Shown here in pieces: positions 1 to 64,000 of a stretch of DNA of 64,000 bases. The position numbers and the translations under genes are program-made. The notes below the pieces were generated by a model that saw only the letters and a list, made by a program, of their open reading frames with translations, was not told the origin of the DNA and ran no database searches. Within the stretch, counting starts at the first letter, position 1. Every line of letters starts with the position of its first letter. This stretch comes from Spirochaetia bacterium (GTDB lineage: Bacteria > Spirochaetota > Spirochaetia > CAKZLE01). The stretch covers positions 384,001-448,000 of the forward strand of contig OY782041.1 in NCBI GenBank assembly GCA_963677595.1, in the 5' to 3' direction.

Positions 1-1333
1 CCCATTTGAAGTATTTAGGATAAGCGACTTTAGCGAATCCAAGTCCGCCCATAAGAGTGCCAACTGTAGGTACGATAATATTGGTAAATCCATCACCGAA
101 CTGGTAAGCCTGCACAGCAACCTGTCTTGTAATACCTGTGATATCTGCTAAAGGAACCATAATTGGCATTACTGATGTAGCTTGACCTGATCCTGATGAG
201 ATGAACAAGTTTATGATGATGTTTGAAAGATACATCATGTTTGCCCCGAATACAGATCCAAATTGTTTGATTGGTATAGAAAGACCATAAACAATTGTGT
301 CAAGGATTAACCCATCAGTCATTATTATTGTGATACCGCGTGCAAGTCCTACGATGAATGCAGCAAAAACCATTTTCTGGCAGCCCTGGATGAATTCTTT
401 TGCTGTCCCATTAATCCCGAATCCATTGATCAGCCCCACAAATAATGAAAGCATTAAAAACACGGAAGTATATTGATTAGGTCCCCATTTCCAATTAAGA
501 ACTCCGAATATAACAAAAGCAAAACTTACAAAGATCGCTATGAGGCTGACAGTCTGTTTCCAGTTCAGAGAATCTCCTCCATCCCTCTTCTCATCTTCAT
601 CGGCAAGAGAGAAAACTTCTTCTTTTGTCATCCCGGTCTCGTAATTCAAGCTTTTTGTAAAATCCTTTTTAATGTTTCTTGCATACAGTAAAACAAACCC
701 ATAGCAGAGAGCAAAATTTATAATATGTATAACAACTCTCACATTCATACCAGAAAACATAGGAATTTCTGCAATATTCTGAGCAATACCGATTGTTCCC
801 GCATTTGCCCAACCAACATTAAAGCCAGAAAACATTCCGAAGAAGACAATTGCAAAACCAAGACCTTTATCGAACCCCATAGACTGTGAAAGAAGTATCC
901 CGATAGGGATCAAAGCCAGTGTAGCATTACTTATGGCTCCAGTTGCCCCACCTAATGATAATGTTGCCATGACGATGAGTATAGCAATCCATTCTTTTCC
1001 CTGCACTTTTGATGCTAGATTTCTGAAACTAATCTCAATTGCACCACTAACTTGTAACATATGTATTGCTGCACCAGCAAAGAAGATCATAAAGATCAAA
1101 GATGCAGATTTACCAAATCCAATTGTGATAGCATAGAAGACAGCCCAAAGTCCTTGAGGATTCTGGTCAACATTTTTGTAAGAGTCAGCAACTACAACAC
1201 TTCTTCCACCTGCTTGAATTCGTTCGAATTGACCTGCAGGTATAATCCAAGTCAATAAAGCTGCTAACAATACCATCATGAATAGTATTACATACACATT
1301 TGGAATCCCAAATTTCTTCTTCTCCCCTTTCAT
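1..1333 (-). CDS. YfcC/C4-dicarboxylate anaerobic carrier-family membrane transporter (3' end runs off the window)
   Basis: Not in the ORF track because it has no stop in the window. Manual translation from ATG at 1333 (RBS GAGGAG) gives MKGEKKKFGIPNVYVILFMMVLLAALLTWIIPAGQFERI…; the frame at the window edge reads …TLMGGLGFAKVAYPKYFKW. The 'LTWIIPAGxF' N-terminus is typical of YfcC. Visibly AT-rich. Confidence 0.8.
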   Translation of the reverse strand, partial: MKGEKKKFGIPNVYVILFMMVLLAALLTWIIPAGQFERIQAGGRSVVVADSYKNVDQNPQGLWAVFYAITIGFGKSASLIFMIFFAGAAIHMLQVSGAIEISFRNLASKVQGKEWIAILIVMATLSLGGATGAISNATLALIPIGILLSQSMGFDKGLGFAIVFFGMFSGFNVGWANAGTIGIAQNIAEIPMFSGMNVRVVIHIINFALCYGFVLLYARNIKKDFTKSLNYETGMTKEEVFSLADEDEKRDGGDSLNWKQTVSLIAIFVSFAFVIFGVLNWKWGPNQYTSVFLMLSLFVGLINGFGINGTAKEFIQGCQKMVFAAFIVGLARGITIIMTDGLILDTIVYGLSIPIKQFGSVFGANMMYLSNIIINLFISSGSGQATSVMPIMVPLADITGITRQVAVQAYQFGDGFTNIIVPTVGTLMGGLGFAKVAYPKYFKW

Positions 1334-1391
1334 ATTCCACTCCTCAAATTAATATAAAAGTCACAAATGGACTTAATTCGAACACAAATCC

Positions 1392-2303
1392 TTAAACGCC
1401 GTACTTCTTCCGGATCTCGAATTCATCGAGGACCGCATACAGCTCCTGGAGCTTCTTCCCGTGCAGTGACGGGTTCGGGCTCCGCAGGCTTCCACCGGGC
1501 AGACCCATGTAATCCAAAGCCGGCTTGATGACGATCGGGTTGGAGAACCAGTAGAGTGCTGAGGTCAGCGGGTAGTACTGGTAATAGAGCTCCCTCGACC
1601 TGTTCACCTGCTCGATCGAGTCCCAGGGGAGCGTCATCTCCGCCATCTCGTCGGGGATGATGTTACCCCCGATGTTCGCAGCCCCCTGACCGCCCAGGGC
1701 CATGGTCGGCAGCACGATGGAGTACTTGGGGAAGTCGCAGCAGAGGATGCTCAACTTGTCCCCTACCCGTCTCTTCACCTCCGCAAGCTGCTGGACACTC
1801 GGTACAGCCTCCTTGTCGGCGACGAAATGGGGAAACTCGTTCGCGAGCTTCTCGATCGTCTCGGGGTTGATATTCACCACGACCCGCGTCGGGTTGTTGT
1901 AGATACCAACGGGAATGTTGACTGACCCCATACAGGCCCTCAGGTACTCGTAGAGTGAACTCTGCGTCAGCAGCAGGTACGGCGGGGCGGTGAAGACCAG
2001 CCCGTCGGCACCTTCAGCCTCGGCATACTGCGCGAAGGCAACCGTCTGTTCGGTGGTCGGGAGCGAGGAACCGAAGAACACCGGGATCTTCCCCTTGGCA
2101 TACTTCGCCACATGAGAGACGATCTGCTTCCGCTCTTCGACGGTGAGGAGGGTGACCTCCCCTGCCGATCCCATGATCAGGATCATGGATGTCCCATGCG
2201 CTGTATGGAAATCGATCAGTGTATCGAATCCGCCGAGATCGACGGATCCATCCTCATTGAAGGGTGTAGGTATTGCGACCCAGGAACCTTGAGGCTTAAT
2301 CAT
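1392..2303 (-). CDS. Dihydrodipicolinate synthase (DapA/NAL)-family lyase
   Basis: 303 aa; AIPTPF, GSAGE (GxxGE), catalytic Tyr in GIYNNP, Schiff-base Lys in ADKEA, NPIVIK. Confidence 0.85.
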   Translation of the reverse strand: MIKPQGSWVAIPTPFNEDGSVDLGGFDTLIDFHTAHGTSMILIMGSAGEVTLLTVEERKQIVSHVAKYAKGKIPVFFGSSLPTTEQTVAFAQYAEAEGADGLVFTAPPYLLLTQSSLYEYLRACMGSVNIPVGIYNNPTRVVVNINPETIEKLANEFPHFVADKEAVPSVQQLAEVKRRVGDKLSILCCDFPKYSIVLPTMALGGQGAANIGGNIIPDEMAEMTLPWDSIEQVNRSRELYYQYYPLTSALYWFSNPIVIKPALDYMGLPGGSLRSPNPSLHGKKLQELYAVLDEFEIRKKYGV

Positions 2304-2662
2304 GACTTACAACTCCTTGTACTAAAGTTTTCATTACATCACACACTGGCGTATCTTTTTAGATATACCGTACATTATTTTGAAAATACTGGATGACTGA
2401 TTTACAGCAATCATACAGCACCAAACTCCAGCTGTAAAGTATTTATAAGCACTTGTTCACTAGATTTTTCTTACCAAGATGTCGGTACGCACGATTCATA
2501 TTTCTATTTATTACTTTATTTATAATGTTTTATATAATTTTCAAGCCTTGTTTGGCATCTGGGAAAATTTTCTACAAGACCAGTATATAACGAAAAAATA
2601 TACAAAAATGTAGTATTTCCCATCTAGCCAAACCGGGATTATCGTGTTACTCTCAAGCCGCT

Positions 2663-3961
2663 ATGAAAGAGAAAAATGAGAAATATGTATCCATACTCAG
2701 GCGTGAGCTGAAGACGGCGATGGGCTGTACCGAGCCGGCAGCCGCTGCTCTGGCGGGCTCCCTTGCCCGTGAGACGCTCGGGCGGACGCCTGAGCAGATC
2801 CAGGTCTTCGCGAGCCGCGACATGATCAAGAACGTCATGGGGGTGGGCATACCGAACAGCACCCATACCGGTCTTGAGGCAGCCGTCCTGCTGGGGGTCT
2901 TCTACGGGGAACCCGATAACGGGCTCAACATCCTGTCGAGCATCTCGGACAGCTCCCAGGAGGAACTCGCGCGGTTCAGGGAACAGGGAAAGATCCGGGT
3001 CCTCCTCGCCGAGGAGGTCCCCTCCGTCTATATCAGGGTCCTCATCAGCGAGGGAGCAGATTCCGCATCGGTGACGATCTCCGATGAACACGACCATGTC
3101 GTGGAGAAGGTGCGTAACGGCATCATCCTCTTCCATGCTGAGCCTGCAGCTGAGACAGCGGCAGAAGAGGCGGTCTTCCCGGATGACTGGAGTATCAACG
3201 GCATTGTCGATTTCGTGCAGCATGCCCCGGAAGAGGACCTGCTCTTCCTCCTCGATGTCGCAGAGACGAACCGGGCGATCGCCGAACACGCCCTGAAGAA
3301 CTCCTTCGGGCTGAACGTCGGAAGGATCATGTACGAGGACCTTGCCGGGGGTATCAATACCCGTGACGACGCATTCAAGTACGGTGCCGTACTCGCTTCC
3401 GCTGCTTCAGATGCGAGGATGGCAGGCTGTTCGCTGCCGGTCATCATCAACTCAGGCAGCGGAAACCAGGGGATCACGGCTACCCTGCCGCCCTACGTCT
3501 TCGGGACCTTCCTCGAAGCAGACCAGCAGACCCTCGTGCGGGCCATGGCGCTCAGCCACCTGGTCGCCATCTTCCTTGCCTACCATAAGGGTCGGCTCTC
3601 CGCCCTCTGCGGGGCATTCACCGCGGCGATCGGCACGAGCTGTGCCTATGTCTACCTGCTCGGCGGTGATGGGAAGCAGATCGAGAATGCGATCAATATC
3701 ATGGTGGCGAACCTGATGGGGATCCTCTGCGACGGGGCGAAAAAGACCTGTGCCCTGAAGATCTACTCCTGCGTCGACTCAGCGGCCATGAGTGCCAAAC
3801 TGGCGATCAACGACTGCTACGTCGGCAGTGAGTCGGGCATCCTCGGTAATGACTCCCTCACGACCATCACGAACGTGCAGAAGGTCAGCCATGAGGGGAT
3901 GGAGATGACCGACAAGACCATCCTCAACATCATGGTGAACAAGCAGGGACCTCAAGCATAA
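2663..3961 (+). CDS. L-cysteine desulfidase-like (CdsB/YhaM, UPF0597) Fe-S dehydratase
   Basis: 432 aa; MGCTEP, ASDARMAG, NSGSGNQG, LSALCG, GILCDGAKKTCALK. Confidence 0.85.
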   Translation: MKEKNEKYVSILRRELKTAMGCTEPAAAALAGSLARETLGRTPEQIQVFASRDMIKNVMGVGIPNSTHTGLEAAVLLGVFYGEPDNGLNILSSISDSSQEELARFREQGKIRVLLAEEVPSVYIRVLISEGADSASVTISDEHDHVVEKVRNGIILFHAEPAAETAAEEAVFPDDWSINGIVDFVQHAPEEDLLFLLDVAETNRAIAEHALKNSFGLNVGRIMYEDLAGGINTRDDAFKYGAVLASAASDARMAGCSLPVIINSGSGNQGITATLPPYVFGTFLEADQQTLVRAMALSHLVAIFLAYHKGRLSALCGAFTAAIGTSCAYVYLLGGDGKQIENAINIMVANLMGILCDGAKKTCALKIYSCVDSAAMSAKLAINDCYVGSESGILGNDSLTTITNVQKVSHEGMEMTDKTILNIMVNKQGPQA

Positions 3962-3966
3962 TACGG

Positions 3967-3990
3967 CAGCCCGCCTGAACAGGCGGGTTG
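3967..3990 (+). terminator. Stem-loop between convergent genes
   Basis: CAGCCCGCCTG-AA-CAGGCGGGTTG immediately after the stop codon. Confidence 0.55.
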
Positions 3991-4034
3991 TCGTATGAAT
4001 ATATATATCCGGTGTTCAGTAGGTATCTTCGAGC

Positions 4035-4703
4035 CTACTCGTCAGCAGCAGTCTCCGGGTTATAGGCATTCCAAAGCGTCCAGTTCAGGGTAGCCCAGTT
4101 CTTGGCGACCCGCATGGCCTTCCTGTCGTTCCTGTCGCCCGAGATGCGGACGGAAGACTCCACCATCTTCCATCGGTCGTCGGTAGTCCCGCTCGCTCCG
4201 CCGACATACTTCGACTCAACGAAATACCTTCCGAACGTCTCGATGGACCTTGAGCCCAGGGATATGGTCACCTCCCTATCCAGGGGGAAATACTGCCTGA
4301 GGTCATAGGCATAGTTGCTGAATGGTCCGTAGGTGGGGATGATATCCTCCGGGAGTATGCTGTAATCGACATAGACATGCATGAAGCCCTTCAGAGTATA
4401 GGTCCCGGGACTCAGGTTCTCAGAATAGTAGAATGAGTCCACCCGTGATTCGGTATCGAACGGCTTGAACGGGATCTCATTACCGCGGTCATCGACAACC
4501 CAGGGGGCCCAGCCCGATACGTTCGTATTCCATAAGGCCTGGGTCTCAGAACCATTGTGGACTCCTGCTTCCACGATGAGCATCGACCCATCCCCTACCG
4601 GGGGGTCGACATTCGGCCAGAACGCCATGATAGAAAGGCATGAAGTGAGCAGCAATGGCAGAACCACTGCTGTACCAACCAGGAAACGTACACTTCTTCT
4701 CAT
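4035..4703 (-). CDS. Hypothetical lipoprotein
   Basis: Start moved to ATG 4703 (RBS GAGGAGG); signal peptide and lipobox MRRSVRFLVGTAVVLPLLLTS-C. Confidence 0.7.
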   Translation of the reverse strand: MRRSVRFLVGTAVVLPLLLTSCLSIMAFWPNVDPPVGDGSMLIVEAGVHNGSETQALWNTNVSGWAPWVVDDRGNEIPFKPFDTESRVDSFYYSENLSPGTYTLKGFMHVYVDYSILPEDIIPTYGPFSNYAYDLRQYFPLDREVTISLGSRSIETFGRYFVESKYVGGASGTTDDRWKMVESSVRISGDRNDRKAMRVAKNWATLNWTLWNAYNPETAADE

Positions 4704-4927
4704 ATTGTCCTCCTCAGAACGTACTCTGTCACGAACCCACAACGCACATGGCCCGCAGCTATTCGAGAAAAAACCATCAATACCAGAAGGATCATCGGGT
4801 GACACAGTTCTAGCGCATTACCTGAAACCTTCCAGATAATGAGGGATTCACAGGGAACAGATACCTCGTGTCTCATTCGATTATATAATACCTGACCATT
4901 ACAGTAAAGGAATCTTATGATAGGAGA

Positions 4928-6436
4928 TTAGAACCCCTTCATCCCGGAGGTAGCATAGGCAAGGATCTCCTCCTTGCTCGCCTCCTCCCCACGAAGCTCC
5001 CCGGCTATGACGCCCCGTGCGAGAACGAGGATCCGGTCGCTCATCCCGATGATCTCCTCGATCTCGGAGGAGATCAGGATGATGGAGGCTCCCTTGCTGA
5101 CCAGGTCGTTCATGGCATTGTAGATGTCGATCTTGGAGGCGGCATCGATGCTGCGGGTCGGTTCATCCATGATATAGACGAGAGAGCGGTTGAGGAACCA
5201 GCGGGAGATCAGGACCTTCTGCTGGTTCCCTCCCGAATAGTGGTCGATATGATCGAAGTTCTGCCCGGGCTCGATCGTGAACTCATGGACATAGTCCTGG
5301 GTGACCGACTGCATGCTGTAGTCATCGAGGAAGCCAGAGTTCATGAACCGTATCAGGGATGCATTCGTGACGTTATGCACGAGGTCCTGGTGCATGAAGA
5401 TGCCGTTGTCGATACGGTTCTCCGGGATCAGAGAGATGCCGCTGCGCATCGCGTCGCTGGGGTTGCTGAAATCGACAGTCGCACCTTTGACCGACAGGCT
5501 CCCCCCGTCGGGCTTTACAAGCCCGAAGAGACAGTTCGCAAGCAGGGTCCTCCCAGAACCCATCAACCCGGTGATCCCGAGGATCTCTCCCCTCCTGAGC
5601 GAGAAGGAGACATCCGTGAGGACCGGCTGCTTCGCCAGCCTGTCGACTGAAAGGACCTCCTCTCCAAGCGGGACCCTGATGCGGGGATACCGCTCCTTCT
5701 GGACATCCCCGGTAAGCATGTGGACGAGCGAGCGCAGGTCGATATCGGAGCAGTCCTGTGTATCCCGTACCCTCCCCTTGCTCAACACCGAGATACGGTC
5801 CCCGACCTCCTTGATCTCATCGATCCTGTGAGAGATATAGAAGATCGCCTTCCCCTGGTCACGCAGCTGCCTGATGAGGGAGAAGAGGATCCCCCGCTCG
5901 AAGTCATTCATCGCCGAGGATGGTTCATCGAAGATCACGAGGTCAACATCGCTCACATAGCCCTGGATAGCAGCAAGCAGCTGCCGCTCGGCATAGCCGA
6001 GTCCAGCCACCTTCATCTCAGGATCCAGGTCGACATCCAGCTTCTCGAAGAGCCTGCGGCACTCAGAGAGGATCTTGTACCGGTTCAGGGTGAACCCCTG
6101 CTTCCCGACCTTCTCATAGACCCCGAAGAAGACGTTCTCCGCCACGGTGAAGTTGTCGAAGAGCTGCACGTCCTGGTTCATGTAGACGATACCGTGTTTC
6201 TTGGCCTCGAAGATCGAGCCATAGGAGACCGGCTCTCCCTTGTAGATGATGCTGCCGGTATCCGGCCCGAACCAGCCGCTGACGAGCTTCATGAGGGTCG
6301 ACTTCCCGGCCCCGTTCTCCCCGATCAGGACATGCACCTCGCCGGGGTAGAGATCAAGGTCTATCTCCTCGAGATGGAAGAGGTCGAACTGCTTGCAGAT
6401 CCCCCGCAGGGAAAGGATCGGTTCCCGGTTACTCAT
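4928..6436 (-). CDS. Sugar (CUT2) ABC transporter ATP-binding protein with two NBDs
   Basis: [30 protein letters not shown]. Confidence 0.9.
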   Translation of the reverse strand: MSNREPILSLRGICKQFDLFHLEEIDLDLYPGEVHVLIGENGAGKSTLMKLVSGWFGPDTGSIIYKGEPVSYGSIFEAKKHGIVYMNQDVQLFDNFTVAENVFFGVYEKVGKQGFTLNRYKILSECRRLFEKLDVDLDPEMKVAGLGYAERQLLAAIQGYVSDVDLVIFDEPSSAMNDFERGILFSLIRQLRDQGKAIFYISHRIDEIKEVGDRISVLSKGRVRDTQDCSDIDLRSLVHMLTGDVQKERYPRIRVPLGEEVLSVDRLAKQPVLTDVSFSLRRGEILGITGLMGSGRTLLANCLFGLVKPDGGSLSVKGATVDFSNPSDAMRSGISLIPENRIDNGIFMHQDLVHNVTNASLIRFMNSGFLDDYSMQSVTQDYVHEFTIEPGQNFDHIDHYSGGNQQKVLISRWFLNRSLVYIMDEPTRSIDAASKIDIYNAMNDLVSKGASIILISSEIEEIIGMSDRILVLARGVIAGELRGEEASKEEILAYATSGMKGF

Positions 6437-7220
6437 GGGCCCCCTCGAATGCGGCGATCGTGGTAAACAGTGCGATGTTGTTGGAGAAGATCCGCTCCTT
6501 GAATCGCTCGGTGATATCGGAGTTGGAGATGATGCGTCTGATCATCTTCAGGTTGCCGAGCCGGAAGAAGGCATTCCTGCCGAACCGGTCAGACGGGCAG
6601 ATGACGGTAGCCTTGTCGGCGAGTTCGAGCGCGCCCAGGATCAGGTCCGCCTTGTCCTGGTTGTTCACTGTCAGCAGCAGGTCCTCGTTGATCCCGTCGA
6701 CCTCGATGAAGAGATGGCTCACATAGAACTTCTGGAGGTTCGTCAACGCCATGGTACCGAACACGGCCAGTTCACTCCTGTTCATGTCCCCGCCGAGCAG
6801 GACTACCCGGTTGCTCTTCTGCAGGGTGATCCGCAGGGCGATCTCGACGTCGTTGGTCAGGACGGTCAGCCCGGAACGTTCCCCCAGCTTCGAGGCGATC
6901 ACCGCATTGACCGGGCCGTTCGTGAGCATGACGACCTCCCCGTCCTGGATCATCTTGATCGCGACCGAAGCTATCCGTTCACTTGATTCGTCCTCATCGG
7001 TCCTGTCGATGAGGTCTATGATGGGATCTGGCGTATCAGGGCGGTTGATGACCGCACCGCCGTGGGTCCGGGTCAGCCAGCCTTCAGCCTCGAGGCGCTC
7101 GAGGTCCCGCCGTACGGTGACCTCGGATACCCCGAGTATTCCGCTGAGCTCCTGGACCTGGGCCTGGTTGTGTTCCTTGAGGTACTCTTTGATGATTCTC
7201 TTTCGTTCGATGGCGTACAT
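6429..7220 (-). CDS. DeoR/GlpR-family transcriptional regulator
   Basis: HTH motif GVSEVTVRRDL, RTHGGA, DeoRC-like C-terminus. Confidence 0.9.
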   Translation of the reverse strand: MYAIERKRIIKEYLKEHNQAQVQELSGILGVSEVTVRRDLERLEAEGWLTRTHGGAVINRPDTPDPIIDLIDRTDEDESSERIASVAIKMIQDGEVVMLTNGPVNAVIASKLGERSGLTVLTNDVEIALRITLQKSNRVVLLGGDMNRSELAVFGTMALTNLQKFYVSHLFIEVDGINEDLLLTVNNQDKADLILGALELADKATVICPSDRFGRNAFFRLGNLKMIRRIISNSDITERFKERIFSNNIALFTTIAAFEGAHE

Positions 7221-7315
7221 GCTTCTTCCTCACTTGAGATTATAGGGTTTATTTCGCGTATTCACAACAGAATAATCAGAAATGTTCCGGTTCAATGAAC
7301 AATGAAGAATTTTTC

Positions 7316-7345
7316 TTGACAAATAAAAAAAGTCGATCCTATAAT
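7316..7345 (+). promoter_or_regulatory. Sigma70-type promoter of the chvE-gguAB operon
   Basis: TTGACA (7316-7321), 18-nt spacer, TATAAT (7340-7345). Confidence 0.65.
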
Positions 7346-7428
7346 TAATCATAAACGAAAGCAATGTGTTATTTTCTTGATTATTTACTTACGTTTCTGC
7401 TTTCAAACATCAAAAAAGGAGTGTATCT

Positions 7429-8496
7429 ATGAAAAAGATCGTAATGATCGCGCTGCTCGTCCTCATCGCCATGGCACCGGTATTCGCCGGCGGCCAGCAG
7501 GAGTCAGCACAACAGACCGTAGGGATCGCCATGCCGACCCAGTCCTCACAGAGGTGGATCCAGGATGGTAACTACATGAAGCAGATCCTCGAGGAGAGGG
7601 GCTACAAGGTGGACCTGCAGTATGCAGAAGATAATATCGACGCACAGGTGTCCCAGATCGAGAACATGATCGTGAAGGGTGCCAACGTACTGGTCATCGC
7701 CGCTATCGACGGCGAGTCCCTGACCAACGTACTCGACCAGGCAGCCCAGAACGATGTCAAGGTCATCGCATATGACCGTCTGATCAAGAACTCGGCACAT
7801 GTCAGCTACTATGCTACCTTCGACAACTTCCTCGTCGGCGTACAGCAGGGCGGCTATATCGTGAAAGCCCTTGACCTCGCTTCAGGCGCAGGTCCCTTCA
7901 ACGTGGAGCTCTTCGCAGGGTCACCTGACGACACCAATGCCTACTACTTCTTCGATGGCGCCATGAGTGAACTGCAGCCCTACATCGATAACGGGCAGGT
8001 CATCATCGCCAGCGGCCAGACCGACTTCGACGAAGTCGCTACCCTCCGATGGGACGGGGCTACCGCCCAGCAGAGAATGGACAACATCCTCGCAGCCTTC
8101 TACACAGACAAAAAGATCGATGCAGTGCTCTCACCCTATGACGGCATCTCCATCGGTATCCTCTCAGCCCTCAAGAGCGTCGGCTACAACAAGGCCCAGG
8201 GCATGCCGATCGTGACCGGACAGGATGCAGAGATCCCTTCAGTCAAGTCGATCCTTGCCGGCGAGCAGGCTGCAACGGTATTCAAGGATACCCGAACCCT
8301 CGCAAAACGTGCATCTGACATGGTAGACGCAGTCCTCCAGGGAACCACACCTGAGATCAACAACACCACTACCTATGACAACGGCGTGTTCATCGTACCG
8401 TCATTCCTCGAAGTCCCGGTATCAGTCGATATCAGCAACTGGGAATCGGCACTGATCGACACCGGCTACTATGAGAAATCGGATCTCGGGCTGTAA
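7429..8496 (+). CDS. chvE: Multiple-monosaccharide ABC transporter substrate-binding protein (ChvE/SbpA)
   Basis: IAMPTQSSQRWIQDG, YYATFDNFLVG, GSPDDTNA, TGQDAE, TVFKDTR, TYDNG. Confidence 0.9.
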   Translation: MKKIVMIALLVLIAMAPVFAGGQQESAQQTVGIAMPTQSSQRWIQDGNYMKQILEERGYKVDLQYAEDNIDAQVSQIENMIVKGANVLVIAAIDGESLTNVLDQAAQNDVKVIAYDRLIKNSAHVSYYATFDNFLVGVQQGGYIVKALDLASGAGPFNVELFAGSPDDTNAYYFFDGAMSELQPYIDNGQVIIASGQTDFDEVATLRWDGATAQQRMDNILAAFYTDKKIDAVLSPYDGISIGILSALKSVGYNKAQGMPIVTGQDAEIPSVKSILAGEQAATVFKDTRTLAKRASDMVDAVLQGTTPEINNTTTYDNGVFIVPSFLEVPVSVDISNWESALIDTGYYEKSDLGL

Positions 8497-8535
8497 TCCC
8501 CTACCAACCGGAAACCTAACGTAAAGATTTGGAAG

Positions 8536-8559
8536 CCAGTGCCGAAGCTTCGGCACTGG
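8536..8559 (+). promoter_or_regulatory. Intercistronic stem-loop after the binding-protein gene
   Basis: Perfect 24-bp palindrome CCAGTGCCGAAGCTTCGGCACTGG. Confidence 0.55.
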
Positions 8560-8635
8560 TCTTCTCAACGAATAATCCTGTCATACCGCTGATCGGTGGT
8601 ATAATGGAACAAATAAATCGGGAGAATGTTGAATC

Positions 8636-10180
8636 ATGGCAGAAACGATTCTGGAGATGCGCAAGATCACCAAGAAGTTCTCAGGAGTTGTGGCCCTTCG
8701 TGATGTCTCCTTGCAGGTGACGAACGGTGAGATCCATGCACTGGTCGGGGAGAACGGTGCCGGGAAGTCGACCCTGATGAACGTCCTGTCTGGCGTCTAT
8801 CCCCACGGCACCTATGAGGGAGACATCATCCTTCACGGTGAGCACTGCAGCTTCAGGAACATCAAGGACAGCGAGCAGCTCGGGATCGTCATCATCCACC
8901 AGGAGCTTGCCCTCATCCCATTCCTCTCCATCGCGGAGAATATCTTCTTAGGGAATGAATGCGCGAAGTCAGGGTTCATCAACTGGAATGACACCACCAA
9001 CCGGGCCGCTGTGCTGCTGAAGCAGGTTGGACTCGATGAGAACCCCAACACCCTCATCCGCGATATCGGGGTCGGCAAGCAGCAGCTCGTGGAGATCGCG
9101 AAAGCCCTCTCCAAGGACGTGAAGCTGCTCATCCTCGATGAGCCGACCGCGGCACTCAATGACGAGGAGTCTGACAAGTTGCTCACCCTGCTCACCGGGC
9201 TTCGTGACAAGGGCGTCACTTCGATCCTGATCAGCCACAAGCTGAACGAGGTCGAGAAGGTCGCTGACAGCATCACGGTGATCCGTGACGGCCAGGTCAT
9301 CGAGACCATGTACAAGGAGAAGGAGCCGTTCCATGAGGACCGCATCATCTCCAGCATGGTAGGCAGGGAGATCACCGACCGGTGGCCAGGCAGGGACAAC
9401 TCCATCGGGGACGAGATCTTCAGGGCTGAGGAGTGGACGGTCTTCCACCCGCAGTATGAGGAACGCAAGGTCATCAACAAGGCCAGCTTCTCCGTGAAAC
9501 GAGGAGAAGTCGTGGGATTCGCGGGACTCATGGGAGCCGGACGCACAGAGATCGCCATGAGCATCTTCGGCCGGGCATACGGGGTCGGCCACTCAGGGAA
9601 GCTCTTCAAGGACGGGAAGGAGATCCAGCTCAACTCCGTGACCGACGCGATCGATAACGGGATCGCCTACGTCACCGAGGACAGGAAGAACTTCGGCCTC
9701 GTGCTGATCAATGATATCAAGACGAACATATCATTGGCGAACCTGAAGAAGGTCACGAACTCAGGGGTCCTGGACCTCAATGACGAGATCTACCAGGCCG
9801 GTGAATACCGGAAGAAGCTGAACATCCGCTGCAGCGGTCTCCAGCAGCCGGTCGAGAGCCTTTCAGGCGGGAACCAGCAGAAGGTGGTCTTGAGCAAGTG
9901 GCTCATGGCCGAGCCGGACTTCCTGATGCTCGACGAACCAACCAGGGGGATCGATGTCGGGGCGAAGTACGAGATCTACACGATCATCAACGAACTGGCG
10001 GCTGAAGGGAAAGCCGTACTCATGATCTCATCGGAGATGCCCGAGCTCTTGGGCATGTGCGACAGGATCTATGTAGTGAATCAAGGGGAGATCGCCGGAT
10101 GCCTCACAAAGGAAGAGGCATCCCAGGAATCGATCATGAAGACGATCATGAATCATCAGAAGGCATTAATAAGGGAGTGA
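8636..10180 (+). CDS. gguA: Multiple-monosaccharide ABC transporter ATP-binding protein (GguA/MmsA)
   Basis: [34 protein letters not shown]; operon context. Confidence 0.9.
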
Positions 10181-10183
10181 CAG

Positions 10184-11356
10184 ATGAATAAAGTGATGTC
10201 AATAGTAAAAAACAATATCCGCAAGAACGGTATGTTCACGGCACTGATCTTTATCATGCTGCTGTTCCAGATCCTGACAAGGGGGATCCTCTTCAGGCCG
10301 ATGAACGTGAACAACATCGTCCTGCAGAACGCATACGTCCTGATCCTGGCAACGGGGATGCTGCTGTGCATCCTCACCGGGAACATCGATCTCTCGGTCG
10401 GTTCCGTCGTAGCCTTCGTCGGCGCCGTCTCGGCTATCATGATGGTAGACTGGGGATGGCCGGTACTCCTGACCATGATCTTCGCACTGCTGATCGGGAT
10501 CGCGGTAGGGGCTTTCCACGGCTACTTCATCGCCTATATGAGGATACCGGCGTTCATCGTCACCCTGGCAGGGATGCTCATCTGGCGGGGACTCACGATG
10601 GTCATCCTCAAGGGGCAGACGAAAGCCCCGTTCGACGAGAGCTTCCAGGCGATCGCCGCAGGGTACCTTCCCGGGCGTGACTGGAGAATCGGGGGACTGA
10701 ACATCCTGGCACTGCTCATCGGGATCGCCATCTCGATCATCTTCACCCTCATGATCCTGCGCTCCAGGCGGAATAAGGTAAAGTACAACTTCGAGGTCCC
10801 CTCCTTCTGGATGGAGCTCATCAAGATCACCCTGATCATCCTCGGGGTCAACCTGCTGACCGTCAGCCTCGCACGCTACAACGGCATCCCGATCATCCTC
10901 GTGCTGCTGCTCTTCCTCATCTCCCTCTATACGTTCATCACCCAGAGGACGATCTTCGGGCGCCATATCTATGCCCTCGGTGGGAACGAGAAGGCTGCCA
11001 AGCTCTCAGGAGTGAAGACGAAGCGGGTCATGTTCCTCGTCTATACCAACATGGGACTGCTCTCAGCCCTGGCCGGCCTCGTAGTCGCAGGTCGGCTCAA
11101 TGCCGCCACCCCGAAAGCCGGGAACATGTTCGAGCTCGATGCCATCGCATCCTGCTTCATCGGCGGCGCCTCGGCATCAGGGGGTATCGGGACGGTCGTG
11201 GGAGCGATCGTCGGAGGTCTTGTCATGGGTGTCCTCAATAATGGTATGTCGATCATGGGCGTCAGCGTCGACTGGCAGCAGACGATCAAGGGGCTCGTCC
11301 TCCTCGGGGCCGTGTTCTTCGACGTACTGACCAAGAACAGGGGCAAGGCTGAATAA
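10184..11356 (+). CDS. gguB: Multiple-monosaccharide ABC transporter permease (GguB/MmsB)
   Basis: IDLSVGS, GRHIYALGGN, ATPKAGNMFELDAIA. Confidence 0.9.
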   Translation: MNKVMSIVKNNIRKNGMFTALIFIMLLFQILTRGILFRPMNVNNIVLQNAYVLILATGMLLCILTGNIDLSVGSVVAFVGAVSAIMMVDWGWPVLLTMIFALLIGIAVGAFHGYFIAYMRIPAFIVTLAGMLIWRGLTMVILKGQTKAPFDESFQAIAAGYLPGRDWRIGGLNILALLIGIAISIIFTLMILRSRRNKVKYNFEVPSFWMELIKITLIILGVNLLTVSLARYNGIPIILVLLLFLISLYTFITQRTIFGRHIYALGGNEKAAKLSGVKTKRVMFLVYTNMGLLSALAGLVVAGRLNAATPKAGNMFELDAIASCFIGGASASGGIGTVVGAIVGGLVMGVLNNGMSIMGVSVDWQQTIKGLVLLGAVFFDVLTKNRGKAE

Positions 11357-11378
11357 CCACTGCTTCACCGAATCCAAC

Positions 11379-11416
11379 AGACCGGCAGCTCTTTCTGAGC
11401 CTGCCGGTCTTTTTTT
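11379..11416 (+). terminator. Rho-independent terminator
   Basis: AGACCGGCAG…CTGCCGGTCT followed by a T-tract. Confidence 0.8.
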
Positions 11417-11419
11417 AGG

Positions 11420-13594
11420 TCATGCTTCCGTGTTTAGACCTTTCCAAAACCGGACCCCCTCAAGGATCCCATCTGCAAATGATGCTGAGGAAAAGTATAC
11501 CCTCCTCCTCTGTTTCAGGTCCGCTAGTTCCGGTTCATGGTTGCCGACCACGATCCCCTTCATGCCGCCGATCAGCATGTCGCGGTCATTCCCCGAGTTC
11601 CCAGCAGTGTAGATGTTCCCTATCGGGAACTGCCACTTATGGGCAAGGTACCGGATGGCTTTCCCCTTCGATGCCCTGCTCGGGAGGATGTCGACATAGG
11701 AACCATGGGAGTAGATGAGGTTGTAGGAGAGCTTCCTCTCCATGAGTGCGGTATGCATGAGCGGGAGGGCCTCATCACCGGGCATGGATGCATCAAGATC
11801 ATAACTGACCTTGAACGGACGCTGGGCTGCAGGGTTCTCCTGCAGCTTCAGCCAGGGGAAACAGCTCAGGGCTTCCCGTATCTGTTCAGGCTTCCACTTG
11901 TACTGGATATGGGAGGACCAGCCGGTATCATAGAGGCCTTCGTCGAAGTAGTAGATCTCAGAACCGACCGATGCGATGATGCAGTCCACATTCACGATCC
12001 CATGGCTCTCCAGGATCTCTTTCGCGGAGCTGATATCGCGGCCGGTAGCCACCCCGAACCCGATAGTCTCATGCTCCTCCATGAAGCGCAGCAAGGCTCG
12101 GACTGCCTCATCATCACCGAGCAGCGTATCGTCGATATCGACGATGAGCAGCTCCTTGAGGGAATGGATACGCTTCCCGATACTCGCATACTCCTTCCCA
12201 GTGGCGAAGGGGTCGCTCGCCCGTTCAGCCTGCAGCTTCTCGAGCTCACTGATATAGGTACGGCTATGGTGTTCCCAGCTGTAGGTCTTCCTGGTGTTAT
12301 TGATGCCGTGCTCGGAGAGTTCGCTCCAGCAGGAAGAGTCAGTGAGTACCTTCTTCATAGCCTGAGCGATGGTCTCAGGGGCCTCGATATCGACCAGGAT
12401 ACCGCTTTCGCAGTTGCGCTGGATATCCACGGGCCCGCCCTTGTCGGTGGCGATGAACGGGAGCCCGCAGGCTGATGCCTCGATGAAGGTCAGGCCGAAG
12501 GTCTCAAGGTAGGAGGTGCTCACGAAGACGCCGCCGGTGAGCGCTGCTATCCGGTACATCTCAGGGACATCCTTCTCGGGGTCATGGTATTTCGGGATAG
12601 CCATCTTCCCGTAGAGGTCATACTTGTCCATGGCAAGGAGGATGTCGGTCAGGACCTGACGCTCCCCCTCCTCCATCGTGCTGATGTCCTCCCGGATCCC
12701 GGCGAAGACCGCAAGGTTCGCGATGGCCTGAAGCTCCTTGTCCTTCCCGTACACATCGATGAGGATGTCGATGTTCTTCCTCGAGTCTGGCCGGCAGAGT
12801 GCAAGGATCAGGGGCTTCTCGGGCTCGAAGAGGAACCGCCTCAGCTCCATCAGGGTCCGGTGGTGGGCCTGCTTCGTCTGTTCGTCGATCTCACTGCCCT
12901 GGATCTCATAGTAGTAATAGGGGAAGAACTTCTCCAGGGAGACCCCTGGCGGGTCCGTGACGTACCGGGGAGTATCCCGGTGCTCATACTGCCCATAGAG
13001 GCTCTCCCGTTCATAATTCGTGCTGGTGACCACCAGGTTCGCCTGTGAGAGGATCTGTTCCTCGGCATCGATCCTCGTCTGTATGGCAAACCGGCTTCGT
13101 GCCTGCTGGTCATCCATGCCCGTTGACCGGAGGAAGGAGAGCTTGTTCCTGCCCAGGGAGTGGCCGGTGAAGATGAGCGGGATCCCGAACAGACCCGAGA
13201 GCTTGGCTGCCACATAACCGGCATCGGCATAATGACCGTGGAAGAAGTCGGGAAGCCGGTCCAGGCGCTGCAGGTACTCGATCAGCCTGTCAGTGAACTC
13301 ATCAAGATGAGGCCAGAGCTTTTCCTTGCGGATATAGCTCTTTCCCCCGCAGGGAAGACGTACGACCGCTGACTTCTCATTCAGCTTCTCGCGCCCGACC
13401 CCATAGGAGGAGTGGACCCTCCTGTCAACGATCTTCCTGGTCGCGAGGTCCACATAATCTACCTCTGCCTGCTGCGAGAGGCTCTCCACCAGTTCGATGA
13501 TGTAGCGGGTCTGTCCACCCGTATCTGCATCCCTGCCTATCTCCGGTTGGTTACCACGGACGAGACCGTGGATATTGATCATCATAATATACAT
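11420..13594 (-). CDS. sps: Bifunctional sucrose-phosphate synthase / sucrose-phosphate phosphatase (GT4 + HAD-IIB)
   Basis: IHGLVRG…EIGRDADTGGQTRY, HGHYADAG, FTGHSLG, RPDSRKNI, ETFGLTFIEA; C-terminal HAD with DIDDTL, SKGKAIRYL, GNSGND. Confidence 0.85.
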   Translation of the reverse strand: MYIMMINIHGLVRGNQPEIGRDADTGGQTRYIIELVESLSQQAEVDYVDLATRKIVDRRVHSSYGVGREKLNEKSAVVRLPCGGKSYIRKEKLWPHLDEFTDRLIEYLQRLDRLPDFFHGHYADAGYVAAKLSGLFGIPLIFTGHSLGRNKLSFLRSTGMDDQQARSRFAIQTRIDAEEQILSQANLVVTSTNYERESLYGQYEHRDTPRYVTDPPGVSLEKFFPYYYYEIQGSEIDEQTKQAHHRTLMELRRFLFEPEKPLILALCRPDSRKNIDILIDVYGKDKELQAIANLAVFAGIREDISTMEEGERQVLTDILLAMDKYDLYGKMAIPKYHDPEKDVPEMYRIAALTGGVFVSTSYLETFGLTFIEASACGLPFIATDKGGPVDIQRNCESGILVDIEAPETIAQAMKKVLTDSSCWSELSEHGINNTRKTYSWEHHSRTYISELEKLQAERASDPFATGKEYASIGKRIHSLKELLIVDIDDTLLGDDEAVRALLRFMEEHETIGFGVATGRDISSAKEILESHGIVNVDCIIASVGSEIYYFDEGLYDTGWSSHIQYKWKPEQIREALSCFPWLKLQENPAAQRPFKVSYDLDASMPGDEALPLMHTALMERKLSYNLIYSHGSYVDILPSRASKGKAIRYLAHKWQFPIGNIYTAGNSGNDRDMLIGGMKGIVVGNHEPELADLKQRRRVYFSSASFADGILEGVRFWKGLNTEA

Positions 13595-13743
13595 ATATTA
13601 GTTAGTGTACAAAATATTTCTCTGTCAGTCAATCGGTAAACCGTGAGTAGCAGTATCTTATTATGCTTATATACAAAGATTTACTTGATTTCTTACTGAA
13701 CCACACTAGATAATTAATAGTTAGAGGTGGAAGTAGTTAGCCC

Positions 13744-14481
13744 CTACAGCACACGAAGCACCCCATTGGAGCAGATATGGCCAGGCTCGAGATGTGCATA
13801 GTACTCCTTGTTATAGCTGATGATCTCGCCGCCGGCTCGCTGGAGGATCAGCCCGGCTGCAGCCTTACCCTCGATGCTCGACCCGGTGTCGATATAGGCA
13901 TCGATCCTTCCCCGTGCAACATTGCAGATGGTCAGCGATGGGGTGATCAAGGGCAGGGCCTTCCTGCAGCAGACCATAAGGTCCCCCCACTCGGAGGCAT
14001 ACTGTTCCATGGCTTCAAGGTTCGCACTGAAACCGAAAGCGATGAGGGCTTCTGAGAGCTCCTCGGTCTCGGAGACATGGATCTTCTCCCCATTGAGTCG
14101 TGCATGCGCATCGCCCCTGAGTGCCGTGTACAGTTCATCGGCGACAGGGTTGTAGACATAGCCTTCGACGATGCCTCCATCTGCCTCAAGGGCAGCCGAG
14201 ATCGCGAAATAGGGGACGCCGAAGACGAAGTCAGCCGTCCCGTCGATCGGGTCGATGATCCAGCGGCGCCCGGAACTCCCGTGGTAGCTCCCCGACTCCT
14301 CCGCATAGATGCCGTCATCCGGGAAGAAGCTCCTGATCTCCCTGATGATGAACTTCTCCACCTCCTGATCAGAGACCGTGACCAGGTCATACCGCTGTTT
14401 CTCCGAGACCTCCCGGGCAGAACGGTACTCATCTGCGAGATACTTCCCGGCGGACCTGATGATCGCCTCCATAGTCCTCAT
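13744..14481 (-). CDS. Inositol monophosphatase-family protein
   Basis: DLVTVSD, AEES, WIIDPIDGT. Confidence 0.85.
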   Translation of the reverse strand: MRTMEAIIRSAGKYLADEYRSAREVSEKQRYDLVTVSDQEVEKFIIREIRSFFPDDGIYAEESGSYHGSSGRRWIIDPIDGTADFVFGVPYFAISAALEADGGIVEGYVYNPVADELYTALRGDAHARLNGEKIHVSETEELSEALIAFGFSANLEAMEQYASEWGDLMVCCRKALPLITPSLTICNVARGRIDAYIDTGSSIEGKAAAGLILQRAGGEIISYNKEYYAHLEPGHICSNGVLRVL

Positions 14482-14694
14482 GCTGTTTCTCCCTGATTTA
14501 CATTCTTTACATACTGTTTACAGCAGTGTAACAACGATGACTGAATTATCTGGTATATTCAGTATATCAGCTTAGCAGTGCTGATACGAACAGAACAGTA
14601 CCTTTTTTCATAACTCCTTTTTGTGTTCAGCCCCTCACATCCTCCTCAGGGGCTGTTTTCATATTGAGGCTATATGCGTGGTGTGGGGGACCTG

Positions 14695-15930
14695 CTACAG
14701 ATACTGGTAGGAAACTGCCGTGACCCGGTCAGAAAGGTGGAAGTTCGCCTCCCCAAGATGGACCACAAGCCCTCTGGCGATATCGAGGCGGGGATAGGTA
14801 TCCATGAACGCATGGATGCCGAGCGCATCTTTCTTCGCCGGCCTGGAAGTGGATTTTATCTCGATAGGATAGAACCTGCCGTCCTTCTCCAGGACGAGGT
14901 CCACTTCTGCCCCCCCGTGACTGCGCCAGTGATAGACCCCCACCCCGAATGGGAGCATGCTCAAGGTCTTGAGGATATCTCCCACGATGAATGTCTCGAT
15001 GATACTTCCCCACTGCGGATGGGATGGGATCGCGGCATGAGAGGAGAGGAACAGACTTCTGCACAAGAGTCCCGTGTCGGAGAGATAGCCTTTCGGTCTA
15101 CTGCTGATACGTTTTACCGTGTTCCCTGAGAATGCCGGGATCTCTATCCACTGGAAGGTCTGCTGCAGGATATCGAGCCATCGCTTCGAGGTCTGCGGGC
15201 TCACCCCGATATCTCGCCCAAGCTGGCTGAAGTTCACCTCCTGGGCACTCAAGGCAGCACATAACCGATAGAACCTCCCGAACTGCTGCAGGTCGGAGAT
15301 CTCAGCCATAAGGCGGGCATCCCGCTCCACATAGGTCCTGAGATAGGAATCAAGGTAGAGGGGAACCATATCCAGCGGCAGTTCCTGTACCCCCGGTAAT
15401 TGCCCCCTGTACAGATGGTCATTCAGGATGGACTGCAGGTGCTGCTGATTCACAGGAAGCCCCGCATCCGCTCCCTCCTGAAGATACTGCTCGATCCAGC
15501 GGGTCATCCGTCCCGACCCCGCCATCTCAGGCAGGTGGTATCCCATCAGGCCCAGCAGGACAGCCCTACCTGCCAGTGATTCTGAGATCGTCCTCAGCAC
15601 ACCCCACTGCTGTGACCCGGTTAGGACGAAGCATCCCGGATCACGTCCCTGATCAACGAGCCGTTTGATGACTGGGATCAGCTCCGGGGCATACTGTATC
15701 TCATCAAGGACCACAGGGCCTGGATGGTTCTGGAAGAAGAGCTCGGGTTCACTGCGGGCATTCTCGACATCAAGGACAGGATCGAACACGATGATCTCAT
15801 GCGTCCCTGAGAGCAGGTGTGTAAGCAGGGTCGACTTGCCGACCTGCCGTGCCCCGGTCAGCACGACCACCGGGAAATACTCCATCACCTTCTGGAGCCT
15901 TTCTGTCAAGAACCGGTATTGATAGTTCAT
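14695..15930 (-). CDS. AAA+ ATPase with DUF4143 (PD-(D/E)XK-like) C-terminus
   Basis: GARQVGKST, LDEIQY, LTGSQ, TYVERD, DTGL, EVDLV…PIEIK. Confidence 0.85.
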   Translation of the reverse strand: MNYQYRFLTERLQKVMEYFPVVVLTGARQVGKSTLLTHLLSGTHEIIVFDPVLDVENARSEPELFFQNHPGPVVLDEIQYAPELIPVIKRLVDQGRDPGCFVLTGSQQWGVLRTISESLAGRAVLLGLMGYHLPEMAGSGRMTRWIEQYLQEGADAGLPVNQQHLQSILNDHLYRGQLPGVQELPLDMVPLYLDSYLRTYVERDARLMAEISDLQQFGRFYRLCAALSAQEVNFSQLGRDIGVSPQTSKRWLDILQQTFQWIEIPAFSGNTVKRISSRPKGYLSDTGLLCRSLFLSSHAAIPSHPQWGSIIETFIVGDILKTLSMLPFGVGVYHWRSHGGAEVDLVLEKDGRFYPIEIKSTSRPAKKDALGIHAFMDTYPRLDIARGLVVHLGEANFHLSDRVTAVSYQYL

Positions 15931-16050
15931 AATACCAAACTACCACACGTTACCTTGATAATCAATGATGACATCTTTAGTTTTCAAGTTAGATTCCAGA
16001 AACACCCTGCTGCAAGGTGACGCCTGACAGCCCTCGATACCACATACCGG

Positions 16051-17865
16051 TCAGTAACCCATCTCCCACCAGGTGATCCTCACCTGGTCCGCACTGAGCA
16101 GGTCCTGATCCCCGTCCCCGTCAAAATCGACCGCGTCGGTATGCCGGCCGTAGTAGAAGTCTGTCGCTATCTCCCTATAGGCATAACCGCCGGTGCCGTC
16201 ATTCTCAAGCCAGAGCAGTGTTGCTGAATCATTCGTGACGAATGGCCCTGATACATCGAGATCACCGTCCCCGTCGAGGTCTGACAGTTCCACGGAATGG
16301 TAATTCGAGGTAGTCGATCCTGCATCATAGATCGTGGCGGCAGTGAAGGTACCTGTCCCGGAATTCTCATAGAGGGTGATGTACTGACGCCCGCTGCTGA
16401 TGATGTCCACATCCCCATCACCGTCCACGTCACCGGTATCGAGGGCCTTGCCGCCATCCGAGTCCCCATCGAACTGGTGCGAGGAGAAGTTCTCGGAACC
16501 GTCATTCTCATACCACAGCAACTGACTGTTCCCTGCGATGATGATGTCGGTCTCACCATCCCCATCCAGGTCATCTGCGTTGATGATCCAGTACCCGTAG
16601 AAGGTGTCCGGGAGCGTTCCTTGAGTAAACCCCTCACCGATATTCCTGAACCAGCATACCGAATCATCCCCGGCTGCAAGGAGATCAAGCTGGCCGTCAC
16701 CGTCGATATCGACAGGCTCCAGTGAGCAGGGATCCGCGAAACCGGAGGCTACCACATGTTCGGTGAACGACCCGGTCCCGTCATTCTCGAACCAGCTGAT
16801 CACATCATCATAGTAGGCGACTGCAGCGACATCCTGGTCCCCGTCACCGTCGAAGTCAAGGACTCTCAGTAGCCAGGCCCCGGTGAGATCCTCCTTGATC
16901 GTGTACTCAGGATAGGTGGAGGTGCCGTCATTCCTGAACCATACGAGGTCTGCCCGAGAGTTTGAGGGATACTCGCCGTCAAAGGCCGTCCCCGCGAAGT
17001 CTATATCACCGTCGCCGTCAAAGTCGGCTCCTGCGACTTCGGTGCCCAGATAGAACCAGTCAATAAGGACGTGCTTCCTGGTCCCGGCGGCTGTACTGCC
17101 GGTAGCAGACAAAGAGTATTCGGAATTCCCTGGGAACCCATAGGCATACATCCTGAGATCGTAAGAGGTCGACGGGGACAGCTCCTCGATCTCCGTCGAG
17201 GTCTGCCCATCAGCAACGTACTGCCGGTTCTCCGCCGGGTACTCCGCATCACCTGCTTCCTTATACTCGATGCAGAACCCCGTCTCATTGGGGGAGTCAT
17301 CGTTCCATTGGAGGCTCACGCTGTTCCCGGAAGCAGGTTCCACCGATAGGCCTGAGGGAGGTGCTATGGAGCCATTAAGGGAATCGCCGGGACCGGCAAT
17401 GATGAAATCATCGGGAAAGGAGAACTCGATCACCATGTCACCGTCTATCTCGATGTTCTCTGCGATGGTTATGTAGTCGACACCGGGGGCGACCGGCTGT
17501 CCTCCAGCCTCATCAACCATATCGATATAGCCGCCGAGGGCATGCAGTTCCCCGCCTGCGAACTCCATGGGGGACTCATCCTCCGAGTAGGTATCGTACA
17601 GCGTGACCTCTACTGTGGCTGATGCTATCGTCACCGTGGCCTGATACCCGAAGGGATCGGTGAAACTCGAGCCGTCTGACTCCACCGGGCTTTCCAGGCA
17701 GATGAACTCCTTACCGATGAACTCTGTCAGGTTCGTGATCCTGACGGTTACCGTCCCGCTCGCAGGGTTGGTCCCGGGGACAGGGCAGCTTGCTACAAAC
17801 AGGGAAAGGATCCCTGCTGCCAGAAACCATACAATCACCCGGTATCGGAAGCCTCTTTTGTTCAT
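16051..17865 (-). CDS. Lipoprotein with an Fn3 domain and FG-GAP/VCBS repeats
   Basis: Start moved to ATG 17865 (MNKRGF…LFVAS-C lipobox); Fn3-like PPSGL…LQWNDDS…LSPSTSY; about 7 DxDGDGDxD repeats with WxENDG. Confidence 0.8.
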   Translation of the reverse strand: MNKRGFRYRVIVWFLAAGILSLFVASCPVPGTNPASGTVTVRITNLTEFIGKEFICLESPVESDGSSFTDPFGYQATVTIASATVEVTLYDTYSEDESPMEFAGGELHALGGYIDMVDEAGGQPVAPGVDYITIAENIEIDGDMVIEFSFPDDFIIAGPGDSLNGSIAPPSGLSVEPASGNSVSLQWNDDSPNETGFCIEYKEAGDAEYPAENRQYVADGQTSTEIEELSPSTSYDLRMYAYGFPGNSEYSLSATGSTAAGTRKHVLIDWFYLGTEVAGADFDGDGDIDFAGTAFDGEYPSNSRADLVWFRNDGTSTYPEYTIKEDLTGAWLLRVLDFDGDGDQDVAAVAYYDDVISWFENDGTGSFTEHVVASGFADPCSLEPVDIDGDGQLDLLAAGDDSVCWFRNIGEGFTQGTLPDTFYGYWIINADDLDGDGETDIIIAGNSQLLWYENDGSENFSSHQFDGDSDGGKALDTGDVDGDGDVDIISSGRQYITLYENSGTGTFTAATIYDAGSTTSNYHSVELSDLDGDGDLDVSGPFVTNDSATLLWLENDGTGGYAYREIATDFYYGRHTDAVDFDGDGDQDLLSADQVRITWWEMGY

Positions 17866-18339
17866 CTGTTCTCTCTCCCTCCAAAGGCAGATTTGAAGGA
17901 GAGACCGTTGGGGTACCGGGAAGAGAAGTTCTGCTGCAAAGCGACTGCCCTCTAGGTAAACGATACTGCTTCTGCACCTGGAATGCAATGGAACTGAGAG
18001 AAACTTCCTGGCCAAAGGAACTGTACAGACTTATGCATATCCTCCCCACCGTGCATAGCCTATTACCTCCCCATGCAGGTACGAGATCAAGAAGACCAGG
18101 CCGATGAGCATGGACATGGACCCGCTAAAGGATTGCGTGCTGAAACTACCCTCAACTGGTAATATACAGGAGTAAGACACCATGCTATGCTTTGGAAAGC
18201 AGTTGGTAACTGCTTGATTTCTTTGAACAAGGTTTTGAGTATCCCCCGGTCGATACCGCGGGGATACTCACCTCCACAAGACTCATGGGCAGCTCGGATC
18301 TTATGGTGAAAACCTTGAATACCTTGTATACTCATATGT

Positions 18340-18687
18340 ATGGATAGTGAAGTTGAGAGCGGTTTAGCGAACCTTCCTGAGGTGATCGAGAGGATCAAGG
18401 ATTCCCTGGTTCAAGTGTATCACCCTGAAGCTATCTACCTCTTTGGATCGTATGCCTGGGGAACTCCTGACAAACACAGCGATATTGATGTTGCCGTGAT
18501 CCTTGACTCATCGGATCTGACGTTACCAGAGAGGATACGGCAGTCTTCGGATATCCTATGGGGTATCGGAATCCCTGTTGACATCCTGGTGTATACCCGT
18601 GAGGAGATTGAGAATCGGGCTGCTTTTCGTTCTACACTGCAATATAAGATACTTCATGAGGGAATGAAGATCTATGAAGCCGTATGA
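18340..18687 (+). CDS. Minimal nucleotidyltransferase (MNT, MntA-like antitoxin)
   Basis: YLFGSYAWGTPDKHSDIDV (GSx10DxD); 115 aa. Confidence 0.85.
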   Translation: MDSEVESGLANLPEVIERIKDSLVQVYHPEAIYLFGSYAWGTPDKHSDIDVAVILDSSDLTLPERIRQSSDILWGIGIPVDILVYTREEIENRAAFRSTLQYKILHEGMKIYEAV

Positions 18688-18706
18688 AACATGGCTATGC
18701 AAGGCA
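18674..18706 (+). pseudogene. Probable N-terminal stump of a HEPN toxin gene
   Basis: An ATG overlapping the MNT 3' end reads MKPYETWLCKA (HEPN-type 'WLxKA' start); the frame then runs into the antisense of the LacI gene. Confidence 0.5.
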
Positions 18707-18719
18707 CCCATCCCATGGG

Positions 18720-19730
18720 TTACCCAGAGACCAGCACGGGACGGATGACCTCCCTGTGGGGAGCAGTTGCCCCTGACGGGGAGCCCAGCCGCTCTATGAG
18801 CATCTTCGCCGCACGCTCGTAAATCCTCCGCTGCTGGATGTCCACACTCGGGAGACGGTACGGGATGATGTCCCTGACAGGGTTCGCATCATAGCCGACG
18901 AGGGGTACGCCCCTGAAGGTGACCCGGTTGAGTACCCTCAGCATGAGGACATCATTGAGGGAGGCAATCCCGTCAGCCTCCTTCCCCGAAAGCTCAGCCA
19001 TCGGTATCATCTCTTCCAGTCTCCGGTACCTGCTTTCCATCTCGAGGACGACCGGTTCACAGTCTGAAAGCTCCCTCCACCTACTCAAGAACCCCTGGAG
19101 CCGGTCGGCATGGGGGATGACGTCCTGGAGGTGGCTGGTCAGGTAGAGCGGTCTCTTCACTCCCCGGTCATAGAGCTCCTGGGCCTGCAGCATCCCGCCG
19201 TACCGGTTATCAGTAGAGCAGCTGTAGAGATGCTCATAGGCATTGGTATGGTGGGCAGCCACATAGGGAACCCTCACCTTCTCTATCATCGATACCTCAT
19301 GCTCGTCATCCACATCGAAGAAGAGGAATGCATCTGAGGACTCCTGCAGCGCAAGCAGCTCCTCCTCGTCGGAGACGGTGGCGAGGTTGAGCGTGTACAT
19401 CGTGTGGTCGATCGTCTGTTTCACCCCCTTGATCACGTCGCCGTAGAACCAGTTGAATACCGGGAGGTCGTTCCAGTAGTAGGGTCTCGCCCCCTTGTCG
19501 AACTCGACCAGGGTAATGATGCCCGTCCCCTGCCTTCTCAGCGCACTCGCTGACTTGTTGGGGGTATACCCGAGCCTCCTCGCTGCTGAGGTGACCGCAG
19601 CACGCTTTTCCGGGCTGACCGAATCGGGGCTGTTATAGACCCGGGAGACGGTTGCTGAGCTCACCCCGGCCTCCGAGGCTACCATATTACGGGTGACTGA
19701 GGTTCGATTCTTCTTGACAAACTGCTTCAT
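18720..19730 (-). CDS. LacI-family regulator (probable gal regulator)
   Basis: VTRNMVASEAGVSSATVSRV…LGYTPN HTH; divergent from galT-galK; start moved to ATG 19730. Confidence 0.9.
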   Translation of the reverse strand: MKQFVKKNRTSVTRNMVASEAGVSSATVSRVYNSPDSVSPEKRAAVTSAARRLGYTPNKSASALRRQGTGIITLVEFDKGARPYYWNDLPVFNWFYGDVIKGVKQTIDHTMYTLNLATVSDEEELLALQESSDAFLFFDVDDEHEVSMIEKVRVPYVAAHHTNAYEHLYSCSTDNRYGGMLQAQELYDRGVKRPLYLTSHLQDVIPHADRLQGFLSRWRELSDCEPVVLEMESRYRRLEEMIPMAELSGKEADGIASLNDVLMLRVLNRVTFRGVPLVGYDANPVRDIIPYRLPSVDIQQRRIYERAAKMLIERLGSPSGATAPHREVIRPVLVSG

Positions 19731-19739
19731 ACCGGGTAT

Positions 19740-19753
19740 TGTACACGTGTACA
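19740..19753. promoter_or_regulatory. Probable LacI-family operator
   Basis: Perfect 14-bp palindrome TGTACACGTGTACA with a central CG, in the short gap between the LacI gene and galT. Confidence 0.7.
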
Positions 19754-19789
19754 TTAGTTTAATCAAGCAGGATCGAAAGGAGTTTTTTT

Positions 19790-20836
19790 ATGGATCTGCA
19801 GGAACACCCTCACCGAAGGTATAACCCGCTCTTAGGAGAGTGGATAAAAGTCTCCCCCCACCGGACGAAGCGTCCCTGGCAGGGACAGGTCGAGAAACCG
19901 CAGGTCGACCTGCTGCCTGCATATGATGAGAAATGCTATCTCTGCCCCGGCAACGAACGGGCAGGCGGTCACACGAACCCCGAGTACACGGGGACCTTCT
20001 CCTTCACCAACGACTTCGCGGCCCTGATCCCCGATGTGCCGGAAGGAGCTATCAGCACTGGGCCGAACGGCATGCTGAAGGCTGAGACGGAGCGGGGCAT
20101 CTGCCATGTCATCTGCTTCTCCCCAAGACATGACCTGACCCTCTCGAGGATGGAGACCGAAGATATCCGGAAGGTGGTAGACCTCTGGGCAGACGAGTAC
20201 CGGGAGCTCGGGGAAAAGGACTTCATCAACCATGTCCAGATCTTCGAGAACCGCGGGGCGGTCATGGGTTGTTCCAACCCCCACCCCCACGGGCAGGTCT
20301 GGGCTGAGGAGAACATCCCGGACATACCGGCGAAGGAGATCGAGAACCAGACAACCTATTATGAGGAGCATGGCTCCTCCCTCCTGTGCGACTACCTTGC
20401 CTATGAACTCGAGCAGCAGGAGCGCATCGTCCTCGAACAGGAGCACTTCGTCGTGCTCGTCCCCTACTGGGCGGTCTGGCCCTACGAGGTCATGGTACTG
20501 CCGAGACGGCCGGTTAGCAACCTCCTGGAACTCACGGATGAAGAACGGGCGGACCTGGCAGTGACGATCAAGCGTCTCGGCATCAGGCTCGACAACCTCT
20601 TCCAGACCAGCTTCCCCTACTCCATGGGGATCCACCAGGCCCCGACTGACGGAAAGGACTACCCGATGGTGCAGCTGCACCTCCACTACGCCCCCCCGCT
20701 TCTGCGTTCAGCGACCGTGAAGAAGTTCATGGTAGGCTATGAACTGATGGCTATGCCCCAGCGGGACATCACCGCCGAGTCGAGCGCTGCCAGGCTGCGT
20801 GAACTGCCTGAGACCCATTACCGGGAGACCCTCTGA
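19790..20836 (+). CDS. galT: Galactose-1-phosphate uridylyltransferase
   Basis: [29 protein letters not shown] (HPH active site). Confidence 0.95.
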
Positions 20837-20837
20837 C

Positions 20838-22127
20838 ATGAACGATATGAACACTGAGAACCTGCTGAAAGGCATCTCATCCGGACTGCTCAACCCGACC
20901 TATCCCTCGCTCTACGGAAGCCTCTATGACGAGCATGATATGGACGCACGGTTTGCGTCCCTGGTGGGGCGCCACCAGGCTCTCTTCGGGGAGCAGGAGA
21001 TACTTCGTCTCTACAGCACCCCGGGGAGGACCGAGCTCGGGGGTAACCACACTGACCACAACCACGGCCATGTCCTCGCGGCAAGCATCAACCTCGACAC
21101 TATCGCAGCGGTCTCTCCTACTGACGACATGGTCGCCGTCCTTGACTCCGAGGGGTTCGACCCGGTCTCGATCGACCTGAAAGACCTCTCCATCCACCCC
21201 GAGGAGGAGGGCACGACCCATGCCCTGCTGCGGGGGATCGCCTCACGCTTCGCGGCAAAGGGTTGCAGCCTTCGGGGATTCCGTGCTGCGACCTCTACCC
21301 GGGTACTCAAGGGGTCAGGCTTGAGTTCCTCAGCTGCTGTTGAGGTACTGATCGGCACCATCTTCAACGACCTCTACGCCGAGAACAGCTGTTCGACCAC
21401 GGAACTTGCCATCTTCGGGAAGTATGCGGAGAACACCTACTTCATGAAGCCCTCAGGCCTCATGGACCAGATCGCCTGTGCGAACGGGGGCATCGTCGGC
21501 ATCGACTTCGCCGACACCGCTGCCCCGGTGATCGACCCGGTCGCCTATGATTTCACCTCCCGGGGCTACACCCTGGCAGTCGTCGATACCGGCGGGAACC
21601 ATGCGAACCTGACCCCGGAGTATGCCGCCATCCCCACCGAGATGCGCGCCGTCGCGAAGGAACTCGGGAAGTCTACCTGCCATGAGATAACATTCGATGA
21701 GCTTCTTGATCATATGGGAACACTTCGCAGCCGGCTCGGCGACAGGGCGGTGATCCGGGCATGTCATTTCCTCAGCGAGGATGAACGGGCTGTGAAGATG
21801 GCAGGACTGCTCCATGCAGATGACATCACAGGGTATATCGCCATGGTGCGGGAGTCCGGGAGGTCCTCAGGCATGTACCTGCAGAACCTCTACCCCACCT
21901 CACTGCCCCAGGAACAGGGGGTGACCCTTGCCCTCGCCCTGACGGACGGGTTCCTCTCCGGGGAGGGTGCCTGCAGGGTTCACGGGGGAGGCTTCGCCGG
22001 TACCATACAAGCATATATCCCGAACGAACGGTTCAAAGAGTATACGATCCGGATGGAATCGGTCTTCGGGGACGGGAGCGTGACCCCGCTGGCTGTCAGG
22101 AACGTGCCGACGGGGAGGATCAGCTAG
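20838..22127 (+). CDS. galK: Galactokinase
   Basis: PGRTELGGNHTDHN, GSGLSSSA, GLMDQ, RVHGGGFAG; start at ATG 20838. Confidence 0.9.
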   Translation: MNDMNTENLLKGISSGLLNPTYPSLYGSLYDEHDMDARFASLVGRHQALFGEQEILRLYSTPGRTELGGNHTDHNHGHVLAASINLDTIAAVSPTDDMVAVLDSEGFDPVSIDLKDLSIHPEEEGTTHALLRGIASRFAAKGCSLRGFRAATSTRVLKGSGLSSSAAVEVLIGTIFNDLYAENSCSTTELAIFGKYAENTYFMKPSGLMDQIACANGGIVGIDFADTAAPVIDPVAYDFTSRGYTLAVVDTGGNHANLTPEYAAIPTEMRAVAKELGKSTCHEITFDELLDHMGTLRSRLGDRAVIRACHFLSEDERAVKMAGLLHADDITGYIAMVRESGRSSGMYLQNLYPTSLPQEQGVTLALALTDGFLSGEGACRVHGGGFAGTIQAYIPNERFKEYTIRMESVFGDGSVTPLAVRNVPTGRIS

Positions 22128-23392
22128 CCGAAGAGGTTTTTGACCTCAGCATCGATCTCAGTGAAGACGCTCTCCTTGTCGAAGAGCATGGAGAGTGCTT
22201 CAGGGATCGGCAGTTCCTCGCCGATCACCGGCTCCACGATCGTCTCGAACTTCGCTGGATGGGCGGTGGAGACGACGATGGTGTCAGGATCCTCCACATA
22301 CCGGTTCCGCACGTACTCGCCTGCTGCGGTATGGGGACATACCGCATAGCCGTACTGCTTCCAGACATTCGCGATCGATTCCTTGATCTGTTCATCGGAG
22401 ACGCTGAAGGCACTGACATGTTTCCTGATCTCCTCGATGGAGTCATACATATAGCGCATACGTTCCATATTGCTCGGGTCTCCCACGTCCATGGCATTCG
22501 CCAGGGTGGCGATGCTCTGCCGTGCCTCATAGGTACCTGATGAGAGGTAGTCGGGGATGGTCGTGTTGGCATTGGTCGCCAGGACGATGTCCTTGATCGG
22601 AGCTCCCATCTCCTTGGCGAAGTAGGCCCCAACAGAGTTCCCGACATTGCCGCTCGGGATGATGAAGACAGGCTCCCGTCCCGTCTTCGCCCTGTACTGC
22701 ACCGATGCATAGACGTAGTAGACCGACTGGGGGAGCAGTCGCCCGAGGTTGATGCTGTTCGCCGAGGTGAGCCCGTACTTCCCTTTGAGCTCACTGTCCA
22801 TGAAGGCCTTCTTTACCATGGCCTGGCAGTCATCGAAGGCGCCCCTCACCGCATAGGATTCCACATTGTCACCCCAGCAGGTGAGCTGCTTCTCCTGCCG
22901 GGCAGATACCCTCCCCTTGGGGAAGAGTACCTTCACCCCGATATGGTTCTTCCGATGGAAGGCGGCGGCCACTGCCCCGCCGGTGTCGCCGGAGGTCGCC
23001 ACCAGGATGGTAAGGGGCTGCTTCTTCACCGCATAGGAGTGTTCCATGAAGCTTGCGAGGAACCGTGCCCCGAAGTCCTTGAATGCGGCAGTCGGCCCGT
23101 GATAGAGCTCAAGAACGGCTTCTGTGCCATTGAGGAAATGGAGGGGTACCGGAAAATCGAAGGCATCCTCGCAGATCTCCTTGAGGGAACCCTCGAGCGG
23201 GTCCGCGATGAAGAAGGGGGTGAGGACCTCATAGGCCATCTGCTGGTAGCTCATCTCAGGGTCGAGGAGCTCCTTCGGGAGCTTTGGCAGCTCCGTCGGC
23301 ATATAGAGCCCCCCGTCCGGTGCCAGTCCCTGCAGGATGGCATCGAAGGCGCTGACTTCCGGTGATTTTCCTCTTGTACTCACAAATCTCAT
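22124..23392 (-). CDS. thrC: Threonine synthase
   Basis: GLAPDGGLY, ELYHGPTAAFKDFG, ATSGDTG, SANSINLGR, TAHPAKF. Confidence 0.95.
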   Translation of the reverse strand: MRFVSTRGKSPEVSAFDAILQGLAPDGGLYMPTELPKLPKELLDPEMSYQQMAYEVLTPFFIADPLEGSLKEICEDAFDFPVPLHFLNGTEAVLELYHGPTAAFKDFGARFLASFMEHSYAVKKQPLTILVATSGDTGGAVAAAFHRKNHIGVKVLFPKGRVSARQEKQLTCWGDNVESYAVRGAFDDCQAMVKKAFMDSELKGKYGLTSANSINLGRLLPQSVYYVYASVQYRAKTGREPVFIIPSGNVGNSVGAYFAKEMGAPIKDIVLATNANTTIPDYLSSGTYEARQSIATLANAMDVGDPSNMERMRYMYDSIEEIRKHVSAFSVSDEQIKESIANVWKQYGYAVCPHTAAGEYVRNRYVEDPDTIVVSTAHPAKFETIVEPVIGEELPIPEALSMLFDKESVFTEIDAEVKNLFG

Positions 23393-23424
23393 TGACTGCT
23401 CCTCTTCTCTTCCTTGTAGTCTCT

Positions 23425-25911
23425 CTAGAAACGTGCCCCGAGGTATGCCCCGAGCCGCAGCAGGTCGGCGAACACGCCTCCTGCCGTCACTTCCGGTCCC
23501 GCACCAGGTCCCTGGATGACCAGCGGCTGCTGGTGGTACCGGTCGGTGGTGAATGCCACGATATTATCTGTGCCCGAGATCCTCGCGAAGGGATGATCCT
23601 TGGGGTAGCCCTTGAGTTCGACCCTGCAGGTGCCCTGAGACGGTTCTATGATCCCGACATACTTCAGGAGCTTTCCCTCTGAAGCGGCTTCCTGCTGCAT
23701 CGACAGCAGCTCATCATCGATCATGGGGAGCTGCTCAAGGAACTCCGCGATGGAGACATCGTTCAGCTGCTCTGGTACGAGGTTCCGTACCGGGACCTCC
23801 TCGATCTCAGGCCGCATGCCGATCTCGCGAGAGAGGATGACGGCCTTCCGTACGATATCCATGCCGGTGAGGTCATCCCTGGGGTCGGGTTCCGTATAGC
23901 CAAGCTCCTTCGCCTCCCGGACCAGCTGGCTGAACGGCACCGTGCCGTCAAAGCGCCAGAAGAGGTACGCGAGGGTTCCTGAGAAGACTCCTTCTATCCT
24001 CCGGATGGTATCACCTGTCTGGATCAGGTCCTTCAGGGTCCCGATGATCGGTAGGCCTGCCCCCACGGTGGTCTCATAGAGGAAGTGCTTGCCATGCCTG
24101 CGGCCGACTGTCATCAGCTCCTCGTACTGGGGATAGGGGAAGGTCCCGGCCTTCTTGTTCGGCGTGATCAGGTGGATACCCCGTTCGATCCAGCCCTTGT
24201 ACTGGGCCGGCACGACACTCGAGGTCGAGCAGTCGATCAGGACTGAATGGGGGAAGTAATCTGCCGCTACGTGGTCTGCGAACCGCTCGAGGTCCGCGGG
24301 CTCCCCGGCACTGTCGAGGGTCTCCTCCCAGGATGAGAGGTCGATCCCCTGCTCGGAGAGGAGCATCTTCCGAGAGTTCGCGATCCCGCGTACCCGCAGG
24401 TCGACGTTGAACTCCGACTTGAGCCGCTCGGACTCCGCTGCTATCTGCTTCAGGAGGGTGGACCCTATGAGGCCCGGGCCGATGAGCCCGATGCTCAGGG
24501 TCTGCCTTGAGAGGAAGAAGCCTGCATGGAGGGCCCTCAGTGCCTTGGTCGCGTCAGAGCTCCTGATCACCGCACTGATGTTCCGTTCACTCGACCCCTG
24601 GGCTATGGCCCGTACATTGACATGGGCCTTCCCGAGGGCACCGAAGAACTTAGCCGCGATACCCGGGACACCGGGCATCTGCTCACCGACGGCGGCAAGG
24701 ATGGCACAGTCAGACTCCACCTCGATGGAGTTGATCCGGTAGCTGTCAAGTTCCTCCGCGAAGACACGCCTCGCGGTAGCCGAGGCGAGTTCCGCATCCT
24801 CCGAAGGCACGGCGAAGCAGATGGAGTGCTCGCTCGATGCCTGGGAGATCAGGATCACGGAGATCCGGCTCTCCCTCATGGCGGTGAAGAGCCGGGAGGA
24901 GACACCGGGCACCCCGATCATCCCCGCCCCCTCGATATTGATCAGGGCTGTCCCGTGGATCGCGGAGAACCCCTTCACCTGCTGGTTGTCTGCTTCAGCC
25001 CGCTGCGGGAGCACCAGGGTCCCCGGGTGGGTGATATCACGGAAGCACCTGAGCCGGATGGGGATCTGCTTCGCGATCGCGGGGACGAACGCATGCGGGT
25101 GGAGGACCTTCGCACCGAAGAAGGAGAGCTCGGTAGCTTCGGCATAGGTGATCTCCCCGATGACGACTGCCCCGGGTACCTCCGCCTTGTCTGCCGTGGT
25201 GAGGAACTCATCCTCGTTCCAGAAGGTGATCTCCTTCGCCTCGAGCAGGTACCCGCAGGCTGATGCGATAAGCTCGCTGTCGGTGTTCCCGTTGTCGAGG
25301 AGCTTAGCCGACCGGTCGGAGACCCAGCCGCCAGAGATGCAGATCGTATCACACTCCCCGTGTTCGGCGATCTGTTCCTGCAGCCGCTCGAGCGATGCCT
25401 GGTAATCGAAGCGGATGCCGCTCTCATCGATGGTTCCTGAGAAGATCCGGGCTGAGTCTGCGACCACCACCGAGTGGCCTGCCTGCTCGAACCTGCGCTT
25501 GAGGCTGCTCAGGACCCAGGAGAGCTCGATGGCGTCCACATACTTCCTGGAAGCCATGGATGCATCCCGGATGAGCCAGACCGCCTTGAGGATGTCCTCG
25601 ATCTGGTCGAACCCCTCTTTCAGCTCCTGGTGGAGCTCTACCTGCTCACTAGCCCCGGCAAGCCCCTCAATCGTGTCGGACCAGGCTTCGAACCGGTTCT
25701 CGAGCTTCGCCCAGATGGAATCATCATGGGCGATCGCATCATCGATCAGTGAGGTCAGGGAACCGGTCTCCTGGCCCAGGGGTGAGACGACGAATACCGT
25801 CGCCCCCCCGGTGTTCTCCCGGATCCTCACTACCTGGTCACTTCCGTGATCCGTGACGCACATCGCCCCCGATATCGCATGGATGCTCCAATCGTTCCTG
25901 TCGTTCTTCAT
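23425..25911 (-). CDS. thrA: ThrA-like aspartokinase-homoserine dehydrogenase fusion with a degenerate kinase domain
   Basis: Two ACT domains (ISQASSEHSI, IAQGSSERNIS) and an intact HSDH (GPGLIG, TPNKK, YETTVGAGLP, GYTEPDPRDDL); kinase motifs eroded. Confidence 0.85.
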   Translation of the reverse strand: MKNDRNDWSIHAISGAMCVTDHGSDQVVRIRENTGGATVFVVSPLGQETGSLTSLIDDAIAHDDSIWAKLENRFEAWSDTIEGLAGASEQVELHQELKEGFDQIEDILKAVWLIRDASMASRKYVDAIELSWVLSSLKRRFEQAGHSVVVADSARIFSGTIDESGIRFDYQASLERLQEQIAEHGECDTICISGGWVSDRSAKLLDNGNTDSELIASACGYLLEAKEITFWNEDEFLTTADKAEVPGAVVIGEITYAEATELSFFGAKVLHPHAFVPAIAKQIPIRLRCFRDITHPGTLVLPQRAEADNQQVKGFSAIHGTALINIEGAGMIGVPGVSSRLFTAMRESRISVILISQASSEHSICFAVPSEDAELASATARRVFAEELDSYRINSIEVESDCAILAAVGEQMPGVPGIAAKFFGALGKAHVNVRAIAQGSSERNISAVIRSSDATKALRALHAGFFLSRQTLSIGLIGPGLIGSTLLKQIAAESERLKSEFNVDLRVRGIANSRKMLLSEQGIDLSSWEETLDSAGEPADLERFADHVAADYFPHSVLIDCSTSSVVPAQYKGWIERGIHLITPNKKAGTFPYPQYEELMTVGRRHGKHFLYETTVGAGLPIIGTLKDLIQTGDTIRRIEGVFSGTLAYLFWRFDGTVPFSQLVREAKELGYTEPDPRDDLTGMDIVRKAVILSREIGMRPEIEEVPVRNLVPEQLNDVSIAEFLEQLPMIDDELLSMQQEAASEGKLLKYVGIIEPSQGTCRVELKGYPKDHPFARISGTDNIVAFTTDRYHQQPLVIQGPGAGPEVTAGGVFADLLRLGAYLGARF

Positions 25912-25977
25912 ACAAGCTGCCCTCATCGACCCAAGGCTGGTACCAGCAGATGGCCACTGGTATCAGCTTCAGGGTAT

Positions 25978-26010
25978 AAAAAAAGGACCCTACAGTAAGG
26001 ATCCTCTTTC
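25978..26010 (-). terminator. Terminator of rpmB
   Basis: Minus strand AGGATCCT-TACTGT-AGGGTCCT followed by a T-tract. Confidence 0.6.
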
Positions 26011-26045
26011 TGGTTCACACCACAAGACTAATCACGAATATGTGA

Positions 26046-26273
26046 TTATACCTTCTGTACCTTTCCGCTCTTCAAGCATCTAGTGCAGACTTTGATGGTC
26101 TTTGTGGTTCCTTCGATGTTGGCTTTGACTTTCACGATATTGGGCTTGAAGACACGTTTGGTCTTTACGCCGATGTGCTGCCCGACACCGCCTTTCTTCT
26201 TAGCCTGTCCTTTCCTTGGTACGTTATTTCCTGCGACCGTACCCTTTCCGCATATCTCACATCTACGTGCCAT
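26046..26273 (-). CDS. rpmB: 50S ribosomal protein L28 (zinc-binding form)
   Basis: MARRCEICGKG…TKRVFKPN…VCTRCLKSG; start at ATG 26273. Confidence 0.95.
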   Translation of the reverse strand: MARRCEICGKGTVAGNNVPRKGQAKKKGGVGQHIGVKTKRVFKPNIVKVKANIEGTTKTIKVCTRCLKSGKVQKV

Positions 26274-26464
26274 ACTATATCTCCACCTTATAGGAATAAT
26301 GCTATACATCTATGATCGAACATGTCTCATCTTCTCTTCTCCGGACATGCATCGACATCGCAGATATCAGAATATGAAACTATAGCTCGTTGAAAATAGC
26401 AAATAATCAGGATTATGTAAAGTCCTCTCTTGCAATTATTATGAATTTTGGTAAGGTGTGAACC

Positions 26465-26941
26465 ATGAACATCCTCCTGCATGCGCTGACACTCTCACAA
26501 TCGGCACACCTCGCGCTAACATCCTACAAGAGAACGCTCTACAGGGAATCTGACTGCGTCTCGGCGATCGCGCTGCCGCCGCTCATCCCCCTCGGCTGGG
26601 CACCTTCTGGATCCGGGTCTGATCCTCCCTATATCACCCCGCTCACCGAGCCGCTGGTAACGGGCACGATCCCCCTGCGTTCGGGAGATTCCTGGTACCT
26701 CCCGACAGACTGGACCCATAAGGGAGAAGATGGGGATCCCCACTCCATGCAGGGACTCTTTACGGTATACCCGGGGATCTACATCTGTGCCGCAGAAGAG
26801 GGGTTCATCCCCTCCCCCCTAGGGCAGTCCTGCAGGGTGACGGATCTCTGGCTTTCCACCTTCCGGCTCACCGTCAGGGAGACTGTCTCCTGGTGGGAAG
26901 ACCTCTTTGTCTCAACACTCTCTTCCAGGCATATCAGGTAA
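26465..26941 (+). CDS. Hypothetical protein
   Basis: 158-aa ORF filling the gap between rpmB and nth; no motif recognised. Confidence 0.5.
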   Translation: MNILLHALTLSQSAHLALTSYKRTLYRESDCVSAIALPPLIPLGWAPSGSGSDPPYITPLTEPLVTGTIPLRSGDSWYLPTDWTHKGEDGDPHSMQGLFTVYPGIYICAAEEGFIPSPLGQSCRVTDLWLSTFRLTVRETVSWWEDLFVSTLSSRHIR

Positions 26942-27589
26942 TCAGAGGCCTGCCTTCAGGCAGATACCAGTGATCGGGCAGTCTGCACAGGAAGGCTTCC
27001 TGGCATGGCAGTACTCCCGTCCATGGTTGTTGACCGTCATGGAGAAGCGGTACTGGTACTGCTCATCGAGCAGCCCCGCGATCGCGTACTCCACCTTCAC
27101 GGGGTCGGTCTCTTCCGTCAGCCCGATCCGCTTCACCACCCGCTTGAAGTGGGTGTCCACGATGATCGCCGGTTGCCCGAAGACTGAACCGAGCACCACC
27201 CCGGCAGTCTTCCTCCCGACCCCCGGGAGGGTCACGAGCTCCTCCATGGTCCTTGGGACGTTCCCGCCGAACTCTTCGACGATTCCCCTGGCAGCCCCGA
27301 TGATGTTCTTTGCCTTCGCACGGTAGAAGCCGGTCGAGTGGATGATCCGCTCGACATCCGACTGGTCAGCAGCAGAGAGCTCCTCCGGGCCGGGATAGGC
27401 ACTGAAGAGCTCGCCACTGATCAGGTTGACCTGGCGGTCGGTCGTCTGGGCGGAGAGGATCACGGCTATCAGCAGCTCGTAGGGGCCCTGTGCATGGGCC
27501 TCGAGGAACCCGATCTTCTCTGGATAGAGTCGGTCAAGCCGTTCATGTACGGTGAGGGCAAGCTCCCTCTTCTGTGTGATCGTCATCAT
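26942..27589 (-). CDS. nth: Endonuclease III
   Basis: LSAQTTD, LPGVGRKTA (HhH), VDTH, CHARKPSCADCPITGIC [4Fe-4S]. Confidence 0.95.
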   Translation of the reverse strand: MMTITQKRELALTVHERLDRLYPEKIGFLEAHAQGPYELLIAVILSAQTTDRQVNLISGELFSAYPGPEELSAADQSDVERIIHSTGFYRAKAKNIIGAARGIVEEFGGNVPRTMEELVTLPGVGRKTAGVVLGSVFGQPAIIVDTHFKRVVKRIGLTEETDPVKVEYAIAGLLDEQYQYRFSMTVNNHGREYCHARKPSCADCPITGICLKAGL

Positions 27590-27605
27590 CGCTCCTGGGA
27601 CTGAG

Positions 27606-27633
27606 AAGGCCCCTGATGACTGTCAGGGGCCTT
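27606..27633 (-). terminator. Stem-loop closing the methyltransferase/Xdh cluster
   Basis: AAGGCCCCTGA-TGACTG-TCAGGGGCCTT (11-bp stem). Confidence 0.6.
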
Positions 27634-27637
27634 GCGG

Positions 27638-29005
27638 TTACATATACTTCTTCAGCTCTTCCACGAGCTCGTCGGTACCCGGTATGATCGACGGGTACTT
27701 CAGCTCCCCGTTGATGTAGATACTCGGGAGGCAGGAGATCTTCAGCTTCTGTATCCTCGCGATATCATCGGGGTTGTTGTACTGGTAGGAGGCGAAATCG
27801 ACCGCATCGCCGAGCACCTCCTTCGCAGACTTCGCCGCTGCCTCCATGTAGGTGCAGGCGGCACAGGCTACCGGGTCGAGCAGGAAGGCCTCCATCAGGG
27901 GCTTCTCAAGGTTCTCGTAATCAGGCAGCGCGACTTCGATATCATCGAAGGAGGTGCCTGAATGGTTCTCGACGAGCTTACGTACCACCTCGGTCTCCTG
28001 GACAGCCTGAGCTACCGCTACGGCGTTCTGGGGCGGTACATCATAGGGCATGTCGCAGCCCGGGGCAACGATCAGGTTCTTCGTAGTCGAGAGCCCTGCC
28101 GCAGAAAGCCCGTCGAGCATGTCGACGGTGTACTTCATGTTGTCCTGCTGGTTGCCGAAGAGCATGACCGTGGTCAGCGGGATGTTACCCCCGAGCACGA
28201 CGTTGTGGCGGTCGGTGATCTTCTTGGCCTCGATCATACTGACGTTCTCGTCCACGGCGATCGCATCGGGACCGCACTGGCACATCAGGTCTATGTTGTG
28301 GATGGCATTCCCGCATACGAAGAAGGAGCTGTAGGCTCCCTTCTCCCGTATATAGGTAAAGAGCTTCGTATAGGGTTCGAGGAAGAACTGGGTGAAGTGC
28401 TTCGGCGAGATCTGCGACATGAGCGGGTCCACCGGCACGATGATGTCCATCTCCTCCTCGATGTAGAAATCAGACATCCGGCAGGCGACTTCGGTAGTAT
28501 AGGCAAGCAGTTCATGGAGGGCATCCGGGTTCTTGATCATGTCCATGAAGATCTTCGTCCCCCGCAGGTGGGAAGCCAGCGTGAAGGGACCGCAGAAGAG
28601 CCCGTAGAGAGCCGTGTGGTCCCCCACTGCCTCCTTGAACCGCCTCATGACGTTCCAGACCATGGGGAGCCTGCCGTCATCCTTCTCGATCATCTTCTCA
28701 GGGATCTTCGATTCCTTCTTCAAGGGATGGGAAACGACTGAGGGGAGGTTCTTCTCCACCCACTTCAGCTCGCAGCCGAGGATCTCGGCCTCGAGCTGCA
28801 GGTCGAACATGACCGTCTGCCCGTCCGGGCTGTAGAGCCTGTTCACCTCGAGCAGCGATTCCAGCAGCTTGTCCTCATCCTGGAGCACCTCCAGGGCATT
28901 GTATCCCTTCGTCTTCCCCGCATGGATCCCTGCATAGGGAACCCATGCAGGCCGCGGGACCTCCTTGTGATTCAGGATGTCAATGATCAACTCTTTTCCA
29001 TTCAT
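27638..29005 (-). CDS. URO-D/MtaA-CmuA (MT2-like) methyltransferase-family protein with a C-terminal thioredoxin-like domain
   Basis: EAEILGC, GPFTLA, QISPKHF, FVCG, GNIP, VAPGCD; C-terminal CAAC…LPSIYINGE. Confidence 0.75.
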   Translation of the reverse strand: MNGKELIIDILNHKEVPRPAWVPYAGIHAGKTKGYNALEVLQDEDKLLESLLEVNRLYSPDGQTVMFDLQLEAEILGCELKWVEKNLPSVVSHPLKKESKIPEKMIEKDDGRLPMVWNVMRRFKEAVGDHTALYGLFCGPFTLASHLRGTKIFMDMIKNPDALHELLAYTTEVACRMSDFYIEEEMDIIVPVDPLMSQISPKHFTQFFLEPYTKLFTYIREKGAYSSFFVCGNAIHNIDLMCQCGPDAIAVDENVSMIEAKKITDRHNVVLGGNIPLTTVMLFGNQQDNMKYTVDMLDGLSAAGLSTTKNLIVAPGCDMPYDVPPQNAVAVAQAVQETEVVRKLVENHSGTSFDDIEVALPDYENLEKPLMEAFLLDPVACAACTYMEAAAKSAKEVLGDAVDFASYQYNNPDDIARIQKLKISCLPSIYINGELKYPSIIPGTDELVEELKKYM

Positions 29006-29033
29006 CCAACCGGTAGTTTCTCCTTATATGAAA

Positions 29034-31910
29034 TTATCTGACCTTGCCCAGTGCCCGGAGGATCTTCTCCGGGGTGATGGGCAGTTCTCTCATCCAGACG
29101 CCTACGGCATCATGGATGGCATTCGCGATTGCCGGAGCGGCGCCGTTCATGGCGATCTCCGATACGGACTTGCTCCCGAAGGGGCCGAAGGGGTCCGTCG
29201 TCTCGATGAGCTTCACCCTGAAGTCCCCGGGGATGTCCCCGATCATCGGGGCACCGTAGGACTCGAGGTCCGTGGTGAGGCAGGTCCCGTCAGCTGCCAG
29301 CTTCACCTCCTCATAGAGGGTATGGCCGATGGACTTCATGACCGCCCCGTAGATCTGGCCCTCTGCCAGTTCCGGGTTGATTGGTGTCCCGCAGTCCTGC
29401 AGTGCGTAGTACTTTTGGACGGTGACCTTCCCGGTCCTCCGGTCCACAGCCACCTGCACGAAGTGGGCACCGTAGGGGAAGGATGCATCGTCACAGGTGA
29501 ACGAGGCATGTCCCACGAGCTGGCCGATGCCGTCCCCACCATGGGTCGCCTGGGCGATCTCCCGGAAGGAGACTGAACCGCTGCGTCCGTTCACCTGCTC
29601 ATTGAACGCAAAAGTGAGATCGTCTGCGGGTTCGCCGAGCAGCGCTGCTGCAGATGCGAGGATCTTCTTCCGCAGCTCCTCCGCGGCGTTCCTGACGGCA
29701 CCGCCGGAGAAGAAGGTGCCGCTCGATGCGAAGGCACCGGTATCGAAGGGTGTCTGGTCGGTATCGCCGGAGATGATGGTGATGCGTGAGGGATCCATGT
29801 TGAGGATCTCGGCAGTCATCTTGACGCTGATGGTGTCGAGCCCGGTACCGAGGTCGGCCCCGCCCGAATGGATGATCACCGACCCGTCATTGAGCAGCTT
29901 CACCGAAGCGTTCGACAGGTCGAGCCCGGGGAGTCCTGATCCCTGCTGGATCAGCGCCATCCCCTTCCCGATCTTGATATCGATGTCACCACTGGTCTCT
30001 TTCTTTCCCCACTCGATCATCTTCGCGCCTTCTGATACCGCACGGGCAAGCCCGCAGCTCTTGATTACAGCAGGGGCTCCTTCCCGGCCCTCACCGAGGC
30101 ACCTGAGGATCTCGAGGGTGACACCCTCATCGACCCGGTTCTTCTCCACGACTTCGAGCATATCGATTCCGAGTGCATCGGAGAGCTCGGCGATGGCCAT
30201 ATGGAGTGCATAGTTTGCCTTAGGAGCACCATAGCCCTGGTAGGCTCCCGTCGGCATGATGTTCGAGTAGAAGACATTCACGTCAAATGCGATGTTGTCG
30301 CTCAGGTAGAGCGGCAGCGACTTGGAACAGCCGTTCATCGGGACGGTAAGGCAGTGGTTGCCGTACGGCCCGGTATTAGCCTTGAGGTCCATGTACATGG
30401 CGGTGAACGTCCCGTTCTTCTTCGCCCCGAGCTTCACCCGTATCTTCATCGGAAAACGGGAGACACTGTTGGTGTACTCCTCCTCCCTGGTGAAGTGGAA
30501 GAGGACCGGCTTCCCAGTCACCCAGGTGGCGAAGGCGCAGACATCCTCGAGGAGGATCTCCTGCTTGGAACCATAGCCGCCCCCGACTCGCTCCTTGATG
30601 ACACGGATCCGGTTCTCATCGATCCCGATCACCTTGGAGACGATCCTTCTCACGAAGAACGGGACCTGCGTCGAGGCATGGATGACGAGCCGGTCGGACT
30701 CCATCCTGGTATAGACGATATGGGTCTCGCAGGGAGTGCACTGGAACTGGCCGGTCTCATAGGTCCGCTCGATGACGGTATCAGCCTCGGCGAACCCCTT
30801 CTCGATGTCACCGATAGCCCCGGAGACGCTCGCAGCCTTGTTCACATGAGGGTCTGCCCCGATGGGGAACTGGATCTCGATCCTCCCGTCGCGCGGGTCG
30901 GCTCCCCGGTTCTTCTCCTCAAGGTCCTCAGGTGCCCCGACGGCATAGGAGACCTTGGCATTATGGACGATGGGTGCTCCCGGTGCTGAAGCCTCGTCGA
31001 TGGAGAACACAGGTTTGAGCACCTCGTATTCCACCATGATCGCATCAAGTGCGGCGATGGCATGCTCCTCGGTATCAGCCACGACGGCAGCTACCCGGTC
31101 GCCCACATGGTGGAGCTTCTGGGAGAACATGCGCCGGTCATAGGGGGAGGGTTCAGGGAACCCCTGTCCTGCAGGTGTGTAGTAGGTATCGGGGACGTTC
31201 TTGTAGGTGAGGACGAGCTCCACTCCCGGCTTGGTCTCAGCGACAGAGGTGTCGATCATCTTGATATAGGCATGGGCATGGGGACTGTGGAGCATCTTCA
31301 TGACCAGAGATCCCGGGAGCACCATATCCTCGACGAAGGCACGCTCCCCCCTGACGAGTTTCGCGCCGTCGACCTTCCGGTGTGCCTTGCCCACATACTT
31401 CAGGTCATCCCTGAACTCATCGCTCACGCGCATGACGGCATCAGAGTCCTTCATCCGCCTTTTTGCGAGTTCCACGGCATTGAAGAACTGCTCATAGCCG
31501 GTAGCACGGTTGTAGAGACCTGAGAGGGCATCCTTGATCTCTTCCCGGGTCGGGTCCGGCCTCCTCTCGAGCAGTTCGGTCAGCAGCAGCGCCGCTGCCG
31601 GTGCATTGTAGCCCGACTGGACGATCCCGGCATCGATCATGGCTGACTGCACGGGACTCAAGGGCCGGTCCATCGAGGCGAGGGACTCAGCCGTCCTGAT
31701 CTCGTGCCCGTCTATCTGGGCCGTGACCATCAGACCGGCATTCACCGGCCTGCCGTCAAAGAGGATCGTGTCAGACCCGACGAACCCACGGTGGTTGTCG
31801 CTGTCGCGCACGGAGAGCATCCCCAACCGCTTGAGGAACTCCTGCAGGTTCTCACCCGCGGATGCCTGTTCATTCCGGACTATGCCATTCAGGGTAAAAC
31901 TCACTTTCAT
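29034..31910 (-). CDS. xdhD: XdhD-like xanthine-dehydrogenase-family molybdenum subunit (N-terminal Fe-S-like domain without Cys)
   Basis: SVRDSDNHRGFVGSD and VQSGYN resemble E. coli XdhD; GQGFPEPSPYD, GGGYGSKQE, AYQGYG, GAFASSGT, GPFGSKSVSE; start at ATG 31910 with an ATGA overlap. Confidence 0.85.
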   Translation of the reverse strand: MKVSFTLNGIVRNEQASAGENLQEFLKRLGMLSVRDSDNHRGFVGSDTILFDGRPVNAGLMVTAQIDGHEIRTAESLASMDRPLSPVQSAMIDAGIVQSGYNAPAAALLLTELLERRPDPTREEIKDALSGLYNRATGYEQFFNAVELAKRRMKDSDAVMRVSDEFRDDLKYVGKAHRKVDGAKLVRGERAFVEDMVLPGSLVMKMLHSPHAHAYIKMIDTSVAETKPGVELVLTYKNVPDTYYTPAGQGFPEPSPYDRRMFSQKLHHVGDRVAAVVADTEEHAIAALDAIMVEYEVLKPVFSIDEASAPGAPIVHNAKVSYAVGAPEDLEEKNRGADPRDGRIEIQFPIGADPHVNKAASVSGAIGDIEKGFAEADTVIERTYETGQFQCTPCETHIVYTRMESDRLVIHASTQVPFFVRRIVSKVIGIDENRIRVIKERVGGGYGSKQEILLEDVCAFATWVTGKPVLFHFTREEEYTNSVSRFPMKIRVKLGAKKNGTFTAMYMDLKANTGPYGNHCLTVPMNGCSKSLPLYLSDNIAFDVNVFYSNIMPTGAYQGYGAPKANYALHMAIAELSDALGIDMLEVVEKNRVDEGVTLEILRCLGEGREGAPAVIKSCGLARAVSEGAKMIEWGKKETSGDIDIKIGKGMALIQQGSGLPGLDLSNASVKLLNDGSVIIHSGGADLGTGLDTISVKMTAEILNMDPSRITIISGDTDQTPFDTGAFASSGTFFSGGAVRNAAEELRKKILASAAALLGEPADDLTFAFNEQVNGRSGSVSFREIAQATHGGDGIGQLVGHASFTCDDASFPYGAHFVQVAVDRRTGKVTVQKYYALQDCGTPINPELAEGQIYGAVMKSIGHTLYEEVKLAADGTCLTTDLESYGAPMIGDIPGDFRVKLIETTDPFGPFGSKSVSEIAMNGAAPAIANAIHDAVGVWMRELPITPEKILRALGKVR

Positions 31911-32704
31911 GACAGCACCTCCCTGCATGCTTCGGCACATGCGATCACGGTCCGTGCCGCAATGTAATTCTTATAGGCTGCAGTCCCTGCTGCATCACTG
32001 ACAAGCAGGTTGAGTTCCCTGAATGCCAGATCGAACTCATGGACTGAATGGTCCTCTCTCTTGGTGAGGAGTTCCTCGATGAGCGGCAGGCGCATCGGTC
32101 TCTCACCGAACCCGGTCGCGACGAGTCTGGGATCCAGGCACTTCCTGTCAGCAGAGAACCACATGGAGAGGGCGAAGCTCATGATCACCTTCGAGGCACT
32201 GGACTGCCGAACACGCCTGACAGCGCTTGCCTTCGAGTTTATGGGGATGAGGACTGCCGTGATCAGGTCGCCCCTGCTGGAATCCACGTACTCCTCGACC
32301 GTGACGGTCGACCCGTCGGCAAGTTCGACTCTCGCCCCGAGCACGATCAGGCTCGGGACCAGCGCTGAATGGGTCCAGCATGCCGCTATATTCCCCCCGA
32401 CCGTGGCCATGTTCCGGACGCTGCGCGAGTAGATCCCCCGGGCAGCCTCCTTGATCACCGGCATGACCAGGGTCGAGTCGATGAGTTCCTGCAGCCTGAC
32501 GGCAGCACCGACCCTCAGGAGACCTCCCTCCAGGGATATCCCCCCCAGCCCCAGCTCACCGATCGATATCACGTTCGTATAGGGGGAAGCTGTATCCATG
32601 TGGTTGATGCTCGTCCCCCCGGCATAATAGCCGGCATGACTGTAGTGTTCGTACAGGGAGACCGCCTCCTCAACCATCTGAGGTTGTTTAAAGTTCCTAA
32701 TCAT
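31907..32704 (-). CDS. ygfM: YgfM-like FAD-binding subunit of a molybdopterin oxidoreductase
   Basis: YYAGGT, RNMATVGGNI; translationally coupled to xdhD as in the E. coli ygfM-xdhD pair. Confidence 0.75.
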   Translation of the reverse strand: MIRNFKQPQMVEEAVSLYEHYSHAGYYAGGTSINHMDTASPYTNVISIGELGLGGISLEGGLLRVGAAVRLQELIDSTLVMPVIKEAARGIYSRSVRNMATVGGNIAACWTHSALVPSLIVLGARVELADGSTVTVEEYVDSSRGDLITAVLIPINSKASAVRRVRQSSASKVIMSFALSMWFSADRKCLDPRLVATGFGERPMRLPLIEELLTKREDHSVHEFDLAFRELNLLVSDAAGTAAYKNYIAARTVIACAEACREVLS

Positions 32705-32775
32705 CCAACCCTCCAAATCCTTTTCATATCTGTCCCCTGATTGTAGCCTGAATCTCCGTGAACTGCCATGGGCCT

Positions 32776-33447
32776 TTACTGTGCATCGCTCAAATAATCG
32801 AGCAGCGAGACCTCCTCACCGGGCTCCTTCACGATCACCTCATGGTCCCACTCCTCGGTGAAGAGTTTCAGCATGAGGCGCTGGTCTCCCGTGATCTCAT
32901 GGTACTCAAGATCGTAGAGTTCACAGAATTTCCTGGCAAGCTCCTTGTAGGGAGTCGTATCATACTCCCCGGTATCCACGACGGCTGCCCGCTCGTAGTG
33001 TTCCAGGACCATCCTGGTATACTGCTGCGCCAGCTCCTCCCCGTACCGTTCGATGTACTTGTCATACTCGAGCAGGTGGTAGGTCCCGTCCTCGGACTCG
33101 ATGAACCGTTTCGTGAGGAAGAGCGTCCCGATCGCCTCGTTCCGGTGTTTCTCGAAACAGGTTTGGGAGCCGCAGAAGAGGGCTATGCAGTCGTGGATCC
33201 TCGGGAGTATGAGACGGTGGTGCGCAGAGGTGAGCCCCACCGTCGCATTCGAGCAGAGACCGTAGCCGAGCACGATCGTATCCCCCTTGCCGGGAATCCC
33301 GTCGATCACCTCCTGGAGGTGTGACCTGAGGAGGTCCGGCTTCTCATGCAGGGAGAAGGATTGTCTCATGATGATCATATCATCCGGGATGATCGACCTG
33401 GATTCTACCAGGATCGTATCACAGATGATGAGGTAGGTCTTGCTCAT
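32776..33447 (-). CDS. DUF1638-domain protein (associated with corrinoid methyltransferase systems)
   Basis: LHEKPDLL, VLGYGLCSNATVG, PRIHDCIALFCGS. Confidence 0.75.
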   Translation of the reverse strand: MSKTYLIICDTILVESRSIIPDDMIIMRQSFSLHEKPDLLRSHLQEVIDGIPGKGDTIVLGYGLCSNATVGLTSAHHRLILPRIHDCIALFCGSQTCFEKHRNEAIGTLFLTKRFIESEDGTYHLLEYDKYIERYGEELAQQYTRMVLEHYERAAVVDTGEYDTTPYKELARKFCELYDLEYHEITGDQRLMLKLFTEEWDHEVIVKEPGEEVSLLDYLSDAQ

Positions 33448-33517
33448 ACTCCATTACTCATTAGTATTTACTCGTTCGCTGCAGGGCTCTCACCCCCTGC
33501 AGCGTATTCCCGCGGGA

Positions 33518-34213
33518 CTAGATGTTCAATGCCCCGATGATGATCGGGTCTGCCGCACCGCCTGCGGCTCCCCTGGTCACCAGCTGCTTGCAGAGGTCCA
33601 CGCATTCACTTGCGGTGTTCGAATACCCGTCTGCCTTGATCATCGTCGTCCACTGCGGGGTGACAGGTCCTCCTCCGAGGATGACCTGGTACTTCTCCCG
33701 CATGCCCATGGCACCGAGGGTCTCGATGAGTTCCTTCTGGTACGGGAGGCTGGTGGTGATCAGGGTCGAGCAGGCGATGATGGTCGCGTTCTCACGCTGT
33801 GCAGCATCGATATACTCCCTGACGCTCACGTCGATCCCGAGGTCGATGACCTTGAAGCCGTTAGCCGAGAGGATCGCCTTGACCAGGTTCTTCCCGATAT
33901 CGTGGTGGTCACCAGCCATCACGCCGAGCACGACCGTGCCGGAATCTGCACCTGCACCACCGTCTTCCCGGATCTTCGCAAGGAGCACGTCCATCGCCAT
34001 GGTGGCAGCGTCACCGGCGAGCATCAACTCAGGGAGGAAGGCCTCCCCGTTCTCGAACTGCTCACCCATCAGGTCCATCGCAGCCTGGATGCCGCCCCGG
34101 ATCATCTCGAGGGGGTCTATGCCCTCCGCGATACTCTCCTGGGCGATCTCGAGTGCGTCATCCTCTTCACCTTCGATGACTGCATCATATAGTCTTTTGA
34201 TCAATTCGCTCAT
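33518..34213 (-). CDS. Cognate corrinoid (B12-binding) protein, MtmC/MttC-like
   Basis: N-terminal cap (FLPELMLAG), GDHHDIGKNLV (DxHxxG), VIDLG, ILGGGPVT, ADGY. Confidence 0.9.
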   Translation of the reverse strand: MSELIKRLYDAVIEGEEDDALEIAQESIAEGIDPLEMIRGGIQAAMDLMGEQFENGEAFLPELMLAGDAATMAMDVLLAKIREDGGAGADSGTVVLGVMAGDHHDIGKNLVKAILSANGFKVIDLGIDVSVREYIDAAQRENATIIACSTLITTSLPYQKELIETLGAMGMREKYQVILGGGPVTPQWTTMIKADGYSNTASECVDLCKQLVTRGAAGGAADPIIIGALNI

Positions 34214-34248
34214 ATCTGTATTTCTCCTAAACTCTTGTTACTTCGTGA

Positions 34249-35634
34249 TCAGATTGCATCAAGCGGCAGGCCGAACTCTTTCGCCCTGGTCCGTACTTCG
34301 TTGTATGCAGCCTCTGCTTCCGGCAGCGGGCGGAAGTTCTTGAGGTCCCACACTTCCTGTACCGGCTTCCCGATGTTCGGGGTCTTTATATTCGCCTCGA
34401 ATTCCGGGAGGAACTCATTAGCCAGGTCGTTCACGGCCGAGAGGTCCATACCGGATGCAGCATGGGCAACCTCAGCACACCATCGGCAGTCGAGGGGTGA
34501 GAGGTAGTCATTGAACTTCCCGCCTGCTGATCTCGGGCCTGTCGAGAAGGATGCACCTGAAGCGGCGATGATCGATACACCTACGAGCGTCTCGTAGAGC
34601 AGTTCCTTCGTTCCCGGACCCGACACCTGGTTCGCGATACCGTGGGTCAGGAGATGGGTGTTCCTGCTCAGAGCCTGGTGGGTCATGCTCAATGCCCAGA
34701 GGCCTTCCCGGTTCACGTTGGAGAGGTACCTGATGTCGTAGAGCTCCCCGCCGCCGACGGTCGAGAAGAGTACGGCATACTGGAGCAGTGACGCCGCGAT
34801 GCTCGAGATGACCGCACCCTCGGGAGGTCCCGGCATCCCGCCGATCATTCCCGGAGAACCGGCGAATACCATACCGCCCATGGCGAGGGTATGTACTACC
34901 TTGTGCATGGTCTGGTTGTTGATCTTCATCTCCGAAGGATAGAGGATCAGTGAGAGGTCGGTGGTATAGAAGTTGTCCCGTGTCCCATAGCAGAACTGGC
35001 CGAACTCGGTGACCGCGGAGATGTTCCCGATACCGGGCATACCTTCTCTTCCTGCTTTTCGCCGGAGCACCCGGTGCATACGTCCCTGCTCATAGCAGAG
35101 CAGGGTCTCTGACGGGTCACCGGGGAGGGCCTCCAAGCCGTTGATCGCAGTGAGCGACCCGCTCTCGAGCAAGTCGACCTGCGGCTGGCGTGCGATCCCT
35201 TCAGTGATCCAGGGCCATGCCTCTTCCGACATGGTGATCCCCAGCGATGACCCGAAGAGCATCGGGGTGGGGTCTGAGGGGGTACGTGACTTCATGATCC
35301 GCTTGTCGTGCCCGAACCCGAGCTCGACCTCTGACGGTGCGAGGTGGAGCGTGGTCACGAGCTCCTCTTCATCTATCTTGATGATCCTGTCGCGTGCCTC
35401 GTTGAGCATGCCGAGTTCCAGGGCAAGTTCGAAGCCTGCCTTGTAGAACTCATCGGCAAGCTCCATATCGGTGTTGACAGGGTTCTCCTTGTCAACGGTC
35501 TTCTGCAGGTTGTACTTCTTCAGCATCGACTTGACAGCCTTGGGGACTCGCTTCACATCCCAGTCATGGGCGCTGCAGTACTCACCTTCTCGAGACCTGC
35601 GCAGGATCTCGGTAAGATCAGGTTTCTGTTTCAT
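34249..35634 (-). CDS. Monomethylamine:corrinoid methyltransferase (MtmB)-family protein lacking pyrrolysine
   Basis: Collinear with Methanosarcina MtmB as I recall it: GEYCSAHDWD, TDMELADEFYKAGFEL, DRIIK, AGREGMPG-I-G, EMKIN, GGMPGPPE, SGPGTKELL, AEVAHAASG, GKPVQEVWD. Start at ATG 35634 with RBS AAGGAG; no in-frame TAG. Confidence 0.85.
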   Translation of the reverse strand: MKQKPDLTEILRRSREGEYCSAHDWDVKRVPKAVKSMLKKYNLQKTVDKENPVNTDMELADEFYKAGFELALELGMLNEARDRIIKIDEEELVTTLHLAPSEVELGFGHDKRIMKSRTPSDPTPMLFGSSLGITMSEEAWPWITEGIARQPQVDLLESGSLTAINGLEALPGDPSETLLCYEQGRMHRVLRRKAGREGMPGIGNISAVTEFGQFCYGTRDNFYTTDLSLILYPSEMKINNQTMHKVVHTLAMGGMVFAGSPGMIGGMPGPPEGAVISSIAASLLQYAVLFSTVGGGELYDIRYLSNVNREGLWALSMTHQALSRNTHLLTHGIANQVSGPGTKELLYETLVGVSIIAASGASFSTGPRSAGGKFNDYLSPLDCRWCAEVAHAASGMDLSAVNDLANEFLPEFEANIKTPNIGKPVQEVWDLKNFRPLPEAEAAYNEVRTRAKEFGLPLDAI

Positions 35635-35766
35635 ACTATTCTCCTTAACCAAATGTTTGACTTCTTCATCTCAGGAGGCAGCGGCCTCCCGTGTTTATCC
35701 TCGCATACGGCTTCCTGTCGTGCAGTATCGTATATGAGCTATCCATCTTCACCAAACAAGCTCCTG

Positions 35767-35795
35767 GTTTTAGACTTGTCCCGGACAAGGTTGCG
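35767..35795 (-). promoter_or_regulatory. Shared leader motif, copy 1 (upstream of the MtmB homologue)
   Basis: Plus strand GTTTTAGACTTG-TCCCGGA-CAAGGTTGCG; near-identical flanks at 42605-42635. Confidence 0.5.
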
Positions 35796-35847
35796 AATGC
35801 TTGCAGGTCGGCCTACGCCTTGACGTCGATCTCCCTATCCTACCTCC

Positions 35848-37704
35848 TTACTCATTCGCTGCACCCTCGAAGTACATATTCATAGCCAGGTCCCTGGAAA
35901 AACCCTTCCGACCTGACAGGTCGATGATCCTCATCTCATTCCTCATGGTCTCGCACCGGTCCCGGAACTCCCTGCTCAGCAGGGCAGAGACGGCGCTCCT
36001 GCCCGAAGTGTTCCCGACACAGACCACCCGGTCGGCAAGCTGCGGCGGGATCAGACCGATCTCCGCAGCACTCGATATCCTGATGCGGCTGCCGAAGCCC
36101 CCGGCGATGTAGAGACGGCTGACCTCATCAGCCGTGATCCCTGCTTCATCGAGGAGCGCCTCGATCCCGGTACGGATCGCTGACTTGGCAAGCTGGATCT
36201 CCCTGATGTCAGCCTGGGAGAGGTAGACGGTCTCCCCGGAGATGGTGAAGGCAGGTTTCCCCTTCACTTCAGCCATCCTCGAGGATAGCGCATGTTCACC
36301 TCTGGCAAAGCGTCCTTTCCGGTCGACGAGTCCTTCCCTGACGAGGAGTGCGGTCACATCGAGCACCCCGGATCCGCAGACGGCTGCGGGGACCTGGTCG
36401 TGGATGGTCGTGAACCGCAGCGCTTCCCCGTCATAGGATACACTGTCGATCGCCCCGGAGACCCCGCCTGACCCGCAGGAGAGGTTCGCCCCCTCGAAGG
36501 CAGGGCCGGCGGCAGTCGAACAGGCGAAGAGTCCTGCTGGACTTTTCAGGACGATCTCCCCATTGGTCCCGATATCGACGAAGAGGGAACACTCATCAGC
36601 TGTGTCCAGATGGACCGCAGCAGCCCCCCCCACGATATCGGCCCCGATGTACCCAGAGGCACTCGGGAGCAGGTAGACGGAACATCCTTCAAGTTCGCTG
36701 AAGAGATCCCGGATGATCTGAGAGGAGGTGAAGACCGGATTGAACGGTACCCTGCTGATGCTGCCTGCATCGATCCCGAGCAGGAGATGCAGCATGGTGG
36801 TGTTCCCTGCGACGGCACAGGAGGTGACCTGCCCGGTCATGATCCCGTTCCGCCCGCAGAGCTCCAGGATCATCTCCTGCAGCTGTTCGGTGATCACACG
36901 TGCGAGCTCTTCAGAGCCTTTTGCCTTTATCAGGGTATAGCCGATACGGGCGATGACATCGGCACCCGCGATGTGCTGTGCGTTCAGGGCCGATTCGGTA
37001 TCGATGATCTCCCCGGATGAGAGGTCCACCAGGTAACATGCTACGGTAGTCGTCCCGATATCGACTGCGATACCGTAGAATCGTTCCACGCCCTCAGCAG
37101 GGCAGACTGAGATGACAGTCCCGTCGCAGATATGTGCCCAGATCCCTGCCGGCTGCTTCATGTCCATGAGATGCCGCATCATGACCGGCAGCTGGTGGAG
37201 CACGACAGGAGAGACATCCGCCACGGCGATACCGCACTGGTCAGACAGGGCTTCTATGACCCGCAGGGCACCATCTCGGTTATCGTCGAAGGTCGGGACA
37301 CTCATCATGACACGGAAGCTCTCGACAAGCCGTCCCTGCAGGTGGTCCTCAGACTCTCCTGAGAACCCGGTCTCGACCTCCATGATGCGCTGTTCTGCAG
37401 CTTCGGCAATGGTGAGGTCACCCTCAGCAGTCGCATAGCAGGCAAGCCTGATACCCGCGATGATATCATCCTCACTGAGGTGCTGTTCCTCCTGGGGTCC
37501 CATCGGGGAGACTTCACCGGAGATGATGCGGATCCTGCACTTCCCGCAGGTCCCCGCTCCCCCGCAGGGACTCGTATACCCGAAGGCCTGTCCGCTGTCT
37601 GTTATCATGCTGCTGATCACGGTATGGAGATCGGTCCCGAACGCTGCCTTGGTAGTGAGTTTCTGGGGTATCATGGTTATACTGCAGCTGCGTGCCTCAG
37701 ACAT
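35848..37704 (-). CDS. Reductive activator of corrinoid enzymes (RACE; ASKHA/DUF4445 with an N-terminal [2Fe-2S] domain)
   Basis: CGGAGTCGKC…RLAC, VDIGTTT, GADVIARI, AGNTTM, DIGTNGE, TAAGPAFEG, CGSG, QLAKSA, AGGFG. Confidence 0.9.
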   Translation of the reverse strand: MSEARSCSITMIPQKLTTKAAFGTDLHTVISSMITDSGQAFGYTSPCGGAGTCGKCRIRIISGEVSPMGPQEEQHLSEDDIIAGIRLACYATAEGDLTIAEAAEQRIMEVETGFSGESEDHLQGRLVESFRVMMSVPTFDDNRDGALRVIEALSDQCGIAVADVSPVVLHQLPVMMRHLMDMKQPAGIWAHICDGTVISVCPAEGVERFYGIAVDIGTTTVACYLVDLSSGEIIDTESALNAQHIAGADVIARIGYTLIKAKGSEELARVITEQLQEMILELCGRNGIMTGQVTSCAVAGNTTMLHLLLGIDAGSISRVPFNPVFTSSQIIRDLFSELEGCSVYLLPSASGYIGADIVGGAAAVHLDTADECSLFVDIGTNGEIVLKSPAGLFACSTAAGPAFEGANLSCGSGGVSGAIDSVSYDGEALRFTTIHDQVPAAVCGSGVLDVTALLVREGLVDRKGRFARGEHALSSRMAEVKGKPAFTISGETVYLSQADIREIQLAKSAIRTGIEALLDEAGITADEVSRLYIAGGFGSRIRISSAAEIGLIPPQLADRVVCVGNTSGRSAVSALLSREFRDRCETMRNEMRIIDLSGRKGFSRDLAMNMYFEGAANE

Positions 37705-37710
37705 AGATAC

Positions 37711-38652
37711 TTACCGTTCCTCCCTGAAGTAGGGGACGCCGAGGCTCTGCGGGGCATTCCCCCGGGCCTTTCGCCTCATCGAGTCGAGCACCAGGACGAT
37801 GATCGTCATGACGTAGGGCAGCGAGTCAAGGACGTAGATCGAGACCGGCAGGTCGAACTGCTGCAGGCGGAATCCCACGATATTGAGCCCGCCGAAGAAG
37901 AGCGCACCGAGGAACGCCCGGTAGGGGTTCCATTTGGAGAAGATGACCAGCGCCACAGCGATCCATCCCCGCCCGGAGATGATCGAGTCCTGCCATGCAG
38001 GTACATAGATCAGGGAGAGGTACCCTCCGGCGAGGCCGCAGAGCACCCCGCCGATGGCAAGGTGGATGTAGCGGTACTTGATGACCGAGATCCCGAGGGA
38101 GTCTGCAGCCCTCGGGTTCTCTCCGACCATCGACCCGTTCAGGCCGTATCGTGTCTTATAGAGATAGATCCCGACGACCACGATCAGCACATACGTGATA
38201 TAGATCATGTAGTCCTGGTTGAAGAGGATCTCACCGATGACCGGGATATCACCCAACAGGGGGATCTTCACCTTCACGAAGGTGGAGATGATCCTCTCTG
38301 GGGCCCTCGTCCCGATGATCGGCGTCCCGATGAAGCCGGCGAAGCCGGTACCGAACATCGTCAGGGTGAGCCCGGTGACGATCTGGTTGGCCCGCAGGGT
38401 GATGGTGACGAAACCGAAGATCATGGCCCCGAGCACACCGGCGAGGGCCGCTGCGATGAATGACAGGAGTGGGCTCGCTGTCTGGAGGGATACCATGAAC
38501 CCGATGATCGCACCCATGTACATCATACCCTCGACACCGAGGTTGAGCGAACCGCTCTTCTCGGTGACGAGCTCCCCCATCGTGGCGAGGAGGAGCGGGG
38601 TCCCGGCAACCACGGCGGCCCCGAGAAAACAAACGAACCAGTTCAGGTCCAT
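37711..38652 (-). CDS. Nucleoside/purine ABC transporter permease (NupC/YufQ-like)
   Basis: EKSGSLNLGVEGMM, GENPRAADSLG, GRGWIAVA, LPY. Confidence 0.9.
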   Translation of the reverse strand: MDLNWFVCFLGAAVVAGTPLLLATMGELVTEKSGSLNLGVEGMMYMGAIIGFMVSLQTASPLLSFIAAALAGVLGAMIFGFVTITLRANQIVTGLTLTMFGTGFAGFIGTPIIGTRAPERIISTFVKVKIPLLGDIPVIGEILFNQDYMIYITYVLIVVVGIYLYKTRYGLNGSMVGENPRAADSLGISVIKYRYIHLAIGGVLCGLAGGYLSLIYVPAWQDSIISGRGWIAVALVIFSKWNPYRAFLGALFFGGLNIVGFRLQQFDLPVSIYVLDSLPYVMTIIVLVLDSMRRKARGNAPQSLGVPYFREER

Positions 38653-38653
38653 A

Positions 38654-39730
38654 TCATGCGCCTCCCTTTGCTGAAGTCACTCGCTTCGATTCCCGGATCA
38701 CCCGGTACTTGAGGAAGAACTCGCTTCCCAGGACGAAGAAGAGGATGAGTCCCTGCAGCAGCGATGCTGCTGCCTGGGGTATCTGGAACACGGTCTGGAT
38801 ATAGGATCCTCCCTCCACCATGACGGCAAAGAGGAAGGAGACGACCAGGATGGCTATGGCATTGAGCTGGCCGAGCCAGGCGATGATGATCGCGGTATAC
38901 CCTACCCCGTTGCTTACATCTATACTCAGGGTCATGTTCACCCCGGAGACCTGGATCATACCGACGATCCCGCAGATCCCCCCGCTGATGAAGAGGGTCC
39001 CGAGGATGATCTTCGAGGTAGGCATGCCCGCATAGCGGGCTGTCGCCTCGTTCTCCCCGATGACCCGGATCTCATAGCCTCGTTTGGTGTAGTTGATGAA
39101 GAGGTAGATGAGGACGACCAGCACGGGTACGAGGATGATCCCGATATGGACGCCGAACAGCTTGGGCAGCTGGGCGTTCTTCACGAGGTTCGGGATCTTC
39201 GGGTAGCCGAATGCGTGTTCATCCTTCCAAGCCACGTACTGCAGGTAGGTGATCCACTTCAATGCCACGTAGTTGAGCATGAGGGTGAGGATCGTCTCAT
39301 TGGTCTTGAACTTCACCTTGAGGAATGCCGGGATCAGTGCCCACAGCCCGCCGCCGACGAGTCCCGCAGCCACCATGAGCGGCAGCAGGATGATCTTCGG
39401 GAGCGACTGGAAGTTGAGGCCGACATAGGTGGCGGCAGCTGCCCCCATCATGATCTGCCCTTCCCCGCCGATATTCCAGAACTTCATCCTGAAGGATAAG
39501 CCTATCCCGAGGGCAGTCAGGGCATAGGGGATGGTCCTCGTGAGGGTCTCCCGGACACGGTAGCCGGATCCCAGGCCCCCGTCTATCATGGAGGCGTAGA
39601 CCTCGAACGGGTTATGCCCGAGGAAGAGCAGGAGGAATCCCGAGAGGGTGAATGCAAGAAGGATCGCATAGACGCGCACGCGGATCTTCTTGGCCATGGA
39701 ACAGGTTTCAAGCGGTACGATCCTAGCCAT
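38654..39730 (-). CDS. Nucleoside/purine ABC transporter permease (NupB/YufP-like)
   Basis: WNIGGEGQ, NETILTLMLNY, GENEATARYAG. Confidence 0.9.
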   Translation of the reverse strand: MARIVPLETCSMAKKIRVRVYAILLAFTLSGFLLLFLGHNPFEVYASMIDGGLGSGYRVRETLTRTIPYALTALGIGLSFRMKFWNIGGEGQIMMGAAAATYVGLNFQSLPKIILLPLMVAAGLVGGGLWALIPAFLKVKFKTNETILTLMLNYVALKWITYLQYVAWKDEHAFGYPKIPNLVKNAQLPKLFGVHIGIILVPVLVVLIYLFINYTKRGYEIRVIGENEATARYAGMPTSKIILGTLFISGGICGIVGMIQVSGVNMTLSIDVSNGVGYTAIIIAWLGQLNAIAILVVSFLFAVMVEGGSYIQTVFQIPQAAASLLQGLILFFVLGSEFFLKYRVIRESKRVTSAKGGA

Positions 39731-41261
39731 TGCTGCACTCCTCCCCGATCGTCGTCATCAGGACTCCCAGTTCATTCTTCGTGATCTCGTCAGGGTTCGC
39801 GATCCCTGAGACCTGTCCGCAATAGAGGACCATGACCCGGTCGCAGACTTCCAGCAGCAGGTCCAGATCCTCTGCCAGGAGCAGGACCCCGGCCCCTCTG
39901 GCCTTCTGCTCATTGAGCAGTTCGATGACCTTGTGGGTGACCCCGAGATCGAGTCCCCGTACGGGGTAGGAGGCGATGAGGACCTTCGGGTCACTCATGA
40001 TCTCACGCCCGATGAGTATCTTCTGCAGGTTGCCGCCCGAGAGAACGCTGATCGGCCGGTCGATCCCGGGATGCATGACATCGAGGGATTCGACGAGCCG
40101 TTCGGTCATCTCGTAGGCACGCTTCGAGTCGATGAAGATCCCCTTGCCTGCATGGTAGTCACGGAGCATGACGTTGTCGACGAGGCTCATGCTGCCGACC
40201 AGTCCCATCCCGAGCCGGTCCTCAGGCACGAAGTTGATCGGGACGACACCCTGCCGGAAGATCTCACTCGCGCTCTTGCCTGCGATCTCCTTCCCGTTCG
40301 CCTTCACCGACCCGGAATCTATCTTCTGCAGGCCTACCAGGGCCTGGCAGAGCTGTTTCTGGCCGCTCCCCGATACCCCGGCCACGCCGAGGATCTCGCC
40401 GGCATGGAGGTCGAAGGAGACGCCCCTGAGCTGCCGCATCGCTGCGGCATCATTTACGTGGAGGTCACTCACCTCCAGGACGACGTCTCCAGCGGGGACC
40501 CTCAGCCTCGGGAACTCCATCTTCATGGACTTCCCGACCATGATATCAGCGAGCTCCTTCTGGGTCGTCTCTGCCGTACTGAGGGTCTTCACGACCCTTC
40601 CCTTGCGCATGATGGTGACACGGTCGCTGATCTCCATGACCTCATACAGCTTATGGGTGATGATGATCGCTGTCTTACCAGCATCACGCATAGTCCGGAT
40701 GATGGAGAAGAGCCGTTCGGTCTCCTGCGGGGTCAGTACGGTGGTTGGTTCATCAAGGATGAGGATCTCAGCCCCCCGGTAGAGGACCTTGAGGATCTCC
40801 AGTGTCTGCTTCTGCCCGACGCCCATGTCCGAGACATAAGCTTCCAGGTCCAGAGAGAGACCTGTCTCCCGGCAGATCTCAGCGATCCGTTTACGGCAGC
40901 CCTTCCTGTCAAGGAAGAGTGAGCCGTTCGGCCCCGCTATGATATTCTGCCAGGCCTTCATGGCATCCACCAGCTTGAAATGCTGGTAGATCATGCCGAT
41001 GCCTGCATCGATGGAGTCTTGGGGAGAGCCGAAAGTCTCCTCGCTGCCGTCGATCATGATGGTCCCGGCATCGGGGGTGTAGATCCCTGAGAGGATGTTC
41101 ATCAAGGTACTCTTGCCCGCCCCGTTCTCGCCGAGGATGGCATGCACCTCTCCCCGCCTGATGTCCAGGTCCACATCGTCATTGGCCTTGAGGGGACCGA
41201 ATTCCTTGGTGATCCCCCGCATGCTGATCACGACTTCATTACTCACCATATACTCCTGCAT
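39723..41261 (-). CDS. Nucleoside/purine ABC transporter ATP-binding protein (NupA/YufO-like)
   Basis: [42 protein letters not shown]. Confidence 0.9.
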   Translation of the reverse strand: MQEYMVSNEVVISMRGITKEFGPLKANDDVDLDIRRGEVHAILGENGAGKSTLMNILSGIYTPDAGTIMIDGSEETFGSPQDSIDAGIGMIYQHFKLVDAMKAWQNIIAGPNGSLFLDRKGCRKRIAEICRETGLSLDLEAYVSDMGVGQKQTLEILKVLYRGAEILILDEPTTVLTPQETERLFSIIRTMRDAGKTAIIITHKLYEVMEISDRVTIMRKGRVVKTLSTAETTQKELADIMVGKSMKMEFPRLRVPAGDVVLEVSDLHVNDAAAMRQLRGVSFDLHAGEILGVAGVSGSGQKQLCQALVGLQKIDSGSVKANGKEIAGKSASEIFRQGVVPINFVPEDRLGMGLVGSMSLVDNVMLRDYHAGKGIFIDSKRAYEMTERLVESLDVMHPGIDRPISVLSGGNLQKILIGREIMSDPKVLIASYPVRGLDLGVTHKVIELLNEQKARGAGVLLLAEDLDLLLEVCDRVMVLYCGQVSGIANPDEITKNELGVLMTTIGEECSNG

Positions 41262-41274
41262 CTTATACGAAGAA

Positions 41275-41314
41275 GATGCTGAGGAATGAGCGGGGACCGC
41301 TCATTCCTTTGCAT
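41275..41314 (-). promoter_or_regulatory. Intercistronic stem-loop after the BMP gene
   Basis: AGGAATGAGCGG-GGA-CCGCTCATTCCT core with extended flanking pairing. Confidence 0.55.
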
Positions 41315-41334
41315 CATATAAACTGACTTGCTGG

Positions 41335-42411
41335 TTACTCGATAGAACCGATGACGCCGTCAACGAGGAAGCTCATGCCGAGCTTGTCGCCGTCGCTCAT
41401 GACTTCGCCGTCTGCCAGTACGAGGTTGCCCTGGTTGTCATACAGCGGGCCTGCGAAGACCTCGAAGGAACCGTCGATGATCTTTGCCTGTACCTCATCC
41501 ACGATCGCCTGTGCCCCTGCAGGAGCGTTCTTGCCGAGCGGTGCGAGCCGAACGACATCGTCTTCCATGCCGCCCCAGTAGTTGCTTGCGTCCCAGGTGC
41601 CGTTCATGACTTCCTGAGTCACTGCCACATAATAGGGATCCCAGTTCCAGTAGGGAGAGGTGAGGCATGCTTCAGGTGCAGCTGCGTTCATGTCCGCATG
41701 GTAGCCGACACCCCATACACCCCTGGCCTCTGCTGCCTGGAGGTTCGCAGGAGCAGTCTGGTGCTGGGCGATGACGTCACAGCCCTTGTCGATGAGTGCG
41801 AAGGTTGCTTCCTTCTCGTTCGGCGGGTTGTCCCAGTCAAGGGTCCAGGTCACTTCGACCGTCACGTCTGGGTTCACGCTCTTTGCACCAAGGGTGAAGG
41901 CGTTGATTCCCCGGACGACTTCCGGGATACTGAAGGCTGCGATATACCCGAGCTTGTTGGTCTCGGTCTTGAGTCCTGCCACGATACCGGAGAGGTAACG
42001 AGCCTGGTAGATCTTTCCGAGGTAGTTGACCGCATTCTCTGTCTGCATGTATCCGCCGCAGTGGAAGAAAGCGACTTCCGGATGCTCTGCAGCGACTTCA
42101 AGCATATAGTCCATGTAGCCGAAGCTGGTAGCGAAGATCATCTTGGCACCCTGGGCGATCATGTCCCTCATGACTTTCGCACTCTCCTGGGTGTTGGGGA
42201 CGTTCTCTTTGTAGAGGGTCTCCACGCCGAGCTCCTTCTCAATAGCCAGCCTTCCTGCATTGTGCTGCTGGGTCCAGCCCATGTCACCGATAGGTCCGGT
42301 GAAGACGAAACCGACCTTGAACACCTCTTCTTTCTTCTCTTCCTGAGCCCCGCCCGCGAACAGCGGAGACAGCACCAGCAGGATCGCTAAGAGACATAGC
42401 ACTTTCTTCAT
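41335..42411 (-). CDS. BMP-family ABC substrate-binding protein (purine/nucleoside type)
   Basis: GPIGDMGWTQQH, FATSFGY, IPEVVRGINAF, DVIAQHQ, WGGM, FAGPLYD; signal peptide …FAGGAQE. Confidence 0.9.
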   Translation of the reverse strand: MKKVLCLLAILLVLSPLFAGGAQEEKKEEVFKVGFVFTGPIGDMGWTQQHNAGRLAIEKELGVETLYKENVPNTQESAKVMRDMIAQGAKMIFATSFGYMDYMLEVAAEHPEVAFFHCGGYMQTENAVNYLGKIYQARYLSGIVAGLKTETNKLGYIAAFSIPEVVRGINAFTLGAKSVNPDVTVEVTWTLDWDNPPNEKEATFALIDKGCDVIAQHQTAPANLQAAEARGVWGVGYHADMNAAAPEACLTSPYWNWDPYYVAVTQEVMNGTWDASNYWGGMEDDVVRLAPLGKNAPAGAQAIVDEVQAKIIDGSFEVFAGPLYDNQGNLVLADGEVMSDGDKLGMSFLVDGVIGSIE

Positions 42412-42604
42412 ACCCTAAACTCCTTACGTGTAGCCAAAATATTCTCATCCGCCATACAGGCGGCCTTGAGTCTATCCAAAAGACATCCACATACACCGCT
42501 GAATCCACGGCTATGGACATACCTGCTACCACACAGGTCTGATACTGAGACGGATTCTGTTCGTTAACATTGATCCACACTAGATGTGCGACAAGGAACT
42601 GGCT

Positions 42605-42635
42605 GTTTTAGACTTGCAAAGCCTGCAAGGTTTCG
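42605..42635 (-). promoter_or_regulatory. Shared leader motif, copy 2 (upstream of the BMP gene)
   Basis: Plus strand GTTTTAGACTTG-CAAAGCCTG-CAAGGTTTCG. Confidence 0.5.
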
Positions 42636-42997
42636 TGGTTACTGTGTATACATAAAGTGCTCATGTATCAGTTGACCATAATAGATTCTGAACCATATCG
42701 TACCATCTGCTCAATAATTATGCAATCTTTTTCATTATATTACATTTTGTTGTCTGATTTTACGATTCAGTACCTACAGGATGTCATGGTGTTCCCACCA
42801 ATCATGTCTTATCTTAAATAAATGCAATTTTCATGCCATCAATTATATAGAGCATATTATCAACAAAACGGGGAGATTTTGCAACAATTTTTAGATGATA
42901 ACGAACAATATTCTCATGATGTTGCAGAACAAAACCTATCCTGCAACATCACGCATCACGTAAATGTAGGATTCCGTCACAGAATCCTACATGGATG

Positions 42998-43819
42998 TCA
43001 GGATTCTTCAACCCGGTGCAGATAGACGTCCTGCTGCGGATAGGGGATCGTGATATCCTCGGCATCGAACCGGAGTTTTATCTCCTTCACCAGGTCGAAC
43101 CTGACAGGCCAGTAGTCTGCTACCGCTACCCAGGGTCGTACAGCGAAGTTCACGCTGCTGTCCCCGAGTTCGAGCACCGCGACCTTGTAGGCGGGTTCCG
43201 TGAGAACTCGTGCTTCCGCATCGAGGATCTCCACCAGCAGCTTCTCGACCACCCTGATATCGTCATCGTAGCTCACTCCGATGACCAGGTCGATCCGCCT
43301 CTGGTCCTTGGCGCTGTAGTTGGTGATGGTCCCGCCCATGACCTGGGTGTTAGGAACAGTCACCATCTTGTTGTCAGGGGTGGTCAGGGTCGTGGTGAAC
43401 ATCCCGATGGCGGCGACGGTGCCGGCAGTCCCCCCGCCCTCTATGTAGTCGCCGATCTTGAAGGGATGCAGCAAGATGATCAGGACGCCTGATGCGAAGT
43501 TAGCGAGCGATCCCTGGAGTGCCAGGCCGATCGCAAGGCCTGCAGCACCGATGACTGCGACCAGGCTGGTTGTCTGGACCCCGAGCTGGCCGAGGGCTGC
43601 GATGACGACGAAGGCGAGCAGCAGGATGTGGAGCAGGCTGCCCAGGAATGAGGTCAGCGTTGCATCGAATTTACGTCTCGTGAAGAAGGCCTTCATCCCC
43701 TTCACGATCAGCTTGACGGCAATCAAGCCGATGATGAGGATCAGGATGGCGAATACCACGTTCAACCCGTAGGTGAGTATGAGTTCCTGTACCGTTCCCA
43801 GGATATTTGTCCAGTCCAT
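42998..43819 (-). CDS. mscS: Small-conductance mechanosensitive channel
   Basis: GAAGLAIGLALQGSLANFASG, PFKIGD, VPN, ITIPYPQQDV. Confidence 0.92.
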   Translation of the reverse strand: MDWTNILGTVQELILTYGLNVVFAILILIIGLIAVKLIVKGMKAFFTRRKFDATLTSFLGSLLHILLLAFVVIAALGQLGVQTTSLVAVIGAAGLAIGLALQGSLANFASGVLIILLHPFKIGDYIEGGGTAGTVAAIGMFTTTLTTPDNKMVTVPNTQVMGGTITNYSAKDQRRIDLVIGVSYDDDIRVVEKLLVEILDAEARVLTEPAYKVAVLELGDSSVNFAVRPWVAVADYWPVRFDLVKEIKLRFDAEDITIPYPQQDVYLHRVEES

Positions 43820-43921
43820 AATGCACTCCTCCAGAAATGTGTATTTTCCCTATCATACCATATTTGCAGATCTCGAAAAACTGCTTTGTACATTCTATGA
43901 AAATATGGTAATTTAGTTCTC

Positions 43922-46096
43922 ATGGATCAGAAAGTCATAAACCATATTAACAGCAAGACAAGCATACCAGCGCAGCAGGTGATCCCTGTCCTGCGTCTGC
44001 TCGATGAGGGATGTACGGTCCCATTCATCGCCCGATACCGGAAAGAGGCGACAGGGGGTCTGGATGAGGTCCAGATCATCGCTGTCCGTGACACCCGTGA
44101 GATCTGGAACGAGCTGCAGAAGCGGAAGGAGGCTGTACTCTCCAACCTCAAGGAGCGGGAACTCCTCACCGGGGAGCTCGAGCAGGCCATCGCTGATGCA
44201 GAGACTCTTACCCGTGTCGAGGATATATACCTCCCCTTCAAGCAGAAGAAGAAGACGAAGGGAATGGTCGCCAAGGAGGCCGGTCTCCAGCCGCTGGCTG
44301 ACTGGCTCTATGCCAGGGGCACGCGGCGCGAGGATGTTCCCAAGGAGAAGGTCCACGAGAAGGCTAAGGAGTTCATCAACCCGGAGAAGATGATCTTCGC
44401 CCCGATCGAGGCCCTGAACGGGGCCAAGCATATCCTGGCGGAGCGGTTCAACGAGGATGCAGAGATCAGGCAGGAGATGCGGGACTTCTTCCATTACAAC
44501 GGGGTCATGTCCTCCCGCCCGGTACCGGGGAAGCATGACGACCGGGATGCCCAGAAGTTCAAGGACTACTTCCAGTGGGAAGAGACTGCCTCCAAGGCTC
44601 CCTCCCACCGGATACTGGCAATCCTCCGGGGTACCGATGAGGGATTCCTCATCTCACACTTCAGGCCGGATGAGGATGAGGCGGTCATACGGCTGACCAG
44701 GCGTATCCTGGGACGGATCGACCTGGAACGGAACCAGGCGGCTTCATGGCTCGAGGCTGCCATCATCGACGGCTACAAGCGCCTGATCGCCCCCTCCCTC
44801 GAGAACGGGCTTCGCAAGGAGTGCAAGGACCGGGCTGATGAGGATGCGATCAAGGTCTTCACCGATAACGCACGGGAATTGCTGTTAGCCTCACCCCTTG
44901 GGTCGAAACGGATCCTCGCAGTGGACCCGGGCCTGCGAACCGGCTGCAAAGTAGTAGCGCTTGATGAGAAGGGAGACCTCCTCCACCATGATGCGATCTA
45001 CCCCCTGGTCCCCCATAGGAAGGAGCGTGAGGCTGCTGTCCTGATCAAGAACTGGATCAGGCTCTACCATATAGAAGCGATCGCCGTAGGCAACGGTACC
45101 GGCGGCCGGGAGGCCGAACGGTTCCTCAAAACCACGATAAAAGATTTGGATCTAGACATCCCCGTGATCATGGTAAACGAGAGCGGCGCATCGATCTATT
45201 CTGCCTCCAGGGTCGCACGGGAAGAGTTCCCTGACAAGGATGTCACCGTCCGTGGTGCGGTATCGATCGGCAGGCGACTCATGGACCCGCTCGCAGAGCT
45301 GGTCAAGATCGACCCGAAGTCGATCGGGGTCGGCCAGTACCAGCATGACGTGAACCAGTCGATGCTTGCCCAGTCGCTTTCCGACGTCGTCCAGTCCTGT
45401 GTGAACTCGGTCGGTGTCCAGATCAATACGGCCAGTGCCCAGCTGCTCAAGTATGTATCGGGGATCACCCCGAGGACTGCCGAGGCGATCACCAGGTACC
45501 GTGAGATCCACGGGCCCTTCCGAGACCGTTCACAGGTCATGATGGTCACCGGTATCGGAGCAAAAAGTTTTGAACAGTCAGCGGGTTTCTTGCGGATCAG
45601 GAATGCAGAGAACCCGCTGGACAGCAGCGCTGTCCACCCGGAGGCTTACCCCATCGTGGAGCAGATGGCAACAGACCTGCAGTGTTCTATCAAGGATCTG
45701 GTTTCCATGCCGGAATTACGGAAGAAGATTAAAATACGGGATTATGTTACAGATACCGTAGGTATTCCAACCCTTGAAGACATCATGGGAGAGCTGGAGA
45801 AGCCCGGTCGTGATCCCAGGGAGGATTTCACCTATGCCTCCTTCTCTGACGACGTCCATGAGATCACGGACCTCATGCCGGGGATGGAACTGCCGGGAGT
45901 AGTCACCAACGTGACGGCATTCGGGGCATTCGTTGACATCGGGGTACACCAGGACGGCCTGGTCCATATCAGTAAGCTGGCCAACCGTTTCGTGCGGGAC
46001 CCGAACGAGATCGTGACAGTAAACCAGCAGGTAACGGTAACCGTCGTAGATGTTGACCTGGACAGGAGAAGGATATCGTTGAGCATGTGTGATTAG
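43922..46096 (+). CDS. tex: Tex-family RNA-binding transcriptional accessory protein
   Basis: TVPFIARYRKE, DPGLRTGCK, ESGASIYSAS, IGVGQYQHD, C-terminal S1 domain (FGAFVDIGVHQDGLVHIS). Confidence 0.95.
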   Translation: MDQKVINHINSKTSIPAQQVIPVLRLLDEGCTVPFIARYRKEATGGLDEVQIIAVRDTREIWNELQKRKEAVLSNLKERELLTGELEQAIADAETLTRVEDIYLPFKQKKKTKGMVAKEAGLQPLADWLYARGTRREDVPKEKVHEKAKEFINPEKMIFAPIEALNGAKHILAERFNEDAEIRQEMRDFFHYNGVMSSRPVPGKHDDRDAQKFKDYFQWEETASKAPSHRILAILRGTDEGFLISHFRPDEDEAVIRLTRRILGRIDLERNQAASWLEAAIIDGYKRLIAPSLENGLRKECKDRADEDAIKVFTDNARELLLASPLGSKRILAVDPGLRTGCKVVALDEKGDLLHHDAIYPLVPHRKEREAAVLIKNWIRLYHIEAIAVGNGTGGREAERFLKTTIKDLDLDIPVIMVNESGASIYSASRVAREEFPDKDVTVRGAVSIGRRLMDPLAELVKIDPKSIGVGQYQHDVNQSMLAQSLSDVVQSCVNSVGVQINTASAQLLKYVSGITPRTAEAITRYREIHGPFRDRSQVMMVTGIGAKSFEQSAGFLRIRNAENPLDSSAVHPEAYPIVEQMATDLQCSIKDLVSMPELRKKIKIRDYVTDTVGIPTLEDIMGELEKPGRDPREDFTYASFSDDVHEITDLMPGMELPGVVTNVTAFGAFVDIGVHQDGLVHISKLANRFVRDPNEIVTVNQQVTVTVVDVDLDRRRISLSMCD

Positions 46097-46121
46097 TCAA
46101 CGGGATTTCTCCATACCCCTA

Positions 46122-46150
46122 TTGACGTTGCAGTAGGTTCTATATATACT
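46122..46150 (+). promoter_or_regulatory. Sigma70 promoter of the tRNA pair
   Basis: TTGACG, 17-nt spacer, TATACT. Confidence 0.7.
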
Positions 46151-46164
46151 CTGATTTCGTCTGA

Positions 46165-46237
46165 CGGGGTGTTGCCTAGTGGCTAAGGCGCCTGCTTTGG
46201 GAGCAGGAGATCGGAGGTTCGAGTCCTCTCACCCCGA
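46165..46237 (+). tRNA. tRNA-Pro (anticodon TGG)
   Basis: Acceptor stem CGGGGTG/CACCCCG; anticodon arm CCTGC-TTTGGGA-GCAGG; T-loop GGTTCGAGTCC; CCA not encoded. Confidence 0.95.
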
Positions 46238-46246
46238 TTAACATAT

Positions 46247-46320
46247 GCGCTCATAGCTCAGCTGGATAGAGCAACGGCCTTCTAAGCCGTAGGTCGCAGG
46301 TTCGAACCCTGCTGGGCGTA
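46247..46320 (+). tRNA. tRNA-Arg (anticodon TCT)
   Basis: Acceptor stem GCGCTCA/TGGGCGT; D-arm AGCTCAGCTGGATAGAGC; anticodon arm ACGGC-CTTCTAA-GCCGT; GGTTCGAACCC. Confidence 0.95.
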
Positions 46321-46887
46321 AACTATCCCTCCTTCAAACAGACAAATTCACTCACAATCTACGACTCATGATTTTGTCACATATTGCGAATCCCAGCGGA
46401 CGCATATGGGTATGTAATACACCCCTACAACCAAATAACATGTATGAGGAGTGCTGGTCGGATGACGTGATCATGCGTGCATGACTATCCCCGTAAGTTG
46501 GGTGATAGATTCAGACGTAATGAGTATGTATTTTGCAGGAGGCGAACCCAACTTATGTTAGTAGAATATTTTTTCCGAATGTCTTCCGAATTCTTTCCTA
46601 AATCATATCAGATCCAAATTGAGCGTCTCTGAACAGCTTGCATATCTCAATCCGATATATTAGTTTGCCTACTGAAATCTCCCAATTGTTGACTCCTCTA
46701 TCTGTATAAGCTACTATGGATTACGGAGATTGGATTTAGTTCAATGAAAGGGAAGAGGCAGGAGGAGGCTCCTGCCGAGTACCACTCCACAAGCAAAACG
46801 CATCCATTTCGGGTGCGTTTTCTCATATCTAAACCGACGCACGAGAGTCGCCTCAGAACGCTCCGACCACCGAATAGGGTCATTAAC

Positions 46888-48563
46888 CGATTCATCCCCG
46901 CAGGTGCGGGGAACGGGACTCAATCTCGCCCCTTGCTGACTCAATATACGGTTCATCCCCGCAGGTGCGGGGAACAGTTTCACATATTCAAGATTTTTAT
47001 ATGCATGATCGGTTCATCCCCGCAGGTGCGGGGAACAGATCAGGTATGTCCAGGAGCAGACGAACTACCGCGGTTCATCCCCGCAGGTGCGGGGAACAGG
47101 TTCTGGACGAGCAGGTCGGTGAGCGCAAGAGCGGTTCATCCCCGCAGGTGCGGGGAACAGACCATCTTCATAAGTTCCGTCAATCTCAAGAACGGTTCAT
47201 CCCCGCAGGTGCGGGGAACAGGTGCAGCGCTACAGTTAGCTATTTGACTACAACGGTTCATCCCCGCAGGTGCGGGGAACAGTCCGCATCACGCTTGATG
47301 TCGATCCCCAAAATCGGTTCATCCCCGCAGGTGCGGGGAACATTCGTAAATGTGTCCAGGATCGGTCTCAAACTACGGTTCATCCCCGCAGGTGCGGGGA
47401 ACAGTCCGCATCACGCTTGATGTCGATCCCCAAAATCGGTTCATCCCCGCAGGTGCGGGGAACATTCGTAAATGTGTCCAGGATCGGTCTCAAACTACGG
47501 TTCATCCCCGCAGGTGCGGGGAACAGTACCCGGCTTTCTCCATACCTTCCATACAGTCCGGTTCATCCCCGCAGGTGCGGGGAACAGACAGCTACTATGC
47601 AGATATTGCCTTCGCATCTCGGTTCATCCCCGCAGGTGCGGGGAACAGGTCTTTGTATGATCCGAGTTCACGAATGGCAGCGGTTCATCCCCGCAGGTGC
47701 GGGGAACAGAAGGTGTACTCCCGTTTCGGCTGCAGTATTATCGGTTCATCCCCGCAGGTGCGGGGAACAGAGCTCTTTGCCATACTGCAGCGTATGGGCG
47801 ATCGGTTCATCCCCGCAGGTGCGGGGAACAGGATCTCACACTGATCTGTGAGAGAGTTGTACCCGGTTCATCCCCGCAGGTGCGGGGAACAGGCGGCGGC
47901 AGGAAAGATGGAAAACTTTGCAGACGGTTCATCCCCGCAGGTGCGGGGAACAGGCGGTCACTGAGGAAAAGGACAAGTATACATCCGGTTCATCCCCGCA
48001 GGTGCGGGGAACAGTGCACCCATTCAGGGGCCTGCGTGAACAGGTTCGGTTCATCCCCGCAGGTGCGGGGAACAGGAAAACTCATCCTCAATACCGCAGT
48101 ACTTGGACGGTTCATCCCCGCAGGTGCGGGGAACAGAATCTCTCAGTTCACGAACTCATGCAAGGTTGCGGTTCATCCCCGCAGGTGCGGGGAACAGGTA
48201 TTCTACGGAGTACCTAAGGTTCAGGAGAGCGGTTCATCCCCGCAGGTGCGGGGAACAGTTGATTGGCTCGTCGATGACTGCGGTAAGTTCCGGTTCATCC
48301 CCGCAGGTGCGGGGAACAGGTAAAGATCATCTTTGCTCTTGTATGGGTAATCGGTTCATCCCCGCAGGTGCGGGGAACAGTACGAGCGTACGTACTCGTA
48401 CTACAATCTCGGCGGTTCATCCCCGCAGGTGCGGGGAACAGCTTTGTCCCCGCGAGTGCGTTCTGTTCATATTCGGTTCATCCCCGCAGGTGCGGGGAAC
48501 AGACCTCAGCCGAAGAATCTGATCATCGTTCTGGCGGTTCATCCCCGCAGGTGCGGGGAACAG
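46888..48563 (-). CRISPR. Type I-E CRISPR array: 28 repeats (29 nt) and 27 spacers (32 nt)
   Basis: Plus-strand repeat CGGTTCATCCCCGCAGGTGCGGGGAACAG with an exact 61-nt period. The degenerate terminal repeat is at 46888 and the AT-rich leader is on the cas2 side, so transcription is on the minus strand. Confidence 0.98.
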
Positions 48564-48703
48564 ACTTACGAGTAAATTATACTCATATAATGAGATAAAT
48601 CAACTTAAATTTTCTACCATGATTTTTCTATCGGTTACTATCATATGCACGCTTTAAATAGCTATGTCAAAAACGGGGCGTGTCTTACTCAAACAGGTTG
48701 AAT
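48564..48703 (-). promoter_or_regulatory. CRISPR leader
   Basis: AT-rich stretch between cas2 and the first intact repeat. Confidence 0.7.
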
Positions 48704-49907
<1,204 letters not shown>

Positions 49908-49917
49908 GTTTGCTTTC

Positions 49918-50580
49918 CTAAGATATCCCTGCTAGTGACAGGAGACCGAACCCAAACCCTTTAGCACGCCCAAACCCATTCACGAGGCCTTCAATCGCAA
50001 GTTCAGGGTTGTTGATACGTATGATCCCATCAAATAGGACCCCACCGATTTCTAACCTGCTCTTCTGACTGGTGCCCAGTTTCCGTATCACGGTAACAGG
50101 TTCTCTGATACATTCCAGAGTCTGAAGTGTGATCTGTAACGCCCCGAATTTTCGCTTCATCCAATCATGACATTCATTCTCATCCTTCAAGGCCACTCTT
50201 GTTCCCCTCCTCCCATATTGACCTGAAGGGATACTCTTTGTCGGATTGGCTCGCAACCGAAATCGATAAGACTTATATCTCTCCAGATTGATTGTTAATC
50301 TCTTAGTTTCAATCGTTCCGCATGAAGAAAGTAGAGAATCAGTATTAATTCTAGCATCATATCCATGCTGGATTAGAAGCGTGGGGACAACCCGTTGATA
50401 ACTATCCAAAGCAACTTCCATACGATAAAGAACTCTATTCTCAGTTCTTGTATCACCTACTAGTCTGTATACGGCTTGATGCACTAGATATGGGTCAGAA
50501 GCCAACTTGATTGTCATAGGATATGCCGGAAGCAGCTGTACCCTTGTTAGACCTATTTGACATGTATATGTATTCAGCAT
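49918..50580 (-). CDS. cas6e: Cas6e (Cse3/CasE)
   Basis: PYLVHQAVY, FRLRANPT, GFGRAKGFGFGLLSL Gly-rich loop. Confidence 0.93.
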   Translation of the reverse strand: MLNTYTCQIGLTRVQLLPAYPMTIKLASDPYLVHQAVYRLVGDTRTENRVLYRMEVALDSYQRVVPTLLIQHGYDARINTDSLLSSCGTIETKRLTINLERYKSYRFRLRANPTKSIPSGQYGRRGTRVALKDENECHDWMKRKFGALQITLQTLECIREPVTVIRKLGTSQKSRLEIGGVLFDGIIRINNPELAIEGLVNGFGRAKGFGFGLLSLAGIS

Positions 50581-50595
50581 TATTACCTCTCCACA

Positions 50596-51294
50596 TCATC
50601 CGATGATTTTAACATTCCGATAAATGGTTTTCACATAACGAGTTTTGTATGTCCTCTTATAAATATCAAAAGATCCGGGGATATCTAATCTCGTCTCTCC
50701 TCGCTTCTCTTTATCCGGAACTATAAACCTGACAGATTTACTATCAGATTCATCTAAATCACAATCAAGATCAAGTGTAAGCCTCATCCCAAAGTCACGT
50801 GATATCGGGATCTCTTTCTCTAAGATCTCCTCAGGAGATTTGTTGGTCAGAAACAGGCTTTGCATCTCTGGGTACAAAATCGGACAGGAAGGGACATATG
50901 ATTTTCTCCCAAAGAAGGGTGGATAAACGGGACAGGACAGTGCATCAAATATTCTACGAAGAAGCGTTTCTTCTCCCTCTAAAGCTACATGGAATTCCGC
51001 ATCAGATAAGAAATCCCTATGGATCAACTGATCCTGCTTAGTTCCACTAGCTGTAAGAACCCCTTGAGCAGTCTGAAACTCCTGCTGAAGGATTCCTTCC
51101 CGATCAACACGTACTGTCATCTCCAAGGAGCAGAGAAATGATATATCCTCTGAACGTTCTATTCCCATTGCAGCTGCTATGAGACCAACAATACCAGAGA
51201 AAGTCGGTTCCCGTTCCGTATCACGATACTCAAAACGACTTCGGCTGCCCCATGACTGCATGGGGGCAGCAATGTGTAATAGAATGAATGACAT
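50596..51294 (-). CDS. cas5: Cas5e (CasD)
   Basis: APMQSWG, PTFSGIVGLIAAAMG, FFGRKSYVP. Confidence 0.93.
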   Translation of the reverse strand: MSFILLHIAAPMQSWGSRSRFEYRDTEREPTFSGIVGLIAAAMGIERSEDISFLCSLEMTVRVDREGILQQEFQTAQGVLTASGTKQDQLIHRDFLSDAEFHVALEGEETLLRRIFDALSCPVYPPFFGRKSYVPSCPILYPEMQSLFLTNKSPEEILEKEIPISRDFGMRLTLDLDCDLDESDSKSVRFIVPDKEKRGETRLDIPGSFDIYKRTYKTRYVKTIYRNVKIIG

Positions 51295-51296
51295 AA

Positions 51297-52439
51297 TTAG
51301 TTATTCCACTTTGAACTCTTAGAAGCTACAGCTTTTTCTACTGTTTCCAGAGTCTCCGCTAAAGAACCATCGCTTTTTGAGATAGTGAATCCAGTTTTTA
51401 TTACTGAGTCAGACACACCATAAACTTTAGCTAAAGCTTCCCAATAGTTTATCATAGTTTCGGATGTCACTTCTTCAAGAGATTTATCAGAATGTGATGT
51501 TACAGGTTTTGAGAAAGCACCTGCCAGATTCCACAGTTTACCATCATCCCGTATTAGGACTAAAACAGAGAAAGGTGGATTATGGGCTGCCATGGAATTC
51601 TGCTTACCGGTAGGTATAGACTCGATGAATGATCTAATAAAACCGCCAACCGTTGCTGAGGTAAGATAAGAGTTGAACCCTAGATTGCTGTACAAAGAAG
51701 AAACATCAATATTGGCATACCGATAATGGCAAGACCCATTCATCTCTGTATATCCGATCATCCCAGCTCCAGTCTCATCTTCAGCATTCAGATCATCAAC
51801 TGCGGTGAAGTAATCAATATCCATCGAGACTTTATGAGATGAGATACTATGGGCGACCTGACACGATGCGTCAACATTCAGTGTTTTATCATCTGCAAAC
51901 ATTCGTCCGAACAAAGCAATGTCGGCAGCATAGGCTTTACCTGTATTTGAAAAGATCTTCTTCATTTCTTTTATAATCTTCTTACGAGCTGAATCATTTG
52001 TATTTTCCATTAGCAGTATATCTTTGTTTACCACCAACTGACTTACAAGTTCTTGGATATCCTGCTCTCCTATATATAGAAGATACTCCGTATCTGTCTT
52101 TTTTTTAATCTTCACGCCAATAATCTCAGTAATGCTTATCTCACTTAATTTCACAGCTTCTTCTTCATCCAATGCAAATGAGGATACCAGTTGCTGTATG
52201 ATCTCACCCATGATCTTCTTTGTTCTGATTCCGGTATCACCACCAGCACCTTTCACTGTTTCAGTAAATACAGGATTGGTTCTAATTGCTCGTTTCCATG
52301 CCTGACTACTGATTCTAGCTCTCCGTACTCCTCCAAACACACAGTCCTTGGGACTCCCGACATCATCTCGATTCAGGTTGTTTGTTGTAAAATTCTGAAT
52401 TGCATGAATCTCAACATATAATCTTCTTTCATTTGCCAT
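51297..52439 (-). CDS. cas7: Cas7e (Cse4/CasC)
   Basis: NLNRDDVGSPK, RARISSQAWKR, DIALFGRM, DYFTAVDD, PTGKQNS. Confidence 0.95.
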   Translation of the reverse strand: MANERRLYVEIHAIQNFTTNNLNRDDVGSPKDCVFGGVRRARISSQAWKRAIRTNPVFTETVKGAGGDTGIRTKKIMGEIIQQLVSSFALDEEEAVKLSEISITEIIGVKIKKKTDTEYLLYIGEQDIQELVSQLVVNKDILLMENTNDSARKKIIKEMKKIFSNTGKAYAADIALFGRMFADDKTLNVDASCQVAHSISSHKVSMDIDYFTAVDDLNAEDETGAGMIGYTEMNGSCHYRYANIDVSSLYSNLGFNSYLTSATVGGFIRSFIESIPTGKQNSMAAHNPPFSVLVLIRDDGKLWNLAGAFSKPVTSHSDKSLEEVTSETMINYWEALAKVYGVSDSVIKTGFTISKSDGSLAETLETVEKAVASKSSKWNN

Positions 52440-52461
52440 AGTGTAATCCTCCAATGTGATT

Positions 52462-53073
52462 TTATCCTCTGTAGAAATCAGAAACCCAACGCTTCTGTAC
52501 CGAATTATCCTCGTTTGTCCAAAATGCGATATCCATCGCTAACGCCTCATAGTCCTTGAAGGACATCGGAGTAGTTGTTTTAGATATCCGTTGGACAATC
52601 CCACGCAAACGCCTGCCTAAAAAATCCATCTCCGTAGAGATTATTGTCTTCAATAACCGTTCTGTGCTTGAGATTTTATCATTACCTGAAGGATCAGCAT
52701 GCATCTTCTCTTCCAACTCCAGTTGATGCAATTTTGCTCCAATAGACGAACCATACTTTCCCTCAATCTCAGTTTGATCAGTATTTCTAGCCGGCCCAAC
52801 AGAAGGGGGGAACATGCTATATACCTGTGCAATTATCAACGCCTCTTCAATATATAGAGATTTCCTTGATCTACTACTGACTGGCAGGTGTGGAATAATA
52901 TAGGGATAAGCAGAGACTTCAAATACCCCTCCCCTTATCGAATTCCTTAATTGTGCAAAAGCCCCTGTATCACCTCGATTTCCAAACTCAGATGAATTCT
53001 TTGGTTGGAGCTTCCATAACTCAAAAACGAGTTTCTTTGGCCAAGGTATCTTTTTCTGTCCTGTATCGACCAT
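52462..53073 (-). CDS. cse2: Cas11 (Cse2/CasB)
   Basis: Located between cas8e and cas7; GAFAQLR, ERLL, DYEALA, RWVSDFY. Confidence 0.8.
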   Translation of the reverse strand: MVDTGQKKIPWPKKLVFELWKLQPKNSSEFGNRGDTGAFAQLRNSIRGGVFEVSAYPYIIPHLPVSSRSRKSLYIEEALIIAQVYSMFPPSVGPARNTDQTEIEGKYGSSIGAKLHQLELEEKMHADPSGNDKISSTERLLKTIISTEMDFLGRRLRGIVQRISKTTTPMSFKDYEALAMDIAFWTNEDNSVQKRWVSDFYRG

Positions 53074-53077
53074 GTTC

Positions 53078-54703
53078 CTACACCTCCTGCAATAATAGGC
53101 CTAAAGCCTGTTTCTTCTTGTATATACTACGTCTTAAAAACCGTCTTGCTTTCTCTTGTGCTGGAAATAATCGTATATCATTCTTCACGAATTGGTTGAA
53201 AAAACCAGCAATGCTCTCTTCGGCAATCTGAAATACTGTCATCAGAAATTCGTTGCTTTCAGGGTTTGCATCTAAACTATGTATGAACTTTGTAAATGTA
53301 GTTTCTAAAGCAGCCCAATAACAACGAAGAACATAACTATTACGTGCAAATCTGACAGCACTGGAATCTTTACGCGACTTTCCTTGATCTTCCCCTAGTG
53401 CTTCTGCATAGAATCGTTCCAACGTATACTGAATGGTCCCACCCATTTCTTCTGCTAATTCCAGATTTGTTTTTATGAATTGTATGAGTTGCGGATTCTG
53501 GCCATCCACCAAATGCATCGGTAAGTTCAATGACTCCTTACGCCATAGAAGAGGTTTTGCTTTATCATTAGCCAGTGCCATAACAGAGACAGATCGCCAA
53601 TTTGAAAGATCTTTGTAATATTTTCGATAAGAGTTATAGATCCGTATCGATTGAGGAGAGATATAGGCTCTATTCTGCTTCTGGGAGACTGCACCTATCA
53701 ATGCTCCGATATCTCTCCATACCGCTCTCTCAGGGGCTAGACTCACCACATGGTATTCCTGTTTCTTTAGATCTTTGCCTTTGGATGTCCAGGGCTCATC
53801 CATGACATCCTGTACCACACCTTGAGCAATAGCAATACACTCAATACTAGCAGCAGATCCATTTGATAAATTGGGAATCAGACGAACATATCTTGACCAT
53901 GGAAGAAACATCTCAAGGAATGAAGGGTTAAGTGGATTACCTTCTCGCCCAGCATGCGGTAGCCTCGTAAAATCTGCAGGCAGATTCTGGGCCCAAGGAG
54001 GGTTGCCAAGGTTTTGAATAGACCTTGTATTACCTACTATCCGAAATTTCTTCGGGATCGTATTGAATAGGATTGTTTCAAATAGTGAATCCCCATCAAC
54101 TAATGTAGGCATTCCTGCAACCAATGAGGCATGATTGTAACTTTTCTGAAGACCAAGATAGTTCGTTGTTTTTTTATTTAGACCTCCTAAAGAAAAGAAC
54201 TGCGACGTTACCAGCAATCGAGCTGATTCTTGTGGACTATATGATTTTATATGCGTATCGAGTCTATGGGAGAAAAGCGTTTTATTGTTACCAGAAGCTT
54301 CAGCTAGATCTAACGTGACTAAGGGAACAGGTCTCTCATCCCCTGTTTTTGTATCTATATTCTTCAAACCCGGTATTTGCCAGAATGGATATTTTGGATG
54401 AAACAGGTAGAATCGATCTTTCCATGGAGATTCTTCAAAATACTCCTTAAGGAGTCTCTCATCAAAATGGTATAAGGTGAATCTCTCTTTCCAATCCTTC
54501 TCATCCTTAATATCACCAAACATATGCTGTACGAGCCCTACCAGCATCCGAAGTATACTGATTGATTCCAACGGGGAGTTCAACTCTAACTCTTTGATCT
54601 CATGTGCATCCTTCAACAGATTAGATAATCCGCATGAGATTGATGAGCCATCTTTATAAACCACGGGAATCCAGGGTTCATAACGTAAATCATACATGTC
54701 CAT
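53078..54703 (-). CDS. cas8e: Cas8e (Cse1/CasA)
   Basis: YDLRYEPWIPV, RFYLFHPKYPFWQ, ASGNNKTLF, GDSLFETI, ERAVWRD. Confidence 0.92.
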   Translation of the reverse strand: MDMYDLRYEPWIPVVYKDGSSISCGLSNLLKDAHEIKELELNSPLESISILRMLVGLVQHMFGDIKDEKDWKERFTLYHFDERLLKEYFEESPWKDRFYLFHPKYPFWQIPGLKNIDTKTGDERPVPLVTLDLAEASGNNKTLFSHRLDTHIKSYSPQESARLLVTSQFFSLGGLNKKTTNYLGLQKSYNHASLVAGMPTLVDGDSLFETILFNTIPKKFRIVGNTRSIQNLGNPPWAQNLPADFTRLPHAGREGNPLNPSFLEMFLPWSRYVRLIPNLSNGSAASIECIAIAQGVVQDVMDEPWTSKGKDLKKQEYHVVSLAPERAVWRDIGALIGAVSQKQNRAYISPQSIRIYNSYRKYYKDLSNWRSVSVMALANDKAKPLLWRKESLNLPMHLVDGQNPQLIQFIKTNLELAEEMGGTIQYTLERFYAEALGEDQGKSRKDSSAVRFARNSYVLRCYWAALETTFTKFIHSLDANPESNEFLMTVFQIAEESIAGFFNQFVKNDIRLFPAQEKARRFLRRSIYKKKQALGLLLQEV

Positions 54704-54735
54704 ATGCTAAATCCTCCTAAAGATGTAGAACACTT

Positions 54736-56613
54736 TCACATAATCGAGAGTCCTGTTTCGTTACTGTATCTGAAGACAATACCCTCTATCGAGGCTTGTG
54801 AATTAGACAACACGAGAGGACGAGCTCCCGCTAGAAACCAATGAGATTTCCAGACTTCAGGTACTTCCATTGCTAACAGTTTCTTTACAGCATGCGTAGA
54901 AGTAACTTTTACCGAACGATTGATTAGTATCTTAGGATCGGCATTTTCAGAAACGTTCTCGCTCAACAGCACAACATCAATTGACAAGCCTCCGAGTCTC
55001 GTAGCAATTCTTTCATCTTCAAGATCAAAGAACCTATCAGCAAGTAATGTAAGACCTGGGTCATACTCAAAGGCTTGAACAGGACTCAAGGATACATGAT
55101 TTGCTTGATTTCTTTGTGCATATTTGACTCCAAGAGCCTCTTCTTCCCAGAGTTCGAATTGTTCCTTTAGATCAGGAGGTATTGAAATAGTTCTCTCCTC
55201 CTCATCATAGACCATCGCTAACAATGAACTGTCATCTCCAGGCAGCTCGATACTATCTCCACAGGTCTTCAGAGCTTGTAGGCTCTTTGCCAATACAGCT
55301 GGCAGGTATACTGCTGACGGTCCTGATCGGAATCTGAAAGTGGCTTCTTCCGGGATTAAGATGGCCATTACGGGCGTGGCATGAGAATTCCTTTCCCGAG
55401 TATGCCTATGCAGCCGGCCTGCCCGTTGTATCAGCAGGTCAATGGGAGCTAGATCAGAGATAAGGAAATCAAAATCAATATCCAGGCTCTGCTCAAGCAC
55501 CTGAGTCCCAATGATCACAGCTCTCTCGGGTCTATCACTTGATTTAGGCCCCAGCAAGTTGGAAAGGTCCTGTTCCCAAGCATGCCTGTCTTCTCTCGTG
55601 AATCGCGAGTGGGCAAGTAGTACAGGTATCGAGGGATCTATAGTATCTCTTACTCTTTCTGCAACATTCTGGGCATCACTAACTGTATTCAGAATACACC
55701 CTATACAACCCCCCTTTTCCACTTCTGTCAGCAACAGGTCAGTTATTTGATTGTAGAACTCATCATCAGTGATACAAGAATGAATCAAACGGAGGAAGAC
55801 TGGCTTGCCCGGGATATCAGGAATCGGTTCTGATTGAATAAGCTCGTCAGTACACACAGTAATATTCGGACCCGCAAGCAGGTCCATTTTTTCATATTGC
55901 GTATTCCCGGAGTAGGCAGAGATCAAGTCAAGTTTCATTTGAACGGGTAATGTCGCAGATAACAAAACAACAGGGGTCCCTATTGCATGCAGCCAAGAGA
56001 GTAGGTCACAGATGATACTGCTCATATATGAGTCATAGGCATGTATCTCATCAATCACGACGGTCTTGTCAAATAAACCTAACATCCTCACAAACTGGTG
56101 TTTGGTGAGCATGCTAGCAAGCATAATCTGGTCAACCGTCCCAACAGCATTTCTTGCCAGGAGGGCCCGTTTCCGCCCATTGAACCAATCATAAGCCAGG
56201 ACAGTTTCGTCAGACCCGTTTCCTGTTCGCCCCCTAGCTAATAGTGTCTTAAAATCTTCATTCATAAATGATTCAGATTGAGCTAAATGAAACGAGGTCG
56301 GAGAGTCTTGATATAGCCTCTGGAGGAAACTCTTGATCCTTAAGAACATCGCATTGGTTGTTGCCATCGTTGGTAATCCAACATACAATCCCCCAGTCCC
56401 TATCAACCCCTGATTTCTCCTCAAAGCATAGGAATATGCACAGGCTTCCGTTTTTCCAGTTCCTGTTGGGGATTCAACTATAGCCATGTAGGGTTTTTCA
56501 AGCTTACCGGTCATTTCAGCCAGCAGCGTCTGTCCGCTGTTTGGGATCCATGCTGAATCCCCATCCTCTGGGCTGAATAGATCATTAAAAAGAGCTTCTC
56601 TGAGTTTACTCAT
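54736..56613 (-). CDS. cas3: Cas3' helicase (separate ORF)
   Basis: SPTGTGKTE, LPTMATTNAM, VGTVDQ, IDEIHAYD, LSAT, HSRF, TQVLEQSLDID, QRAGRLHRH; ATG at 56613 overlaps the stop of the HD ORF. Confidence 0.9.
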   Translation of the reverse strand: MSKLREALFNDLFSPEDGDSAWIPNSGQTLLAEMTGKLEKPYMAIVESPTGTGKTEACAYSYALRRNQGLIGTGGLYVGLPTMATTNAMFLRIKSFLQRLYQDSPTSFHLAQSESFMNEDFKTLLARGRTGNGSDETVLAYDWFNGRKRALLARNAVGTVDQIMLASMLTKHQFVRMLGLFDKTVVIDEIHAYDSYMSSIICDLLSWLHAIGTPVVLLSATLPVQMKLDLISAYSGNTQYEKMDLLAGPNITVCTDELIQSEPIPDIPGKPVFLRLIHSCITDDEFYNQITDLLLTEVEKGGCIGCILNTVSDAQNVAERVRDTIDPSIPVLLAHSRFTREDRHAWEQDLSNLLGPKSSDRPERAVIIGTQVLEQSLDIDFDFLISDLAPIDLLIQRAGRLHRHTRERNSHATPVMAILIPEEATFRFRSGPSAVYLPAVLAKSLQALKTCGDSIELPGDDSSLLAMVYDEEERTISIPPDLKEQFELWEEEALGVKYAQRNQANHVSLSPVQAFEYDPGLTLLADRFFDLEDERIATRLGGLSIDVVLLSENVSENADPKILINRSVKVTSTHAVKKLLAMEVPEVWKSHWFLAGARPLVLSNSQASIEGIVFRYSNETGLSIM

Positions 56614-57340
56614 GAACCAATCCCACCTCAATAAGAGTCTTACGGATTTGATCCATCCGAATGGTACGATACGCTTTATCGGTTTCTGCTTTGACAGGAA
56701 ACGGGAGGGATGAGCCTATCCAGTCTGCAAGACTGACCAATCCTGCTCCCAGCATTGTCCACTGTGGTGTGATCCATTCCGGATTATCTGGTAAGGGGAA
56801 TATTTGTTCATCTGGGAACCATAAAGCACAAATGGCTTTTACATGATCCATTCGAGCCTGTTCCCATACGTCATGAATTCTATCATCTGCACCTGGTGCA
56901 TAATAATATCCATGATGTGCTGCAGGAATCTGAGCAAACGCACTGATAATATCAGGATCACAATCAGGCCATAGACACCCAAAGAATGCATCTAGAAATT
57001 CCGCAGTATCCTGTCCATGCGAAGAATGTCCGTTAGTCATCAAAGGTCCTGGATAGCCTTGAGAAAAAAGATCTTGTCCTAAAGACTGTACTTTATTTTG
57101 GAAGATAGCTGTTATCTTGCCAATGTCATGCAAAGCAGCAAGACAACATAATGCTTTCTTGCCGGTGTCCTCTTCCTCATAAGGGCGACATAATATATCT
57201 TGCAGTGAGAAAAAGCGACTATCAATCAGAAACTCTGCGGTGAATCCCACATCTATTGAATGATGATACACCGAGTGTATTGTTTCCCAAGAAATCGGTA
57301 TTTCTGAATCAATAGGAGTTTTTGCCCAAAAGATATCCAT
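56606..57340 (-). CDS. cas3: Cas3'' HD nuclease (separate ORF)
   Basis: FWAK, HHSIDV, LHDIGK, FQ, HG, AHHG, LADWIGS. Confidence 0.9.
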   Translation of the reverse strand: MDIFWAKTPIDSEIPISWETIHSVYHHSIDVGFTAEFLIDSRFFSLQDILCRPYEEEDTGKKALCCLAALHDIGKITAIFQNKVQSLGQDLFSQGYPGPLMTNGHSSHGQDTAEFLDAFFGCLWPDCDPDIISAFAQIPAAHHGYYYAPGADDRIHDVWEQARMDHVKAICALWFPDEQIFPLPDNPEWITPQWTMLGAGLVSLADWIGSSLPFPVKAETDKAYRTIRMDQIRKTLIEVGLVHE

Positions 57341-57853
57341 CGTTCACCTGTTTACTGTATTTTATGATAAGACCAACCCCGGCTTTCCGGAAGTAATCTC
57401 AATAATAAACATACATACTATTGTAGTGCATCGGGATGTAGGAAACAACCAAAATATGAAATAATTATAGTGTATTAATTGTGTAATTTATAGAAATACT
57501 TCTACCATATTACTTGCTACAGCACACAATACACAGGGCTAAGGTATATCTTAATCTATAATACACTTTTTAACATTATCGCTTATAACTAACTTGTCAA
57601 ATACAGCTCACATACTCTATTTCTGTGTGTAGTTATAGAAAACCTCTTATAAATTTTCTTCCTACGTTTGCAGCAGCACACTTCATAGGTGTGGTTTTTG
57701 AATGCTGTATAGGGGCTACTTCAACCCCCTTACACATTACCCAGGGGCACCTGAACAACCTCACTTGTCTCAACTTATAGGATTTAGCTGATTCCATACG
57801 AGTATCAGCAGAAATCGACTCATCTATACAGTTTGAATAGACACTACTTACTC

Positions 57854-57882
57854 TTGACGATACTATCTTGACAGGTTATCAT
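57854..57882 (+). promoter_or_regulatory. Promoter of higBA
   Basis: TTGACG, 17-nt spacer, TATCAT. Confidence 0.6.
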
Positions 57883-57888
57883 ATGCAT

Positions 57889-58170
57889 ATGATCATTGGC
57901 TTTGCATCCAAAGAGACAGAGAAGATATGGCTGGGGAAGCTTTCAAAGAAGCTCCCCCAGGATATTCAACAGACAGCTCGACGGAAACTCAGGATGCTGA
58001 ACAATGCTCAAAGGCTTGATGATTTGAAGCTTCCACCCAATAACCGGCTGGAAGTGCTCAAAGGGGATAGGAAGGGATATTTCAGCATACGGATCAATGT
58101 CCAATGGAGAATATGTTTCTCATGGGAACATGGGAATTGTGACCATGTTGAGATAGTGGATTACCACTAG
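57889..58170 (+). CDS. higB: HigB (RelE-superfamily) toxin
   Basis: MIIGFASKETEKIW…ARRKLRML…PPNNRLEVLKGDRKGYFSIRINVQWRICF…IVDYH. Confidence 0.92.
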   Translation: MIIGFASKETEKIWLGKLSKKLPQDIQQTARRKLRMLNNAQRLDDLKLPPNNRLEVLKGDRKGYFSIRINVQWRICFSWEHGNCDHVEIVDYH

Positions 58171-58180
58171 GAGGAATAGA

Positions 58181-58471
58181 ATGGACAGATTACCAAATAT
58201 ACATCCAGGTGAGATACTGCTGGAAGAGTTTCTGAAACCCCTGGAGATAAGTGCTTATAGACTCGCGAAAGACATTAATATCCCACAGACTCGTGTTTCA
58301 CTCATCCTGAAGGGAAAGCGACGAATCACTGCAGATACCGCATTACGACTCTCTGCATTTTTCGGCACTACACCGCAATTCTGGCTAGGCCTCCAAGATG
58401 ATTATGATATCGAAGAAGAAAGAGTTCGCATAGAAAAAGAACTTGCGCTCATAACCAGGATCACTGCCTGA
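58181..58471 (+). CDS. higA: HigA antitoxin (HTH)
   Basis: IHPGEILLEEFLKP…ITADTALRL…FWLGLQ. Confidence 0.95.
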   Translation: MDRLPNIHPGEILLEEFLKPLEISAYRLAKDINIPQTRVSLILKGKRRITADTALRLSAFFGTTPQFWLGLQDDYDIEEERVRIEKELALITRITA

Positions 58472-58580
58472 ATACATATGCCTTGCCCGTAGGCTGGAAT
58501 AGTACGCCGATCTTGACACTCTAAATTTCGCATAGTTTTTACAGCCTTGAGTCCTGCTAATATCTCAAGCCCACCGTATC

Positions 58581-58606
58581 TAAAGGAGTCGATTTCGACT
58601 CCTTTA
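58581..58606. repeat. Perfect 12-bp inverted repeat
   Basis: TAAAGGAGTCGA-TT-TCGACTCCTTTA. Confidence 0.7.
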
Positions 58607-58711
58607 ACCTACGATATCCCATCTGCTAAACCGTGTGTCAGCATAAAACTCATCATACTGGACAATTTCCACAAATTTCGAAAGAATGTGAGGAAAGGAG
58701 TTCATATTGTG

Positions 58712-59428
58712 ATGAAACGAGAACATGTGCTTCAGGGCCGTGAAGATATCTGCAGCTGTATTCGGCAGCATCGGGAGAAGATGAACAACATGCTGCCCCC
58801 AGCCGTCATCTTCGACATCGACTCCACGATCATGAATACTGAACCCCGTAATCAGCGTATTCTTGCGGAATTAGCTTCTGAACACCCCGAGTTCAGGGAT
58901 TATCTGGCACCGCTAGGACGAGATGGCATCGGCTGGAATATCGCCCGAGCACTGGAACGTGAAGGGTTGTCAGACCCTACCCTGCTGGCACTATCCCTGC
59001 GATTCTGGAAAGACCGATTCTTCCATAACGACTATGTCATCTCTGACGAACCATATCCTGAAGCAATCGACTGCGTGAAAGAACTGGAGGAAGAAGGATT
59101 TCATATCCTGCTCGTTACAGGACGTGATGAGCCTGGAATGGGAATCGGGACGAGGGCTCATTTTGCTGAATACGGACTGGAGGAGCGTGAGACGCTTCGC
59201 TTCTTCCTGAAGCCCGACTTCGCTATGAGCGATGTCGATTTCAAAGGGTCATTCTGCACTGACGCGGCACTGCACTACTCGATCACGGCAACGATGGAGA
59301 ACGAGCCGAAGAATGCGAATCTGTTTAACAGAACATTCCCAGACGCACTCCACATCTTCATCGAGACGATCACCTCGCCGGACCCGGAACCGCTTGATAC
59401 CAGCATCATCCGGGCCCGCTGGTGCTAG
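58712..59428 (+). CDS. HAD-superfamily hydrolase
   Basis: IFDIDSTI, VTGR, FK, MENEPKN; start moved to 58712 (RBS AGGAG). Confidence 0.75.
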   Translation: MKREHVLQGREDICSCIRQHREKMNNMLPPAVIFDIDSTIMNTEPRNQRILAELASEHPEFRDYLAPLGRDGIGWNIARALEREGLSDPTLLALSLRFWKDRFFHNDYVISDEPYPEAIDCVKELEEEGFHILLVTGRDEPGMGIGTRAHFAEYGLEERETLRFFLKPDFAMSDVDFKGSFCTDAALHYSITATMENEPKNANLFNRTFPDALHIFIETITSPDPEPLDTSIIRARWC

Positions 59429-60930
59429 ATGAATCGCTGCCTGATCTCGGCACTCACATAGTCTAGGATCGATACCGTGACAGCGATGAACCAGACGGCG
59501 ATCCCCGCAGCCCGATAGTCGAGCAGCCTGATATACTGAACGAGCAGGAACCCGATACCGCCTCCACCGACCATACCAATGACCGTTGACATCCTCACGT
59601 TTATGTCCCAGCGATAGATTGTGAAGGAGACGAATGGCGGGATCATCTGCGGGACGACCGCATAGAGGATCGTCTGAAGCCGGGTTGCCCCGGTCGCCTG
59701 GATCGCCTCGATCGGCCCGTCGTCGATGTTCTCGATCGCCTCGGAATAGAGCTTGCCCAGTGCCGCGATCGTATGGATCGTGAGGGCCAGGATACCGGCA
59801 AACGGCCCGAGACCTACCCATACGACGGCGATCAGAGCCCAGATCATCGGTTCGATCGATCGTATAATATTAAGGATAGCCCGCACGATGTAGTAGATCG
59901 CCATTGTGACCCAGGAGCCGGACATGAGGTTACGGGCAGCAAGGAAGCTGACCGGAACCGAGATGATGATACCGAACAGGGTCGCCATCATTCCCATGAA
60001 GATCGTCTCGATCATCAGCTCAATCGTCAGCCGCAGCGGCTCACTGGCCAGCGGGCCGCCCACCTGGAAGGTCTGGCGCGCCTCGACCGTGTGTATCTGC
60101 TGACCCACAGCGCTCGGCGGTACCAGACGGTATGGCATGACGAGATCGAAGGAGAATCCCCCTTCGGCATCGGTCATCACCGTGACGTACTCGCGGTTCT
60201 GCCTCGGTCTGAACTCATTACCCCCGGCATCTGTCCACCATATCTCGGTGAAGGTGTCAGGTTCAAAACCTGAACCCGTGATTTTCAACGTATCACCGAG
60301 GATCATGTTGTTCGCACTGTCGGTATGCGACATATTTCCGAAGTTCGGCTCTGAAAGCAGGTATGGTTCCCCCTCTACCTGCGGAGCAGGTACGGGAGGG
60401 TTCTCCGTATCATCCACGAGGATCTTTGCCTCTGCGGAGATCCTCTCCTCATCATAGGTGATCGCAGCCTCCCAGGGCCAGAGGATCTTGGAGAGAGGCG
60501 GCCATGCGTCAGGGAACTCTTTTGCCATCTTGACCAGGTTGATCTCACTGATCTGCCAGCCGACAGTGAAGAAGAGGATGAGGATCACGACGAAGAGCAT
60601 GGGGCTCTTCTTCTGTTTGCCTGCAAGCAGCCACGCATCACGGCTGTTCCAGAGCCAGACAGCAAGGATCCCGAGGAGCGTCAGGGCAACGAAGAACGGG
60701 GCCCTGGAGAAGGCCTTGGCAAGCTTTGCCGCTGCTGTGACCTCGAGGTGGGCAAGCAGGTTGATCCTCCAGATAGCAAGGCCGATCAGGGTCACCATGG
60801 AGATCAACAGCAGAATACCCCTGCGGACCTGGCCTGCAAGCAGTTGGCCGAAGCCGGGTATCAGGAGGGAGAGGATAGAGAGGGTGATCCGTTTCTTCCC
60901 TGCTTTCGGGGTTCCATCGGACTTGTTCAT
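59425..60930 (-). CDS. phnE: Phosphonate/phosphite ABC permease PhnE with N-terminal and soluble extensions
   Basis: C-terminal half reads RSIEP…VGLGPFAG…GKLYSEAIE…YRWDINVR…GGGGIG; 501 aa. Confidence 0.9.
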   Translation of the reverse strand: MNKSDGTPKAGKKRITLSILSLLIPGFGQLLAGQVRRGILLLISMVTLIGLAIWRINLLAHLEVTAAAKLAKAFSRAPFFVALTLLGILAVWLWNSRDAWLLAGKQKKSPMLFVVILILFFTVGWQISEINLVKMAKEFPDAWPPLSKILWPWEAAITYDEERISAEAKILVDDTENPPVPAPQVEGEPYLLSEPNFGNMSHTDSANNMILGDTLKITGSGFEPDTFTEIWWTDAGGNEFRPRQNREYVTVMTDAEGGFSFDLVMPYRLVPPSAVGQQIHTVEARQTFQVGGPLASEPLRLTIELMIETIFMGMMATLFGIIISVPVSFLAARNLMSGSWVTMAIYYIVRAILNIIRSIEPMIWALIAVVWVGLGPFAGILALTIHTIAALGKLYSEAIENIDDGPIEAIQATGATRLQTILYAVVPQMIPPFVSFTIYRWDINVRMSTVIGMVGGGGIGFLLVQYIRLLDYRAAGIAVWFIAVTVSILDYVSAEIRQRFI

Positions 60931-61721
60931 ACGGCACCCCCTTTTCCCGAGATCGAGGCATCATCGACACGGATAGCCTCCTCTCCGTACACTTCCTTGA
61001 ACTGCTCATCCGTCATGGTACGAATATCGGCTCCAGTACCGCGGTAAACTACCTTGCCGTCCTTGAGGCCGACGACTTTCGTGGCATACCGCTGTACGAG
61101 GTCAAGATAATGGAGTGAGCAGATGACCGTGATCCCCTGCTCCCGGTTGAGTTTCTCGAGATAGCCGAGGATCGAATGGGCAAGCACCGGGTCAAGACTG
61201 GCGACCGGTTCGTCTGCCAGGATCAGCTTAGGGTCCTGCATGAGCGCCCGGGCTATCCCTACACGCTGCTGCTGCCCTCCTGAGAGCTCATCGGCACGCT
61301 TCCTGGCTTGGTCCTTGATGCCGACCATCTCGAGGGCATCGAAAGCGCGTTTGCGGTCCTTATCAGGGAAGTGGTAGAGCAGACTCTGCATCGGGTTCAC
61401 ATACCCGAGTCGGCCGGAGAGCACGTTGGTGAGCACGCTCGATCGTTTGACCAGGTTGAAATGCTGGAAGATCATGCCGATCTTCCTCCTGACCTCCCGA
61501 AGCTCTTTCGGCGGGACAGCACTGATCTCGACACCGTCCCAGACGATCGCACCGTCGGTCGGTTCTATCAGCCGGTTGATACAGCGCAGCAGGGTGGATT
61601 TCCCCGACCCTGACAGGCCAATGATCACGAGGAAGTCCCCCTCCTCTACTTCAAAACTGACGCCCTTCAGGGCCTCAGTGCCATCGGGATAGGTCTTTCT
61701 CAAGTCTTTGAATTCCAGCAT
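60927..61721 (-). CDS. phnC: Phosphonate ABC ATP-binding protein
   Basis: [41 protein letters not shown]. Confidence 0.93.
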
Positions 61722-61811
61722 GGCAACCTCTGTTAACTAGGAGAAGATAAGAAAAACCAGGCAGTCGGGAAGCATGGTGATCATGTTCCCGGCAGCCTGG
61801 CAAATTGATGG

Positions 61812-62714
61812 TTAGTTCAGTTCGGTGATATCAAGGCCGGCAGCCTGGAGTACCTGACGGAACGGATCGTAGAAGGTATCATCGTGTTCTTCGAGAGCAT
61901 CCCACTGGTACGCTGTACTCAGTGCAGCTTTTCCCTCTTCGGTAGAGACGATCTTCAGCAGGGCTGCGACGATCTTCTTTCGCATCTCGGGATCGAAGGA
62001 CGGGATGAACTGGACACCGTCATTCGGAATGTCGGTCGTCAGGCCGATGATCTTCACGTCGTCCATGACATTGGGGTAATCACCCTCTACACGTGTACGT
62101 GCATCCACATAGCTGGCACCTGCATCGACATCCCCGTTGAGGACAGCTGCGACTACTGCGTCATGGCTTCCTGCATCGACGATTCCCTTCAGGTCGGTAG
62201 GATTGACACCTGCTGCCCGCATGGTCAGCATGGGAATGATCCAGCCGCTCGTTGAGAGGGGGTCAGGGCGGGCAAAGGTCTTCCCTGCCAGGTCGGCAGG
62301 AGAGTTGATCCCGCTGTCGGTACGAGCCATGAGCTGTCCGTTATAGGTCGGGCTCCCATATCGTACGGAGACCAGGGCTGCATCAGCAACACCTCGATCA
62401 GCTGCGAGGACATATGCGAAGGTAGCCAGTGAAGCCATGTGGGCTTCAGCAGGTTCGCTTGCCATAGCCTCGATGACCCCTGCATACTCGGTAGCCACAT
62501 TGGTGTCGAAATAGTAGCCTGTCTCCTTGTGCAGAAGGTCAGCGACATCCTGGGCACCTGCAGCCACACGCTCCATCTCACCTGACGGGACGAATGACCA
62601 GATGATAGGATTCGCCTCCGTACCGAGCGGAGACTCCACGGCACCCTGAGCGAAGATTGCGGCAGCACTGCCGATGAGACAGAACAGAATAGTAAGAATC
62701 ATGATTTTCTTCAC
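61812..62714 (-). CDS. phnD: Phosphate/phosphite/phosphonate ABC substrate-binding protein
   Basis: GTG start; EYAGVIEAM, DPLSTSG, GSHD, IPND. Confidence 0.88.
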   Translation of the reverse strand: MKKIMILTILFCLIGSAAAIFAQGAVESPLGTEANPIIWSFVPSGEMERVAAGAQDVADLLHKETGYYFDTNVATEYAGVIEAMASEPAEAHMASLATFAYVLAADRGVADAALVSVRYGSPTYNGQLMARTDSGINSPADLAGKTFARPDPLSTSGWIIPMLTMRAAGVNPTDLKGIVDAGSHDAVVAAVLNGDVDAGASYVDARTRVEGDYPNVMDDVKIIGLTTDIPNDGVQFIPSFDPEMRKKIVAALLKIVSTEEGKAALSTAYQWDALEEHDDTFYDPFRQVLQAAGLDITELN

Positions 62715-63054
62715 AACGTTTCCTCCTTGTTGAAACTCTGTGATCGATCAACTCCCAAAAGACTGGGAGAACTGACTGTGGACCCCCCGAACACTCAGCC
62801 AACTCACAAACGGTATCATCGTGCCCTAAGGCCCCGACCCTTCCTGGTTCTCTCCAGTCTTTGACGATCCTGATAAAGAACCAGACAAGAGTCATTACAT
62901 AAGACTATAGTTCAGTATAGCCCTGCTGCACTTAAAGATAAAGGGGAAAGTGCAAGTTCATGGATATCACTGAGATTTTCAACCACAAAAAAGAGAGTAC
63001 CGCGATCTGACAGCGCAATACCCTCTTTCTATGTTTTGTTTTTGATGTGTCAGC

Positions 63055-64000
63055 TTATTCGACGATATAGATCCAGCCTTCAGGCCCCTCTATATCACCG
63101 AACTGGATACCGCAGAGGGTATCGTAGAGCTTATGGGTCACTGGTCCCGTCTCGGTCTCGGAGTAGAACACATGGAGGTTCCCGCCGTATTGGATCCCGC
63201 CGATCGGTGTGATCACTGCAGCGGTACCGCAGGCACCGGCTTCGATGAAGTCGTCAAGGCTGGTGATCGGGACATCACGCTCGATGACGGTCATCCCGAG
63301 TTCCCCTTCCGCGATCGCGATCAGGGAGCGCTTCGTGATGCTTGCTAAAATCGAGGGGGACTTCGGCGTGACGAACTCATTGTCAGCCGTGATCCCGAAG
63401 AAGTTGGCTGCACCAACCTCCTCGATGTTGGTATGGGTCGCAGGATCGAGGTAGATGCAGTCAGCGTATCCCTGCTGTGCAGCTTCCTTATGGGGAAGCA
63501 TGGAGGCTGCGTAGTTGCCGCCCACCTTGGCCTGACCTGTACCCTGGGGTGCGGCGCGGTCCATCCCCGTCACGGAGAAGTTGACCGGTGTCAGGCCGCC
63601 CTTGAAATAGGGGCCTACCGGGACACAGAAGATCGAGAAGATATACTCAGGGGCGGGCTTCACCCCGATGTTGCTTCCGACACCGATCATGAACGGGCGG
63701 ATGTAGAGTGTAGCCCCCGTTCCGTAGGGCGGGACCCATTGCTCGTTCGCCTTCACCACCTGCATACAGGCGTCGATGAACTTGTCGACCGGGATCGTTG
63801 GCATCAGGACCCGCTGGCAGCTCAGCTGCATCCTCTCGGCATTCAAATCAGGCCTGAAGAGCCTGATCTTCCCATCTTTTCCCCGGTATGCCTTCAGCCC
63901 CTCGAAGCACTGCTGGCCGTAATGGAGGGCTGTGGATGCCTCGCTTATATGGAGGGTATTGTCTTCGGTCAGGACACCGTCATCCCAGGATCCGTCTTTC
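63055..64000 (-). CDS. ilvE: Branched-chain amino acid aminotransferase (5' end off the window)
   Basis: Frame open to the window edge (…ALHYGQQCFEGLKAY…); LYIRP, AKVGGNYA, EEVGAANFF, GTAAVITP. Confidence 0.93.
   Translation of the reverse strand, partial: KDGSWDDGVLTEDNTLHISEASTALHYGQQCFEGLKAYRGKDGKIRLFRPDLNAERMQLSCQRVLMPTIPVDKFIDACMQVVKANEQWVPPYGTGATLYIRPFMIGVGSNIGVKPAPEYIFSIFCVPVGPYFKGGLTPVNFSVTGMDRAAPQGTGQAKVGGNYAASMLPHKEAAQQGYADCIYLDPATHTNIEEVGAANFFGITADNEFVTPKSPSILASITKRSLIAIAEGELGMTVIERDVPITSLDDFIEAGACGTAAVITPIGGIQYGGNLHVFYSETETGPVTHKLYDTLCGIQFGDIEGPEGWIYIVE

Follow-up and report, generated by a model that had tools for sequence, protein, structure and literature searches.

A compact eleven-gene operon in a Spirochaetia bacterium probably encodes, as judged from its sequence, a corrinoid-dependent route that takes the N-methyl group off a methylated oxopurine base without oxygen. 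The operon lies within the window, i.e., the whole 64,000-nucleotide stretch of DNA that was analyzed, and centers on a pyrrolysine (Pyl)-free homolog of the methyltransferase MtmB. Purine-type genes have been recruited repeatedly beside the clade of this homolog.

Operon Layout and Gene Content

The eleven ORFs at 27638-42411 (minus strand) are co-oriented; the distance between neighbors ranges from -34 to 73 bases and reaches 195 bases only between the RACE and mtmB genes. ORF layout and Pfam/TIGRFAM profile searches bore out the gene order and names given in the initial annotation, which had described eleven tightly packed genes:

41335..42411, minus: BMP-family substrate-binding protein, purine-base type (PF02608; nearest structures 3s99 and AtzT 6pi5, E 1e-78; site residues)
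39723..41261, minus: ABC ATPase with two nucleotide-binding domains (profile search)
38654..39730, minus: ABC permease 1 (PF02653)
37711..38652, minus: ABC permease 2 (PF02653)
35848..37704, minus: RACE/RamA-type corrinoid reductive activator (Fer2, RACo middle and C-terminal domains)
34249..35652, minus: Pyl-free MtmB-family methyltransferase, predicted MT1 (PF05369; Ile at Pyl202; likely start ATG 35634, 461 aa; model versus 1l2q, TM 0.92)
33518..34213, minus: corrinoid protein with DxHxxG motif (DHHDIG, residue 102; profile search, alignment)
32776..33447, minus: DUF1638 protein, likely corrinoid-reactivation helper (PF07796; available part of PMC5764234)
31907..32716, minus: YgfM-like FAD subunit, likely start ATG 32704 (profile search)
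29034..31940, minus: XdhD paralog, Fe-S/molybdopterin, likely start ATG 31910 (TIGR03313 above cut-off; 56% to E. coli XdhD)
27638..29005, minus: UroD/MtaA-like methyltransferase fused to a CxxC thioredoxin-like domain, predicted MT2 (Phe-x-Cys...Cys replaces His-x-Cys...Cys)

The Pfam matches comprised Bmp, ABC_tran, two BPD_transp_2, RACo, MtmB (E 1e-64), B12-binding and DUF1638, followed in the distal genes by FAD_binding_5 (YgfM), MoCoBD/Fer2_2 (XdhD) and URO-D with a weak Thioredoxin_3 (last gene). The likely starts listed for mtmB, ygfM and xdhD are better starts preceded by ribosome-binding sites. With a DxHxxG corrinoid protein, a reductive activator and two methyltransferases in one operon, the corrinoid MT1/CP/RACE/MT2 architecture is complete.

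A Pyrrolysine-Free MtmB

The MtmB homolog matches PF05369 at 219 bits (cut-off 25), and its predicted model is a TIM-barrel. Pyl202 aligns with Ile208 and there is no in-frame stop, which upholds the earlier description of the protein as Pyl-free; Ile occupies this position in 79 of 85 aligned relatives. A Pyl-dependent monomethylamine methyltransferase was ruled out by Ile208 and by the lack of any PylS above cut-off in the host genome (best 22.8 bits, cut-off 178). The MtmB/MtmC/RamA/MtbA system of Methanosarcina (PDB 1l2q, 1nth) shares the TIM-barrel fold (TM 0.92, 25% identity) and the four-part architecture, whereas the window copy is bacterial, has Ile208 for Pyl, has lost the acidic site residues and stands in a purine context. 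In an alignment with positions counted by hand, Methanosarcina Glu205 and Glu229, presumably the methylamine-site residues, correspond to Ile211 and Leu235. Residues E163, E303, H337, N341 and R374 are conserved in the clade and sited at predicted strand ends; most predicted pocket positions carry aliphatic or polar residues, unlike the aromatic cage of MtgB.

According to the available part of its description, MtqB is the sole characterized Pyl-free MtmB, with choline and tetramethylammonium as substrates (PMC13044021). Compared by description rather than by sequence, MtqB/MtqC of Methanococcoides methylutens Q3c resembles the window pair as a Pyl-free MtmB homolog in an MT1 role beside its cognate corrinoid protein, but it transfers methyl groups to coenzyme M, and that part of the source describes no purine genes (PMC13044021).

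Conservation of the Purine-Type Neighborhood

The eleven-gene block recurs at nine distinct spirochaete loci, and we call XdhD-YgfM accessory because it is missing from three of them (ygfM-xdhD in 6/9). The co-occurrence of MtmB and purine-type genes is conserved across genomes, recurring in other phyla with non-orthologous importers, molybdoenzymes and deaminases. Purine-type markers were defined as a BMP importer, a xanthine-dehydrogenase-family enzyme or a TRZ deaminase, families whose members also accept pyridines, pterins and triazines; proteins of the window itself were among the queries for BMP and permease genes. Such markers were present in 24 of 28 Pyl-free MtmB clade loci of at least 8 kb from several phyla (two or more kinds in 11), versus 5/35 other-MtmB loci (two or more kinds in none) and 0/20 MttB loci, controls that are all Spirochaetota and whose rates may not hold for Anaerolineae/Acidimicrobiia, the nearest named relatives of the wider clade. 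Across the host genome, 20 of 308 tiles held a marker and five held two or more kinds. When all 74 clade loci were counted, short ones included, 43 had a marker, 38 of them within 2.5 kb of mtmB and 35 of those 38 in the same orientation as mtmB; with relatives merged at 90% identity, a marker remained in 21 of 23 groups. The neighboring binding proteins are 23-35% identical to the window's, the molybdoenzyme large subunits 26-37%, and the deaminases split among several separate lineages. Several clade loci encode two to four MtmB paralogs, each with its own corrinoid genes, which may match a need for several methyl positions.

These counts bear on the nature of the methyl donor. It is very improbable that the homolog is an MtqB-like choline/tetramethylammonium demethylase with hitch-hiking purine genes: this is the only demonstrated Pyl-free MtmB function in the available part of PMC13044021, but the repeated recruitment within 2.5 kb and the predicted pocket, mostly without residues for an MtgB-like aromatic cage, argue against it. 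Quaternary-amine transporters, searched with E. coli proteins only, were likewise absent from the 28 clade loci and 12 close loci, and were found in 3/20 MttB loci.

Another N-methyl heterocycle, such as trigonelline, N1-methylnicotinamide, creatinine, N-methylhydantoin or a methylpterin, would follow the same demethylation route and is an unlikely candidate. A charged ring nitrogen would be a better methyl donor and would suit the quaternary-nitrogen preference of MtqB; UbiD/UbiX and amidohydrolase-2 genes occur at four loci (L062, L099, L100, L104) and a creatininase at another (L042). The marker families are not exclusive to purines, given that triazines are ligands of AtzT and that AtzA is the best structural match for one deaminase. 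Against such a donor stand the AtzT/3s99-like binding site of the window protein, a molybdoenzyme that is a true XdhD with Glu606, and the TRZ deaminases, which are as frequent beside clade mtmB as the importer, several with an 8-oxoguanine-deaminase-like HHH..QTL motif.

The Importer

Of the purine/nucleoside import proposed in the initial annotation, the nucleobase part held, with AtzT and Brucella 3s99 nearest to the binding protein; the nucleoside part did not (TmpC E 3e-5 versus 1e-78). AtzT binds guanine with a KD of 110 nM, as given in the available part of PMC6834077. When its residues Tyr45, Ser97, Phe98, Glu165, Trp194, Asn218 and Asn220 were mapped by hand, four proved identical in the window, with Trp, His and Thr replacing Tyr45, Asn218 and Asn220. 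The window protein thereby retains the aromatic sandwich (W46 for Tyr45, W193) and the guanine-site Ser, Phe and Glu (S96, F97, E164) of AtzT (PDB 6pi5) and 3s99, while differing from AtzT by Thr for Asn220, Gly for Asn169 and His for Asn218 (PMC6834077, same part). The His is also found in 3s99, which was modeled with adenine. At the Asn220 position, Thr/Ser is present in 10/10 close relatives and Asp in the host's other close BMP protein; loss of this hydrogen-bond partner would fit a methylated ring nitrogen.

XdhD-YgfM and Reductive Urate Breakdown

XdhD scored above the TIGR03313 cut-off (1317 versus 1102 bits) and retains the Glu606 equivalent, in agreement with its earlier assignment as an XdhD-type molybdoenzyme; YgfM is nearest TIGR03312, below its cut-off (143.5 versus 241.5). 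In the available parts of the sources, XdhD-YgfM is the urate reductase of the reductive urate (2,8-dioxopurine) pathway, with which the window copy shares 56% identity (E. coli XdhD), Glu606 (E617) and the SEI-motif Glu (E928), but it differs in lying outside ygfK-ssnA-ygeW, in fixed changes near the active site and in its coupling to a corrinoid system (10.1101/2025.05.19.654654; PMC12990295). The ygfK-ssnA-ygeW locus of the host is occupied by a second XdhD copy, 65% identical to that of the operon. Operon-type copies group apart from ygeW-adjacent ones (94/96, marginally short of the starred threshold) and differ from them at nine fixed positions, two of which, D450E and Y726F, adjoin active-site motifs; both copies are present in G000 and 3/5 searched relatives. 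By sequence, the operon XdhD is a paralog of the urate-to-isoxanthine reductase, with its own activity predicted. The host genome also has ygfK, ssnA, ygfM, xdhD, ygeW and ygeY side by side, with hyuA homologs at other places; E. coli YgeX had no match in this genome at E 1e-15.

The UroD-Thioredoxin Protein and the Methyl Sink

The last gene had been called a URO-D/MT2-thioredoxin fusion. URO-D and a weak thioredoxin domain (Thioredoxin_3 at 20.1 bits, below the cut-off of 24.8) are present, whereas its zinc site reads Phe229-x-Cys231...Cys317, without the His of His-x-Cys...Cys. An MtaA/MtbA-type MT2 or type 1 Mlp was rejected on this site and on TIGR01463 (137.5 versus 235.4 bits). Since the zinc His is missing and the host genome (95% complete) contains no AcsB and no stand-alone folate/pterin-binding methyltransferase, we regard the protein as a predicted MT2 without a known acceptor. 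The same lack of a methyl sink would suit reverse flow, with the UroD protein charging the corrinoid and MtmB methylating an imported purine or amine. This is hardly probable, as an importer with ring-degrading enzymes fits catabolism, and the usual catabolic methyl sink, methyl-H4folate methyltransferase, is encoded at 4/28 wider loci, with MTHFR genes at one.

As far as the available part of PMC10418091 goes, in type 1 mlp clusters, too, a UroD-family methyltransferase goes with a corrinoid protein and RACE, and the host is a non-methanogen that lacks a folate methyltransferase, but the window differs by its single UroD, lack of the His ligand, thioredoxin fusion and MtmB. The words 'MtmB', 'purine' and 'xanthine' are absent from the text of that paper. 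An S-methyl purine (2-methylthioadenine/methylthioadenosine), with UroD handling methyl-sulfur as proposed for mlp clusters, is an improbable donor. UroD-family Mlps are S/Se methyltransferases (PMC10418091, same part), TRZ neighbors score against MTA/SAH deaminase models and SelD is present in the host. Yet a type 1 mlp cluster requires two or three His-Cys-Cys Mlps, while close loci each have one UroD gene (two matches only where it is split), in the window with Phe for His. Moreover, the binding protein is only distantly similar to nucleoside binders, and the mtmB-corrinoid gene pair is constant while window-type UroD stands beside just 2/28 wider clade loci.

A Two-Copy Structured RNA

The initial annotation had left out two copies of a structured RNA:

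42591..42647, minus: structured RNA copy a, candidate riboswitch (two stems flanking an asymmetric internal loop that is conserved; the binding-protein gene follows after about 180 nt)
35755..35805, minus: structured RNA copy b (mtmB follows after about 120 nt)

Copy a is closely preceded by another conserved hairpin, which extends to about 42680. The motif has exactly two copies in the genome, in the importer and mtmB leaders on the sense strand, and recurs before the corrinoid-mtmB genes of a sister lineage; a search of 69 other clade loci, many of which are short or without leader, did not recover it. In its leader position, sense-strand placement, covarying stem pairs and conserved loops, the motif shows general riboswitch traits. 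Single copies fold no better than shuffles (z < -2 in 1/8), and no clear terminator follows either copy. Searches of 201-base stretches against Rfam 15 covariance models, known purine riboswitches included, gave no match even at E up to 10. In the available part of PMC8266621, the xanthine (NMT1) riboswitch is similarly small, with two stems around a conserved junction and a tie to purine breakdown, but it belongs to other phyla and the similarity is topological only. This undescribed two-stem RNA may be a riboswitch for the operon's pathway.

Proposed Pathway and Significance

From the observed gene content, conservation, site residues and RNA conservation and covariation, we infer the following reactions, substrates and RNA role. 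The importer would take up an N-methylated oxopurine base (methylurate, methylxanthine or methylguanine), and the Pyl-free MtmB would shift its N-methyl group onto the corrinoid-protein cobalt without oxygen. By analogy, RACE and DUF1638 would hold the corrinoid reduced. In the weakest step, the UroD-thioredoxin protein would pass the methyl group to a thiol-type acceptor. The XdhD-YgfM copy, where present, would strip the C6 oxygen off a urate-type ring, so that the product would enter the reductive urate pathway, whose genes lie elsewhere in the genome. A pathway metabolite would act through the leader RNAs to switch the genes. The import and oxygen-free demethylation of an N-methylpurine proposed in the initial annotation thus gain from a purine link conserved across phyla and are tempered by the choline/tetramethylammonium use of the characterized MtqB. 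Chemistry speaks against demethylation in that the N-methyl group of a neutral purine leaves poorly and has to be activated.

The sources of methylated purines are RNA turnover and the alkaloids of the caffeine type with their urates. The methylxanthine N-demethylases NdmA/NdmB are oxygen-dependent Rieske enzymes that release formaldehyde; their net reaction is that proposed for the operon, but the enzymes are unrelated. To our knowledge, the methylated-purine demethylases known so far all require oxygen, and no paper on a corrinoid route was found in the open-access literature. More tentatively, we hypothesize that the whole MtmB branch could comprise B12-dependent purine N-demethylases, the missing anaerobic entry for methylxanthines, methylurates and methylated RNA bases that feeds reductive urate breakdown, here under a new methylpurine-sensing riboswitch class. 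As the operon points to a single enzyme pair, a single binding protein and few ligands, the substrate question is directly testable, and the ligand of the candidate riboswitch would itself disclose the pathway substrate. If true, the proposal would assign a function to a large, so far unassigned Pyl-free MtmB branch in sediment Spirochaetota and Chloroflexota and broaden corrinoid methyl transfer beyond amines to the nitrogens of aromatic rings.

Conservation of the operon and its MtmB homologue

The 11 ORFs at 27638..42411 described in the initial annotation proved co-oriented and tightly packed, all on the minus strand, and each of the gene labels was confirmed by Pfam and NCBIfam. Gene order was preserved across the 12 close loci examined. 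One MtmB sequence recurs in three of these and another in two, which leaves 9 distinct loci. The importer and the UroD gene were each present in 11 of the 12 (one locus being cut in each case), and XdhD in 9 (6 of the 9 distinct); the core therefore comprises importer, RACE, mtmB, corrinoid protein, DUF1638 and UroD-thioredoxin, with ygfM-xdhD as an accessory. The relatives at 79-91% identity belong to Spirochaetia, and MtmB at ≥78% identity was detected in 7 genomes among 151 relatives. The operon is real, conserved and well supported by its context, and the close loci are one inherited block, to be counted as one event. Cluster genes are split in single assemblies (L004:177-1254, and xdhD and UroD of L040 and L059), reflecting either sequencing error or decay.

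The MtmB homologue is Pyl-free, as initially annotated, with Ile at the pyrrolysine position; Pyl202 is described as sitting on a barrel strand of MtmB (PMC9842639). Its predicted structure (pLDDT 92.6) matches MtmB with a TM-score of 0.92, and no PylS exceeded the cut-off in its own genome. MtqB, acting on choline and tetramethylammonium, is presented as the first Pyl-free MtmB with shown function, in a source that calls the function of the remaining Pyl-free branches unknown (PMC13044021). In MtgB, aromatic residues are reported to bind the quaternary amine (PMC13080624).

A second Pyl-free MtmB, 27% identical, is encoded in the same genome (G000:C1:4025618-4027006), where an ECF-type transporter follows immediately downstream and the 25 kb inspected contain no corrinoid gene. 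This protein is a member of a small spirochaete MtmB clade whose loci likewise show no corrinoid match. In a family of spirochaete genomes (L125-L144; Spirochaetota families f19, f32, f50), each genome encodes as many as four Pyl-free MtmBs, together with numerous MttB candidates, in non-purine contexts; one MtmB match in G089 contains TAG within the matched stretch. The window also holds a CRISPR array of about 27-28 repeats adjoining cas2-, cas1- and cas6e-like ORFs (about 46890-48560 and 48704-50580). By eye it is of type I-E, and it borders a low-GC stretch.

Purine-type neighbours across the wider clade

From 85 aligned homologues, 79 metagenome loci were obtained, of which 74 fall beyond the close set. 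The named proteins most closely related to these 74 come from Anaerolineales, Anaerolineae and Acidimicrobiia and, for two loci, from Spirochaetia. Three marker kinds were counted by tblastn on the 28 wider-clade loci of ≥8 kb (46 shorter ones were dropped): BMP-type importer (14/28), xanthine-dehydrogenase large subunit (12/28) and TRZ/ATZ deaminase (13/28). At least one kind occurred in 24 of the 28, in contrast to 5/35 distant-MtmB loci (39 fetched, 4 short ones dropped), 0/20 MttB loci and 20/308 14-kb tiles of the window's own purine-rich genome, a comparison in which the controls are all Spirochaetota, kin loci are non-independent and some queries were taken from the window. At least two kinds were present in 11/28, against 0/35 distant-MtmB loci and 5/308 tiles. 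The association of MtmB with purine-type genes noted in the initial annotation is thus conserved. By group, a marker was found in 21/23 at 90% identity and 16/16 at 80%; among all 74 loci, 43 carried a marker, 38 within 2.5 kb and 35 on the mtmB strand. Quaternary-amine transporters were seen in 0/28 wider-clade, 0/35 distant-MtmB and 3/20 MttB loci. Because the partner genes are not orthologues of those in the window, and the neighbouring deaminases derive from several lineages, recruitment of purine-type genes was repeated.

The window's genome (G000:C1) is itself very rich in such genes, with ten XDH-family large subunits, seven BMP loci and nine TRZ-family matches. At the clade locus L042, mtmB is flanked by two distant molybdoenzymes (L042:5035 and L042:16969; 35% to XdhD, with a GEGRE motif including the Glu606 equivalent), alongside creatininase and deaminase. 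Clade sub-branches at L062, L099, L100 and L104 adjoin genes for UbiD/UbiX and amidohydrolase-2, which suggests that the substrate of these sub-branches is a heteroaromatic carboxylate. At L084:76-8435, two NRPS-like genes and a phosphopantetheinyl transferase lie upstream of a clade mtmB lacking a corrinoid gene.

Binding protein and molybdoenzyme

Among solved structures, the binding protein is closest to Brucella 3s99 and AtzT (E 1e-78); for nucleoside binders such as TmpC, E is 3e-5. AtzT is reported to bind guanine (110 nM) and adenine (2.5 uM) through Tyr45, Trp194, Ser97, Phe98, Glu165, Asn218 and Asn220 (PMC6834077), the equivalents of which in the window protein, mapped by hand on the alignment, are W46, W193, S96, F97, E164, H217 and T219. 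A small hydroxyl residue at 219 is common to 10/10 close relatives; Asp occupies this position in the other close BMP of the genome. This is a predicted purine-base site minus one partner, whose loss, we infer, would make room for a methyl group.

E. coli XdhD-YgfM is described as converting urate to isoxanthine, with Glu606 proposed to set the outcome (10.1101/2025.05.19.654654; PMC12990295). The window XdhD is 56% identical to the E. coli enzyme and keeps the Glu606 equivalent. A second xdhD lies in a ygfK-ssnA-ygfM-xdhD-ygeW region of the same genome; all five relatives searched have a second or sole xdhD outside the cluster, four of these beside ygeW, and 3/5 have both copies. The five cluster copies form a group with support of 94/96 in a tree of 13 rows; nine fixed differences separate them from six canonical copies, and two of these differences lie next to active-site motifs. 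On the simplest reading, the cluster XdhD would be a duplicate adapted to a urate that carries a substituent.

Methyl acceptor and helper proteins

The UroD protein aligns with MtaA, its zinc His replaced by Phe, and bears a conserved thioredoxin-like domain with CAAC; fusions of this kind form a widespread family without a name. The own genome (95% complete) shows no AcsB or MttB and only MetH as a pterin-binding protein, but FTHFS, MTHFR and SelD are present. A thiol, rather than acetogenesis, is therefore the likely exit for the methyl group. A methyl-H4folate methyltransferase stands in at 4/28 wider-clade loci. DUF1638 is reported to co-occur and share fitness with RamA-like activators (PMC5764234; PMC12478193).

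Two further UroD-thioredoxin fusions occur in the genome (G000:C1:298509-305642 and 1914015-1917411), each followed by CobW-like GTPase ORFs, by eye from translation. The first lies beside another RACE and corrinoid gene, with an AraC-like regulator and no MT1.

A structured RNA motif in the operon leaders

In 8/8 aligned leaders, a conserved island lies some 180 nt upstream of the binding-protein gene. A second copy falls between RACE and mtmB, and the own genome holds exactly these two.

Copies of the RNA motif
42591-42647, minus strand: operon leader, before the binding-protein gene
35755-35805, minus strand: leader within the operon, before mtmB
L046:1609-1685, weak match: before corrinoid-mtmB, sister lineage
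L048:9182-9261, weak match: before corrinoid-mtmB, sister lineage
L051:1868-1944, weak match: before corrinoid-mtmB, sister lineage
L053:261-338, weak match: before corrinoid-mtmB, sister lineage
L054:560-637, weak match: before corrinoid-mtmB, sister lineage

The motif, so far undescribed, has an outer 6-pair stem, an internal loop, and an inner stem that begins CUU/AAG and has a free loop. One strand of the internal loop is conserved and G-x-A-A-C-like; the other is U-x-U-A-A-A-A-C. A model built from 18 copies recovered the motif twice in every one of the 7 cluster genomes, largely its training set, and one weak intragenic match besides over 151 genomes. Outside training, 88 sources yielded a further copy in the locus L039 and the five weak matches (E 0.011-0.14), each 42-57 nt upstream of the corrinoid gene in a corrinoid-mtmB pair; the five weak matches belong to a single lineage, with 88-93% identity to an Anaerolineales protein. 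With them included, 93% of cells pair and 6/12 pairs show two-sided changes; slid pairings reach ≤49%, and the covariation score was reached by 0/500 shuffles, a control that ignores kinship.

The topology recalls that described for the xanthine riboswitch (PMC8266621), although a sequence match with it is absent, and Rfam gave no match. A riboswitch is the best reading, which we hold at about even confidence; however, the motif has no clear expression platform, its folding energy is unremarkable, and searches of 69 other clade loci and of another 150 genomes gave no match. It may instead be a protein-binding or processing site. Listings of the open-access literature gave no paper on a riboswitch at such genes.

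Substrate of the operon

Together, we consider an N-methylated purine base the rather probable substrate of the operon. A search of the open-access literature, by title and abstract start, found no paper on a corrinoid route for methylpurines. The corrinoid architecture is already known; the substrate class would be new.

Follow-up and report, generated by a model that had tools for sequence, protein, structure and literature searches.

The methylxanthine N-demethylases NdmA and NdmB (PDB 6ICK and 6ICL) need O2 and release formaldehyde, and a corrinoid enzyme for purine N-demethylation was not found in the literature. In MtmB, the pyrrolysine (Pyl) methyltransferase of Methanosarcina barkeri, Glu229 and Glu259 lie beside the pyrroline and serve to activate Pyl. 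Pyl202 itself has been placed on a strand of the barrel (PMC9842639). Pyl-free members of the MtmB family are common and are not new in themselves. The first of them with an assigned function is MtqB from the methanogen Methanococcoides methylutens Q3c, which demethylates tetramethylammonium and choline at 37 and 42 nmol/min/mg, respectively, and monomethylamine weakly (11 nmol/min/mg), and which has a pocket of Met, Cys and aromatic residues; its gene adjoins the pyl operon and branches near the Pyl-containing MtmBs, and the rest of the 1061-sequence MtmB tree is termed “unknown function” (PMC13044021, 2026). Two further systems are relevant for comparison. XdhD-YgfM reduces urate to 2,8-dioxopurine (PMC12507026), and the type 1 mlp cluster of Kountz and Balskus combines at least two MtaA-like proteins with a corrinoid protein and Ram (PMC10418091).

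The locus described here lies in a window of 64,000 nucleotides from a Spirochaetia bacterium whose genome is a single contig (4.33 Mb, 95% complete). On the minus strand, an operon with intergenic gaps of -8 to 213 nt encodes, in order, a Bmp-family binding protein (41335..42411), an ABC transporter ATPase (39723..41261), two Pfam BPD_transp_2 permeases (38654..39730 and 37711..38652), a RACo/RamA-type reductive activator of corrinoid protein (35848..37704), an MtmB homologue (34249..35634), an MtxC-like, B12-binding corrinoid protein with a TAG stop (33518..34213), a DUF1638 protein present in 7 of 49 related loci (32776..33447), a YgfM-like FAD subunit (31907..32716), XdhD (29034..31940), and a UroD/MtaA-like protein (27638..29005); the ATPase, activator and corrinoid protein were assigned from domain or profile matches. 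With one UroD/MtaA-like gene, the operon falls outside the definition of a type 1 mlp cluster. Promoter and terminator scans gave chance-level signals only. The gene content, the fold and residue changes of the MtmB homologue, the enrichment of its gene neighborhood, and the conservation and covariation of its leader RNA were established directly, and from them we infer that the operon probably imports a methylated purine base, that MtmB hands the N-methyl group to Co(I), that XdhD-YgfM routes the ring to reductive urate breakdown, and that the UroD-like protein unloads the methyl group.

An MtmB-fold protein with isoleucine at position 202

Translation of 34249..35634 gives 461 amino acids from ATG to TGA with no internal stops, and the Pfam MtmB model (PF05369) matches with 219 bits against a cut-off of 25, covering model positions 3–450 of 450. 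A phmmer search of the PDB returned M. barkeri MtmB (1l2q/1nth, 1tv2) as the sole matching protein (E 1e-42), aligning Ile202, encoded by ATC at 35029..35031, with X/Pyl202 in a gap-free block. The uninterrupted, full-length MtmB homologue with Ile at the Pyl position that a sequence-only reading of the window had described is thus confirmed. That reading had also proposed aligning the protein to the family HMM and superposing a predicted structure on MtmB, and both place it in the family: an AlphaFold2 model built from 76 sequences (pLDDT 92.9, with just 63–69 at residues 201–220) superposes on 1l2q with a TM score of 0.93 and an rmsd of 2.0 Å, giving the MtmB TIM-barrel fold. The best MttB-family structure matched the model at E 6e-9, with TM scores of 0.45–0.54 for that family. 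Fold, length, Pfam family, and the adjoining corrinoid protein and RACo genes are shared with M. barkeri MtmB; the differences are an identity of 25% and a bacterial host without Pyl machinery.

The residue at position 202 is Ile in 113 of 121 sequences (the query and 120 listed of 282 homologues), with Val in five, Met in two and Asn in one, so a sequencing slip does not account for Ile202. A public contig that is possibly the source or a near strain has 14 differences over 34200–36000 and none at the Ile202 codon. Besides Pyl202 to Ile, the PDB alignment gives four changes from MtmB to the window protein: Glu229 to Leu, Glu259 to Gly, Gln333 to Ile, and Tyr335 to Asn. Genome-wide, neither PylS nor PylB exceeded its cut-off in the whole 4.33 Mb (the search covered these two proteins), and no CUA tRNA is among the 49 tRNAs listed by ARAGORN. 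TAG terminates 722 of 2382 open reading frames longer than 300 amino acids, and there is no in-frame TAG at position 202. The earlier statement that the window has no pyl genes extends to the genome for PylS, PylB and the CUA tRNA.

Together, these results support a true MtmB-fold protein that is unable to use the Pyl adduct. Loss of the Pyl mechanism, as claimed from the sequence alone, agrees with the replacement of Pyl202, Glu229 and Glu259; the accompanying claim of a substrate other than monomethylamine does not strictly follow, because MtqB, which also lacks Pyl, is weakly active on monomethylamine. The remark that substrates of Pyl-free MtmBs are uncharacterized has been overtaken by the tetramethylammonium and choline activities of MtqB (PMC13044021).

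An MtmB profile search (E ≤ 1e-3) yielded 1126 clusters at 50% identity. In the resulting tree, the query belongs to a clade of 52 sequences at 50% or more, with a support of 1.0, apart from the control MtmB clades. The Glu229 site is Leu in all 52, and the Glu259 site is Gly, Asp, Ala or Asn but never Glu. The clade has gained near-invariant N335, R368, D300 and Y299, and E157 and E297 are mostly conserved. Short MtmB fragments were considered as hidden Pyl members and rejected, since the fragments are not broken at position 202 (13 representatives inspected). MtqB and the query have in common that they are MtmBs without Pyl and that each has its cognate corrinoid protein, and MtqB offers a precedent for a substrate that stands in for the Pyl adduct. 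The two are set apart by the published description of MtqB, a methanogen enzyme for tetramethylammonium and choline, whereas the query's clade occurs in bacterial purine-catabolic operons.

Purine-type genes in the operon and in related loci

In the PDB, the Bmp protein comes closest to 3s99 and to the guanine binder AtzT (E 1e-78), and these matches, with Pfam and alignment, make it a binding protein of the purine-base type. AtzT binds guanine (110 nM) via Tyr45, Ser97, Phe98, Glu165, Trp194, Asn218 and Asn220 (PMC6834077). At these sites the window protein keeps W46, S96, F97, E164 and W193, retaining the stacking pair and the Ser/Glu of AtzT, while Asn218 and Asn220 are replaced by H217 and T219. 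All nine spirochaete operon copies have Thr or Ser at the Asn220 site, in contrast to the Asp of the other close Bmp protein encoded in the genome; a hydrogen bond may be lost where the methyl group of a purine would sit.

The operon XdhD (YgfN), the genome's second copy of this Mo/Fe-S subunit, scores 1317 bits against TIGR03313 (cut-off 1102), is 56% identical to the E. coli urate reductase XdhD with Glu606 retained, and is 65% identical to the housekeeping copy. Its YgfM-like partner is 30% identical to E. coli YgfM and scores 143 bits against TIGR03312, below the cut-off of 241. Elsewhere in the genome, a separate cluster contains YgfK, SsnA, YgeY, XdhD and YgeW, plus an 8-oxoguanine deaminase, all of them over cut-off, so we regard the operon XdhD as a specialized duplicate. 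Two substitutions, D450E and Y726F, are common to all five aligned operon copies relative to both the E. coli and housekeeping proteins, and these positions may lie near the substrate. The XdhD-YgfM copy and the main cluster recall the reductive (2,8-dioxopurine) urate pathway, although that pathway, in the accessible part of its description (PMC12507026), has no methyl-removal module of the kind predicted for the operon in the window.

We compared 49 related loci from Spirochaetota, Chloroflexota, Acidimicrobiia and Verrucomicrobiota/Kiritimatiellae with 35 control loci that hold MtmB genes of other clades from the same phylum, after dropping L073, which overlaps L072. A Bmp protein, Mo-hydroxylase or purine-type amidohydrolase is encoded in 40 of 49 case loci vs. 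3 of 35 controls, and at least two of the three in 30 of 49 vs. none of 35, a contrast that overstates independence, given that the case loci supplied the HMMs and a single family most of the controls. For loci of at least 12 kb the figures are 34 of 36 vs. 3 of 27, and random 21-kb windows of the genome give 8% for any one gene and 2% for two or more. Against a purine substrate, the window's operon itself has no deaminase. Scans of 26 of the 38 neighboring amidohydrolases in the related loci put 12 over the cut-off for 8-oxoguanine deaminase and one over that for SsnA, while 13 exceeded none. Two to four MtmB paralogues occur in 18 of 49 loci, which is what position-specific demethylases would need. 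An apparent Mo-hydroxylase-MtmB fusion in L016 proved to be an artefact of a 100-N assembly gap.

Five Acidimicrobiia-type loci contain six Rieske reading frames. Three of the six proteins were searched, and two had their best matches to NdmA/NdmB (E 1e-49 and 1e-53); the third matched SxtT-type hydroxylases first and Ndm proteins after, which counts against a purine substrate, as does the absence of XdhD-YgfM from the Marispirochaeta loci L008 and L009, which have the operon. The system in the window is predicted to carry out the same net reaction, purine N-demethylation, as the Ndm enzymes, homologues of which are encoded next to clade members in Acidimicrobiia; it would differ in being O2-independent and in keeping the methyl group on the corrinoid. 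The suggestion in the sequence-only reading that the neighbors point to N-methyl heterocycles holds, and the neighborhood, Bmp and Rieske evidence narrows it to purines.

The same corrinoid chemistry could instead serve a non-purine N-methyl heterocycle, such as trigonelline or N-methylnicotinamide, methylpyrimidines, N-methylpterins, or creatinine and N-methylhydantoin. Proteins of the Mo-hydroxylase and Bmp families are also used for pyridines, pterins and triazines, a triazine being bound by AtzT itself, and the range of N-heterocycles open to Mo-hydroxylases and to amidohydrolases of the cog0402 type is wide; creatininase is encoded in L013 and UbiD in L030 and L038. We nevertheless consider a non-purine substrate unlikely, because the Mo enzyme encoded in the operon is XdhD in particular, Glu606 included, nearly half of the scanned deaminases exceed the 8-oxoguanine deaminase cut-off, and NdmA/B-like neighbors are present.

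A purine would also be the substrate if its methyl group were on S or O (2-methylthioadenine, O6-methylguanine) or an exocyclic amine, or if it were a nucleoside such as methylthioadenosine. Many of the neighboring deaminases score best for 5′-deoxyadenosine deaminase, below cut-off, and MtaA-like proteins have been linked to methyl-sulfur metabolism (PMC10418091). Set against this, genes for a nucleosidase, phosphorylase or kinase are absent from the window's operon, its binding protein belongs with AtzT to the free-base type, and N-demethylation is the known chemistry of the MtmB family, so that we hold such substrates to be quite improbable.

Our preferred reading, drawn from gene-neighborhood association, is anaerobic B12-dependent N-demethylation of methylpurines, which we consider more likely than not. 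Likely candidate substrates are methylxanthines, methylurates, methylguanines or methyladenines. As to the methyl group, the genome has no stand-alone pterin methyltransferase, MtrH, acetyl-CoA synthase or MttB; its only pterin-binding domain is that of MetH, and an MTHFR gene adjoins metH. The UroD/MtaA-like protein, a putative methyltransferase II from Pfam and profile matches, has a C-terminal thioredoxin-like CxxC domain and is closest to MtaA, but Phe replaces the His of the MtaA HxC motif, which makes a methyltransferase role uncertain; its ESM Atlas match reads “UroD family” only. A pterin methyltransferase is encoded in 9 of the 49 related loci, some with MetVF, and 3 of these 9 also have a UroD-family gene. 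Judging from gene content, the methyl group is likely transferred to a thiol in the organism of the window, since the genome lacks a stand-alone folate methyltransferase and acetyl-CoA synthase.

A conserved leader RNA

Comparison of upstream regions of related loci revealed a conserved non-coding block, overlooked in the sequence-only reading and present twice on the minus strand of the window. The first copy (42589..42651; 56 bits, as a training member) is in the leader of the Bmp gene, and the second (35751..35811), found with a relaxed pattern, is in the 213-nt spacer directly before mtmB. The RNA core consists of P1, GNNACC, the P2 hairpin, GUYUAAAAC, about 5 nt, and P1′. A model trained on first copies alone (R1) gave five weak extra matches in 1.5 Mb, all directly before mtmB, and 17 of the 18 matches to the relaxed pattern in 1.52 Mb are in operon leaders. 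A P3 hairpin fitted in models R1 and R2 was dropped, as it is not kept in second copies.

Several features support a structured RNA. Across 22 related sequences, pairing extends to 84% of cells and includes 50 two-sided changes, a level that none of 500 shuffles attained, the tested structure being drawn from the same sequences; slid controls of the alignment reached at most 46% paired. P1 averages 7.8 pairs, compared to 5.6 for shuffled sequences (maximum 6.5), and of 21 distinct cores, 12 have G-C and nine have A-U as the third pair of P2. P2 ranges from a 3-nt loop up to a 25-nt paired insert, and G-U outnumber A-C combinations 25 to 6 on the sense strand; the variable paired insert and the G-U bias disfavor a DNA operator. 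Single sequences mostly fold no better than shuffles.

The leader position, two-stem aptamer-like core and invariant joining strands are shared with the purine, xanthine (NMT1), SAM and SAH riboswitches. However, none of these families in Rfam 15 matches the window RNA, and no Rfam 15 model reaches its gathering score, or matches meaningfully at E ≤ 10, for either window copy. The motif was not found in the open literature or in Rfam. On this sequence evidence, we predict that the conserved, covarying leader RNA is a new candidate ON riboswitch.

Of 101 related genomes, seven contain the RNA, with two copies in each; the same seven, which are largely training data, carry the query's MtmB clade, and the RNA is absent from the eight with only distant MtmBs. 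It was found in only 11 of the 49 clade loci and not in four other genomes bearing clade members. A pattern scan of metagenomes gave 48 matches, seven of them true: three precede a Bmp gene, three precede a corrinoid gene, and the seventh has little downstream DNA but an identical twin that precedes a corrinoid gene. The other 41, which have no P1 flanks and do not lie upstream of any operon gene, were attributed to chance. Sixty-seven genomes of an Anaerolineales family yielded five strong matches, all upstream of a corrinoid gene. Anaerolineae copies precede corrinoid-mtmB genes, and no confident copy was found outside such operons. A strictly filtered search of 150 further genomes, a sample of the order to which G481 belongs, gave no copy of the RNA, and weak model matches at G000:2243574, G650 and L035 were not accepted as real.

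In all eight Anaerolineae-type leaders, P1′ is complementary to the Shine-Dalgarno (SD) region of the next gene, and this pairing dominates the computed ensemble in only four of the eight. The overlap with an anti-SD strand in the Anaerolineae copies is a further likeness to known riboswitches; neither a P1′-SD switch nor a terminator was seen for the window's copies. Complementarity, dominance in four of eight leaders, and the G-U bias are consistent with an ON switch.

The RNA tracks methyl-transfer genes, preceding mtmB or a corrinoid gene, and not the housekeeping purine cluster. This distribution, and a genome without a Wood-Ljungdahl sink, would also suit a system that runs in reverse or supplies methionine, in which the operon would serve to scavenge methyl groups or to methylate a purine and the RNA would sense SAM, SAH or homocysteine. 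We think this very unlikely: for the SAM/SAH families, Rfam returned only a 10-nt fragment (E 7.7) on the wrong strand, and the predicted ON logic fits induction by substrate.

Proposed demethylation route and its meaning

In the methylpurine route that we propose, the Bmp ABC system would import the free methylpurine and RACo would hold the corrinoid protein at Co(I). The MtmB homologue, predicted to be an N-methylpurine:corrinoid methyltransferase, would accommodate the purine in the barrel space left by Pyl202, held by N335, R368, D300, Y299, E157 and E297, and Co(I) would take the methyl group by direct displacement. The nearest analogy for this displacement is the activation of N5-methyl-tetrahydrofolate in MeTr/MetH. 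The operon XdhD-YgfM would then act on C6 of the ring, by reduction or oxidation and with or without the methyl group in place, and pass the ring to the genome's reductive urate pathway, while the UroD/MtaA-like protein would unload the methyl group, with sulfide, homocysteine or its own CxxC as the accepting thiol; in some relatives, a pterin methyltransferase and MetVF would do so instead. Substrate binding by the leader RNA would close P1 and expose the ribosome-binding site.

The least probable alternative is an activity of the MtqB kind, directed at methylamines that are quaternary or simple (choline, tetramethylammonium and, weakly, monomethylamine), with the purine genes co-located for another reason: MtqB is the only non-Pyl MtmB with measured activity, yet its description places it near the Pyl-MtmBs (PMC13044021) and apart from the well-supported clade of the query, which scores lower against the Pfam MtmB model (219 bits) than the control clades (241–342 bits, full-length matches) and lacks the choline-kinase neighbors typical of them.

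Anoxic sediments receive methylated purines from RNA turnover and caffeine from wastewater. In one such sediment, N-methyl carbon from caffeine ends up in methane and the taxa that become enriched include Anaerolineae, and the accessible part of the report names no tested enzyme (2026 preprint). The same work found about 85% of the caffeine intact, which counts against a purine substrate.

Taken jointly, and more tentatively than its parts, the evidence may point to the first O2-independent and B12-dependent way of removing N-methyl groups from methylxanthines, methylurates and the methylated bases of RNA or DNA, one that is widespread among Spirochaetota, Anaerolineae and Acidimicrobiia from sediments, with paralogues for different ring positions, a new class of methylpurine-binding riboswitch and, in this organism, transfer of the methyl group to a thiol and not to folate. 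If the leader RNA is a riboswitch, it would add a new riboswitch class, and the ligand of this 60–80 nt RNA could name the substrate before oxygen-sensitive enzymology, which makes the question cheap to test. Were the query's clade to be given a function, it would be just the second one assigned within the large family of Pyl-free MtmBs, and it would inform the question of what gave way to pyrrolysine or took its place.

MtmB homologues beyond the query operon

Nine of the 52 MtmB homologues in the clade that includes the window's Pyl-free query carry Trp at the pyrrolysine column (position 202) of the tree alignment; they may represent a subclade whose pocket is filled, or else the column may be locally misaligned. 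A second Pyl-free MtmB is encoded elsewhere in the window's genome (G000:C1:4025618-4027087; compared loci L001 and L087), has Leu at 202, and matches the query at 28%. An ECF-type transporter adjoins it; no corrinoid protein was found nearby, and the leader RNA, a candidate riboswitch in the query operon, is absent there.

A second, distant MtmB lineage, at 25–31% to the query, shares purine-gene loci with the query's clade (L015, L017-L020, L029, L030, L034, L038, and L044), where a single locus can hold as many as four MtmB genes, interspersed with Mo-hydroxylases and deaminases. Around other Pyl-free MtmB clades of Spirochaetota (L052-L058; L066-L085), neighborhoods are fixed and clade-specific, with tandem paralogues (two to three per locus) at some loci. 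The constant neighbors of one clade are an SSS symporter, a 2-hydroxyacid dehydrogenase, and a class I/II aminotransferase; those of another are choline-kinase-like genes, making it a candidate for MtqB-like choline systems.

Additional features of the window

RNA copy 1, which precedes the Bmp gene, is flanked by an additional hairpin directly upstream (42650-42690, minus strand) and a short one directly downstream. Both are kept in spirochaete first copies (window; L003, L005, L007-L009) and show no conservation in second copies. The window also contains a Type I-E CRISPR-Cas locus (46700-57340), with its array at ~46.7-48.3 kb and Cas3 as two separate ORFs, HD (56606-57340) and helicase (54736-56631).

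Related gene content of the genome

Two further UroD-family paralogues (L088, G000:C1:298509-305642; L092, G000:C1:1914015-1917411) match members of the UroD-family group at 59% and 53%. The cluster around one of them reads RACo, PocR/AraC, corrinoid protein, UroD, CobW, with no methyltransferase I within it. Genome-wide, ~11 Mo-hydroxylase large subunits, eight related amidohydrolases, and eight Bmp proteins are encoded, in G000:C1:4105000-4170000 among other regions, and this gene stock suggests broad N-heterocycle catabolism.
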